NCBI RefSeq assembly: GCF_964194025.1
Contig: NC_134478.1
Coordinates: 6,076,001 to 6,140,000 of the forward strand
Reading direction: 5' to 3'
Source: Convolutriloba macropyga
Taxonomy: Eukaryota
DNA: 64,000 nt
The first letter of the stretch is position 1. Each line of letters opens with the position of its first letter. The notes beneath the pieces are model-generated. The model was given only the letters and a program-made list of their open reading frames with translations. It had not been told where the DNA came from and made no database searches. The position numbers and the translations under genes were made by a program. Of the stretch, positions 1-64,000 are shown one piece after another.

Positions 1-1104
1 CTTCTTCTCCATAGCAGGAGCAAAATTGCAAGACTGTTGATTGAAAAGGCGCACCATGACTGTGGCCATCAGGGTGTGGAACATGTGAAGGCTCACCTGC
101 AACAGACTTTCTTGATGATTGGATTGAGAAAAGTGCTGCGAAGTCTGGGGAAATACTGTTTCATTTGCAGACGATGGAGGGCAGACAATGTGAGACAGAA
201 GATGGCCGATCTTTCTGAATTCAGATTTCCAGTTGCAAACAAGCAGTACCCTTTCGTCAAAAAAGGAATGGACATGTTTGGACCTTTCTACATTGAGGAC
301 AAGAGAGAGGGCACCCAGATGCACTACGTCTGCTTGTTCACATGCCTGGTCACCAGAGCTGTCCACCTAGAAGTATGCCATGACCTCTCAACTGATTGTC
401 TTCTCATGACAATCCGCAGATTTGTCTCACGACGTGGATACCCTGACCTCATTGTGAGTGACAATGGCAAAAACTTCATTGGAGCCAACCAAGCAATGAA
501 GTTAAAGTTCCAGAGAAGCTACAAGCCAGACAATGAGTACATCAGACTGCAATTGGCTCAACAGAACATTCAGTGGACTTTCAACCCTCCATTGGCACCA
601 CACTTCGGAGGAGTCTGGGAAAGGCTGATACAGACCGCGAAGAGGAGTCTACTAATAGTGCTGGGCAGTCGGAAACTAACACTCTCAGTTTTCCAGACAG
701 TTGTGGCAGAGGCCGAGGCAATTTTGAACTCCAGGCCATTAACTCATGTGGGCTGCACCATCTCAGATGAGGGACCACTTACTCCGAATCACTTCCTCCT
801 TCGCCGACCTCACATGTGTTTGAAACCTCTTGTGAACAGCAACCAGCGGTTCTCCACTAAGGTCTTCAAGTTGACGCAGACACTACTTGATCACTACTGG
901 AGCAAGTTGCTGAAGGAATATGTTCCTGAGCTCAACAAGAGAACGAAGTGGCAAAGATCACATGATGAGCTGGATGAAGGTGACATTGTGTGGGTGCTCA
1001 AGGAGTTCACACCCAGAGGCATCTGGCCTCTTGGGAAGATTGTGAAAGCACACAGAGGTTCAGACGGGATAGCCAGGAGTTTCGACATCCAGACGGCTAC
1101 ATGA
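1..1104 (+). CDS. Bel/Pao LTR retrotransposon pol C-terminus (integrase), 5'-partial, with premature stop
   Basis: The frame is open from base 1. It has the H2C2 zinc finger (AHHDCGH...CFICRR), the DDE core (GMDMFGPF, IVSDNGKNF, GGVWERLI, LNSRPL) and the Pao-type C-terminus (LTPNHFL, W..EY..EL..R.KW, RGIWPLGKI, DGIARS). The frame continues past the TGA as MVQRPAVTLSRVF, so the stop is probably a GGA>TGA decay mutation. Confidence 0.95.
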   Translation, partial: LLLHSRSKIARLLIEKAHHDCGHQGVEHVKAHLQQTFLMIGLRKVLRSLGKYCFICRRWRADNVRQKMADLSEFRFPVANKQYPFVKKGMDMFGPFYIEDKREGTQMHYVCLFTCLVTRAVHLEVCHDLSTDCLLMTIRRFVSRRGYPDLIVSDNGKNFIGANQAMKLKFQRSYKPDNEYIRLQLAQQNIQWTFNPPLAPHFGGVWERLIQTAKRSLLIVLGSRKLTLSVFQTVVAEAEAILNSRPLTHVGCTISDEGPLTPNHFLLRRPHMCLKPLVNSNQRFSTKVFKLTQTLLDHYWSKLLKEYVPELNKRTKWQRSHDELDEGDIVWVLKEFTPRGIWPLGKIVKAHRGSDGIARSFDIQTAT

Positions 1105-1159
1105 ATGGTACAAAGACCAGCAGTAACCCTAAGCCGTGTGTTCCCACAATCGTCAGGTG

Positions 1160-1499
1160 CGCCGGAGGGTCACTGAAACAAGTTCATCGAAACACACACA
1201 CACACACACACACAAAACTCAATGTCGGAATGAAAACTTTTTGTTTTATTGTGTTTACATTTTCATATCAAATGCTTGCTTTTGTTGCCGGGAGTGTAAA
1301 GGAACCAAGTTCCCTTTTTATTTTATCTCCCCCCACACCCTCATTTTCCTCTCCCCACCTACACTTTCGTCCTCCAAAACTCTTTCATTTCATGATTTTC
1401 ATTCCCCCAACCTATTTTCGTTGAAGCTTTTTATATGTTGATTTTATTGAAGAAGTCAGAAGTGGTTGACGTTCACTTTCAATATTATTTATAGTAACG
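1160..1499 (+). mobile_element. Putative polypurine tract and 3' LTR of the Bel/Pao element, containing a (CA)n tract
   Basis: A purine-rich gccggaggg lies just after the integrase end, followed by ~330 bp of non-coding sequence ending ...tatagtaacg. The 5' LTR is outside the window, so the boundaries cannot be verified. Confidence 0.45.
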
Positions 1500-3970
1500 G
1501 ATTTCCCGTTTTTGACCATAACTGGTGTGCCAATGGCGCGAATTATGATGTATTTATAGAGCTTGATTTGCTACCATAGTTGCGACTTTCAGAAATACAA
1601 ATATTAATGAAAAGTTGTCTTGGTATGCAAGACTTAGGCCGAAGAGCATAAACAGGGATATTTATATCTGTTGCTTTAGTTCTTGAACTCGACAGGAGAT
1701 CGAATTTTTTGAAGCTTGCTTTTCTTACTCCCTGATGTGGGGGGGGGGTTGTTGAGGTGACTTATAGAGTGGTTGATAAATTAACTTTCGGAAAGGCTTC
1801 AGATGATAAAAATAGGGCTTAATAAAACATATTTCCTTTAATTTTAACGTTTTTTTTAAATAAAAAGTTATAAATTGAAGAAAGAATAAAAACCGTTTAA
1901 GTAAACTTAAAAAAATTTGTGCGCAATTTACAGGCGTTTTTTAGTTGCACACTGCCTTCATGAGTTTCGAGCTGCTTGAAAGTGAGAATGAGAGAGAAAA
2001 TTAAATATTAAATGGAAACTGAAAAATTCAAAAATGTAATTGTCAGTCACTCAAACGGTCAAACGCAATCTAGCATAAATTTTGAGAAGAAAAATATATT
2101 TGCATTTCGATTGCATTGCCTGTTTTAAACGTCACTCGAGAGTAATTTGATCTACTTAGAAAAATGCGGTTACCACATAAATTACTGTTACCAAAAAACC
2201 TACTTTCTGCCTTGGGAGAAAAGAGTTCAACGCCGACCATTGATTTTCGAGATTGTTGGGAATTGGTTATATAACAACCCAATATTCAGGTGTGTCATAT
2301 CGTTGCTCAGTTTGTTCTTTTTACTTTTTATGCTTCCTTGATTGGTTGTTAAAAGTTTGTGTGTCGTTCTTATTAGATCAATTCCTTCAGTCAAGTCAAA
2401 AAGTGAAATCGTTTTGCTTACACATTTTGGAAATCTTTCGAGGCGGAAAAAACTCTCAAACATATTAATACGTAAAATTTGTGACATTGTTTTTATTTCT
2501 GAGTTTAGTTTTAGACCGGCGCTTCAATAAGTGATATCTCGATTCTTTTAAACTTAAACAAAGCAATGTATGTGAACAAAGTATTCTTTTTGCTAAAACT
2601 CAACTTAGAGATTTTTCTCGTAACCCTATTTATTAAAAACAGGTCAAGCTCACGCTGAAAATATCATTTTTGTTTTTAAATAAGAGTAATGTGCAGGGTT
2701 GCTAGATTGGTGAAAGGAGTTTCTAAAGCTCATTCACTACAAAAAACACGACTAGTTTTCAAAATCAAAAAGGTCTCGTAGTGATGTCTTTGGATTAATC
2801 ACAATTTGTTTTGTAACATATCGTTTTATTCTGGAGAATAAAATAATATAGTAATAAAATTGCAGCGCAACATGTATTGCTTTCGCCTAATTTTCAAACG
2901 AAAATTCGAGCAAATTTTGTGTTCCTTGGTGGAGTCAATCAATAAAAATTAAATTAGGTACACCTAGTAATAGTTGATTCGGAACCAAACGTGAAAGGAA
3001 CGCCGCGTAAATAATAGCAAGAGGTTGGGTTGCTAGAGTTAATTGTAGTGGATTCTTGGGAAAAACTGTTAAAAAGGGGGAAAGCTGAAATGGAAAAATT
3101 ACGAATATTTTATATCTTTTCTGTTACTGCCGCCACCGAGCTTAGTGGGTGCATGTTATTTGCACCCCCAAGACGCACGTGTCTTTTTTTACACAATGAT
3201 TTACTATGTAATGACTCGTGCTCGGTAACTGGGGGGGGGGGGGCACACGGAAAAGACCTGACATTTCTTTACCAACTTTTCCATGAAATTACCTCCAATT
3301 TAGTCCGCCTTGCTCACGAAATGAATTCGATGCCGAAAAAAACGCCAAAAACCACAATCACACTTTGTCACTTTCTACTATAAAGGGGGAAAACAAATAA
3401 CAATATCATCTTGGGAAAACATAATTTTTAGCATGTATTTGTTTGGCTATCAATGCTAATAATTGCCTTAAAAGACATTTGCGAAACAAAGCGCGATGCG
3501 TCTGAACAGAAATTTCAATTATTTTTTAGTTTCATTTTTTGTTGCCTTATCCCTGACATGTTTGCTACAGCGCCCGGTTACTTAGATACAAATGAGTAAA
3601 CAATCATTCAACATTCTTAAAAGCCATCATATCAGTTGGTGCTAATCTGCAACTTGTTTCAATTCTCCGTTATAAGTAATACGAGGGACTTTGATGCAAC
3701 TTTTTTATTTATCAAATGCTCTCGTTGTTTATAGTTCTGGCCAACATGTTGTTAACATCGTGATAAAACAGTGGCAAATTCGAATGAACGTGCTCGTGAA
3801 AAACGTAAATTTTAGTGATATGGTTACTCTTGTATCTTTAACAACCCAACTGTTGTATTAGCTAACCCCATCTACTCTTAAATAATTAGAGTTTAGAGGA
3901 CTCTAACCTACTATCTCCAGAACCTCGGCTACACCGTTTCACTAAAGCTCTGGAGAAGTATCAACTTTAG

Positions 3971-4664
3971 TACCCAGTATGAAGTCCGCGACCCAAGACA
4001 GGCATTGGCCAGACCGATCATAACCAAAGATAGATATTGGCCAGACCGAACAGACTTTGGCCACCCTTTGTCAGACCAAACAGACTTTGATCACCATTGG
4101 CCAGACCGAACAGACTTTCTCCAGTCCATTGGCCAGACTGAACAGAACCACGGCCAGACCGTTGTCCAGAGCGTCGGTCAGACCCTTGTCCATACCATAG
4201 TCCAGACCGAACAGAGTTTTGGTCAGACCGTTGTCCAGACCATCGGCCAGACATTTTTGACAATTTAACTACATATTGGCGAGTGTCGTTTTTTGTCAAA
4301 CCACATCAAAATTGTCTGTTAATAATTGTTTGAAAAAGTCGAGTTAGAAAGTGTATGATAGCCCATGTTGGGAAAAATTGACAATAACGATGTAAGAAGC
4401 GTCGGTTTTTATCGGTTTTTGTCGGTTTTATCGGTTTTGCTTGTAAGAAGCGTCAGTTTTTGACGGTTTTTTCGGTTTTTGACGATTTTGCCGAAATCGT
4501 CCGTATAGTTGTAAGGAGCGCCGGCTAAATCCTGCAGCAGAAATAAATGTGATCTTCACAACCCGTAAACAGACCGGAAAATGGGTATTGGCCAGACCCG
4601 TGTTGAGAAAGACCGACGAAAACGATGTAAGAAGCTATAGCTTGATATACCATAATCTGGGTTA
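3971..4664. repeat. MITE-like element with internal tandem arrays (GGCCAGACCGAACAGA units at 4005-4250; GTAAGAAGCGTCGGTTTT units at 4390-4520)
   Basis: The tandem units are directly visible, and short inverted ends tacccag...ctgggtta flank them. Confidence 0.55.
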
Positions 4665-6019
4665 TTACATAAGGCCTGTCTTAACCAATAAATCTTTTCT
4701 TAAATTCTGCTCATATATAAATTGATAAATAAGGGGAGAAGGAAGTGAAACGGCTCCTAGTGATTTGCTTCCTGGATCCAAAACTTGTTCCACTGGCTCC
4801 GTCTTCAGCTTGTCCCCAACTGCTCCGGTGGCCGACAAGGGTCGCTTCCCGTCCACATTTTTGCTATCCCTGCGTGCCAACATTATGGAGCAGTTTTTTG
4901 TAAGTTATTTTTAATCAATAATCTTGAGCAATTATTATAAAACTCAGCTAAAAGAATTTATTACTGATATCGGAATAAACTGACGTAAGCTAAATATATG
5001 TATATTGATAATGGCTATGATATTGACTATGTCTAATGATTTGAAGAACACTGATTTTTACCTAAACATTACGAAACGTCAAAAGTCACAAAAGTGAACA
5101 GTTTCGTTAAAAAGTGATACTAAAGTTCACAGCCATTTTGGTAACCTGTTTATTAGAACATTTTAATAATTTTCCTTGTTGTTAAAACCGATTTCCATCA
5201 TAAAGCAAAAAATCGCAAATTCAAAGAAATGCACGATACCTAGTATCAACTATTATATGATTTTATTACAATTAAAACGGCGAAAAATATATGGATGAAT
5301 GATTCATATCTTTTTTTTTGCTCTGAATGCTAACCGAATTATGTATGAAGCCATCCTATTTTTGTGGCATGCTACTATTTACCGTCAACTTTATCGTTTG
5401 CAAGGTACTCTACATTGTCAACTTAAATCATTATTAAAATGCAATCCATGACCTGACTTATTTCTGGGAAGAAATCATCTATTTTTGGTTATAATGGGAG
5501 TGAAAAGTGCATATGGACTCAAAGTATGTATAATAAACAATAATGAATAAACCTTCATTATTTTTTCTATATTCTGTCTTCAAAATTAATCAATTCTCTA
5601 TACGTATAATTTCACGGATAACCTTGCAAAATAGAGCAACAACTTTTCTGTTTATCAAAATCAATTCATAACTTTGAAAAATCGCTCTAGCTCTGAATGA
5701 AAAACGCCAAATGTCATTTTAAAGCCCCATATAGATTAAAATATCATTTTTAAGCGCTTGATTTTCGTCCAGCTGGCCTCCTTTATTTTTTATTTTGCCA
5801 GTTTGAATAATATTTGCACTTCAGAGTTGGAAAAAATGCAATATGGCTTAGCTAAAATTTTCAAAAAATTGTCTCATTTAGTCACTGTTAAAAATTGGGT
5901 AGTCTTTTCATTTTTAATTAATTTTTTCCGTGCTTAACATCCCATATCTCTTCCTCTCTGCGGTTTATCTCTCAGTTTAGAGAAACCAGCCCCTTTATGA
6001 GCCTCTTAAGTATCTTTTA

Positions 6020-8945
6020 GTTCCGACCCCTCTTGAGGGGGGAGGAACTATATATTCAAATGTTTTTTTTTTGTTCAGTCAATTTCGGCCGATCGATATA
6101 TTCATTGTAGAGAGTTGAGACTGGTATCATTAGAAAGCTTGTCCAGCGTAGAATATGGAATTAAAATGATATATTTTTTTGATTTTCGTTTTTTACAGGG
6201 AGATATCGAGGTTTAAACTTTCGAAAAAATAGAGTGAATTCCGTTGATTTCATTCACCTTTTTTCGGAATTTTTGACTAAAATTTTGACAACTTTGATAA
6301 ATTTCAATAGAATTTTTTAAGAAAACATTGTTAATTTTACGTTTTAAGACAAAATATATTGTCGGTTACTTTTATTGAATTTTTTTTTGTCACAAATTCT
6401 GGTCAAATATTTCACAAAATTAAGACCTTTTCATCAAAAACAGCACGAAATAAGTCCACTCTGATTAAATTTGCAGGAAGTGCACACCGAAACACCAATA
6501 ACACAACCGTTGTAGACTAAAAAGGGGGCTAATTCTACTTCAACTTCCGTTGAGAGTGCTCGCTCTGTAATTAAAACTTTGCCGTTTTTTGCTAACTGTA
6601 TTCGTTGATTATCAAGAACGCAGCATTTATTTTTGTTTTTCTTAACTAACAAAATATCTATATCAATGACACTCGAAAAATTAAATACTCCTAATGGACA
6701 ATCAGCATAACAGGACTAGTTTTGTGCCAATCTTGGACTGTTACAATCCAAAAATAATTCGGATTGTCATCAGTCGGTTTTTTAAATAAAAAATTCGATC
6801 TTTTTTATATTAATTAAATAACAGAACATTTTAAACCGAAGCTCACTAATGATAGGTCCTATCAACCTCTTAATTAGCTCCAAACTAATGTTTCTAGTTG
6901 ATTGCTTGAAAGCTTATGGTCGTTTGGATTTTTAAAGTATTTGATTTTTAAATAAAAAATGACTTATTGAACTTTGCCTCCATTTTTCTCCTAATTTGGT
7001 CATTTTGTAGCTTAGTGTCAGCAACCAAAAAGTGCTCCTTCTTTCTGCTAAATTAAAAATTAGTCTTTATTGTGGTTTAACGCCTTAAGTTATGGTGTTC
7101 CGGCTTTGATACTACTAGACTTCACAATTTCTTTTTTAGTTTTTATGTATTTGCCCAATTTTCATGTTTTCTAGTTTTGTCAAATTATCACGTTATTGGT
7201 TGTTTATATATCACATCCTCATGGTTAAATTAAAAAAACGCACAATTTTCAAAATTTAAATCCTTAAAAATATAGGCTGTGGTTCTTTACCGCTTCGACA
7301 ATACTTTCTCGAAGAACTTAATTGAAATTTTTAATTTCGTCTTTATTTGTCATTTTTACTTTGTCTTTTTAGTCCTATTTAATTTCCTGTACAATGACCC
7401 AGTTTAGTTGGCTTTTCATGGATGAGTATAAGATCCGATGTTCTGATATTTGAAGATAGATGATGGCTTTCAAGATTTTGAAAACAATTGTTTTCCAAAA
7501 TGAAAAAAAAAACACTTCAACTTCGCAATTTTGTTCCTTTTATTGTCTGTTTGTTACATGGTCTCGTTTATTAAAGCTTAAAGATGACACTTTTTTTGTC
7601 AAAGGAAGGCGTCAAAAGGGATTGAAGTAACAAAATCTATAGTTTTAAGAGAATTCGTTATGACTTTACTGGCTTCGACGCGGGTTTTTCACAAAAAAAA
7701 AGTAAATTAATTTTTGATTTTTGTCATATTTGACGTTCTTTTTATAGACATAAGATATATTCCGGATAATTGCAGGTCTCACGTGCTTCCTTTGAAAAAA
7801 TTAATGAATCTCTTCTATTTCTTCATTTTGTAATTAATGGCTTTCATGTCTTTGGAGATAAATTTTCGATGAAAACAAGTATTACATAATCTTGCTTTTT
7901 TTTCTTTTTTGTCTAATTGTTACCTTGTTTCATAAATGAGAGGTCACATAATACATTTCAAGGGAAGGTGTCAAAAGGGATTGGTGTCACAAAATCTAAT
8001 GTTTTTAGAGAATTCGCTATGACTTTACTGGCTTCCACACGGGTTTTTCACAAAAAAAAGTAAATAATTTCTTGATTTTTGTCATATTTGACGTTCTTTT
8101 GGTAGACGTAAGACGTATTCTGGATGATTGCAGGTCTCAAGGGCTTCTTTTGGAAGAATGGAGGAACCTTTTCAAATGTTTCATTTTGCAATTAAGGGCT
8201 TACATGTCTTTGAAAACTAATTTTTTTCGAAAAAAAATTAAATATTACAATTTTGCATTTTTTCTTATTGACTCCTTGTTACTTAGTTTCATTAATCAGC
8301 GGTCACATAATACATTATCGGTGTTCGACGAAAGTGCAATCGAACATATCTTGGGGGCCAAAGTATGGATTTACGGCTTCCAAAGCATTTTTTGGCAAGT
8401 TTTAATTGATTTTTTGTTTGTTGTCTATTTGTTGTTCTTTTTGTAACTGCATAAAAAAGTGAATACCGAGAGTCCTTAATTCCCTTCTGTAGAAGCATTG
8501 TAACTGTAAACCTATGGGAACAGAAACCTTTAAAGTTTCTGTTCTTTTTTGTCTAATTGTTACCAAGCCTTATTATGAACTGGTGAAAAACCATTTTTTT
8601 CTGGTGAAATACAAGTTATTTTGTTTATTTTCAGTTTTATCTGACGCTATTTTGACTTTGTTATTAAGTTTTGTTTTTTAAAACGGACATAAATTTTTTG
8701 ATGTAATTAATGTTTGTTGTTTGATTTTGCCCTTCGTCTTCGCTCGCTTTCTTAATATTGGCATATCCCATCAATCTAAAGCATAATTTTTTTTACTCCA
8801 CTGAGTTATTTGCTTTGGAAGCTATCTTTTCGTTCATCCACCAGTTTTTCTATCGGTTCCTCATTTGGTAGATAATTATTCCAAAATTGTGGATGAGCGG
8901 GGTCGGAACTTTATGTGCGATTGCACATTACCGAGCCTCCTTGTT
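6020..8945 (+). mobile_element. Helentron/Helitron2-like non-autonomous element, copy 1
   Basis: It starts with GTTCCGACCCC plus a hairpin (CCCCTC-tt-GAGGGG). The 3' sub-terminal inverted repeat GGGGTCGGAAC is at 8899-8909, followed by hairpin ATGTGC-gatt-GCACAT and ...CCTTGTTT. Flanks are T-rich with no clear TSD. It is homologous to four other copies in the window. Confidence 0.8.
6434..8775 (-). pseudogene. Decayed cargo ORF of element copy 1: ~120-aa tandem-repeat protein with Cys-rich C-terminus
   Basis: Internal repeats have a ~360-bp period (7603 vs 7962) with many synonymous differences in one minus-strand frame. ORF pieces are 8292-8498 and 6434-6652, with many stops and frameshifts. 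Confidence 0.65.
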
Positions 8946-10599
8946 TTTCATATTTTGCTAAATACCAAAGCAATAGGAGGTTCAAATTATGTTTGATTGA
9001 TTGATTGTAAATATAATTTTTCATTTTTGAGTTAATAAAATTCCGAATCTAAGATAAAACTTTCATTTCTCTATTTCACTTATGCTTAATCGGTTACTCG
9101 CTTTGTTGAACTCGGCTTCAAAATGATTTAGTTGGAACATAAGTTAGAATCGTTAGTCTGGAACAAAAGATATATATGCTTAAGTTTAAGATTTTCATGT
9201 TTGTTCCACAATAAAAAATTCCCAGTAATTGTCCACTTTTTCACTAAGACATTGTAAATGTGTTATTTTGTAAAAGTTAATATGGTACACTAATTTTGTT
9301 CACAAAAATTGTTCAACAATCGCTGTAGGTTTTATTCAATTTATTTACCCAAAACAAACTTGTTGCGCTAACATTTTGGCAATTTTCAAAATTGAATACT
9401 TTTCAGTTCATCAATTTTGAACTGATTTAATTGAAAACAACTAAATGGCCAAAAATGTCTGACTCCGCTTCTGCAAATTTGACTCATGGCACCTACCGCT
9501 TTTTATTCCAATTGATTATCTCTTTCAGCATACCTAGTACGATAACGAGCCTAATGAAAACGATGTGCAAAAGTTTCAACTCGCTACATTCTAATTAGTT
9601 TTATAGGAAATTTGATTCGCTGGATTTCTTCACAAAAAATATGTTTTCCCAAGAATGATTACTTCGAAAACAAGTAAACAAAATTTCAGGAGCTAAGTAA
9701 TTTAAAACTGCGAGCTGAGTGATTTCATTTTGATAGAAAGCATTCATGATATTAAATGCAATCTTGGGGCATCGAAAAGTCAAAAATTAGAAGACTAGGT
9801 TTTTCTGCCTAACCGTTGTTTTTTTTGGTAAAGAATGCCTGAAACTTGGTTTGATTCTTGACGTCTCACCGTCAGGGGACTGACAAACTAAAACGTTCAA
9901 ATTTCTCATTTAAGAGTTATTTAAACTTTAAAAAGCACTTTCAACTCTATTTATTAGGAACAAAAATTCATAATTCTTTGTTTCAGCCATTGAGAACGAC
10001 TCAGCGTGTTGCCTGAGTGGTACACTTTTCCAATGTAATTGTCCTTCGAAGCAGCATACCAAACAAAAAAAAACCGACGAAATAGCTTTTAATCTGAATC
10101 AGCACTATCATTTTATCAATTTTGTGTAATAAAACAGCTAAAATTGATGAATATTTTCCCAAAAAATGAAATGCAATTATTACCTGTTTTCCATTGACCT
10201 TGACGTATCATTTCATTTGGCCGTGACTAAAATAAATGCCAAACCAAAACTCATACAATTAGGTTCTGTTACTGAAAAAAAACTATATGTACTCTGTTGC
10301 ACCTCGCAATTGCGTAAAAATTTTGACATTCAGTTGTTCATTGGAAAATTTTAAGTTATGTAACGTTTTGTTGTAGAATTTATTATAACTATAGCTGAAA
10401 AAACATCAAAATTTCGTGCCGATGCTTCTTTCAAATGTCTCTGCAGAAAGTTATAAGTTATCGGCGAGTCACATTTGATGCTAAAAGTTCAGATAAAAGT
10501 TTCAACCACGGTTATAACACTGAATTCTTCTAGCGGGCAAATTTTTCGTTTGAACTTTGGAGTTTTTTTAAAGTTTGTTATGATGTTAATTACTCACTT

Positions 10600-10985
10600 T
10601 CTTTAAATGTAATTACTCACTTTCTTTTCTAAGTGGTAATGTCTTAATAAGAAAAAACAACAGAACTGAACAGCTAATTCTCTTAAGGTCGAGCAGTCGA
10701 TCAATACAAAAAAGAAGCATCCAAAAATGGAATAAACTTCCGCGTGAAGTCCGGATTATCAGATCACGCTCAAAGTTTAAACGCATGTTAAAACAGCATC
10801 TGCTCCAACAATTCAAACTTGTGCCGTTGGAAAGCAATGTTGGTGGCTTCAAAAGTTATTTTTACCTTTAGAAAACGGAACCACTAATTTTGATTTTTAA
10901 CATTGTAATAATTTTGTTTATATAATTTTAAACTTGTAATATTTAACCCCTGGGTTATATATTCAATTTACTTGTTTAAAAAAAA
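10600..10985 (+). mobile_element. LINE (CR1/L2-like) 3' stub
   Basis: The plus strand translates to ...WNKLPREVRIIRSRSKFKRMLKQHLLQQFKLVPLESNVGGFKSYFYL*, a typical RT-ORF2 C-terminus, followed by an A-tail. It is similar to the stub at 36940-37180. Confidence 0.7.
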
Positions 10986-11074
10986 TTAAATGGCCAATTG
11001 ATATCAATGGTATTCACAAAAGACTCTTGCATACGGCTTGCTGTGTTTTCATTATTACACTTTGACTAGACTTC

Positions 11075-11853
11075 TCTCACCATTCCGACCCAACTTAAAA
11101 AGAAAAGCAATTAATATTCAAATAGACAACAAAATTTATAATAGTAAGATTTTGCAAGATTGTTGCAAAAAGAAGTTAATCTCAGATTCTACTCACTGCG
11201 TTTTTCTTGCAAATAGTTCAAGTTTGTGCGTCAAATTTGCAACTTTCCAATAGCGAGAAAAAGACATGTGAGTTCGACGAAAAGACTACACAAACAAAGA
11301 AAGGAAACAAAGAAAAAACAAAAAAAGTTTGAAGAGGCGATAAAAATATGCTGCACCGCGCGAAACCATCTTTTGTTTTCTTTTTGTGATAGATTGATAA
11401 TACGAAGTCTATGGTTTATTAGTATGCTCTTTTATTTTACTTCAAATTAAGTTCTTTTTGTTGCTGCAATTTTTTTTTCCGAGTAATATTGAATAGAATG
11501 CTAGAGAGTTCTTTTTTGATCGATATTTGCGTTCCTACAAAGTATGATAGGTCAGTTTCGATTATTGGGCGCTTCTTACCTAGTTCTAGTGATTCTTTTA
11601 AAAAAGATGTCGTTACAAGATCTTGCTCGAAAAAATAGTCTCTTAAGAATATTGTTATAAAAAATATGGAAGAACTTTGCAAGAAAAAGTTAATCGTGTA
11701 AAAATACTATTGAAATCGTGTAAGAAAAAGTTAATCATTTAAGATCTCATATAAATCTTGTAAGAATCCTGTGAAATTTAAAAATATCTTGTCAGAACTT
11801 TTCAAGATTCCTGCAAGATCTTACAAGATTACCACTTTGTTTCAAATCGGGTA
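11075..11853. repeat. Degenerate MITE-like repeat with CAAGA/TCTTG (gcaagattcttgc) arrays
   Basis: Dense caagatcttg/gtaagaatc motifs end in tttcaaatcgggta. The same motif family occurs at 46541-47417 and 34820-34874. Confidence 0.4.
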
Positions 11854-13395
11854 TCTATCCTGACCTTTCCCGTCAAGTACAGATCTCGTACAGATTTAGT
11901 TAAATGTTGCCTGAACAGCTTCAGGTGAAATAAACTGAGCGAACCAAGGTCCTAGGGCGATGCCTTGAAATAAAAAGAAGTTACTTTGTTATACCTGAAA
12001 TTAGGTTCGCGTAACTTTAAATTAATGCACTGTTTTTTCATATTTTTTAGGGCAATCCCTGGCAACATTGACAACTTTTAAGATCCGTGATAGAAAAAAA
12101 ATAAATCGAATTTTGAAAAATGTAAAATAAATTTGTGTCATATCATTTTTCTCAATTATTATGGTGGAAAATTAAATAAAAATCAAGTTGATGTTGATGC
12201 TCAAAATTAATTCTGACAAAGTTTTTTTGAGCTCTCTCAAATAATGAGTTTTTTCCAGATTTTGGTTAAAGATTAATTTAAGGAGTGGGAGCTCTCGTTG
12301 AATAACCTATCGGCTCACCTAGGCTCCTCTGCTTACCTATGTTTTCATTTGCTTAAAATCCATCTAATCTTAACAACCATCTACTACGACTCAACTTTCA
12401 TTGAGAAAAGTCTCCTAAATCGAAAGTCCTCATTGTTGTAATAACAATCTAGGAATTCACTAACGATTTGTAACCAGTATGTTTATTAACATTTAATCAG
12501 AGTTTTACTCAAACCAGACACCTACACGGTCTCCAAACGTTTAAAATTTGGCTATTTAGCGATAACTATCCTTCAAAATTTGATTATTTTCTGGACTTTT
12601 AAGGAAAATAGTAACGATCCCACTCAAAATGGAATGTAAATTAATGACTCATCTTTAGCTCAGGTAAGTAGGTAATTAGTCTAATTTCATTTATCTACAC
12701 AGGCGGTTCTTAAAGTAAATTATAAACTTTAGAGAGCATTTTGTAGAGACAGATTTTGAGTTAGAATGTCGAGTGGTTTTGGGGTTGGTCCATCTGGTGG
12801 TAAGAATGGCTACGGACAACCAATTGATCAGTTCAGAGATGAAGAATTTTCTGGATTCAGACCCACAAAGAGACAAAGCAGAGGGGCTTCCATCGCACAA
12901 AGGTATATACATCCGTTACATTTATATATTAAAGTTAACGCGTTTAGCCCATGTGTTCAACCGAACACACCGAATTATAGCAAAAGTAATGACAAGTACC
13001 CCGAGCAGTCACCATGTTTAAGGGTGATCATAGAAATTTCAAACACAAAAAACTTTAAAAATCATTGAAATAATTAACAGATTAATGAACATATTTAAAG
13101 TCAGTCTTTACACCGAGAGCCTCCATGGGCTAAAATGGAAATGTCTGTTCTCAGATTTCTTAGCAAGTATGGTATTGTCTTGATAGTATAGAGCTGAGAA
13201 TTACATAAAGCAGCTTTCACATCAAGGGCTGCTTCTTCCCAAAGAAGATTTCCATGTTTTTTCTATGAAATTGCAAACTTTGCAAAATATGCTCTTTCTA
13301 AAAAAATAATGGGTATTCAAGCAAAACTTGGTAGAGCTTAAAAAAAGCCATCTAAAAATTTCTTATTTATAGTTATTCCTTGTTGAAAAATTGTT

Positions 13396-16250
13396 GTTCC
13401 GACCCTCTTGAGGGGGGAGGAACTATATACTCAAATGGGTTTTTTTTTTTTTTTTGTTCAGTGAATTTTCGCCGATCGATACATTCATCGTAGAGAGTTG
13501 AGAGTGGTATCATTAGAAAGCTCGTCCAGCGTAGAATATGGAATTAAAAAGATTTTTTTAATTTTCGTTTTCTACAGGGAGTTATCGAGGTTTAAAGTTT
13601 TGTGAAAATAGTGTGAATTCCGTTGATTTTTATTCACATTTTACGGAATTTTCGCTAATTTTTGACCAAAATTTCGCCAATTTTGCTAAAATTTGTCAAC
13701 ATTTTTTAAAAACTTGTTGTTGATTTTATTTTTAAATATAAAAAATCTTCTCGGCTTTTCTTATTTTGAATTTCTTCTGAGAACTTCAGAGAAGTAGAGT
13801 GAATTCCCGTTGTTTTTATTCACATTTTCCGGAATTTTTGCCTAAATTTTCGTCAATTTTGCTAAAATTTGTTATAATTTTTAAGAATAGTGTCGTTGAT
13901 TTTATTTTTGAAGACGAACAAGCATTGTTCATTGTTTTGATTTAATTTTTTTGGTCAAAAAATGTGGATAAATATTTCAAAATTTAGCCTTTTTCAACAA
14001 AAACAGCACGAAATAAGCTACTTTAGTCCGTTTTGATTAAGTTTGCCGACAGTACACCTCCAAACAACACTCATACAATCTTTGTAGACTCAGAGGGGGG
14101 CTATTTCTACTTCAGAGTACGCTGAGAGTGCTCTGTAGTTAAAACTTTGCCTTTTTTTGCTAACTTTACTCGTTGATTATCAAAAATGCAGAACTTATTT
14201 TGAGTTTTCAACTAACAAATTATCTATATCTGCAACATTCGAAAATCAAATGTTCCTAACGGACAATAAGCAATAGCAGGGTTTGTTTTGGGCCATTCTT
14301 GGACTGCTACCACCCAAAGAAATCGGGTTGTAATCAGTCGGTCTTTTTTTTTTTAAAAAAAGGACCCTTTCTTTAAAAATAAAAAACAGAACATATCGAA
14401 TCAATGCTCAGGAGTGATAGGTCCAACCAGTTTGCTTACTAAAAAGCTCCAAGCTAATCCATTTAAATTTTAACTTGAAAGTTTATGGTCGTTTCTTTTA
14501 AAAATAATTGACTTTTCAATAAATAATGGCTTAATTAAGTTTTCCTCTATTTTTTTCTTAATTTGTTCAACTTCCAGCTTAGTCTCTGCAAAAAAAGAAT
14601 GCTTCTTCTTTCTACTGATTTAACATTTCTTCTCGGTTGCAGTTTTAAGCCTGAAGTTATTGTTTTCTGGCTTTGATACTACAAGATTTCAGATTTTTGT
14701 TTGTTTCGATATTTGCCAGTTTTTCACGTTTCCGAATTTTGTCACATTATCACATTATTGACAGTTCTCTTGTCACATTATTAGCGTTAAAAATAAAGCA
14801 CAATTGAACATATTGAAATCCTGTATGATATACATAATCGTTTTAACGGCCTCGACGCCTCTTTCTTGAAGAAATCAATTGAATTTTTTAATTTTGTTTT
14901 TAACTGTCATTTATACTTTGTCGTTTCGGTCGTATGAAATTTCCTGCATAGTGATAACTTTCATTGGCTTTTCGTGGAAGAATAGAAGAACCGATATTCT
15001 GATATTAGTAAATAGCTGATGGCTTTCATGACTTTGAAAACAATCGTTTTCCAAAATTAAAAAAAAAAAACTTTTTAACTTCGCAATTTTGTTCTTTTTA
15101 TGTTTCTTTTTGTTAGCTAATCTCGTTATTTCATTACAGGTCAAATATGACATTATGGGTGTCAAGGGAATAAAAGGGATTGGTGTCCCAAAATCTTTTT
15201 TTTTAATGAATTTGTTATGACCTTAGTGGCTTCGACACCGGTTTTTCACAAAAATGTAAATTAATTTGATTTTTGTCTTATTTGACGTTCTTTTTGTAGA
15301 TGCGAGAAATATTCTGGGTAACTGCAGGTCTCGAGGGCTTCCTTTTTTTGAATAAACGACCCTATTCAAATAGTTCTGTTTGTAATTAATGCCTTTTATG
15401 ACATTGAATGTAATTTTTATTCGAAAAAAAAATTGAAATTATTTCATACTTTAGCACTTCGCTTTTTTGTCTACTTGTTACCTAGTCTTACTAATGAATG
15501 GCCACGTACTACTTTATAGCTGTTTGATGAAGGCGCAATCGAATATATTTTGAGGGACAAAATATGGCTCGAGGGTTTTGGCAGCGTTTTCTGGCAAGTT
15601 TCAATTGAAATTTTGTTTGTTTTTTTTGTTGTTCATTTTAGCCGCTTTAAAAAATGAATAAGGACAGGTCCTAATGCCCTTCTCTAGAAACAGTGGTAAT
15701 TGTAAATTTGTGGTAATGTTAATTGATTCCTAATGGTATTTATTACTTTGAAGTTAACTGTTTCAAAAAAATAAGTTATATTTTTCACTTTAATGTTTTT
15801 GTTCTTTTTTGTATAATTGTTACCAAACCTTTTTATGGACTGGTCGCATATGATTTCTGGTGATTTATTAGTTATTTTTGTTTAGTTTTAGGTTTATCTG
15901 ACGGTATGTTGACTTTGTTATTAAATTTAGTTTTTAAGAGGGAAAAAAATTTTTTGATGTAAATAATGTTTGTTGCTGTTGTTGTTGTTTGTTTTTGACG
16001 TTCATCTTGACTCGCTTTCTTAATATTGACATATTACATCAAGCTAATGCATCAATTTTTAACTCCACTGAGTTATTTGCTTTGGAGGCTATCTTATCGT
16101 TCATACAGAATTTTTTGAAAAAGACTTTTCGCAAAAAATAATTTTTGGGTTTTTCTATCTGTTCCTCATTTGCTAGACAATTATGCCAAAATTGTGGATG
16201 GGCGGGGTCGGAACTTTATGTGCCATCGCACATTACCGAGCCGCCTTGTT
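13396..16250 (+). mobile_element. Helentron/Helitron2-like non-autonomous element, copy 2
   Basis: It has the same termini as copy 1 (GTTCCGACCCTCTTGAGGG...; GGGGTCGGAAC-tttATGTGCcatcGCACAT-taccgagccgccttgttt) and is closely similar to copy 3 throughout. It has an internal ~180-bp duplication near 13610/13800. Cargo fragment ORF 14911-15165 (-). Confidence 0.82.
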
Positions 16251-17966
16251 TTTATTTAAAATAAAAAGCTGCCTTATTCAATTGAAAGTGCAGGAAAGAC
16301 ACAAATTCGACAGAAAATCTCGCCATATTCTTATAGCATTCAATCAACAGCAGACTCATTTCTGTATCATTTTAAACCAAACATTCATCAAGACTTTCTC
16401 ATTCGCTCTGAATTTTGCCCCAATGCAGCCAAGCAGCATTTACATAGCACATTTTACTGCCCTGAGAAGAACTAATAAAAAACGCTGCGGTTAATGGGCA
16501 ATTTAGCAAGAGCAGCTTGAATAGTAGCTGCGCCGAACAGACAATATACTTGAATATTTCGTTTTCAAAAGCGCGGCTTAAGTAAAGAACTTGCTCAAAA
16601 ATATAATCTAAAGAGATTCAAAAACTTGAAAACCATGCGGATCTTATGAAAAATTGTCCTTCTTTTGGTACCTAGTAGAGAATCGCCCTTCTAGGCAAAA
16701 TTTTTACCGCATTATTTCTCGGCCTACAATTTAGATAGCCTGATATCAGTTTAAGCGCAATTGCGGACGGCTATTCCCGGTCATGCCTCTCATGCGCTGT
16801 GTAATGTAATGCAGAACCAGCGGGTCGGTAATTGCACCCACCGACCCACCAATCTGAAATTCTTTTCGTTTTGTATTACAGTTCGACTAATTAACATAGC
16901 ACGAGGTATTTTTTTCTATTCATTTTAACATATGCGCATTCGTGGAAAATTATTGGTCGTCTCTGACTGGATAGTAACTTGCTCGCTTAATTCCTATTCA
17001 AAAATTGCTCCTATTTGCAAAAGGGAAGCAATTGTTGAACTGATCCCAACTTGCAATCGCTATTGCAATCTAGATAAGTTCACGAATGAAAAGACCAATA
17101 ATTTTTTTCGGAGAGATTATGATTACAATAAATTACTCAATCAGTGTCTGAGCAAAGTAAGTTTAGCACTTCGCGAAACCAATCCCTTATTCCTCGGTTC
17201 CTTTGCTTCAAGATTCAAAGGGAACACGGATAAAAAGATAAACTGCCACAAAAACTATAGAAAAGCTTTTGTTTGTTAAGCCTTAAAGATCAAAAGAATG
17301 GAAACCTTTTAATAGCAAAACAAGGATCGATTCAATAAATTCCTTCAATCATAAAAAGTGAGTAAATTTTTTATGGATGTTGCAGATTCTTATAAAATAC
17401 CGATCACGTGATTATTTCATTATAGCAAATAGCATTTAGGATAAGAATTTTTAGAAAAAGTTACAAATACATACACCATATCACTGTTCGATCAATCTTT
17501 TGTTCCGCGAAGTCCCCTCTCTTGTGTGACGTAGATCAAAAATTTTTAGCAGGTCATTTTTTTGCTCTTTTTGTTCTTATATGCTCAATTTGCCCAGCAA
17601 TTCAAATTTGTTTTGAACTAATTGTTTTTTGGAGTGATTGACAATACTGCTGATCGAAAATGCTAACGCAGCCGATAATTATAAGAAAATAATGTTTCAT
17701 AATAATTAACAAGGTAAAATTATGATGAACCCAGATTAAAACTTAAACTGGCCTGTCGTAATTCTGCCATGAACAGAGAAAGGTCACCAAAAAAATTTTG
17801 GCATTCACACTTGATCAGTACTGAAATACACTCTGGGTTTACTTCACTTACCAAAACCTCAAATTCCAGCAAAATTTCTTTTTTCCTATGTTTTTTTACC
17901 TCATCAGGGCGTTTTGTCTCATTATAATGTTTCAGGATTAGTTACTTTGCGGCAGATGACAACCGA

Positions 17967-20900
17967 ATGCCAAAACTGTTCCGAATTCTGTGTTGTTTCA
18001 TTGTGCTTCTAATTGTGCTTGTCATTCTGGGCTTCCTCCTTGCGAAGTTTGTCGTTTTCACCAAAAGTAAGCAGGACTCTTCAAAAAATATTGATGCCGT
18101 AATAATAACAACAACCATAAAGTCTACTGCCGCTGAAAACGATCAAATGAGACACATAACGTTACCCCAATTCGAAAGTAAACATCGAATGATATCACAA
18201 CCCAAAATTCTAAAATGGTCTGACAAAAATATGAAAATTGATATCGTGTCATTACCTCCATTGACGACTTCACCAGAAAATAAACGAGATTTGAATTTTG
18301 TCCAAACAACAGCAACCAATTTTGACGGTCCAGATCGAGGCAACAGATTTGTTCCAGTGAAAATAGAACCAACTACAAGTACCGTTGGATCCAGAGTCAT
18401 TTCAACAGTTGTGCCAGATTACACCAATGATGGAGAAGAGAGATCAACATTGGGCAAAGATGAGATTGCACTTTTTCAGTCGTCAACAGGCAAAATCATT
18501 CCAAATGATACAACGAGAAGTACTTTCTGAAAATCTCTAATTAAAATTTTAAAATAAATCAAAACGGAAAAAACTATGCATATAGCATTTGCTGCTATCT
18601 TTCTCTTATCTTCAGGACAGTCAGATTATCAAACAGATAACCCCATGGATAATTATACATTAAAAATTGTTTTTCAGACTTTGAAAATTGTTTTCGGGTT
18701 TTGAAAATTTTGTTCAGACTTCGAAGATCTGTCAGACTTTTAAAATTGTTTTTCAGTCATTGAAAATTGTTTTTTTAAAACTTTGGTCAACTCCTTTGAT
18801 CTATGAGAGAGCTGAGACCACAAGAGGGCTGAAAATTCTAAAACATGGTCTGATAACAAATGATTCACTGCTCTTGCGATTATGTCGAGGGGACAAAAAA
18901 GCAGCATTGTGAAACAGAAATCCTTCCATTTGTGCTCAATTAGCATTTTCTTAGTCGCTCTGCAGTGCAATACACATCACAAAATGTTGGCAATGTAAAA
19001 CAGATACTTCATTTTTAAATATATTAATAAGATTAAAAAACAGATATCCTGCTAACATTTTCCAAGCTTTGAAAAAAATTCATTCGAAATTTTTCAGGCT
19101 ATTTATTTTTGCTAAACCACAAGAAACTCGTAACTCATTATGGTAGTCAAAATGACATTTGGTCTCAGCTGAGCAAATTAGGGATTTTTTTCCCGATCGT
19201 TTCCCCATTCTGTTGTCGACACCAGTTTTGGAACAGTGCCATTAACTAATCATATTCTGCTAAAAAATCACCTACGCTTGAGTGCAGAAAATGCTTCAAC
19301 TAAGCGGGGGAGTCAGACGTGAAACAGAATCCAATATTACTGTTAGAGTCTTTCACTTTTTATTTGATGGCTTAGATTGAAGAACTTTCTTTTTTTTCGT
19401 TTTCAAACAAAATATTAATTGTTTACATCTTAAAGCGGGCAGACAGCATTAGATAAAATGAATTAGCTCGATAATATTGCATGTATTTTCTTATAACACT
19501 TGTTTCCGTAGCTTCAGAATTTTAATGCTGCACATTTTGTTTTTTGGAATATATTGTGTAAATACATGCAATCCAATAAATTTCTCTACTTCAAAAACTG
19601 TTATTGCTGTTTTGCTGAAGAGGTGATTGCTAATTATCTGAACTTAATTGATGCACATCAGGCGGACTGGCTCTTAATATAGTTTGACAATATTTAGAAG
19701 CTAAGCATAGTTTTTCAAATATTTTATTCTATCAACCTTTAGATGTCAGATTTAGTAGTACGCTTGGAGTTCGTTGTTTACTGAATTATTATTAAGAATC
19801 TGATTTGTTCTATGAAAATTACGCTTTTTTGCTCAAATGCAGAAATATATTTAAAATTGCATTCTTCAATACAACGAATTTTAAATTATGAAACTGAAAA
19901 AAGTTTCTTTGAATAAAAATACAATTAGCAGACCCTAGTATAAGGTTTGGTTCTGTCAATCATTTCGTCTTAAAATCTGATTAAAAGAAACCATATGATT
20001 TTTTTTTCATTCAATTTAAATGAAGCACCACTTTCTTTTTTAAAAGGTAGCAATCGTTTTATCATGATATTTTAATAACATATATTTTCGCAATAACCTA
20101 CTTTGCATTTAATTTATGCAGTCAAAGTCGTTTTGTTTTGCAATTTGAATATATTGAATATTTTGGACAGAAAAATCCCGAAATCCAGTTTTTTTCTGAA
20201 ACTAGGTTTTTGACTGATTTCAAATCTGAGCAAAGATGATGATCTCTGTTATATTCACAGGATCATTCTTTTGTTCAGTGTCTTGAAGTAACCGTGGACC
20301 CAGTTCTGTTTCCATAGATTGTTTGCCTTGCTCTCTAGCCTATTTAGCAAAAACGCGTATGCTGTGTAGCAAAACAGTTCTTGAGAGTGTTAGCAAGGAC
20401 TACAGCTGACCTTTTTTGTTGCAAAATTTTTTTGTTGACAAAATTACTGTTTTTGTGAATTTGTCTGAACTATGCTTTTGAAAATTGGGTTGCAGCTACA
20501 AAGAAATTTAGGGGGAAAGTTGATGCGTTTTTAGATCTTAGAACATTTCCTGTTAACTTTCTTGGGTTTTTGACGATGACGATTCGTGGTTTTTTTTTCG
20601 ATAGTCCGTAGCTGATATTTTAAGTCATTTTTTGATGAGTAGTGGTATGTTGTTTGATATAAGGTTTAATTGGATTTTGTATTTTATCAATTGCCTCCGA
20701 CATTCCCTATTGCAACAACATGGCTAACAGTAAAGAAAAATCGATACAACCGTCTTTTATTTGCAAGCTGAGAAGTCGAGAATGAGTTCTCTTACGAAAC
20801 TCCAAAATTTTACGCCTTTTTCATGATTTGGCACATGTCATGTTTACTGAGCAGAATTAATGCTTAAACAGCGAAAATTACGCTGTGTAGTCTGTCCCAT

Positions 20901-23900
20901 AAAGTTGAAATAAGCGAACTTTTGAAAAACGCCAAAAACGTGCAATTGAGCATCAATGTGCTCATTTGATTGTCAACGTTTTCTCCATTAAGTTGTCATT
21001 CATCAATTTTTTCTACATGTTTCAAATTTGAACTTTGACCTTTGAACTCTAATATGTGGCTTTTGAAACCTTCGTTTATTTCAACTTTATGGGACACGCT
21101 ATACATAGCTTCTTTGTACCATGTTTTAATTATAGAAGCAAATTGTAAAGGTATTTTTGTTCCAAGAAAATGGAAGGTTTTGGCAACTATCACCCAACTT
21201 TCACTCTATTTCACTAAGCTCACTTTTGCTCAGTCTTTGTTGCGATGACATATTAGATCAAATACAACTTAAAATGATAATTAATCACCTTTTTGAGAAC
21301 CATTTTCAAATCTTCGTTGAGGTGTCTCTGCCGCTATTAAAAAATATTGTGAATTACAGAAGTGGGAGCAAAAATACAAAGTTAAGCCTTCAATGTTTTT
21401 TGACAAACGTGCGTCAATTGGTTGGTCAACACTACCACAAAGAAAGGGGATGACTCAATACATATCCTTATATAGGGAGGTTTCTCTAAGCTCAAATTCT
21501 CATTTTTCTTATTTTTCAAATTTTGATAAACTGTTTTCATTTGACATTATCTATCCTTTTTGTGCAATTCAGGTGACATTATACAAACAGAAACAATGCC
21601 CCAACCATTGCCGCAAAATGACGTCACTGTCCCAACAATTTCGAAAATTGTCGATTCAATAGTCTCTTCTGAAAAACTTCGACATCTGCCTGCCGTTAAC
21701 TCAAACATTTATCCAACTGCAACTTCGGAATTCGCAAATTTAAACTTGGTACCTTCTACGACAGACCATTTTACTTTAAAAAAGAATAACGTGAACAGCA
21801 TTGAAAACCAACTTGCAAAAGACGTTTCTGTTTTCACTGAGTTATCACACACAATTTCAGTAGGAAATATGACAGAGAAAAATAGCAGTATAGACCCTAA
21901 AAAGATTGACGTTATTGAAACTATAGAATACAGTTCTTCAGAGAAAGAAGACAAAATCTGCGAAACGAGTTGGACTTCATGGTCTGATTGTGTTGCCGAC
22001 AATCTTTGCGGCTCGGGTCACCGAAACCGCAGCCGAATTGATCCGAAGTGCGAACAAATTATCACTTCAGAAGGTTGTTCTGCTGAGCCGTGTTTGAAAA
22101 TTTCTGATGTTAAAGCGGGGTCGCCGATGAGTTTTTGCACGAAGACTTGCGGCGGCGGTTCGATGCTGAGACGGGCCGCGTGTTTGCAAATGGATTTAGA
22201 AGCTGCTTTGACAAACCAAAAAAAGCGATCACTGCAGGCAAAAGTCGGTGCAACGAAATACTTGGAAGTCGATAAGAAGGTATGTCTGATAAATGGAATT
22301 GCGTCAGATGAGGACTTCCAAACAAGTCAGGAATCCTGCTGCGAACATCGCTGCGACAACACAAAAGGTTTGGAATTTCTAATTGACAACTTTATTTGTA
22401 TAATACTGTGTTTCCTGATTTATTTGTTTATACTTTGTTGGTGAAATCATTTTAAGAAGAAGCTGATGATAGACCAAGTCCAAATCCAGAAAATCAATCG
22501 AAAGCGATGCAAGAAATCGTCGGTTTGTTTGGTCTGGGACGTAAGGAAACTTCGGCATGTTTGATTTCTTAGATTCAGTTTTTTTGGTAACGAAACGTAA
22601 AAAAATGCTCGGTGTGATCCGTTTTAAATGTGTTCCGAAATCGTCGGAATGTTCAGTTTCTTTGATTCGGTTCGAATTTTCCAAATTTAGATTTTTTTGT
22701 TTATAATGTAGTCAAATGTTAAGATAGCTTTATAATCGCAGGAGTTTCAAACGTACCTCTTTAAAAATTACTTCAAAAAAGGGCAAATTGATTGACTTTA
22801 TTCTTCAGCTCATTTATAAAATTAGGTGACAAATATGGAGTTCTTGTTTGCTTTGGAAGTTAAAAATTTAAGGCACTTGTTAAATGTTGACGTATACATC
22901 AAATCAAGCTCAATGAGCTTCGATATTATCATGAGAAATCGAATAAGTAAGTGATCGCACCTAAAAAGCAAACACAATTTTCTTTTGTTTTAAAAGCGAG
23001 CAAAACCCACAAACACTCTAGTTAATAAAACATAGCGACGATAGCCAGAAAAAACCTAAAGCGCCTTCATCGATTTTGCCTAACTAACAAAGACACTAAC
23101 GATTTTCTCACTCTTAAAAGCGATGGTTTCTGTGCTAGGGAGGTCCCAGCCAAAGGCCGCGATGGCCTCAGAACAGATTATCAGTGCACTTTTTGAGACG
23201 GGTGAGGGGTTGGGTGTCACAATTTGCATTCACTCTGAAATTCAGCTGTCCAGAACATTCAGAATGTTTTTGACTGTGCACGATAAACGAGCAATTGGAA
23301 TTTGGACTGTCCGGAGTGTTTTCAGAGAGCCGGTTTTTTAGTATGATTCTTTGTCTGAACAGTGTAAAAAGTGACATGATCATAATCTGTTCATAGTAAA
23401 AAAAAACAGACTGAGAAATACTATGATTCAGCACTGATTTTTGATATTACTATGGTCCTGGTGTTACATGTTTTCACGTTCACATGTTTTCAATTTCACA
23501 TTTGATATGATATCGCTTAGAATCCATAAAAATTGTATCAACTTTCGAGTCAAGATTTTGTTTCGTTCTATCAAGTCTTAAGAGGCGTCATAGACACGTT
23601 TTTACTGATATTGAAGCAAATGTTGACGAACATCCAATAACAAGTGCTGACGGGTCTTTTTTCAAATATTTGAAACGAACAATTGCTGAACTTTCGCTAG
23701 AATGACGTTTAGTATACGTAAATATGCAGACACTGTTAATTTTTAAATTTCATAAAATGTGAATTCAAATAACACGTGCGCTGAAATTTTGTACAAAATG
23801 CCCATTGACACGTGCAGAATTTTATATTAAAGGGCTCATTAAGCAATTGCAACTAAACTATAGACACATATAAAAATCCCGAGCATTCAAGGCCAATGAT

Positions 23901-25684
23901 ATCGGTTGATTTCGTTTTTTTTTGGAGATTAAAATGTATCGTGCTATACCATGCTAAGATGACGTCCATAGCCATGTTTAATGCAACCTCATATTTTTTG
24001 AAAGGATTTTTTCAAAGTCAATTTGCGCTAAATTTTAAGGCACTTTGAACTTGTTTCCAGCACTCATTTACAAATTGCTCAATTGCAAATCTAAAAATTT
24101 TAATTTAGGACTAATTAATCATGATTATCGACATTTGCGCATAAAAGATAAACAGATGCCTGGAATTCTGGTCCCAAGACTTGGTCATTGTCCTCTGTCC
24201 ACTCAAAAAGAACTTTATACTAGAAAAGTATTGATTAACATTAAAACTCATTATGATTTTTTCCTGGTCACCTTAAAATCATGAGAATTAATCAAATTGA
24301 AAATCCAGAAAAAAATCACTTTTATTTTAACCACCGCAAGCACAAAATGAATTCTGATTTTACAATTTTCCGTGACCAATCTAAGGTTTTTGATCAGGCA
24401 ATCATTGCTCTGGAAAAGTTTTTGCGGTAGTTTTACAGTAAAAGACGCTTTTTTTTAAATTTGAATTTCGCTCAAAGAGCTAATTTTACTAAGCCCAAGT
24501 GCGTTCGGATTTGTCTCAGGTCAGATTACCATGGATTTTATAGGTCTGGCAGATAGAGCATTCGAAAAATTGAACTGGGTATCTTCTGCTAGCGAGGGAT
24601 GGGCCAGAAGTCGGTTCCGTCTAGAATCTGAACTTAGGATTTTTTACCTGTGCAGAATTTTTGAATAAATTTACTCACTTATTTTACTAGTTTTCGCTTT
24701 TAATATCTCAATGCATTATAAAATCAATCCATACATACAAACCGCGTGGACAAATCTGCAGTGCCCAATGAAGAAATCTCGCATAACTTTTCCATTTTGG
24801 TTTGTATATGAATATCTAAAAATTGTCTTTCAAAATTTTGGGAAAATATGAGATGAGAGAAAATTCCCGAACTGTCCAGTTTTCAAAAAATATGTGTCAA
24901 TCTACATGGAGTGAGAAATTTCTCGAGAAATTGGAACAACTTGCCACTAGAAATCCGAAAAGAAAAAAACAAAACAAGTTTAAGGCGAAAATAACTACAG
25001 AAATGATGAAATTACATGAACGTGTTCCAATAGATAGACAAGTACAAGTATTTAGAAATGTTTTACTAGTATTTTAAGGACCAAACTTTTCATATGCTTT
25101 TAAAGTGATTGTTAAATGTAAGCGTTTAGCCGAACTTTTGTTATGGTTGTAAAATTTTGAATTTATATTTAACAGATTTAAAAAAATGTGGAAACTATTC
25201 TACACAGCGTGTTTTCTTACCAGAAATGAAATTGCAATATTTTCATTTGCATGTGTTAAGCAATATAGGATTTGCTTATGAATAGTTTATAAGCGTTTTT
25301 TTTCCAGGAAGCATATTTGGAGTTCTTTCAAATGGGGCACTGACTATGAAATACACTGGCGATGACTCAAAAAACGACCCCTACGACAAGCAACGGAGTC
25401 AGTTTTTCTGTGTGAACCATCTAGCCGTGATTGATGTCGGGTTACCAGAACTTGCTGACTACTTCTGCAACCAAGTTGGTTATAACTTGAGTTATAACAA
25501 ACGCAGTTTGAAGTTTGTTGCTGACAAACCAGTACCCAACGAATGCTCTTGTGTTGGAGGGTTCATAGACGTTCTAATCTACAAAAACCAGAAATCAGGA
25601 AACAAGACGCAGCAATTTGACATTGCTTGGACTACAGCGCTTAGGTTTGGTGCAGCTCATCAATTTGTAACTTTGCAATGTTGA
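17967..25684 (+). CDS. Type II membrane protein with S/T-rich stalk, thrombospondin type-1 repeats and a C-terminal Cys-rich (SRCR-like) domain; exons 17967-18519, 21573-22367, 25308-25684 (~574 aa; an upstream exon may exist)
   Basis: Signal anchor ILCCFIVLLIVLVILGFLLAKFVVF. TSP1 motifs WTSWSDC...CGSGHRNRSR and CTKTCGGGSMLRRAAC. Both introns are GT-AG and phase 1 and join the three ORFs in frame (...TTR-S-DII; NTK-G-SIFGV). An acceptor at 17935 with an open frame suggests a further 5' exon. Confidence 0.8.
18660..18780. repeat. ~21-bp minisatellite (AAAATTGTTTTTCAGACTTTG-like)
   Basis: About five degenerate tandem units in intron 1 of the TSP1 gene. Confidence 0.6.
24590..25190 (+). mobile_element. 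LINE 3' stub, same family as the 3' end at 38290-38690
   Basis: RNWNNLPLEIRK...HERVPIDRQVQVFRNV with frameshifts. It is clearly homologous to the reverse complement of 38300-38650. Confidence 0.7.
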
Positions 25685-26534
25685 GTAATTTGAAAGGATT
25701 AAATTTATTTGTCCTCAAGTCTCGATTTTGAGAAATTGTTATCTTGTTCAATTTGAAGAGCTTAGCATTGGTACAATTTTTAATCAAACTCAAGCAGTTA
25801 AATTTTGGAAATTTTGTCAATAAAAATGCAAAAAAGGCCGTTAAGGATACAAAAATGTTTTAAAAAATCTATCTCGTAGCAAAAGATGAGCAAAAAATTT
25901 AGTTGGTTAGTTCACATTATAATTAACTCACGGCGTAGATTATAATCGGTCAGGATCTGACTCGACTCTGCTTCGCACTCGTGCTCGTTTAAAGATTGTT
26001 TGTTGAGGTAAACCAGGTCAAACCCGTCCAGAGACAAAAATCATCTGTAATCACATTTTAGCTCGCTTTCAACAGAACAGAATTCCTACAATATGTTCAT
26101 ATAATCTGTTGGGTAATGTTGTCCCGTAATTTTTAATGCTTACATTCCTTTCCTATGAACGATTTATTGAGCAAACGTGAACCAATTAGAGAAAAAAGAA
26201 TTATACCAATGATTTGATGAATATTATAATTCCGTATCGGAACTAACAGACTGAAATTTCGTTAACGGATTTCGCATGCGTAGCAAAGGGTTTTATTGTG
26301 TTGAGAGAGCTGCTTTTGATTTTTATCAGTTAAAAATGGCATCTGATATAGAGCGCGGTTAATTCTGCTTAAAATGAGAAGGAAGCAACAAAAAAACACT
26401 TCAAAGGTGACATACGACATGAAAGAAATCAAAAGAAGGTACGCTAGCCCCACGTTTTTTGAACAGACAAGTTTCGAATTTTTGTTGACATTCCAGAAAA
26501 ATCCATTATCAATCGGCGTCTCATGTTTGAATAC

Positions 26535-29208
26535 AACAAAGAGGATCGGTAATGTGTGTTTGCACAATGTTCCTACCCAGCTCATTCACATTCCTGACTT
26601 AATTGGCTACCAAATGATGAAGAGATAGAAAACGTTTAAAAACATACATATCTTTCAACTGACCACTGATGGAATAAGAAAGCGTCAATTTAGAGGGCCG
26701 ACAAAACTCATTGCTAATAGGGCTACTAGAGAAGACTACGGAAAAAGTCAAAAATCAAAAATTATTTACGACCAAAAACCCAATGTATATATTTAAAAAA
26801 CCCCTAACAAACAATGAGATCATATAAAACCCGAACTGAATAAGTTAACCTGTACTTCATTAGGTAAGATTTGAGATCGGTCAATAAAGTACTAGTACTA
26901 GTAGAGACTCGGTAACAGGTCGGCTAAAATAGCAATCAGCGCGAAATTCAAAAACTAGCTTTCTACTTTTGAAAACAACCAAATTCATGTCGATCAGAAT
27001 CAATACCTAACAACTCGACTTATTAACGAGGTTAGTGTACACCTCATAGAAATCAATTGAGAACTGTCTTTATCCAATATACATCAGCCTACAACAAAGA
27101 GATCGGTAAAGACAAAAGGCAAAATCAATTAAATTTAACGAGAAAGCGGTGTCGGAACCGTTAAAAACATCAGCTATTCGTGGAAAACTTCATATATTGT
27201 CGATTTCACAATTGTTCAACGCTAGATTGGAAATTATATTAGTGTGATAATGTTGCAAGAAAACATAAAAAAAACTCAGAAGTTGGCGAACGTCCAAAAA
27301 TCACAATTCGCTTACAAAATTGTGTAGTATTAAAGCCAAGAAACTCTTAGTCGAAAAAAAAACATTATAAACAATGAATTTTTGCTCATTGGAGAAGGTA
27401 TGCAACTTGTCTTTACAGAGATGAAGCTAAAAAATTGACAGAATTTAGAGAGATCACAAAAATCGCAAACAAACCATAGGCTTTCAACTTAAAACAAAAA
27501 CACATTAACTGGCAACTGTCCAGGAAGCTACGAACATACGAACATACAGAATACGAACAGAACTCAAAAATTCACAAACAATTTCTTTGAAGACAGTGTT
27601 GAAACATTAAAACTATAAGACATTTAAAATATTTAAAAAATTGAATACAATAGTTGACATTTTTGCTGGCTATTCTTTTGATTTTATACGTCTTCATTCG
27701 AAAGGATTCTTATGAAACAGACAAGATAAATAACCACAAAAATTTACCAGTATCGAAAACTTACGAATTTCCTATAAAAAAAATTCTAAGCATTAAAGAC
27801 GTGAGTCAAGCCATAATCAACAGCGTAAAATTTGTGTAGACCAACAGAAAATTGATGAGCTCTGACAATAACAAAATAACGTCACTTTTGACGGCAATGA
27901 GTACAAAATATCCAGAGTACAAAATTTTTTTGCTTTAAAAAAGAAAATCAAATGAAAGTCCTGAAAACCGCGAGCTATAAACTGTAACAGTTAAATATGT
28001 TCGTTTGACCATCCATAGAAAGATTGAGGCTTTTGGTTGTCAAGAATATGTCGTACAAAAACCAAACCACGACAGTTAGAAGCAAAAAACCAAAAAAAAT
28101 TAATGAAATCTGCGAGGTAAAAGTTTCGCGGCCGTAAAATTTGTAAGCTATTCTCGAGAAATGTGTAAATAATTATTTTGCGCTTTTTTTATGCCAATTT
28201 CTATAAATATCCTTTAAAAAATTTGAAAAGGGAACACTTTACTACCTCGACTATAGGCAATTTTTCAAAAATTACGAAACTGTTATGAAGTTACGCTAAG
28301 AAAGCCGAGAAACCACTAGTTATAAATTAAAAAACAAATTCTAACATCACATGAAAAAGGTCGTTCCCTGCATATATTGAACTTTATCTACATGTGGACA
28401 GAAATAAGATTTGCAAAATTTTCAAAACTTTCAAACTTTGCTAAAATCTTCCTAAAACAAATATTTTCAATGTCCTAATAATCCAAGATGTGTCCTCTTC
28501 AAGCCAACATTTTGCTGCGCTTTCGGCAAAAACAATTAATTATTCCATACGTTTGCAAAAAGAGCAATTAGAAACTGAAAGATTTCAATGAATTAAAAAT
28601 AAATGATGCATGTTGTAAAATTCTTGAGTTACAATTTCGAAAAACCGACAAAATTTTAACTCCAAAGGACCCCTATAGGAAACCAATTCGCAGTTAACTT
28701 TTTTTGCAGGTTTCAGATGTTTTGACAGCTGATTTTAGGTCTGTATTTCCGGTATAATTATACAAAAAGGTATAAAAAACGTATTTGGAGCCATTTTTGA
28801 TTAAAAAATGTCTGAAATTCGACAGATTCAATCAAAAAATATTAACCAAAAGACCCGCATAAAACAAATCAATAGGAATTCTTTATTCATAAAAATAAAA
28901 CCAATAACATTGTTGCTGGACATTTTAACAAATTTTTGCAAAAAGACGAAAATTTGATCTAAAATTGTGAATTTGGTAGGAAAATGTGAATAAAAACAAA
29001 AGTATTCCGACTATATTCTCACAATTTTAAACCTCGATACCTCCTTGTGAAAAAAAAAATAGTTTAATTTCCATGCTCTATGCTGGATGGGCTTTCTGAC
29101 GATACCAGTCTCAAATCTCTACGATGAATATATCGATCGGTCAAAATTGACTGAACAAAAAAAACCCATTGGAGTATATAGTTCCTCCCCCCACAAGTGG
29201 GTCGGAAC
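26535..29208 (-). mobile_element. Helentron/Helitron2-like non-autonomous element, copy 5 (inverted, strongly diverged)
   Basis: The reverse complement from 29208 reads GTTCCGACCCACTTGTGGGGGGAGGAACTATATACTCC. The other end (26535-26590, aacaaagaggatcggtaatgtgtgtttgcacaatgttcctaccc) matches the inverted 3' terminus. The KNKxCML...KNRQNFN segment near 28600 matches the cargo C-terminus. Confidence 0.75.
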
Positions 29209-29759
29209 AAAGAAAATTTCAATAATTGCAGTTTTTTTGGTAAACATTTTTGAGCAATATTGGAGCCACATTGCAGTTCAATATGTCAGTTTGCTCAAAT
29301 TCTGACCGAAATTTTCAAAAACTTATAAACATATTCCTATTTCTAATATATACGCCAACTTAAGGCATTTCTGATGGTTTTAAAGACCAATATTCTTTTA
29401 GTTTGCCCTGTTTTTGTATAGATTCCAATACACATAAAAATATTGCAGTTTTTATGAATTAATGTGCAAGAAGATTTTTAAGAAGATGGTCAGCCTTTTT
29501 TTTCAGTCATTTCACACATTTTTGTTATTTCAGTGTGGACCATTGCAAGATTTTGACAAAATGAGAAGAAATGTTTTGTCTGTGCAAGGTTTAATTTTCA
29601 TTAAGTTTTGAGAAAAAATGAAAAAGATAAGTGCAAGTAATTTCTGAGAACTCGGTTAGATGCTGATAGTTTTGATTTACATACATCATACCTACATTAC
29701 AGAAGCTCAAATTAGACGCAGCTTTTTTAAATTGCTTATTTAAAAGCAGGGTCACTGTT

Positions 29760-30400
29760 TTGTTGAAAAAATAATATAAGAATTGCGTTGAATAGCACCG
29801 AAAAATTTTTTCAACCGCAAAGTGCCCAAATTTCTAGCGGAGAAACCGGTGAATTTTTAAGATTTGTTTTTTTTAGGTGAATTTTTGTCAAATTTGCGGT
29901 TTTTAGAGATAAAAATTTTGGTGTCAACAAATTCACTGGAATTATTACGAAAATTAAAATGACGTACACGGTTTCGAACCTCTGTCAATCCCTTTTTCTT
30001 CCGTGCCACTTGTCTTAGATTTTCTTTCATATTACTTTTGAATTTAAATCAGATTCACTCCCTTTTGTGGAAAACACATACGTTAAAATTTTGCAATCTT
30101 TGCTGTTTTTAGCTGTGAGCTATTGTAAGAGCAGCTATATTTAGCGGTGAAGTTCATCGCCACCAACAGGAAGCGGCTAAAAAAAAATTTCAGCGCTGAA
30201 AACAGCATATATTACTAAAACTTTTACAAAACTATTACCAAAAAAATTTACAGCAATTATTACTGGTGAATTGACATAACATAATCAATTTTTAGCGGTG
30301 AAATTAATTTTTTTCACGACATTCACCGCATTAAGCGCTGAAAATTTACCACATTAAAATTTTTACCACGCTGAAAATTTTTACCGCATTTACGGCAATT
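29760..30400. repeat. Degenerate MITE-like repeat (TTAGCGGTGAA / CAGCGCTGAAA motifs in both orientations)
   Basis: Recurrent short motifs occur in direct and inverted orientation. The boundaries are uncertain. Confidence 0.35.
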
Positions 30401-30634
30401 CTAACTTTTTATTGTCATGAAACCTCGACCCGGGGCCGCCGCTTTCGTAGCAGCTTGCTTAAAACATACAGGTGGTGGGCCTGCAATATCATGTCAGATA
30501 TTGTTATATGACCCAAACACTGAATTCTGTCAACTGCGATTGTGGGAACATTCTTTGCCACGCACAGAATCATGCGAGTCTCATTGTTCAAATAAATATT
30601 ATTTTGAATTTATAATTTTCAACATCAAATACAT

Positions 30635-31464
30635 TTATAATAGGCTGTTAATTGATATAATAGGTTTATTCCAATCAATCGGAGGCAACTTTTTCGTCTC
30701 AAAATCTTCTGCGTCATTTGCATTTTGAGATTTTGGTACCGGGTACCCATTTCGGGCTCTCTGTTCACGCTTGTACTCTTCCAAACCGTGAAGTCTTTTG
30801 ATGAAACCAAATGCCTTGAACTCATTTTCTCTTGTCAGACTATCCAACTCTGCTGAAATCTCTTCGCACAGATATACCACGCAATCAGCAAACTATAAAA
30901 CAGAAAAAACTCGTTAATTAGTTAATTATTTTTTTACTTTAAAAGATGCAGATGTTTGTTTCTCTTTAAAACTTCGTTATTTTTGTAAGCACCCTGGCCT
31001 ATTTGATTAAGAATCTCACAAGAAAGGCGTTAAGAATTTAACCAGGGCAGTGCATGCCAATAATTTTCAATCTAAGATAACATTCCTTTCGCATCAGAAA
31101 ATTCCATAAAATTGTGATTTGAAGTGATGTAAGACTTAGTAATTCAGTTAAATTATTTGACTTCAAATTGTCGTGGTAATCTTAAATTAAATATGAAGAG
31201 CTGGTACAGAATTACAAAATAGGAAACCAATGTCTTCTCTGTAATCATTTATGTTAGCATGCTGTTAACCTTTAAGACGCCTTCGATCAGCTCGCTATCC
31301 TCGACTGAGATTGCTAGGGGGCGTGAAATGAGCAGTTTGTTCACGTTCAGAGGAAGAGAGGTGAATGATGCTCTCTCTTTTGTGTGATCAAACCTTACTC
31401 TAGGACGCGAGTAGTCGACCGAATTGTTAAGAAGGGAGTATGGGTTGACAGATTGATCCGGGTC
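30635..31464 (-). CDS. Partial gene of unknown function; candidate exons 31270-31464 and 30635-30892
   Basis: Two ORF pieces join in frame at phase 0 through aag|gttaac ... ttttatag|TTT (…SELIEGVLK|FADCVVYLCEEISAELD…). No upstream exon or start codon was resolved and no domain is recognisable. Confidence 0.45.
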
Positions 31465-34264
31465 TAAACACAAATTTTAATCACATTCTTAACAACTCTT
31501 TGCAATCTAGTCTATTTAATTACCAAAATGAACCCAAAATTAGTCTTTCGAAGAACTTTTAAATTTCGTAATTTCCAATTTCAAAGCATGCAAGTACAAA
31601 AAAATCTTGCTTATAAGTGAAAACATACCAAGTTTTTTCTCTCTAATTTTTACCGAAAACCAACTCAATAGTCTTTGCACTCCAATATATCAATTGAAAT
31701 AATCAATTCGAAATGAGCTCTCACGCAATGGGTCACCAAAAATAGTTTGCAAGAACTCAATTATGAGATGGAAAAAACTCCAGCCCTGATGAAAGCCATC
31801 GCTTTTAGACCCCAATTTTGCAGCTAAAAAGCACTAATAAACCTGGAATCAAGATCTAAGGTGAGGAGTTTCTCCTGCAAGAAGTCATTGTACGGGTTTC
31901 GTTCATTTTTTCATACTTGTGTTCACGCATAATCAGACCTTCTTAAAGCTGTAAAGTACAACGTGTTAGAATATGATTAAAAAGTAGAGCAAACTTCTCG
32001 GAAAAAATTCTTTGACGCCCTAAACAAGCTTTTTGCAGAAACTAATCGAAAGACCATATGAAAGTTGGGAAGAGAATTGCTTCGTTTGTTTTCCAAACTA
32101 ATTTAGGGCTGACGCTTACATCAAAACAACCGACGCAACTACTAAATAATAAACTATTCCAACGACAAATTTTGTTTTCAAAGAGACGTAGATTGAGGTA
32201 TGTGTTTGTTGTCAGCGTGATATTTTGCCAAAACATTTAAATAAAAAACGCAAAACTGATACTTTAGGAAACTAAATTAAATATTCGAAGAAATAAATTT
32301 GAAGAGCGTTCTGAAACCTTTTGAAAATTTCAGATCTGTCCGGGGCGCAAGCCAAATTATTTTATATCAAATATGTTCTATCATACACTTAGACCCTCAA
32401 TTAACCGCAAAATAAGCAGCCGTGTTTAGGAATAGTGAAAATTTGTTTAGAATAGCAGCAGAAGTCACTGTGTATAATGGTGCAACGTTTTTCGAACAAA
32501 TGGATTATTATGGTGCAAAAAAATTCGGACTAGGGAGAAGTAATGTCGTATCTTACAACCGCGTTTATTTTGGGACATATTTAATTTTGTAAATTAGTGA
32601 AATTTAGATCATTTAAAATTAAGGAATTCAAGCATGTAAGCATGAAAGAGTCAGTCGAAAAGTGAAGTTGGAAGAATGTTCTAGAACAAAAGCGTTAAAG
32701 TGATCAAGCAATAATTTTGCATAAAAACGACACACACGTTTACACAATTGCTTGAAACTTCGTTCGAGAAAATTTAAATTATTAAGTGTGTTGTGATTAG
32801 TTTAAAAGCTCACGTAATTTATGTGTTAATGATCATATCCAATCCATTAATGAGTAATATTAAATTGGACATGAAATAAATTATAGTTTTAACCAGCATT
32901 ACTTGTTAAAAAAACTGTTTTCAGAGGTTTGAAAAATCGACATAGCAAAAGCCAGTCTATTAAGTTGAGGTTGTTTATGTTAAAATTTCAAGCAATAATG
33001 TGATAAATTTTCGTCGATTTCAGTGCATTAACTGACAGTGCATCATCTGATACAAAAACGATTTCAAGGTGAAAATAATTTGTGGTACTGTTTCTACTGG
33101 CCAATACGCAAATAGTAAATGGAAACGTATGGTGATCGGGAACTTTTGGCTGAGAATAATTCACTGTTGTCTGCTACTAAAAGTTTTAAATTAAATTGTT
33201 CTTTCAGTTAAGAATTTGCTGTTCATAGGATATTGGAAGTTCTGAGTTTCTCACAAGTGTTTTTTGAGCGTGCTTGCTCAGTGACAGGTTGGTAAAAATA
33301 CTCGAAAGGATTTAAAGAAAAGTTTATATGTATATAAAAATATGAATTATTGACATATTTTTGACAAAGCCTTCAATGCAAAAAGTCTCTATTTCGCTCA
33401 AAAATATTTCCAAGTTTCCTAATCTAATCAAATTCAGTGAAATGAGAACTCATTGTTGTCACTTTTGTATAATAATCAGCGAACGCGCTCAACTTTTTCA
33501 ATGATAAAATTAAAAAAAACTCAAGGGTTGAAATCAAATTTATGCCGATAGAAAAAAAACGTTTCTAGAAACTTTTAAAAAAATCAAGGGCAGAAAACCA
33601 GGATATAAAATAATATATATGTACTTTTCAATATAATCTTAGTTTTAGAAAAATTGTTCCAAGCATAAGTTGAAACTCAAAATTTAAAAATCCGCACACT
33701 TGAACAACAAAATTTCCCTAGGACATCAAAAACCTAATTGGAAATCAAAGAAAAGATAGCGCTTCAATTTATTCGTACCAATCGAAAATAAATATTTTTG
33801 AAGAAAATTTGACAATCATCCCAAAGTGCAGAAAACCGGCTAATAAAAGTGCTGCCCGGGTTGGGCTCCCAGTGAATCCCATCGATGGATCATTTTCCTA
33901 AAAGTCCATCGATGTTTCATCGATGGATCATTACCACTTTGTCGCTGATCATAGAAATTCCATTGATGGGATTTCACTGGGTCATTGAAAAACCATCATT
34001 TCCTCAACATGTTTTTAGCATTCAATTAAAACCTATTTCCTTCATTGGACGAGAAATATTAACCTCATTAACTAAAAAAAAACTCTTAAAAATTCAAATG
34101 TTTTAGCAAGCTTTGGCTCTGAAAATACGGCTAGATCAATGGTAGGTGGTGTCGATTGACGGTTATCAACGGGAAAATTTAATAGAGCAAAAAACGATCA
34201 GCAAAACTCTGTCGAAAATCTCATTTGTGCCATTATTTATCACCCTTTTTCAATGTTATCAAAT

Positions 34265-35221
34265 TTAAACTCGGTTATATGAGTTAATTGCATAGAAACC
34301 CAAACCATAAAGATGCGATATTTTGGAATGCACATCCAAGAACTGGTCCCTCTCATCCAGGGCTCTAAACATGACGTCACTGTGGTCTCTCTGGTTAGCT
34401 GTTTGGTCACAATTATCCCTGTAGAACCTTGCCACCCATTTGAGGTCAAGAGATGGTTTGACGAACTCATTAGCTGCTTTCAAGTAACGGTTGAGGTTGA
34501 ATAGATCCGCGTATCTGATGTCACGTATTGCAATTGATGATTCTGTTATGACTTGTTTTAGAAGAGCGGCACTTGAGTCGTAAAGTTTGATCCAAGTGTC
34601 CATAATTTTCCTGTTTTTTTTTAAAAAAAAAAATGATCATAACACATATTATTTGAAACTTTTTTTGACAACTTCAATTTGCTTTTTCCTCAATTTCATT
34701 CAGAGCTTCTTTGAACTTAGAAAACTATATCGAAACAATTCGTTCACTATAGTTTCATTCAGATATAGATGGTTAAAATTGGAGTTATATTACTCATTTT
34801 TGAATATCTTTTTTTCGCAAGATAACCACTTTTGCAAGATTATTGCAAGATAACCATCCGGTCTTGACTGGGGTAAGCCGAAACAGAATCCCCACCCCTG
34901 GCATATCTCTCCATAACAGTTATTTCTGCAACTTTATAATAGCATATATAAATTTTATTGTATAGCAAATGACCTTGTAAGAGACCAAATGACAAAATGC
35001 TCTCTGATAATTTTGACATTTATGTAATTTTTAGTCATATCTTACCATGATTTGGGTCTCTTGAAATTGAGCCAGTATATGAACTGTCTCATGTCTTCCG
35101 GGTGTATGAGGGGAAAGTTAAACCAAGCTCTGTCGCACAGAATTCGAACAACAGTCGGCGCCTTTCGTCTGAAGACTTCCGAACGTAGTTTGACTTCGGA
35201 TATGGCTCGTCTGTGGTCCAT
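34265..35221 (-). CDS. Orphan 173-aa protein, paralog A (exons 35046-35221, 34265-34610)
   Basis: ATG at 35221, donor TG|GTAAG and acceptor AACAG|G join in frame: MDHRRAISEVKLRSEVFRRKAPTVVRILCDRAWFNFPLIHPEDMRQFIYWLNFKRPKSWKIMDTWIKL... Many differences from paralog B are synonymous. Confidence 0.75.
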
Positions 35222-36031
35222 TTTGACTCGGATTGAATAGAGCTGTGATCAATTTTGGAACAAAATCAACAAAGTAGTGTTTAACAACAAAAAGGCAAGG
35301 AATTGATTTGTTAAAATAACAGCAATAACAATAACTATACCAAAAAATGGGTACCTATGATGTTATTTGCATGTTTTGGAAAAGCCGCTTTCTTCATGGA
35401 AGCTGAAAATCGTGAGAGCAATAAATGAGAAAAAAGGTTATTGGTTAACCTATTTTTAAGATTTTCATTTACATGGGGTTAAAAACTGATCAAAGATGTG
35501 TTTCGTGGCTTTTTAGTTTATGATCAAAAAAGGTATGAAAAATCGTTATAGTTATAGCATGCATTTATAGAGAACTACGTATGAGAGACATTAGCTTTAA
35601 AGTACATATGAATATATTGTAAAAACAAGTGAACAAATTTTATTACTCACTCGAAGTTCTTACTGCTCTATGCAAACTATGTAAAACATCAACTTAAAAG
35701 AGAAGCAAATTACATTTGCGTAACAATGAACAAACTGCTTTTTTAAAACCAAGAACCTAAAATATGAAAATTTTCTTCGAAATATTTTAAAGTTTTCTTT
35801 TTTTGAAACATGTAAATTACTCACCCTATAACCCTAAGGTTAGATATCTACATGCTCTAATCTTTAGCAAGCTTTGGCTCTGAAAATACGGCTAGATCAA
35901 TGGTAGGTGGTGTCGATTGACGGTTATCAACGGGAAACTTTAATACAGCAAAAAACGATCAGCAAATTTCTGCCGAAAATCTTATTTGTGTCATAACTTG
36001 TCATCACCTTTCAATGTGATCAACCTTAGAC

Positions 36032-37367
36032 TCAGTTATATGAGTTAATTGGATAGAAACCCAAACCATAAAGATGCGATATTTTGGAATGCACATCCAA
36101 GAACTGGTCCCTCTCATCCAGGGCTCTAAACATGACGTCACTATGGTCTCTCTGGTTCGCTGTTTGGTCACAATTATCCCTGTAGAACTGTGCCACCCAC
36201 TTGAGGTCAAGAGAGGGTTTGACGAACTCATTAGCTGCTTTTAAGTAACGGTTGAGGTTGAACAGATCCGCGTATTTGATGTCACGTATTGCAATTGATG
36301 ATTCAGATATGACCTGTTTTAGAAGAGCTGCACTTGAGTCGTAAAGTTTGATCCAATTCTCCATTATTTTCCTGTTTTTTTTTTAAAAAATAGATCATAA
36401 CACCAATTATTTAAAACTTTTTTTGACAACTTCAATTTATTTTTGCCTAAATTTCATTCAGAGCTTCTTTGAACTTAAAAAACTATATCAAAACAATTCG
36501 TTCACTATAGTTTATTTCAGATATAGATGGTTGATATTGGAGTTATATTACTCATTTTTGAATATGTTTTATCGCAAGAATTTTGCAAGATAACCATTTT
36601 TCGCAAGTTTTTTTGCAAGATAACCATCCGGTCTTGACTGGGGTAAGCCGAAACAGAATACCCACCCCTCGCATATCTCTCCATAACAGTTATTATCGGA
36701 ACTTTATAACGGTATAAATAAATTTTAATTTATAGGCTCACTTTGTAAGAGACAAAACGACTTAAATGCTCTCTGATAATTTTGACATTTGTGTAATTTT
36801 TTGTCATATATATTTTTTGAAACATGTAAATTACTCAGACTATAACCCTAAGGTTAGATATCTACATGCTTTAAAATGTTAAATTAATTAATCAGCATTG
36901 TTATTAATATAATAATCTTCAAATTGTGGCTGTTCGTTTTCATAGGTAAACATAGGATTTGAAGGCTCCAATTTGTCTATTAACGGGTACTTTTTTGTGT
37001 TGATCGAGCAAAAACTCGGTTAAAATATTTTTAAAGCAAGTTTTACTGTTAAAAGTTCTTATTGAAGAGGGCAATTTGTTCCATTTTTGAGCGCTTTTCA
37101 AGATCAAAGATTTGTTACTCCACTTCGTTTTCGTTTTCTTTTTTATGATAATTAGTTTTGTTTTCTTGTTCTGTCTAGCGTTATATCTTACCATGATTTG
37201 GGTCTCTTGAAATTGAGCCAGTATATGAACTGTCTCATGTCTTCCGGGTGTATGAGGGGAAAGTTAAACCAAGCTCTGTCGCACAGAATACGAACAACAG
37301 TCGGCGCCTTTCGTCTGAAGACTTCCGAACGTAGTTTGACTTCGGATATGGCTCGTCTGTGGTCCAT
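36032..37367 (-). CDS. Orphan 171-aa protein, paralog B (exons 37192-37367, 36032-36371)
   Basis: Same structure and splice phases as paralog A. A CGA>TGA change shortens the C-terminus by two residues. Confidence 0.75.
36810..37183 (-). mobile_element. 5'-truncated LINE insertion in the intron of paralog B
   Basis: It encodes the RT C-terminus KWNKLPSSIRTFNSKTCFKNIL...GAFKSYVYL and is absent from the paralog A intron. It sits a few bases inside the GTAAG donor with a possible ATAT duplication. Confidence 0.8.
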
Positions 37368-38139
37368 TTTGACTCGGATTGAATAGAGTTGTGATCAATT
37401 TTGGAACAAAATCAACAAAGTAGTGTATAACAACAAAAAAGGCAAGGAATTGATTTGTTAAAATAACAGCAATAACAATAACTATACCAAAAAATGGGTA
37501 CCTATGATGTTATTTGCATGTTTTGGAAAAGCCGCTTTCATCATGGAAGCTGAAAATCATGAGAGCAATAAATGAGAAAAAAGGTTATTGGTTAACCTAT
37601 TTTTAAGATTTTCATTTACATGGGGTTAAAATCTGATCAAAGATGTGTTTCGTGGCTTTTTAGTTTATGATCAAAGAAGGTACAAAAAATCGTTATATTT
37701 TTAGCATGTATTTATAGAGACCTACGTATGAGAGACATTAGCTTTAAAGTACATATGAATATATTGTAAAAACAAGTGAACAAATTTTATTAATCACACG
37801 AAGTTATTACTACTCTATGCAAACTATGTAAAACATCAACTTAAAAGAGAAGCAAATTACATTTGCGTAACAATGAACAAACAACTTTTTTAAAACCAAG
37901 AAGTTAAAATATGAATTTTTTTTCGAAATATTTGTAGTTGAACGACAAAAACAAGTTACTTGATACGGTTGTGACAGTTTAAAGTTTGTCTGTGATAGTT
38001 TTGGATGCGGTTTTCTAACACATTTTCAGATATCAGTCGACTTATCCCAATGTCATTTTAGTGATACGAGTTTTCTTTAAATTCGTCAATCAACCTTAAT
38101 TCAATCGTCTTTGATTTTGCTCAAAGTTTTGTAGCGATT

Positions 38140-38280
38140 GTTCTCCCCCGTTTCAAAATACCCCCCACCTTGATTACTCCCAAGTTGATGTAAGAAGAGT
38201 AGGGAAGTAATTGTCTATGGGGGTAAAACGATGTAAGATTAGGGGGGTAATGGGGGTAATGGAGGGTAATGGGGAATTTT
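38140..38280. repeat. G-run/C-run repeat (GGGGTAAAACGATGTAAGAT, GGTAATGGGG), related to 42470-43070
   Basis: It shares motifs with the larger element at 42470-43070. Confidence 0.55.
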
Positions 38281-38289
38281 TTTAAATCT

Positions 38290-41200
38290 GTAAAAGGTAA
38301 ATTCAAAATTTTATAACCATAACAAAAGTTTCATTAAACATTTACATTTAACAATCACTTCAAAAGCATATGAAAAGTTTGGTCCTTAAAACACATGTAA
38401 AAATAGTTTCTAAAACCTTTTACTTGTCTGTCTATTGGAACACGTTTGATCAAGTAATTTGATCATTTCTCTAGTTAAACTAAAATTGTGTTTTTTTCTT
38501 TCCGGATTTCTATTGGCAACTTGTTCCACTTTCTCGAGAAATTTCTGACTATTGATCGGTCACTTCATGTGGATTCACACAATTTTTTTTGCAAAATATG
38601 GACTGTTCGGGAGTTTTCTCTCACCTCATATTTTCCCGAAATTCCAAAGTTCATTATTTTTGGATATTTGACTGCTTTCCTTGTAACGCTTAATTAATTC
38701 AAAAAAATTTTAAAAGAAAAATTTTTTTAATGAAAAGCTCTGCAGATGAAATTTTTATCTCTTATTAAAGGTCCCTCCCGCTTTCAAGCTTTTTAAGCAT
38801 ATGGCAAACCTCTAGAACCTAATTTATTTGTCTGTTTAATCGCAGAAGTGATAAGGCTGGCAGAGATTGGAGAAAAATTGGACTGAATTTGAAATGTGAC
38901 AGGACAAGTGATTTAAAACAGTACAATTCTTGCTTTTAACGGTATTAGATGTCTCACCAAGTAGGTTGATCTAATAGCAGTCGACATTTTATCAACATTT
39001 TGTTTAGATCTGAGTCAATTTTCACTTTATTGTCAATCATTAAGCCCAGATAACGACAACTCATTTCCTGTTTTACAATACTTCCATCATAAAAAATTTC
39101 TCAGAAAGCAGCTGATCTTTTTAAAGAAAAAACAAGTGTTTTGCTTTTATCTTTGTTCAATGTTAACAAACTCTGTTATTATCGGTTTTTCAATTATATC
39201 GAAACATATAAATAACAGTTTTTTCAGACCCATAAAAATTTGACATATTTTCAGAACAATTTTTGTGCGAAATTGAGTTGATCGCCTTTGCTAAATCTAA
39301 AGAAATGCTCATAACAGTTCTATTTTGTTCTAAACTTTGTCCTTTAAGAGTTGAGGTCATTGAAAAGGTCACTGATTCGTGTAGATCGCCTGTTTTGTAA
39401 TCTGGATTACATATGCTTTTTAGGAATATCTGGAAAAACATTGTTCGAAATACAGTTGTTAATTGCAAACTAGAATTGTGTTCCACTAGACATCTTACTA
39501 AAATTGAGGGACCATTTGGGACCATTAATACAGGACCCGATGTTTTGTTCGGCGATAGTTTGTCATTAACATCATGCAACTCTTTTCTCATTATAAATCT
39601 GAAAGAAAAAATTTTTTCAAAAAAACAAATTTTGGTAATTCAATCCTTTTTTTACGTCTTTGCATATACCTATTTTGGAAAAACCATTTTTTAAGTGTTA
39701 GGCACCTGTTTTTTATCTTTTGAAATAATATTATTGCGCCGAATTTGGGAAATGTTGTTATGTTTTACCTATTTTTTTTGAGTTTTGTGTTTATTAGTTT
39801 CCATTGCTGTTTTAAATCTGGAACACTCTGAAGAATTTTCTTTGTATGCTCATTACTTATTGATTAGTGGCGTTTAGGGTATTTGTTTCTATTATAAGCG
39901 GAAAAATCTGCCTTCTCATTACAATTATTAAAAGGTCGATGTTCTTTGTCAACAAGTTTCAATATTTCTATGGATATTCTGTTTTGTTTGTTGGGACTGT
40001 TCGTTGGCTCTTTAAATTTTATGGGAGCTAAATTATTCAGCCAATTACAAAGAAATCTAAAAACATTTGGAATGTGGTATTTGCATCTTTTTGTTGATAG
40101 ATTGCTCTCCAATCTGTTGAGGCCATTTTGTTTATTCAACCCAGCTCTTGAAAATTTTTTTTGTAGCTCTGTAATGGTATTGCACTGTCTTTTTTTGTAA
40201 TGAAAATATTAATATGAAGCAAACAACTGTGAAAATTGATCAATTCCAAACAATTGTTCTAATGTTATTGTATCCAAAATTTGTATTTTGTGGATAAGAA
40301 AGGATCAAATAAAGTTTCACTGTTTCCATTTGTCCAATTTGGCTAGCCTTTGTTGACAATGTGTAACCCATTTTTGCTCTGTTGAAAACCGTTTTTCTTT
40401 TTGTTGAAAGTAATTTAGATTGTAATCTCCGAATTAAATAAAGTTGTCTGTCAACAGGTATGCTCCTGAGACTTTTTTTGTCAATTCATCCAGGAAAAAA
40501 TTTTCCAAGGTTTCTCTTAGTACAATTTGAAAAGTTTATTCACAGTTTTTTCAATTGCTTCAACTATTTTAACCCAGAAAGGTTCAAAGTGTTTCTGTTA
40601 ATTGATTTTAAACATCTGTTCTTGATATTATTTTTGAAAGTAATTGGAATCCATATTCCTACTCCACCACTCCTTGACAGTTGCGTTAATTTGGACCTAT
40701 TTTGATGAATGAAAAAATGCTTATTGCTTAGCATTTTCAATGCCATATCATATTTGTCGTTTATCCAGGTTTTAGGAACTATTAGGCACGTTTGGCTGTC
40801 TTGTTGCAGTGAAAAATTTTATATTTTTCTTGGTGTTTGTTATTGACACTCCATATTCATACAGAAAAACTTAGGATACAACCATGGGTTAGCCAATTGC
40901 TTCCTGCAACTTTCGAATGTTTGGGTTCCCTTAGGATTGGGCCCTGGATTTGGTTTAACATCGCCACATAATAAAATAAGATAATATAAAATTAGTATGA
41001 TAAAATTAAGGATCAAATTTTTTTTCGAATTATGAGATTTTTACAAGAAAGTAAATGGCCATAAAGGAAATTTGAGTAACTTTTTACAAAATATTTTAAC
41101 GTGTCTTTTTCTCCAAAAACTATTAAGTTGAAAAGCGCAAAAAAAGAACAATCTGAAATCTTTTTCCAAAAACCTACGCATTATATCCTATATGACAATT

Positions 41201-42300
41201 GATGTTTCAGTTAACCGTAACTTTTCCTATTTTTAATTCCCTTGGAATTTTTCTCACAGACACATTGCACCCAGCATGTTGATACCCCACACTTGAAATA
41301 CAATTCTGGACAGTGAACACAATTTTTTTAATTCTACTTTGGTTTGGATGGATGCCATCCAGTCCAATATCTGCTTGATCCAAATTATAGTCGAAAAATT
41401 TAATATCGGTGTTTTTGGAACTTGCCTCGTAGTTCGTCTGCAAAGTCATTTTACTCACAATTATATTTTTCAATTTCATGGTTGTTAGTTTCTCTACCAA
41501 TTCCACCATTATGTACTTTTGACAATTGGAAAATTGCTAGTGTGCATGGTTAAAGTTCCGGATTTATTTTAACAGAAGTGTTCCTAAGTCTTTTGCTGCT
41601 TTTTTGCCTAGCAGACCCTGATCCATTGAGATACCTCCAATGTGGACTATAGGACATTCTGAGTTGGCTGATGGCGCATAATCGTTAACAATGTTGCCCT
41701 GGTTTTTGAGTTGTAGATGAGAGATACGAATATATAGCTGCCTCAATACTAATGTAATTTTGCCGGACTAATTTTTACGTGCTATTAGAACTTAGGAGGT
41801 GCTATCAGAACTTAGGAACTTAGTGGTTTTGCTAATCACGGGAAATTTTTTGTGTAAAAATGCTGCTTACAGTTGGAATTGATACAACATTGTCGGATGT
41901 TTTGGCTTTGATGAGGTTTGATATCAATTTGTCAATTTGACTACCCAACTACTGAATTTCAGAATGCGCTTGGTTGTAAAGTTCTCTTTCAAGCTGTAGT
42001 TTTGTCATCAAAATTGTCATTTCATGATTATTTTCCTCCTTTTTATTTGTTGCAACATTAAGTGACTCCTTTCTTTGGATACTTAGTTGCATTACCTCGT
42101 TTATCATTTTCTCTTCTGTCCATTTCATCAAACTTGGAGTATCAGTCATCTTGAGATCTTATGCTTAGGGTGAATTAGTTTTTGGTTTTCAAAAAACATA
42201 CGGGGACCCACTTTCTTTTGTTGCCCCACGTAAAAATTGATTGTGTCAGAGTGGCGTAACTAAGAAAAATTGGAGCTTAAACTGACTGTGTACATTAGTA
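38290..42300 (-). mobile_element. Decayed near-full-length CR1/L2-group LINE (ORF1 coiled coil plus SGNH esterase; ORF2 APE-RT)
   Basis: Fragments occur in the expected order: coiled coil 41949-42149, esterase motif DGIHPN 41207-41509, APE motif SRSGGVGIWI 40564-40746, RT motifs KTSGP / SLDLAKAINSISH 39190-39591, and the RT C-terminus near 38500. Confidence 0.85.
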
Positions 42301-42469
42301 AGAAAAGGGATTGATCTCATCAAAAACAGAATGCCCAGCTAGTAGAATACCCAGTAAAATATCCAAGATATTGTCGTGTATTGAAAAAAATGGATTTCAA
42401 AAAGCCGTTAGATGTGTACTGTAAAAAAAACCATGCAGCTGACTTTCAACTTTTGACTTTAGATTTTAC

Positions 42470-43070
42470 CTACCTCCCCCCCCCAAAAAAAAAGTTACCC
42501 CCAAAAATGATGAACGGTTAGGGGGGTAATTTTAGGGGGTAAAACGATGTGAGATAAGAGGGGTTATGGAGGTAATGGGGAGTATGGGGGGTTGGATTTT
42601 TATATTTTACCTCCCCCCGATTCCAAAAAAAATATCATCCAAAAAGATGAAAGAATAGGGGGGTAAATTTAAGGGGGTGAAACGATGTTCGGTTAAAGAG
42701 GCAACGAAGTTAATGGGGAGTAGATTTATATAGATGGCCCGTCAAGAACTGGGCAAGCATTGATGGTTTAGGGGCTAAGGAGAACCTTCGGAGGTTAGAG
42801 AGTTTGCGGGTTCAAGATTGTCAGTCTTCGAGTATGGGGGGCTAAAACAATGTAAGACTATCCCGATTACCCCTCTATTAGGGCCTCCAAGCGGGATAAT
42901 TTCCCCTACTCTTGCACCATTTTACCCCCTCCCCCCCCTCCCAAAAAAATACCCCCCATTACCCCCCACTCTTGCATCAAGTTACCACCATCCCCCATTA
43001 CCCCCAAAATGATGTAAGATTTTTGAAGGGAATTGGCTAAAAATTCCCCCGATTAACCCCCCTAATCTTA
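42470..43070. repeat. Foldback/MITE-like element with a G-rich left arm and C-rich right arm
   Basis: gggggtaa/gtaatgggg units at 42520-42720 are mirrored by ccccattacccc/ttaccccc units at 42860-43070. Confidence 0.55.
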
Positions 43071-43749
43071 TATTTTTTGGAGTAAAAATTCGACACGGGC
43101 CAATTTGAGGACTCGATTTTTTAAAGGACCATGCTCGACTCGAATTGCCTATGAAAAAAATTTTAGATTGACTTCAATTGTCATGTCGAATTTAGCTTTT
43201 TTCATAACTCATGCTAAAACGTAGTATCGAGATAACTCCTCACAACCTTTGGTGCGCGACCAAGTTGCCATTTTTGGTCAGACCATCAGAGGTCAGACGG
43301 TGCAGGTTGATATTGACTTTGATCAAATTCACGTGGATCTGGACAAGGGATGACAACACTCTTTGTAGTTATACAATTCTCTGGAGTCCCTCTTGTCTCT
43401 GGAGTCGCATTTACAGATTGATCGGTCCTGGTCACCTGTTTGCAACCAAAGTGCATCTGGTTCATATTTTTTGTGACTTCAGGACTTAATCTTGGAAAAA
43501 CATCACAAAGCATTTAAATCGAGTCGTTATTTGATTCTTTTGCAGGTTCTAAATGTGCTGGCTTGATCTCTCAGATGACCTATTAGAGTCGGTTCTAAAA
43601 AAAACAATAACATTATAATAGTTGAAGGCCTGCTCGGAGGGTAGTAAAACTGAGAATCTGAAATTTTTTTACCAATTTGGATTAAAAGGTGACACAACAT
43701 CACAAATATCTATCATCCAGTTCATCTAATGATTATATAACAGTGACGC

Positions 43750-43920
43750 TACCCAGTTGAGAGGTCGACTTTATGAAAAGACTTATAAAGTCGACCTGGG
43801 GGGGGGGGGGGGGTGTTTTCCTACCTTAAATACACGGTCGACCTCCTAGTAAGGGTCGACATAAAGTCTTTTCTTAAGTCGATCACGGTCTTTTCATATC
43901 CCATATCAGTCGACCGATAT
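43750..43920. repeat. Palindromic MITE remnant with GTCGAC motifs and a poly-G tract
   Basis: gtcgactttatgaaaagacttat is inverted against gacataaagtcttttcttaagtcgat. It starts tacccag like the 3971 element. Confidence 0.45.
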
Positions 43921-44559
43921 TGGATTGGGCCGCGGCCCAACTAAATATCCTCTGGAATCTACTCAGGGATCCCAGAACCAAAGCAGATTTGACCCAGACT
44001 GAATTAAGGTTCGGACAAATGTAGAAAGCAAACTGGTTGATAATTGATGTGGACCAGAGCTAACAGACTTAGGTTACTTGGGCTGATTCAAAAACATTTC
44101 GGCTACCTTGGTACAAAATGAGTATACCTTAATTCATACCCGCGGTCATTGAAAACGGTTCATAGGCCAGATCATGATCCAGCCCAACTATGATCTAACC
44201 AAATACCTACCTGTGGTCAGATCGAACAGGCCTTATGCCATCTGGTTAGTGTTTGCTAAAAGAAAATTTGGTAGTACTATGGGAACTGTTGTAGTTCTGA
44301 ACGAAAATGTCTTCTTTAAATAAAGAGACCGGATAATTTGTCTAAAATCCTGCACGTTGTCTCACTTATTTTCTATTTGCTATTTTACATTTCAATCTGA
44401 AACAGCGTTGAACTTGAATCTGAAATTGTGAAAAGAAGTTTTTCATCACATAAATCTAAACTACCAAGAGGAAGCAAAATTGTCTGAGAAAAATTTGGAC
44501 TAAGAGCAGATTATGCAATAAAGAGCTCTTTCCCAGTTGATACAAGAATTAAACTTATG

Positions 44560-45060
44560 AAAGTACTAGATGCTAGTCATTTATATATAGTGCAGTCTTA
44601 TTGAGTGGCATTAAGCGTTCTTTTATAATTTCACTTGGAAAACAGTTGAACTGGGTAGTAGATTTCTGATTCAACAGACGAAAATATGACTTATCTCATG
44701 ACCTAAAGTTACAATTTGAAATTTTTCCACTTGCATAACTTTTCAGGATTAAACAAGCCACTCACTTGCAAAAATTGTCATCGACTAGAGCTCCAGCTTT
44801 CCTGAATTTAGGGGCACCCACATTGTCGTACCAAAGGACCACACGAAAAAATTTCCTCCGTTTCGACATCAAAAAATTCGCAGTACCCTAAGAACTGGTT
44901 TTTCGCCAGAGCTATAGAGTCCTGGAATGATGGCTTCATCATATGTAATATAATTAGAAATCATCCTAAATTTAAAACCGTAAAAGAAATTCAACTTCTT
45001 ATAACCTAGGTTATGAAAATCTATTATGGAGAGACTTTAAATTAAGTTGAAATTGATACA
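44560..45060 (+). mobile_element. LINE 3' fragment
   Basis: ggaaaacagttgaactgggtag...ttcaacagacgaaaatatgac resembles the EKQFNWAV..FNRKKYD segment of the LINE ORF at 56271-56513. Confidence 0.55.
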
Positions 45061-46540
45061 ATAAAACATTTTTCTGTACCAAACAAAGCAATAATTTGTA
45101 CATTTACCTACACTCCCCTTGGCTTGCTATTTATATCGGTCTTTGGAAATCGTGTGTTCTTTTTATTGTTGAATCCTAATTTCACGCTCAATTTTTTCTG
45201 TCTCGCTTTTTTAATTTGATTTTTCAAAGTATTTTATTGTATGTCTGAAATCCATGGATCAAGATTCAAAAATATTGGTCACATATTTTAAAATTTTAAT
45301 TTTGGATGAAAAATACAACGTTTCGTTTCAGCAGTCTAAATTTTCTAACCCGTCAACTTATCAAGGACCAATATGCTGAGATGACAATCATTATATGCAC
45401 TATGGTAGCAAAAAGCGACGTAAAGTATTATTGGTGCTCTTCGAGAGTTTGTTTGCTCAGGAAATTTGATTTACACTAAACAAAAGCGAGAAATTTTGAA
45501 GCTTTGAAGAGATCTCATTCTCATGATTTCGACATAAAATATGGTTAAACTGTTTTGTTCGTTCAGTGTCTACCCAGCCAGCCTTCACGCTTATACAACA
45601 GCTACTATGTATAGGTCAATACATAGTTCACAGCCTTCACACAAACGTTGCCTTCTTACGAAGGAACAAGATTTCTTGCAGAAAAATTTCTGCATTTGGT
45701 CAAGTGATCACTTGTGTTTCGGTGTGCAGCACAATCAAATGGACAGAAACTGCTAGTTAGATGCCCAAACAAGCTAAATGTCTAATTTACGAAATCCAAT
45801 AGCAAATTTATGGGCATTTTTTACGCAAAATTCACACACGCGGACAGATTTTTTGAAAAATTATAAGAGAAAAGAGTCGGAAAATGGAACAAAATTGACG
45901 CGGAATGCCATAAAAAGCGTTTGTGAAAAGTACTATAAACTTTTTTTTTCCTGAAAACATCTTTGACCTCAAAAAAGTGGTTTTTATCACATGCTTCTAG
46001 TGCTTTTGCAAACTTTCTACATTTTTTGGTGCCGTTGTGAATTCTTTGAAAATAAACTGTTTTAACTGCACTGAGTAGTAGTTTACAAAATTTGACTAAA
46101 TCATGAAATACTTGCTCAATTGTCTTCTGTCTTTTGTGATGAAGCCCATGAACATTGGCAGCAGATTTGCTTCACTAATCATCAAAACTATTACATTATT
46201 TAAATTTTGTTCTTTTTAACGAGCCCTGGACTACTGATTGACAATTATTAGAAATGATAAGACGATAATCCTAGTTTTTTATGAATGTCACTACAAAAAA
46301 TTGAAAAAAACTAAAAAAAACTGCATTTCTTTTCAAACTGTTTCAAGTGTATTTACATGAAAAAATAGTTAAGGCCGAATGATCACAAAAGTTGACGTGT
46401 AAAAATCAGTACTTTATGATAAACACAATTTCGGAAAATCTTGTAATGACAATATCAGTTGTTTTAACTTTTCAGCTCTTTTTCACCCTCATTAAGAATG
46501 CCTCTACCATTCTATGAAGGAGATAAAACTTTTTTGAGCA

Positions 46541-47417
46541 AACTGGGACGGTTATCTGCTAATATCTTGCAAGATTCTTGCAAAAAATTGTTATCTGCTA
46601 AGATCTTGTGAGAGTCTTGCAAATAACGGTTATCTGCGAAAACGCAAGGCTGCAGCGGTTACCTAATACGACACTCACAAGAATTTTACCCAAAGCTTTT
46701 CATTTTTTGGTCAAAAGAAATAGAAAAACATGCACTTTTCATTGGAAAACATTACAGAAAGTAAGATAACACCGCGAAAAACTTTAAAGCGCAAATTGAA
46801 CTAACTAAAAAGTTTTTGTTGTTTGTCTGTATCGCTAACCTTTTCAAATTTTGAAAATTATTATTTTAAGGTGTTAAACTGCTCAATTTACAAACTCCAT
46901 TAGCTCCAAACCCACATTTGCTGCCATCAAATAGTTATTGAGCGGCTTCTTATTATTCTTATTATTTGTTGTAATTTCAAAATTTAATCACAAAAGTTGC
47001 ACAAATAATAAAAATAAATTAGAAGCAAAATGCATCAGATATGCGTTACCAATCCACTGAAAAGTTTTATTTATAGTTTAAAAGTGCAACATTCTTTGCT
47101 TAATACCGGAGACACAAATGAGTGATTTCAAAACAAATGCTATAGACTGAACTTTTGTTGTAGTAGTACAAAGGGTTCAAGTTGCTGTACATTTTTGAAA
47201 TCTTTTTATAGCTGTTGGTCCTGCAATACCATTGGTTTGGTTTCAGGGACATTTCCGGAGCGATGGATGCCTGGCAAGAGTTTTACGAAGCTGACGGTTA
47301 TCTGCGAAGATTCTTACAATATTAATGGTTATCCAGTTAGAGTCTTGTAAGATCCCTTACAAGATGATATATAATCATGAGTCTTCCAAAATTCTTGACC
47401 AGATAACCGTCCCAATT
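46541..47417. mobile_element. MITE with ~18-bp inverted repeats
   Basis: AACTGGGACGGTTATCTG (46541) pairs with CAGATAACCGTCCCAATT (47400-47417). Internal gttatctgc/caagattcttgc arrays; no ORF. Confidence 0.65.
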
Positions 47418-47921
47418 CGACCAGGATTCAACCAAGATTCTCAATAGCGTCTGCAAAAGATTTATTTGGGTGTTTTTCAGTTTCAGGTGTTTCTTTTTTC
47501 AGGTAAATATACCTTAACTTTTTCAGTGTGCTGAACAGAATATATCCGTGCCTATAATTGAGCACTCATAAAAAATGTATCCGGTCAAATGCTTGAGCTT
47601 TGTTCACACCGTTATCCATGCCTAGTCCTAATTGATTCCAGTTCAAATTATAATCTCTTTAGCGTTACTGCCAAGCAATGTCACGGGAGTGCAGCAGCCA
47701 ATTTCAATCTAATAAGGGCTGACTTAGTTCAGACACATAAGCTAATATCGCTTCTTTTCCGCTTAATTCTGTTAACTTCATAATTTTTGAAATCAATAAT
47801 TTTTTTTGGCCGATGAAACTCCAAAAAAACATAATTTTACCAAAGATAATTGTTACATAATAAATGTCGTAAACTCATTAAGCGGTACATATCTTCACAT
47901 CAAAGCCAAACCAAATTTACG

Positions 47922-50900
47922 TTAGCGTCTATTTTCGTTAGTTTTTGTGAAGAAGTTGTGAACAAGTGCCATTTCAGTCTTCGTTATCTCTTTGAGTATT
48001 TCTTTCGTTGTTAAATGTTCATTCTCTCGTTCTTCCGTCACGTTGACGTTCATTGCGGTATGTACCATAAAAAAATGATTTGATTTCCTCTTTCTGAAAT
48101 TTGCGTACTTCAATGACCATTTTCCGAAAGTCTTCGAAATTTCGCGGACAAACAAGTCTTTAAAAGTCGCTAAACATGAACCGAAGAAGACGTCTTCAAA
48201 CTTGTAAAAACAAGTAGAATTGAAACTAAAGTTGGCTATGGTTGAATTTCCTATGCAATGATAAGGACAAGACTGGGCTATTTTCGGAACGAGGTCGGAT
48301 GATAAAATTGACAAAGCACCGAAACAGAAGACTGGCCACGTTTTTAAAGGATACTCCTCCAATTTAGTTTTCCAAGTGTCCTTTCGATGAACAAATGCAT
48401 CCTTGCATTGCGCGCCAGTATATAATGATGCATGTTGGGAAACATTATGCTTCGTGAGTTTTCTGGTTTTGTCGGCTATTTGTTGCATCCCTGTTATCAT
48501 TAAACCGCCAATATTTGAAACACTTGACATTTTTAAAAATTGAATTTAGAATAAATTCAATAAACTTAATTAATTCGATGATTAATTTTTTTACTTCCGA
48601 ATAATTTAAAGTTTTAAGTTATTTCAATTTATCACGAATGACAAATATTGTAAGCATTTACACTGCCAGATTGTGAGTTATAAGAGTTTATTATTTGATT
48701 CTGACTCGGAATTCCGTGTTTTTTTTCTTCAATTGAACTCATTCTACAAAATTTGCATTGAAAAAAAATATGCGTTTGTGTTATTCTAGTGAACTATTTT
48801 GATTAAAATTAGTTTTTAATTAATACTTTTGACGACTTTAATTAATATTCATTTCTTTTGAAAACATGAATCAATCGCGATAAGTTGAAGCAATGTTGAT
48901 GCGTCTAGCAAACTAAATGTTATGAAAAAACATCAGAGCTTCATGTGCCAAATGTCTAAAAAATCGAGTATACACACTCGATTTAGTCGGGCTTGTTCAC
49001 GACCCATGTTATAAGATTAAAATTGTAAGCGTGTGTGGAAACGAGTGACAAAAAGCTAATTCGATTCGAATTTGCTTAAATTTACACCTTTTCCTCAGAT
49101 ACAGTATCTAGTTAACGAATTGAAGAAAATCTAATTGGTGGATAATTTCAGGAAATTCCCTCTCAATACTAATTGTGCGTTTAGAAGACAATTAGAGATT
49201 CTGAAAGCACCAATACCACAGTTCACAAGAGCAATTAAGTTATTTTGAATTTGGTCTCAAGTAAACACTAATAAAATTTGAACAATTTTAGGCTAGTTAC
49301 ATGCTCAAAATGGTTTTGTTTCCACAAAATTCGAATTCATTGAAATTTGTTGTATCGACATTGGTCACCTAATGTTAGTTTTTAGGTTTCATGGAACATT
49401 TGGCCAGTTGAGAAAGAAAAATTGGTGTACTATTAAAAGTTCTATAATGCTTGATGATAATACTTACATGATAAACTTACTGAAGGTCGGTATTTTTGCT
49501 TTTGTAAAAGTATTTTAGCCAGATTGGTTAGAAAATTTCTCAATCGCAATTGGACAATAGAACTTTAAATTTAGTTTTTGCCGAAAAATTATTCTTTTGT
49601 CATCGAACTTGCCAAGTTTTGATCGTTTCTGTTGTTTGTCAGATTCAATTCTTCGGATTGCAAACATGTAAAATTAGGAATCCTAGAAGTGCTAATTTTT
49701 GGTAACGAAATGGTTGATTTTCTAAGTTTGAAATGCTGGTCAACAATTCAGCATGGACTCACTCATTGAACATGACTTATGTTTTCGTATATAAAATGCC
49801 AAAATTTGCACATAATTCTTGCTGTTAAAGAATTCTAATATTTCGAGGATGAAAATTGAAATCTATAATATTCTAACCTGGAAAGTGAAAATGTGACAGA
49901 ATCGATATTTGAATCACAAAAATGATTGGAAAAAGGCGAAATTTTTCTTAACTAACCAGTTTGAAATTTTCAAAGATAAAAATTGTCAAGGAAAATGCTG
50001 GTCAATGAAATTGCAGGCCGAAAAGCAGATGCTTTCGAAAACTTCCCATTTTTAATATATATTGCCTTTTATTCCTTTTTGAAGATCTGTTTATGTTGTG
50101 GTTTCTAGAGACGAAAAATTTCCTTTTGTTTGTATCATCATTGTTAATAAAAAACTATTTGTTCCGACCCTCTTGAGGGGGGAGGAACTATATACTCAAC
50201 TGGGTTTTTTTTTTTTTTGTTCAGTGAATTTTCGCCGCTCGATATAATCATCGTAGAGAGTTGAGACTGGTATCATTAGAAAGCTCATCCAGCGTAGAAT
50301 ATGGAATTAAAAAGATTTTTTTAATTTTCGATTTCTAAAGAGAGTTATCGAGGTTTAAAGTTCTGAGAAAAGAAGAGTGAATTCACGTTGTTTTTATTCA
50401 CATTTTCCGGAATTTTTGCCTAAATTTTCGTCAATTTTGCTAAAATTTGTTATAATTTTTAAGAATAGTGTCGTTGATTTTATTTTTGAAGACGAACAAG
50501 CATTGTTGATTGTTTTGATTTAATTTTTTTGGTCAAAAAATCTGGATAAACATTTCAAAATTTAGACTTTTTCATCAAAAACAGCACGAAATAAGCTAAT
50601 ATAGTCCACTTTGATTAAATTTGCCGACAGTACATCCCCAAACAACACTCAAAAAATCTTTGTAGACTCAGAGGGGGGCTATTTCTACTTCAGAGTCCGC
50701 TGAGAGTGCACTGTAGTTAAAACCTTGCCGTGTTTTGCTAACTTTACTCGTTGATTATCAAAAATGCAGAACTTATTTTGAGTTTTCAACTAACAAATTA
50801 TCTATATCTGCAACATTCGAAAATCAAATGTTCCTAACGGACAATAAGCAATAGCAGGGTTTGTTTTGGGCCATTCTTGGACTGCTACCACCCAAAGAAA

Positions 50901-53715
50901 TCGGGTTGTAATCAGTCGGTCTTTTTTTTTTAAAAAAAAGGACCCTTTCTTTAAAAATAAAAAACAGAACATATCAAATCAAAGCTCAGGAGTGATAGGT
51001 CCAACCGATTTGCTTGTTAAGCAGCTCCAAGCTAATGCATTAAGATTTTTAATTGAAAATTTATGGTCGTTTCTTTTTTTAAAAATAATTGACCTTTCAA
51101 TAAATGATGGCTTAATTAACTTTTTCTCTACATTTTTTCTTAATTTGTACAATTTCCAGCTTAATGTCAGCAAAAAAACGACCGCTTCTTCTTTCTACTT
51201 ATTTAACATTTATTCTCAGTTGCAGTTTTAAGCCTGAAATTATTGTTTTCTGGCTTTGATACCACAAGATTTCAGATTTTTTTTGTTTTGATTTTTGCCA
51301 GTTTTTCACGTTTTCTAATTTTGTCACATTATCACTTTTTTGACGGTTCTCATGTCACCTCATTAGCATTCAAAATAAGGCACAATTGAACATATTAAAA
51401 TTCTGAAAGATATACATCATCGTTTTAACGGCCTCGACGCCTCTTTCTTGAAGAAATCAATTGAATTTTTTAATTTTGTCTCTAACTGTCATTTATACTT
51501 TGTCATTTCGGTCGCATGAAATTTCCTGTATAGTGATAGCTTTCATTGGCTTTTCATAGAAGAGTAGAAGAACCGATATTCTGATATTAGTAGATAGCTG
51601 ATGGCTTTCATGACGATCAAAATAATCGTTTTCCAAAATTTAAAAAAAAAAATTTTTCAACTTCGCAATTTTGTTCTTTTTATGTTTCTTTTTGTTACCT
51701 AATCTCGTTAGTTAACTACAGGTCAAATATAACATTATGGGTGTCAAAGGAATAAGAGGGATTGGTGTCCCAAAATCTTTTAAAGAATTTGTTATGACCT
51801 TACTGGCTTCGACACCGGTTTTTCACAAAAAAAAGTAAACTAATGTGATTTTTGTCATATTTGACGTTCTTTTTGTAGATGCGAGAAGTATTCTGGATAA
51901 TTACAGGCCTCGAGGGTTTTTTTTGAATAAACGACACTATTTAAATAGCTCTTTTTGTTATTAATGCCTTTCATGACATTAAATGTAATTTTGTTTCGAA
52001 AAAAAAATTACATACTTTAGCACTTCGCTTTTTTGTCTGCTTGTTACCTAGTCTTGCTAATGAATAGCCACGTACTAAATTATAGCTGTTTGAAGAAGGC
52101 GCAATCAAATGTATTTTGAGTGCCAAAAATTGGCTTGACAGTTTTGACAGCGTTTTCTGGCAAGTTTCAATTGAAATTTTGTTTGTTCTTTATTGTTCTT
52201 TTTAGCCGGTTTAAAAAATGAATAAGGACAGGTCCTAATGCCCTTCTATAGAAGTAGTGGAAATCGTAAAATTGTGGTAATATTAATTGATTCCTAATGG
52301 TATTTATTACTTTGAAGTTAACTGTTTCAAAAAAATAAGTTAATTTTTTTACTTTACTGTTTTTGTTCTTTCTTGTATAATTGTTACCAAACCTTTTTAT
52401 GGACTGGTCGCATATGTTTTCTGGGGATTTATAAGTTATTTTTGTTTAGTTTTGGGTTTATCTGACGGTATGTTGATTTTGTTATTAAGTTTAGTTTTTA
52501 AGAGGGACATAAATTTTTTGATGTAATTAATGTTTGTTGTTGTTGTTGTTTGATTTTGCTTTTCGTCTTGACTCGCTTTCTTAATATTGACATATTACAG
52601 CAATCTAATGCATCAACTTTTACTCCACTGAGTTATTTGCTTTGGAGGCTATCTTATCGTTGATACAGAATTTTTTGAAAAAGACTTGGGCTTTTTTGGG
52701 AATCGCAAAAAATAATTTTTGGGTTCTTCTATCTGTTCCTCATTTGGTAGACAATTATGCCAAATTTGTGGATGGGCGGGATCGGAACCTTATGTGCCAT
52801 CGCACATTACCGAGCCGCCTTGTTTAATTAGAAACTTCTTTTAATTGAGAAAAATGAATAGAAAGATACGTGATCACTGTTAATTTTCCATGATTACCAA
52901 AAACTTGATCACAGATCGAGACCCAAGTTAAACATTTGCTGATCGAGCACAAAATTACTGATTTTTGATAATTACTTTTATTTTTATTGGATTAAAAATA
53001 ATTTGTTAGGCGGTTTAGTGCTAAGCCAAGTTCCTTCTATTGCCTTTTCCAAATTTGGCAAATGAAGGTAAACATCATCGTCAGTCTTGACCAAATAATC
53101 TAAATCTGGACAATTTTTGGCGATGAACTCAAATCCAATTAGCAATTTGAGAACTGTCGGAGAAAAGTACTCTTCTGGAATGTTTGTCACTAAAATGTCA
53201 CCGAATAATCTAGATTCTTCTAGAATACTTTCTCGCTCTTGATCATTTGTGGGTTTGCCTGTCAAAAACAGAACTTTCCATTTAAACTTCACGTTTTCTT
53301 TAAATGAAGAAGAGTTTGCATAAGTTGATCTGATTGAGGCTCGCTGAACAAAACCGAAGAAGCGGTTGAGTACTAAAATTATGGAACATTTTTTCCCTTT
53401 TTCTTTGTTTTCATTGCGACAAATTTCTGAATGTGGTGGAATTAATATTTTGTTGTTATCGATTTTCGATAATTCCGATATTGGCGCTTTAGGATGGTGT
53501 TGAAGTTTCGTTAGTTTTTGAAGACTAGCAGCAGACGGAATTTTGGGTAAAAATGATAACTGTAATAACTTAGAATTGTTCTTAGGCCGAATAAAAAGCA
53601 TTTCCGAAAGACTATTGTTTGTCAAATAGAACAAATGCTGCACTGATAAACAAACGGTAACAGCGACAATACAACGGAAAAAAATAACGTATTTGTTTTT
53701 GATAAATAGTATCAT
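47922..53715 (-). CDS. Beta-1,3-glycosyltransferase, CAZy GT31 (B3GALT/B3GNT-like), exons 53034-53715 and 47922-48490, ~416 aa
   Basis: It has an N-terminal membrane anchor and the family motifs RASIRSTY, VLFLTG, EESRLFGDIL and YLVKTDDDVY (DxD). Exon 2 has LYTG, EEYP..WPVFCFGALSILSSDLV and FEDVFFGSC. The phases match at phase 1, but the donor is non-canonical (see findings). Confidence 0.85.
50161..52825 (+). mobile_element. Helentron/Helitron2-like non-autonomous element, copy 3 (inside the GT31 intron)
   Basis: Same termini and hairpins as the other copies and collinear with copy 2. Cargo fragment ORF 50979-51173 (-). Confidence 0.82.
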
Positions 53716-54582
53716 AACGAAAAAAAAAAACAAATTAATTTCGTTGCTGCACAAATATAAACAAACAACGTCGACAAATAACGAGATCGTGGATTTTTTC
53801 TATAACAATTTTCCCAAAATGTGTTATAAAATACGCGAGTGACGTCAACTAGTAATGTTTTTGTTTATCGAATTGTTTATTAATAATAACCTTCAGCGAT
53901 ATTTCGACACAAGAAGTTGAAAATATAGTTTTTTAGTTGATTGCTTACCAGCGTTGTATAAAAGTGCTCGAAGAGGACTGACTGACTGACTCAAAATACT
54001 GATTTAAATTGCTTCTCTATTAATAATTAAAGTACATTTTAGCTTTCTATTTTTTTTCTATTGGTTTTCTGCCTTAGATTTTAATTGTTGATTTGGTTTA
54101 TTGTTTTACAAGGCTTTGGAAAGTTTCAAAACAGCTAGGAAGTGGCTCTGATCAATAAATTATTGAAAAATCCTCAATCAATCGTTACAAGCAATTGTAA
54201 AAAGAAAGGAGTTTAACAAAATTTTCTATGTTCAAATCAACAAAACAAAGCCCGCCAAATTTAGAAAAACACTGCTTAACAATTTTCTAGAGTTGAGTCA
54301 AGCCGCTAATTTGGTCAGATTCTTGCCCTAGCTCAGCTTGCCCATGTCCAGGTTCCTGTCCTAGCTGTTGCCCAAATTGATTTTTTTTGCAAAAAATATA
54401 AAAGTCAATGATATTTCAGAGTCGGCTATCGAAAAAAGATCCCAAGGAAAAAACAGTTTAGCAACAATGCACGCAGTGGTGGAAACAGGAGTTTAAAAAG
54501 TGGTAGCTCTGAAAGAATGACTAAGTCCAGTCCAAAAACACTATCAAGCTCACATTTTAAAGGGCCGAAAGTCTGCAGCGCC

Positions 54583-54686
54583 CAATTCCAAAATTCCAAA
54601 ATTCCAAAATTTCAATTCCAAGTTTCCAAAATATCCAAAATTCCAAATATCCAAATTTCCAAAATTTAAAATCCAAAATTTCCAAT
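54583..54686. repeat. (AATTCCAA)n-type short tandem repeat
   Basis: Degenerate 8-9-bp units are directly visible. Confidence 0.75.
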
Positions 54687-55929
54687 ATACTTAACCAGAA
54701 GTTTGATTTCCATAAACTTTCTTCATTTTAGAACTCACGTTCTGCAGAAGTCAAGTCGAAACATAATATCTCGAACCGATTCACTGTTCTGTATATAACT
54801 GAAGTTCGCAGTGAGTTCAAGCAGAATTATGAAATCGATACTAGCTATTCTCTTGCAGGCGTACATGCCAGATCCTACGACTTCTAAAACGAGAAAATTC
54901 ATAAAACAACCTTGTTAAGGGTACACACAGCACAAAATTTTTACAAATAATTGTGTAAAATTTTCTATTTTTTTTTGTATGTTTCTTTTGGAAGAGAAAA
55001 AGTTTCATTTCTTTTCTTTTGTTTCAAAAATCCCGAAAGAAATGAGTTTTTTATAATTATGCGCAAACCTTTGCACGATATTTTTTCAGACGAAAAGAAC
55101 AATTTGCTATCGCTGTTATTTGTTGTTTGGTTTTTCCAAGAGACAATCTGACAGTTAAAAGTCTCCAAATAATTTTTAGTCTCCAGATAAATTGTTGCTC
55201 AATTTGGTTTGCTTCTCCCTCTCAGTACTTACGCAGGACCCTTAAATGTATGAAACTGATTATCGATTGTTCTCTAAAATTAAACTAGAGTGCATAAAAT
55301 TTAAAAACTCCCTCCCTGTCAATGCATAATGTTCACGAATTTTGAGGGAAATCAACAATTTACCGAATTGTATTCAATGAACAATTTTCTTGTCAAATAT
55401 TTAAGTTTAAAGCCGCCTTATGTTTCTTTTACAATTACGACTCGAGATAACATAGCTGTGAGTAATTTTGCGTCGGATTATATATAAAAAATCATTTCTC
55501 ACGCATCGATATAAGACGAACAGATGGGTACAATTATCATTGTGTTCCCCATTTTGCTTCGAAAACTTCTGCGTTTCAACTCTAAAAATATAAAATTTTG
55601 AATTTCACTAATCAAAAGTTTTTGTATATTCTAATCAAACTTTTCTGTTCCGAACCACTTTAGTGGGGGGAAGAACTATATACTCAAACGATTTTTTTTG
55701 TTCAGATAATTTTGGCCAATCGATATATTAATCGTAGAGGGTTGTGAGTGGTATCATTAGAAAACCTGTCACGCGTAAAATATATAATAAAAAAATAACA
55801 AAAATTTTTGAATTTCATCTGTTCCCCAGAGTTATTGAGGTTTAATATTTTGTTAAAACTTGACTGATTTTCGTTCTTATTGTTCACATTTTCCGCAGAT
55901 TTACGCAATTTTTGCGATTTTGCTAAAAT

Positions 55930-58900
55930 ATAAAACAACACTTTGAATTCCCATTAAGTTATTAACAGCAAAACACCTAAATGGGCAGTTTAGGTCAGAG
56001 AATAAATGAAATAAACTAAATATTTTTCGGTTTAAACTTGAGACAGTGGTACTATGAAAACTTAAAACTTTTCCGTGATGCCTTGCCGTACGACGCACTA
56101 TTCGAGTTTTGTTTAAATCATTGAAAGCAAAACATTTTAAGTTGCTTCTTTAGAACTATTGGGTCTTGCTTCCATTTCAATTATGTTTTCTTAAAAAAAA
56201 CTCACGTTAAGAAATCTATTATAAAGGGTTGAGCCGATATTCAGGATAGAGTTTTCTAGTGCAGAAGAATTTATTTTGTTATTGAAGCAGTATTTTTTAG
56301 TTCGCTGGCTGTAGCGTAGATTTGATGTTGGTAAATGTAGATTTCGAAAATTGGAAGCTGGTTACTGGTAAATTTTGTAAAATAATTTAGTACTTTGCAT
56401 TCCAAGAAAAATTTTCTTGGCAGAATTTGATGTTTTAGTTTTAGATTAGAATAACTGTCGTATTTTTTGCGATTGAAACCCTTCTTTACAGCCCAATTGA
56501 ATTGTTTCTCCAAAATGATAAAGCAATTTTTATGACCGGGCCAGGAAAAGGCCTGAGTAGTGTAAATGACTTATCACTAAGGCGTTCAGTAGTAGTAGTC
56601 GTGTCTGATCAGGGAACGGGCGTGAAATACGTTTTAATGTTTTTATCCCTGTAGTCATTTTGCGTAATACGTGGTTTAAATCCTCTTGAAAATTTAATGT
56701 GCGATCAAGATTTATTCAGAGGTATTTTACGCAATTGACGTTTGGTATTTTGTATTTACCAATTAACAGATTGTTTCTTTTGGTTTCTTCCAGATTTTTT
56801 TCAGAATGCAATAAATTCAGTTTTTGAGTGATTGGGCATTAGACGGAGTTTTTCGTAATATTCAGATATATTTCTTAAAGATTGTTCACGATAATATGCT
56901 GCTAATTTTAGGTCCGTTTTGTATGCAAGAATGATGGTATCATCGGCGTATTGAAATGTTTTTGTATCAGCAGGTGTTTGTTTGTTCAAATCATTAATGT
57001 ACAGGTTAAAAAGAAGGTTATATTGTTTCCTGTGGGACACCTTGATATAATCCAATGCAATCGGATTCCACATGATTCACAATGGTGTTTGTAGCCTGTG
57101 TGATAGATAATTTTCTAATAGGTTTAGAGCATTTTTGGAAAAACCTAATTAATGTAGTTTACGAAGAAGGATCTTGTGATTTATCGAATCGAAAGCTTTA
57201 GACAGATCAAGTAGAGCTGCAGTGATAAAATTATTTTTATTTATATATACCTTTGAGTTTCAGTACAGTAAACGAGGGCGTCAATTGTTGAGATTTTGTT
57301 ACGAAAACCAAATTGAGTATTGGAAAGCAACCCAAATTTTTCAAGATATTCTAGGAGCTAGTGAGCTTATAACTGATTTTGGTCTCTACTTCTCAGGCAA
57401 AGGGTTTTCTCCTTTTTTAAAAGATTGGAGTTACAACAGCTTTTTTAACATCTTCAGGAAATTTCCCTACAGCTAAAAAATGGTAAAAAAGCAATTTAAT
57501 TGTATCAGCTAAAAGAAAAACCCATCTTTAAGAGCCCATGATGGGATATCTAAAGGACTTGATGGCTTGTTTGAGTTTAAATTTTTTAGAGTGGGCACGA
57601 ATCTAAAATCAGAACTGTTTTTAGATGTCCTATGGTTGGTGGGAAAAAAGTTTCAAGTGCTTCCAATGTAATCGCCTAATTTAGAAAATTTTTGTTTGAG
57701 CAATTGGTCCTTTTTGTAGTTATCAGTAATAATATCATCAAAACTGTTTTTGAGGTAGAAGATATTTTGGAAGAACTAAGTAGGGTTCTTGAGTCGTTTA
57801 TAATATTCCATTTTGTTTTTTCCGAATCTGCTTTTTTAAAGATGCTCTTTATGAAATCATTGCCCTCTTGTTTAGTTTTGGATTTTTCAGTCCGCATGAA
57901 GATTGTTTTTAGAGGGGCGTGATAGCGGATCAATTTTGTCAAAATTTTCTTAAAGATACGATACATGTCTTCAGCGTCAGATGCTGTGTAAAGAACATCC
58001 CAATCAATGTGTTTCAGGTCTTGTAGGTATTAATTTTTTACAATATTTTGATTTGTCGAAGATTAGTTTTTTTCTTTGAGGCTGCTTTTTGTTTATGGTT
58101 ACATTCGTTATCATTGCAATAGTTTTGTGATCCAGTGTAATGGGCGATTCCAAAGTAAAAACATTGCAATGAGGCAGCTCATAATCTTTGATTACAAAAT
58201 CAATCAGATTTTTCCCCTTGTAGGTGTTTTGTTGACCACTGATAGACCATAAGATACAAGAACTGTGTTCATTTTGATTCATTGTTGGGTTTAAGGTAAT
58301 ATAGATTGAATTATAAAATTAAGTAATAAATTTTTTTGCTTTTTTTATACCATATTCTAATTCTTGGCTAATTCTTCGAGAAAGATGCCAGTTCTAGATT
58401 TTTCAGTATTATAGGATACATTCACAAGCAGTTTTGGAAGTTTTTCGTAGGTTAGAGTGAGCTCAACCCAAAGTGTTTCGAAGTCTTCGCTCATTTTTGG
58501 AAAATCATTACGGCTTTTGAAAAGAAATTTTTTGGGGATTAGCAGCATTACGCTACCCCGCTTTGACTTTTGAGATATTCGGTCACATTTGAAGCAAGAA
58601 TAGTAATTGCTGTCTATGCACCATAGACTAATATCATCTTTATTAGTCAACCATGTTTTCGAAAAAGGAAATGCAGTATTGTTTGGGTATCTTTTTCAGT
58701 TGTTCTCTTTTATTGACTAAACTACGGAAATTTAATTGAAAGAAGCATAATGGATCTTTAATTTTTTATTTTTGGAGAGGAGATTTTCATAGGTTACTGG
58801 TGGTCGAGGATTACGTTCAACATCACCACATTTTAACTGGTAAATGAAAAAGCCAAATAGAACATAACTACTTAAAAATTTCTGAAACATAAACAAAGCG

Positions 58901-59899
58901 CTGCATCGTAAAGCAAAGCATTTAATTCTTTATGAAAAGAAAACTTTTTTACAATTCAGACATGCCCATAGTGGTCGCCCCACTGCTGTCAGAGACGCGG
59001 GACGAAGAAAGACCTCAAACAACAGCGAGGAAACCAAAATAAACAAACACTGTTTTTTGTTGGTCATAAGGATGTTTTCACGTTTTTCAACACATTTCTG
59101 ACCTCAACATAGCTCACGTTAATAAGGTGAATGTCTATAGAAAGCACTGTTGTTGTATGGATATGCATATGGGGTGTTAGAGTACTGTCTGTTTACAAGA
59201 GCGTTTCTCGACGACTTTTTTTATAGCTTTAACGGTTAGAGATGAGAGTGTTTGTCGTATTGGCATAAGTAGGATGTGTCTCTCGCGTTTTCGAGATCAG
59301 ACCATCGGAAGTGTCCAATAGAGTTCGCATTAGATGGTGTTTTAGAAAAGGAATCCCACCTCGATAATTTAGGTGAACATTGTCGTGATACAGTTTATTG
59401 TACTAGCTGTTCTGGTAGTTCGTTAAATCAATTTCGCGATCAATGTTATCTGGTTTTGCCCCGATATCTATAATCAATTTGTTGAAATCCAAAATATTGA
59501 TCTAAGGATGATTTTCGTAGTAAGTTTGGATTAAGTCATTGAACTCATCGTACATCCTATTTTTTGCCATATTCGCGCTTTTATTTTTTATCGGGATTAC
59601 TGTCATCAAGTGAATTTTGAGAATAAATCAGAGAGCATAAATCAAAGTGAGAGAAAATTAGAGAGAAGCTATGTTTTAGTCAGAGTATGAATGCTGAAAA
59701 AACAATGAAATTAGAAGGTAACTTTAGCTGTGAAGAGATGAACTGTTCAATAGAAAAGCGCAACTGTCTGTGGAGAAAAGCTCAACTGTCTGTGGATAGA
59801 AAAGCACAACTGTCTGTGGATAGAAAAGCGCAACGGTCTGTGGAATAGAAAAGTGCAACTGTCTGTGGATAGGAAAGCGCAACTGTCTGATAACAATAG
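55930..59899 (-). mobile_element. Decayed CR1/L2-group LINE nested in element copy 4
   Basis: Esterase motif LYHDNVHLN (~59370-59395), APE KRGSVMLLIPK (58357-58650), LIDFVI...LDH (58004-58282), RT ALLDLSKAFDSINHKILL (~57170-57220), LFNLYINDL and FQYADDT (56801-57073). Confidence 0.88.
59750..59889. repeat. Six tandem ~24-bp units (ATAGAAAAGCGCAACTGTCTGTGG) at the LINE 5' end
   Basis: The units are directly visible and contiguous, with no spacers. Confidence 0.85.
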
Positions 59900-62614
59900 T
59901 TTTGTTAAAATTGATAACAATAGTGTTGTTGGTAGTACCTGTAAAAACAAAAGGGTGTTGCTGAACTGCTTGACTCAATTTTTTGGCAAAAATTTTTTTT
60001 TCTAAAGTTTTTGAAACTCAGCGTTTTTAATCAAAAATGGCACGAAAAAATCCTTTTTAATTACCGAATAAACATTCCTAAAAACTGCTGACACAATCTT
60101 TGATATCTATTTTTACGGGTGGATCCTTTGAGAGTGCTCCTGTATTAAAATATTGCCGTTTTTTTGATAATTTGAAAAAAAAAATATTTGAAACGCAACA
60201 TTTAATTTTGATATATTGATTTTCTTTTGTCAAGTCATTTATAAAAAAACTTCTCAGTACAATTAGATGCTTCCAATAGACAAAAAGCAAAAGGAAGGTT
60301 AGTTGTGCTGAGCAAGTTCAGATGGTATCCAATAGTTGTTCCCTAAAGTGCAAAAAAAGTTAGGATTTTAATCAGTCGACGTTTTTTAAAAACTATTTTG
60401 ACGTTTTAAGCTTTTTTTACGTTAATTAAAAAAAATAATTCAAATCAAGAATTATAATATCATAACATGAATGACAGTTCCAATTGATATACTAGGGAGT
60501 TTCAAAGAAACCTATATAGTTTTTCAATCGAATGTTTATGGTAGTTTTTACTTTAAAAATTTACAGATTTAATAAAAGTGAAAACGACCGTAAACATTTA
60601 GATTTTTGAAAGAAACGATAGATTATCGAGATTTGTATTTTTTTACTTTTTGGCCGATTTTCAGTTTAAAATCAGCAAAAACAGATTACATCATGCGTCA
60701 GATGATTTAGATTTCAATATTTATTGTCAGTTTACGTTTTACGTGTGGTTCTTCTGCTTCAATAATACGAGTTTTCACACAAAAATAATTAAATAATTTT
60801 TAGACTTTTTCAACATTGAGGTTCTTCATCTTTTCTCGCTATTTTTTGACACATCTGTTATCACCTTTTTGGTATTAAAAAATTGAGCACATCAGTTTTT
60901 CACGTAATTAGATTATGGCTTTAGTTGCATCGAAACTGTCTTCTAAAAGAATTTACTGTTTTTTATGACTGTTTGTCATGCAGTCAATGACATAATCTGG
61001 ATAAGTTCAACTCTTAGCGCCTTCCCGCAAATGCACAAAGGAACATTTGTACTGATCTCAGTTGAGAGTTAGTTTTTGAATGCCTTTGAAGTAAGATGTT
61101 TGGAAAAAGAATTGTAGACGTATTTTTTGGATTTGCATTTTTCCGTTCTTTTTTGTCTACTTGTTTTCTATTACCAATAAATACAGTTTGCTTATGAAAT
61201 TTTTGGTGTTGACAAAAGGCTTGACTGAGCAAACAAATCTCGATACCGGTTTTTCGCAAAAGGTTTATGTAATTTTTGATTTTTGTCTTTTTTGTCTTTT
61301 TTGTCTTTTTGTCTCTTTTTGCGGTTTTCTTTGGAAAAAAATTAACCCATTTACTGAGAACAGTTGATAGCTAAAGTTTGTTATGACTTTGGAATCAAAT
61401 GTATTAAAGACAAAAATTAATAAGTTTTTTATATCTGATTTTTGCTGTCCTTTTGCGTCTACCTATTACTTACTATCAAAAACTTCCTATCTGTATCAAC
61501 TTATTGGTAATGACAAAACGCAAAACTGATCATTTTTAAGGTTTTCAGAGCAATTTTCATTCTCTTAACGGTTTCCTTAACGCTTTTTGCAAAATATTTA
61601 GTTTTTGATTTGTACCTATTTATTTTGTAGACGTATGACGTATTCTGAATATTTACAGATCTCAATAGAATTCATTTTTTGAGAAAAAGAGAACTTTTTC
61701 ATTGATTTGAGTTTGTAGCTAATTTTTTTGACTGGAATTTAATTCGAAAAAAAATCAAATGTCTTTTTACTTTTCTTCGTTTTTTTTCCTAATACTTAAC
61801 AACTAGTCTCATTATCCAAAGGTCACATATCTAACAATAACTGTGCAAAAAGGTAGTTACTAATATAATTTATTTATTTTTTCACGGATTAGATTAAGGA
61901 TTTAGAGTATTTGAACCCATTTTCTGGCAAAATTTAATGATGGTTTTTCCGTCATTGTTGTTTGTTTTTGTACACGTAATACAAATTCTGAGAAAGGACA
62001 GATCTCAATGTATTCATACTGCGATATGAATGAAGAGACACCTATTTGAATTTTTCAATTGATATCTAAGGGTTTTGATTGTTTGAAGTTATTCGTTTCC
62101 AAAAAAAAAACAATAAAGGTTTTCTAACTTTGTCTTTTTTGTCACTTTTTCGACTGCGTTATTATGTAGTTTTTTCTCGTAAAAAGATATTGAGTTTTGA
62201 GTGGAAATGTTTTATTGTTGTTATTTTATTTTTTTACTTGTCTTGTCTAGTAGTCTGAATAATGGCAGGTCTCATCGGCCCACTAATGTGGCGCGTGACG
62301 GTATAAAAATTTTAAATTTATTTGTGTCGGAAGCCTTTCTTAATTACGTTTAATTACTTAGTGATTACGTTTAATTTTTGTTGACTCTTAGCGCTCAATT
62401 CAATTGAAATTTCAGCGATTGATTTTCAGAGACAGATATCTCTTATAACTTTCCAAGGTTTTTAAAGTATCTAAGTGTTAAACTAATAGAGTTGACGTTG
62501 GACTGATACTAATGATAATTTTTTGACAATTATTTTCTGTCAAGGCTGCTCGTCAACTCTTTTTACATTTTGATTACTCCCGGATTTTACACTCGATTGC
62601 TCCTGAAAACCCTT

Positions 62615-62690
62615 TAGCTTAGTGGTTACGACTGGTTACGCAAATCCAATGTTACAATTACCCACGCGGAAGTTCGAATCGCATATAAAG
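62615..62690 (+). promoter_or_regulatory. Possible Pol III A-box/B-box pair (tRNA-derived SINE-like head)
   Basis: TAGCTTAGTGG at 62615 and GTTCGAATC at 62672. I could not fold a cloverleaf. Confidence 0.3.
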
Positions 62691-63867
62691 CAAACCTCGT
62701 TTGCGGGAGTTAAGTTGAACATATTATTTTTCATGCCGTAAATTTTACTCAAAACCAAGACTGGCCAGTGTAAATTGCGACATGAACAGAGTACTGGTCA
62801 TACTGAAAAACATAATGATTCTAGACTGGTTCAGCGCTGATTTGCACTGCCACCAACCACCGGGCTACTCTTCATACTTTCAAATTTGTATTTCATCCTT
62901 TACTTCAACGCAACATTACAAGAAAACTAAGCCTATGATTAATAGTAAATTAATAAGTTAATAGAAACTCAACTTTCTGGTAAAATATAATTACTGTTGA
63001 GTAGTAACTTTCCTTGCTTGTAAATATTGGGTAATTCGAGAAAAAAATAAAACTCTATTTAAATAGCTAATCTTCTTGGAAAAAAAACCACTTAGAAGTA
63101 TTTAATGTATTTTATTTTGGCTGAAAAAAACTACTTCTATTTCGACAAAAAATGATAGATTTGTAAATTTTTGAATTGAGTTTGACTTTATTGACTTTTT
63201 TAAAAGTTTGATTATTGTAAAACATGTAATTTTGGTCGCCCAATTCTTCAGTTCAAAGATAAAAAGTTTACTTCTTGTGATCTTAAATAGTTGCACAAAC
63301 CTTAACCATTTTTTATTTAGGTTTAATGAATTTTAGAATGAGTTTTACAACCAAAATGAAGGGTGAAATTTTTTGCTTTGCTGCGAAAAATCGAAGGTGA
63401 TTGTGCATTAATTAACTAGAATTAGGTGTGAACGCATAATATCAAGCTTGTTTGTTCTGCATTGCCGGCTGTAAATAAAAAAACATCAAGTTCAAATTAA
63501 GTCGTAGATATTCGTCGTGAAAAAATCAGTGAATTAATAAAAAATAATCACGCCTTCGGTAAAGTATGCTCATAAAGCAAAATAAATTTTCTCTTCGTCT
63601 CAAATTAATGAATATTTAATATTTATAATGCCTTGATTTCAAGAAAAGACGGAATGAAAACTGAAAAGATAAACGGCTTCATTTTTACGTTAAGCAGCTT
63701 GAAAGAGAGACAAAATACACCATTCAATAGACAAACTTTTGGTATATTGACAAGCAGTGTGACGCAGCCGCATTTTTGTGACTGGTATTAGACTTTTTGG
63801 AGTCTGAAACTGTATGCAGTCGTAGCATAGTTGTACTTTAGACGTTGATTTTTCTTCAATAAACGCC

Positions 63868-63933
63868 ATGAAATGATAGAGGGGTTAAATGATAGAGGGG
63901 TGAAATGAATAGGGGTGAAATGAAGTAGAACCC
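63868..63933. repeat. Short tandem repeat (GAAATGATAGAGGGGT, ~4 units)
   Basis: The 15-16-bp units are directly visible. Confidence 0.7.
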
Positions 63934-64000
63934 ATTTGTATATAGTGTGATTCATAGCATTTTTTTGAAATCAAAATTATCCCTGAAATTATCATAATAT

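Follow-up and report, generated by a model that had tools for sequence, protein, structure and literature searches.

Five copies of a probable non-autonomous Helentron/Helitron2-type (HLE2) family in a 64-kb window of the Convolutriloba macropyga genome

Five related elements in the window

The window, i.e., the whole stretch of 64,000 nucleotides that was analysed, contains five related elements, as the earlier note had claimed. Four are on the plus strand and copy 3 is on the minus strand. The copies and the features inside them, located on the window and on a consensus of 30 near-identical young genomic copies, are:

6020–8945, plus strand: copy 1, 2,926 bp, full-length, member of an older subfamily
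7529–8316, plus strand: tandem duplication in copy 1, unit of about 358–367 bp, two copies about 78–82% alike (TRF, self-blast)
13396–16250, plus strand: copy 2, 2,855 bp, member of a very young high-copy subfamily
26535–29208, minus strand: copy 3, 2,674 bp, old and remote, both ends recognisable, interior about 60% identical to copy 2
50161–52825, plus strand: copy 4, 2,665 bp, 91% identical to copy 2
55647–55929, plus strand: 5' part of copy 5, equal to consensus positions 1–470
55930–59900, minus strand: nested insertion of about 4 kb, splitting copy 5 at consensus position ~470
56801–57073: decayed reverse-transcriptase fragment of the non-LTR type, inside the nested insertion
59750–59889: 24-bp tandem array, inside the nested insertion
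59901–62276, plus strand: interior of copy 5, colinear with consensus 470–2644 at about 56–60% identity

The 5' end GTTCCGACC with its hairpin is common to all five copies, and so is a conserved 5' core of about 240 bp with a mean column identity of 79%. Copies 1 to 4 also carry a 3' sub-terminal repeat of the GGTCGGAAC type together with a palindrome, the repeat reading GGTAGGAAC in copy 3. These shared ends and the core had been proposed before, and they held up.

Between the ends, the DNA of all five interiors is homologous and colinear (91%, about 75% and about 58–62% identity) owing to shared descent. Copy 1 displays about 75% identity to copies 2 and 4 across its full length, and its nearest relatives in the genome reach 85–88%. 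The remote members are copies 3 and 5, whose ends reach 72–83% identity and whose interiors reach only about 58–62%, the homology of the interiors being detectable only with sensitive settings, under which the null controls were clean. The order of divergence given earlier is therefore right in placing copy 1 as intermediate and wrong in calling copies 2 and 3 close and copy 4 remote; the closest pair is 2 and 4 (91%), and the remote copies are 3 and 5. For copy 3 no close genomic relative was found, the top match being 74% identical across the first ~730 bp. Copy 4 lies between two minus-strand galactosyltransferase-like ORFs and probably sits in an intron. Copy 5 spans 55647 to about 62276, no recognisable 3' terminus having been found for it, and the element reported to be nested in it is indeed there, as the insert of about 4 kb whose reverse-transcriptase fragment has a YADD motif and matches RVT_1 with E=3e-5, below the Pfam cut-off.

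The interior of about 2 kb is prone to tandem duplication. The unit that is doubled in copy 1 is single in copies 2 and 4, and a relative at C15:33.138–33.141 Mb has five consecutive units of about 633 bp.

The long persistence of this interior raises the question of whether it is non-coding yet functional, either serving mobilisation in cis or giving rise to regulatory or small RNA, and maintained by selection on the element. Colinear homology over about 2 kb down to ~58% identity across subfamilies would fit such a role, as would an excess of T over A on the plus strand (1155 to 806 in the young consensus). We nevertheless regard it as very unlikely, since the interior changes much more rapidly than the ends do (58–62% against 72–83%) and tolerates tandem duplications and a nested insertion of 4 kb. 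There are also relatives of copy 3 that match only its first ~680–730 bp and are spaced about 1 kb apart; judged by this spacing, they may be short members in which most of the interior is absent. A search of the whole window with Rfam found no family either.

Ends, insertion site and recent spread

The exact ends of the element were derived from the 30 near-identical genomic copies, all of them independent insertions, together with one paralogous empty site. In copy 2, the terminal features are:

13396–13423, plus strand: 5' terminus, with the sub-terminal inverted repeat (subTIR) GTTCCGACCC (nt 1–10) and a two-tier hairpin
13440–13455, plus strand: T-run behind the 5' hairpin, followed by GTT
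16205–16214, plus strand: 3' subTIR GGGTCGGAAC, reverse complement of nt 1–10, 46–36 nt from the 3' end
16218–16233, plus strand: 3' palindrome ATGTGC-N4-GCACAT, 33–17 nt from the 3' end

GTTCCGACCC at nt 1–10 and GGGTCGGAAC near the 3' end were present in 30/30 young copies and in copies 1, 2 and 4 of the window. The 5' hairpin of copy 2 consists of an outer stem GTTCC/GGAAC and an inner stem CCCTC/GAGGG, and the inner stem reveals a compensatory change from T:A to A:T in copies 3 and 5 and in L019old. The T-run behind it is variable in length, with 10–16 T among the young copies. At the other end of copy 2, the palindrome is nested within an outer stem GGTCGG/CCGA(G)CC, and a free tail CCTTGTT closes the element at 16250. 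Folded as single-stranded DNA, this 3' end reached −13.7 kcal/mol (z=−3.1), and none of 200 shuffles was equally stable; z values of the 3' fold ranged from −3.1 to −3.3, and the fold was weak in the old copy 3.

Aligned at their 5' flanks, the 30 insertions displayed the pattern T (29/30), T/A (29/30), N, T (29/30), T (30/30), the element following directly after (C)TTNTT, and its 3' end stays TTGTT regardless of the flanking sequence. As flank position −3 varies (G in nine, A in 14 and T in seven) and the 3' end of the element always has G there, TTNTT is not duplicated. Three informative copies exclude a target-site duplication (TSD) of 2 bp, namely L024, with a flank of ..TGT, and L029 and L030, both ending in ..GTC, and no gap interrupts the alignment of the paralogous empty site for L017 at the junction. 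The T-rich 5' flanks and the lack of a TSD noticed earlier are thus confirmed by the 30 aligned insertions and the empty site.

DINE-1 was formerly classified as a MITE-like cut-and-paste element, and the present family could likewise be read as a TIR element that duplicates TT or TTNTT at its target. It does have a 10-bp inverted repeat, and in 27 of the 30 copies flank and element both end in TT, which leaves a duplication of TT formally ambiguous there. Such an element is nonetheless highly improbable here: the layout of the inverted repeat is asymmetric (terminal at the 5' end, 36–46 nt sub-terminal at the 3' end), hairpins are found at both ends, exact head-to-tail junctions exist, flank position −3 does not share the fixed G of the 3' end, and L024, L029 and L030 contradict the TT duplication.

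The family is abundant and its youngest members have hardly diverged. A first look gave 7,000–10,700 candidate matches, and the 1.18-Gb genome contains 1,232 exact matches of a 33-nt 3' signature, against 0 in the control. The subfamily of copy 2 has at least 40 full-length genomic copies that are 98–100% identical, and the 30 that were fetched revealed a median identity of 99.6% to their own consensus. Because of this identity of ~99.6%, we conclude that the young subfamily moved very recently, which implies a Rep/Hel transposase that is active now or was so very recently.

Coding capacity of the interior

The earlier note had described the interior of every copy as a decayed antisense ORF and proposed a stable, element-encoded accessory gene that might belong to an undescribed protein family. 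Neither proposal survived. According to the ORF listing, no window copy has an ORF of more than 124 aa on either strand, and the young consensus contains 42–73 stops in every frame, with 49–64 in each antisense frame. No open stretch in it exceeds 103 codons, a length that is compatible with chance (85±17 in shuffles). A Pfam search with the ten longest open stretches yielded nothing above the cut-off; XAP5 (E=0.017) and FraC (E=0.09) were dismissed as sub-threshold chance matches. In the database, the longest antisense open stretch matched only short, unnamed, domain-free ORF calls on other repeat copies.

The comparison of subfamilies gave the same picture, since substitutions revealed no coding constraint. 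In three pairs, the differences displayed no 3-base periodicity (p=0.51, 0.998 and 0.945), and of the 91 indels, 80 disrupt the reading frame and 11 are multiples of 3 in length. Translated comparisons of the remote interiors were weaker than the DNA comparisons. Among the ORF calls of the database, 18 clusters contain a recurring antisense ORF of about 80 aa at 58–99% identity. When copies 2 and 4 are compared, it has two synonymous changes against 14 nonsynonymous and two stop changes; its start and stop are not conserved, and its alignment shows no constraint. Copy 1 contains an open stretch of 145 codons, which lies on the sense strand and is broken by four to five stops and frameshifts in every homolog, its sister repeat included.

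That the interior is or was a protein-coding gene, whether an antisense accessory gene for a repeat protein, a multi-exon gene or a micropeptide ORF, is scarcely credible, because the homology of the interior in all five copies, the recurring 80-aa ORF and the open stretch of copy 1 stand against a recently active master full of stops in six frames and against the frame-breaking indels, the lack of periodicity and the lack of credible Pfam matches. Two false leads on this stretch are thereby removed, the "new transposon-borne protein family" and the "~120-codon protein repeat" of copy 1. The latter is a plain tandem duplication, as the differences between the two units show no phase bias (23/30/22, p=0.47) and neither unit has fewer than four stops in any of the six frames. 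Judged from the sequence, the family encodes nothing, and its ~2-kb interior appears to be ordinary non-coding filler with tandem repeats.

Classification, proposed mobilisation and possible self-targeting

Every terminal feature that was tested supports the earlier assignment to the non-autonomous Helitron2/Helentron-type class (DINE-1/HINE), and the positions of subTIR, inverted repeat, T-run and palindrome are within published HINE ranges (PMC4067079; PMC7492417). Like the HINE/DINE-1 elements of PMC4067079 (HINE standing for Helentron-associated interspersed element), the family is non-coding, has asymmetric subTIRs (about 10–13 bp, at the 5' end and about 36–60 nt from the 3' end), an inverted repeat beside the 5' subTIR, a palindrome lying within 8–35 nt of the 3' terminus, a left arm with a tract of simple repeats, tandem repeats in the centre of some copies, a T-rich or TT target without target-site modification, and a very high copy number. 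It differs from them in its family-specific subTIR sequences, in a subTIR that begins at nt 1, provided that the flanking TT is not assigned to the element, and in an interior of about 2 kb that is mostly unique sequence. The T-run occupies the place of the HINE microsatellite, being a homopolymer and not a microsatellite of 3–8 nt. The Cg_HINE of the Pacific oyster (PMC7492417) has the same flanks, with subTIR, inverted repeat and microsatellite on the left and subTIR and palindrome on the right, and its internal units expand in tandem, as seen here for 2 × 358 bp in copy 1 and 5 × ~633 bp in a relative. However, the oyster elements are organised around satellite-like arrays of 140–180-bp monomers, whereas ours reveal occasional expansions of a long unique interior. 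Having 2.85 kb and a largely unique interior, our element possibly exceeds the HINEs of both studies in length.

Features in common with HLE2 as defined by HELIANO (PMC11417382) are short inverted repeats at the termini, a stem-loop that follows the right one, and, if the ambiguous terminal Ts are divided between flank and element, insertion between T and T; Rep genes bearing DUF6570 are likewise present in the same genome. As it is known here from its non-autonomous form alone, it is assigned to this group and not to Helentron or Helitron2 in particular. Canonical Helitrons (HLE1) share the rolling-circle logic, a 3' hairpin, the lack of a TSD and abundant non-autonomous derivatives; yet they have a TC start, a CTRR end, insertion between A and T and no inverted repeats, none of which applies here. 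We rejected an HLE1 identity on the ends GTTCC.../...CCTTGTT, the TT flank and the 10-bp inverted repeat.

Taken together, we consider it about 90% probable that the five elements are one non-autonomous HLE2 (Helentron/Helitron2-type) rolling-circle family, HINE/DINE-1-like, that encodes nothing. With exact ends, a target motif and terminal folds, this describes a very young and very abundant non-autonomous HLE2 family in a 1.18-Gb animal genome.

Such a family would be mobilised in trans by an HLE2-type Rep/helicase transposase. The HUH nuclease of this enzyme would recognise the hairpins at the termini and nick after TT in three places, namely the 5' junction, the ...CTTGTT with which the element itself ends, and a look-alike target. 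The interior would hitch-hike with the cis-acting ends and descend from one non-autonomous ancestor, not being selected as a gene. More tentatively, and with rather less than even odds, one and the same motif, (C)TTNTT, may direct cleavage by the transposase in all three places, after the motif at the 5' junction of the donor, at the 3' end of the element and in the target. In that case, each element would carry ready-made landing sites, namely its 3' terminus and the T-run with GTT, and self-targeting could seed head-to-tail arrays, nested stacks and the birth of satellites. Among at least 1,232 copies, we found three exact head-to-tail junctions and one nest in a T-run, plus L025; these small numbers exceed a rough chance estimate of less than 0.5 and amount to a weak enrichment only, so that strong self-targeting is not supported for the family. 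That the target resembles the 3' end of the element itself offers a modest clue, open to testing, to the way in which the nuclease chooses its sites.

The transposition of Helentron and Helitron2 was without biochemical study as of 2014 (PMC4067079). Searches by the Helitron Rep domain and by DUF6570, which has been reported as an HLE2 marker (PMC11417382), uncovered 18 HLE2-type transposase loci (DUF6570 plus Rep) in the genome, with frames of DUF6570 and Helitron_like_N of up to 1,348 aa. Among these loci are C417:108833, C615:12272, C996:1400, C4578:3809, C11:52324326, C16:33949406, C6:50315150 and C4:44900912; further Rep frames, of ~2,500 aa, lie at C10:43.25–43.64 Mb, C4:51.23–51.24 Mb, C2:35.75 Mb and on C807. 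Twenty Rep loci compared with the ends of the family and with whole elements had no shared sequence, and none of the 3' signatures listed on contig C1 and early C2 lay near a Rep match. The genome is a reasonable place to seek a living Helentron or Helitron2. Reps of the HLE1 type (GLPHAH) are also found in it.

Copies of the element in the window and in the genome

Self-comparison of the window bore out the five related elements located by the earlier note, whose catalogue of copies and ends was correct apart from the order of relatedness, the close pair being copies 2 and 4 and not copies 2 and 3.

Copies in the window, with their matches at standard sensitivity
6020-8945, plus strand: copy 1, aligning over its full length with copies 2 and 4
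13396-16250, plus strand: copy 2, aligning over its full length with copies 1 and 4
26535-29208, minus strand: copy 3, matching the others in its first ~240-430 bp and last ~100 bp
50161-52825, plus strand: copy 4, aligning over its full length with copies 1 and 2
55647 (start), plus strand: copy 5, matching the others only in its first ~240-430 bp

Copies 2 and 4 share 91% identity and copy 1 is ~75% identical to either, while the first ~240-430 bp of copies 3 and 5 display 72-83% identity to the other copies. When scoring was relaxed, copies 3 and 5 also aligned with copy 2 in their interiors, colinearly and at ~58-62%; reversed sequences and six further AT-rich parts of the window remained without a match under these settings, so the alignments represent true distant homology. 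At consensus position ~470, copy 5 is interrupted by an insert of ~4 kb (55930-59900), in which there is a decayed fragment of a reverse transcriptase with the motif YADD (RVT_1, E=3e-5, under the Pfam cut-off); copy 5 continues at 59901-62276 and lacks the final ~200 bp. Copy 4 is flanked by two ORFs (region 47922-53754) with complementary parts of a galactosyltransferase domain:

52984-53754, minus strand: PF01762 positions 2-107
47922-48530, minus strand: PF01762 positions 101-166

Therefore, copy 4 probably lies antisense inside a ~4.4-kb intron of a beta-1,3-galactosyltransferase-like gene.

In the 1.18-Gb assembly containing the window, full-length relatives of copy 2 with 98-100% identity number at least 40, and the 30 young copies obtained with their flanks revealed a median identity of 99.6% to their own consensus. 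The exact 33-nt 3' signature, comprising the sub-terminal inverted repeat (subTIR) and a palindrome, occurs 1,232 times in the genome, on both strands alike, with no occurrence of the reversed control; first-look candidates for copies 1, 2 and 3 numbered 7,000-10,700. Copy 1 belongs to an older subfamily, its relatives being 85-88% identical, and a close relative of copy 3 was not found in the genome search. Of the 30 young copies, 12 have older family members no more than 1.5 kb away.

Terminal structure, target site and transposition

The layout of the ends and the target site are those of HLE2 rolling-circle elements, so that the structural classification proposed earlier, a non-autonomous element of the Helentron/Helitron2 type, was right. 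Nucleotides 1-10 form the subTIR GTTCCGACCC, with a partial complement, GGAAC, at nt 24-28, and because CCCTC..GAGGG is nested between these two, a two-tier hairpin forms at the 5' end. Copies 3 and 5, together with an old member found in the young-copy locus L019, have CCCAC..GTGGG as their inner stem, a compensatory T:A to A:T change. The T-run at nt 45-57, which precedes GTT, ranges in length from 10 to 16 T in copies otherwise 99.6% identical to the consensus, and the first ~240 bp are the best-conserved part of the element (79% mean column identity in the five copies). At the other end, GGGTCGGAAC is located 46-36 nt and the palindrome ATGTGC-N4-GCACAT 33-17 nt from the 3' terminus. As single-stranded DNA, the last 61 nt are predicted to fold into a two-tier hairpin with GGTCGG/CCGA(G)CC around the palindrome (z = -3.1 and -3.3; none of 200 shuffles as stable), leaving CCTTGTT as a free tail. 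The positions of these features lie within the limits that Thomas et al. 2014 (PMC4067079) reported for HINEs and DINE-1, and the features agree with the set of substructures applied to the oyster Cg_HINEs (PMC7492417). The family is a new example of a HINE, or non-autonomous HLE2 element, and stands out only in being so young and so abundant.

Each of the 30 young copies begins with GTTCCGACC, and the end is CCTTGTT. The five bases 5' of the element are T (29/30), T or A (29/30), any base, T (29/30) and T (30/30), with C raised at position -6 (13/30), and no strong preference was seen among the bases 3' of these copies. The resulting TTNTT is not a duplication, since the final five bases of the element are TTGTT irrespective of the middle base of the flank (G in 9, A in 14 and T in 7 copies). 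A 2-bp TT duplication is likewise argued against by three young copies, L024 having a flank ending in ..TGT, and L029 and L030 having element ends in ..GTC. For another one, L017, a diverged paralog of the insertion region is continuous and gapless over the junction (...CATTGTT·GATGAAT...), which confirms the element boundaries. If one ambiguous terminal T is given to each side, the target equals the insertion rule "between T and T" reported for HLE2 (PMC11417382).

We infer that mobilisation would use a Rep/Hel transposase provided in trans. Such an enzyme would recognise the hairpins at the ends and make nicks behind the TT of the 5' junction and behind the ...CTTGTT of the element itself, with the strand being joined to a (C)TTNTT site of similar sequence. 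The target motif is also matched by the 3' end of the element itself and by the T-run plus GTT behind the 5' hairpin. The young copy L025 sits head-to-tail directly after the terminus of a diverged member; genome-wide, three exact head-to-tail junctions and one T-run nest were counted (controls 0), a number that exceeds a rough chance estimate of <0.5 but is small relative to at least 1,232 copies.

The genome contains canonical Helitron Reps (GLPHAH) as well as a second Rep lineage with RGS-x-H-x-H and DUF6570 (18 loci, frames up to 1,348 aa), DUF6570 being a reported marker of HLE2 (PMC11417382). Comparison of 20 Rep loci with the family revealed no sequence in common and linked no Rep to these ends. 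Weak Helitron Rep-domain matches (E 1e-6 to 1e-8) were also observed inside very long uninterrupted frames:

Contig C10, 43.25-43.64 Mb
Contig C4, 51.229 and 51.244 Mb
Contig C2, 35.749 Mb
Contig C807, 6497

Eight of these frames have 2,468-2,515 aa; the frames around two more matches, both on C10, measure 1,322 and 1,419 aa. Of the ten matches, five form a cluster within 0.4 Mb on C10. The frames may represent large Rep/Hel genes that are intact, or domesticated copies.

A non-coding interior

The interior had been taken for a decayed antisense gene of a possibly undescribed protein family, a claim that did not survive: the consensus is full of stops, the substitutions reveal no coding constraint, and a protein-coding gene is absent from the interior. 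No ORF in any window copy exceeds 124 aa on either strand. As a decayed gene should be open at least in the master copy, the consensus of the 30 young copies was used as the test sequence; it carries 42-73 stops in each of the six frames, and its longest open stretch has 103 codons vs 85±17 (95th percentile 116) in shuffles of the same composition. Neither lag-3 autocorrelation nor local phase bias was found in the differences of copies 2/4, 1/2 and 1/4 (p=0.51, 0.998 and 0.945), among which 3/15, 2/36 and 6/40 indels, respectively, are divisible by three. The ten longest open stretches gave no Pfam match above threshold. Translated comparisons of the remote interiors yielded only short matches, weaker than the DNA alignments, which is the opposite of what would be expected for a conserved protein. 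With the 103-codon antisense stretch as the query, a database search brought up 18 ORF calls from ENA assemblies, all of them short, without names or domains and evidently derived from further copies of the repeat; start, stop and local frame were not conserved in their alignment. Within this antisense ORF, copy 4 differs from copy 2 by 2 synonymous and 14 nonsynonymous changes and 2 stops (codon positions 6/9/5), and copy 1 shows 3 synonymous and 32 nonsynonymous changes, 2 stops and frameshifting indels.

The impression of a repeat protein goes back to a 358-bp tandem duplication in copy 1 (7529-8316) and was rejected; differences between its two units are even by phase (23/30/22, p=0.47), and both units have at least four stops in every frame. 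Also rejected as a gene was a 145-codon open stretch of copy 1 (8009-8443), which lies on the sense strand and whose counterparts in copies 2 and 4, the young consensus and the sister unit are interrupted by 4-5 stops plus frameshifts.

Instead, the interior is non-coding DNA that the copies received from a non-autonomous ancestor which they share. Its divergence outpaces that of the ends, and it tolerates nested insertion, as in copy 5, as well as tandem expansion: copy 1 has two units, and a relative has a row of five units of ~633 bp. Two arrays, judged by coordinates alone, may be satellite-like derivatives of the family:

C15, 33.138-33.141 Mb (region 33137104-33143159): the copy 1 relative with five tandem ~633-bp units
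C5, 123805-129928: ~6-kb array whose ~1-kb units match copy 3 over its first ~680 bp

The coordinates of the C5 array suggest short members without most of the interior. Rfam gave no RNA families in the window. On the strand with the 5'-GTTCC end, the young consensus contains 1155 T vs 806 A and 473 G vs 420 C; this T-rich plus strand may have made the antisense strand look gene-like, and the asymmetry might stem from deamination of the transferred single strand or merely from many T-runs.

Other features of the window

Further repeats and domains were observed in the window:

37-1424, plus strand: integrase fragment with rve, Integrase_H2C2 and DUF5641, truncated by the window start; probably a BEL/Pao-like LTR retrotransposon
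34102-37933: separate repeat, 34102-35040 vs 35863-36809 at 90% and 35034-35787 vs 37180-37933 at 96.6%
24811-25187 and 38276-38668: inverted pair, 80% identity
21560-22444, plus strand: 294-aa open frame with a thrombospondin type 1 repeat (PF00090, E=6e-7); probably a host gene exon
4036-4252: imperfect 24-45-bp tandem repeats in a G+C-richer region

The duplications at 34102-37933 and the inverted pair are unrelated to the Helentron-like family. The tandem repeats at 4036-4252, with units such as ACCATCGGCCAGACCGTTGTCCAG, may be coding, as part of either a host gene or a retroelement.
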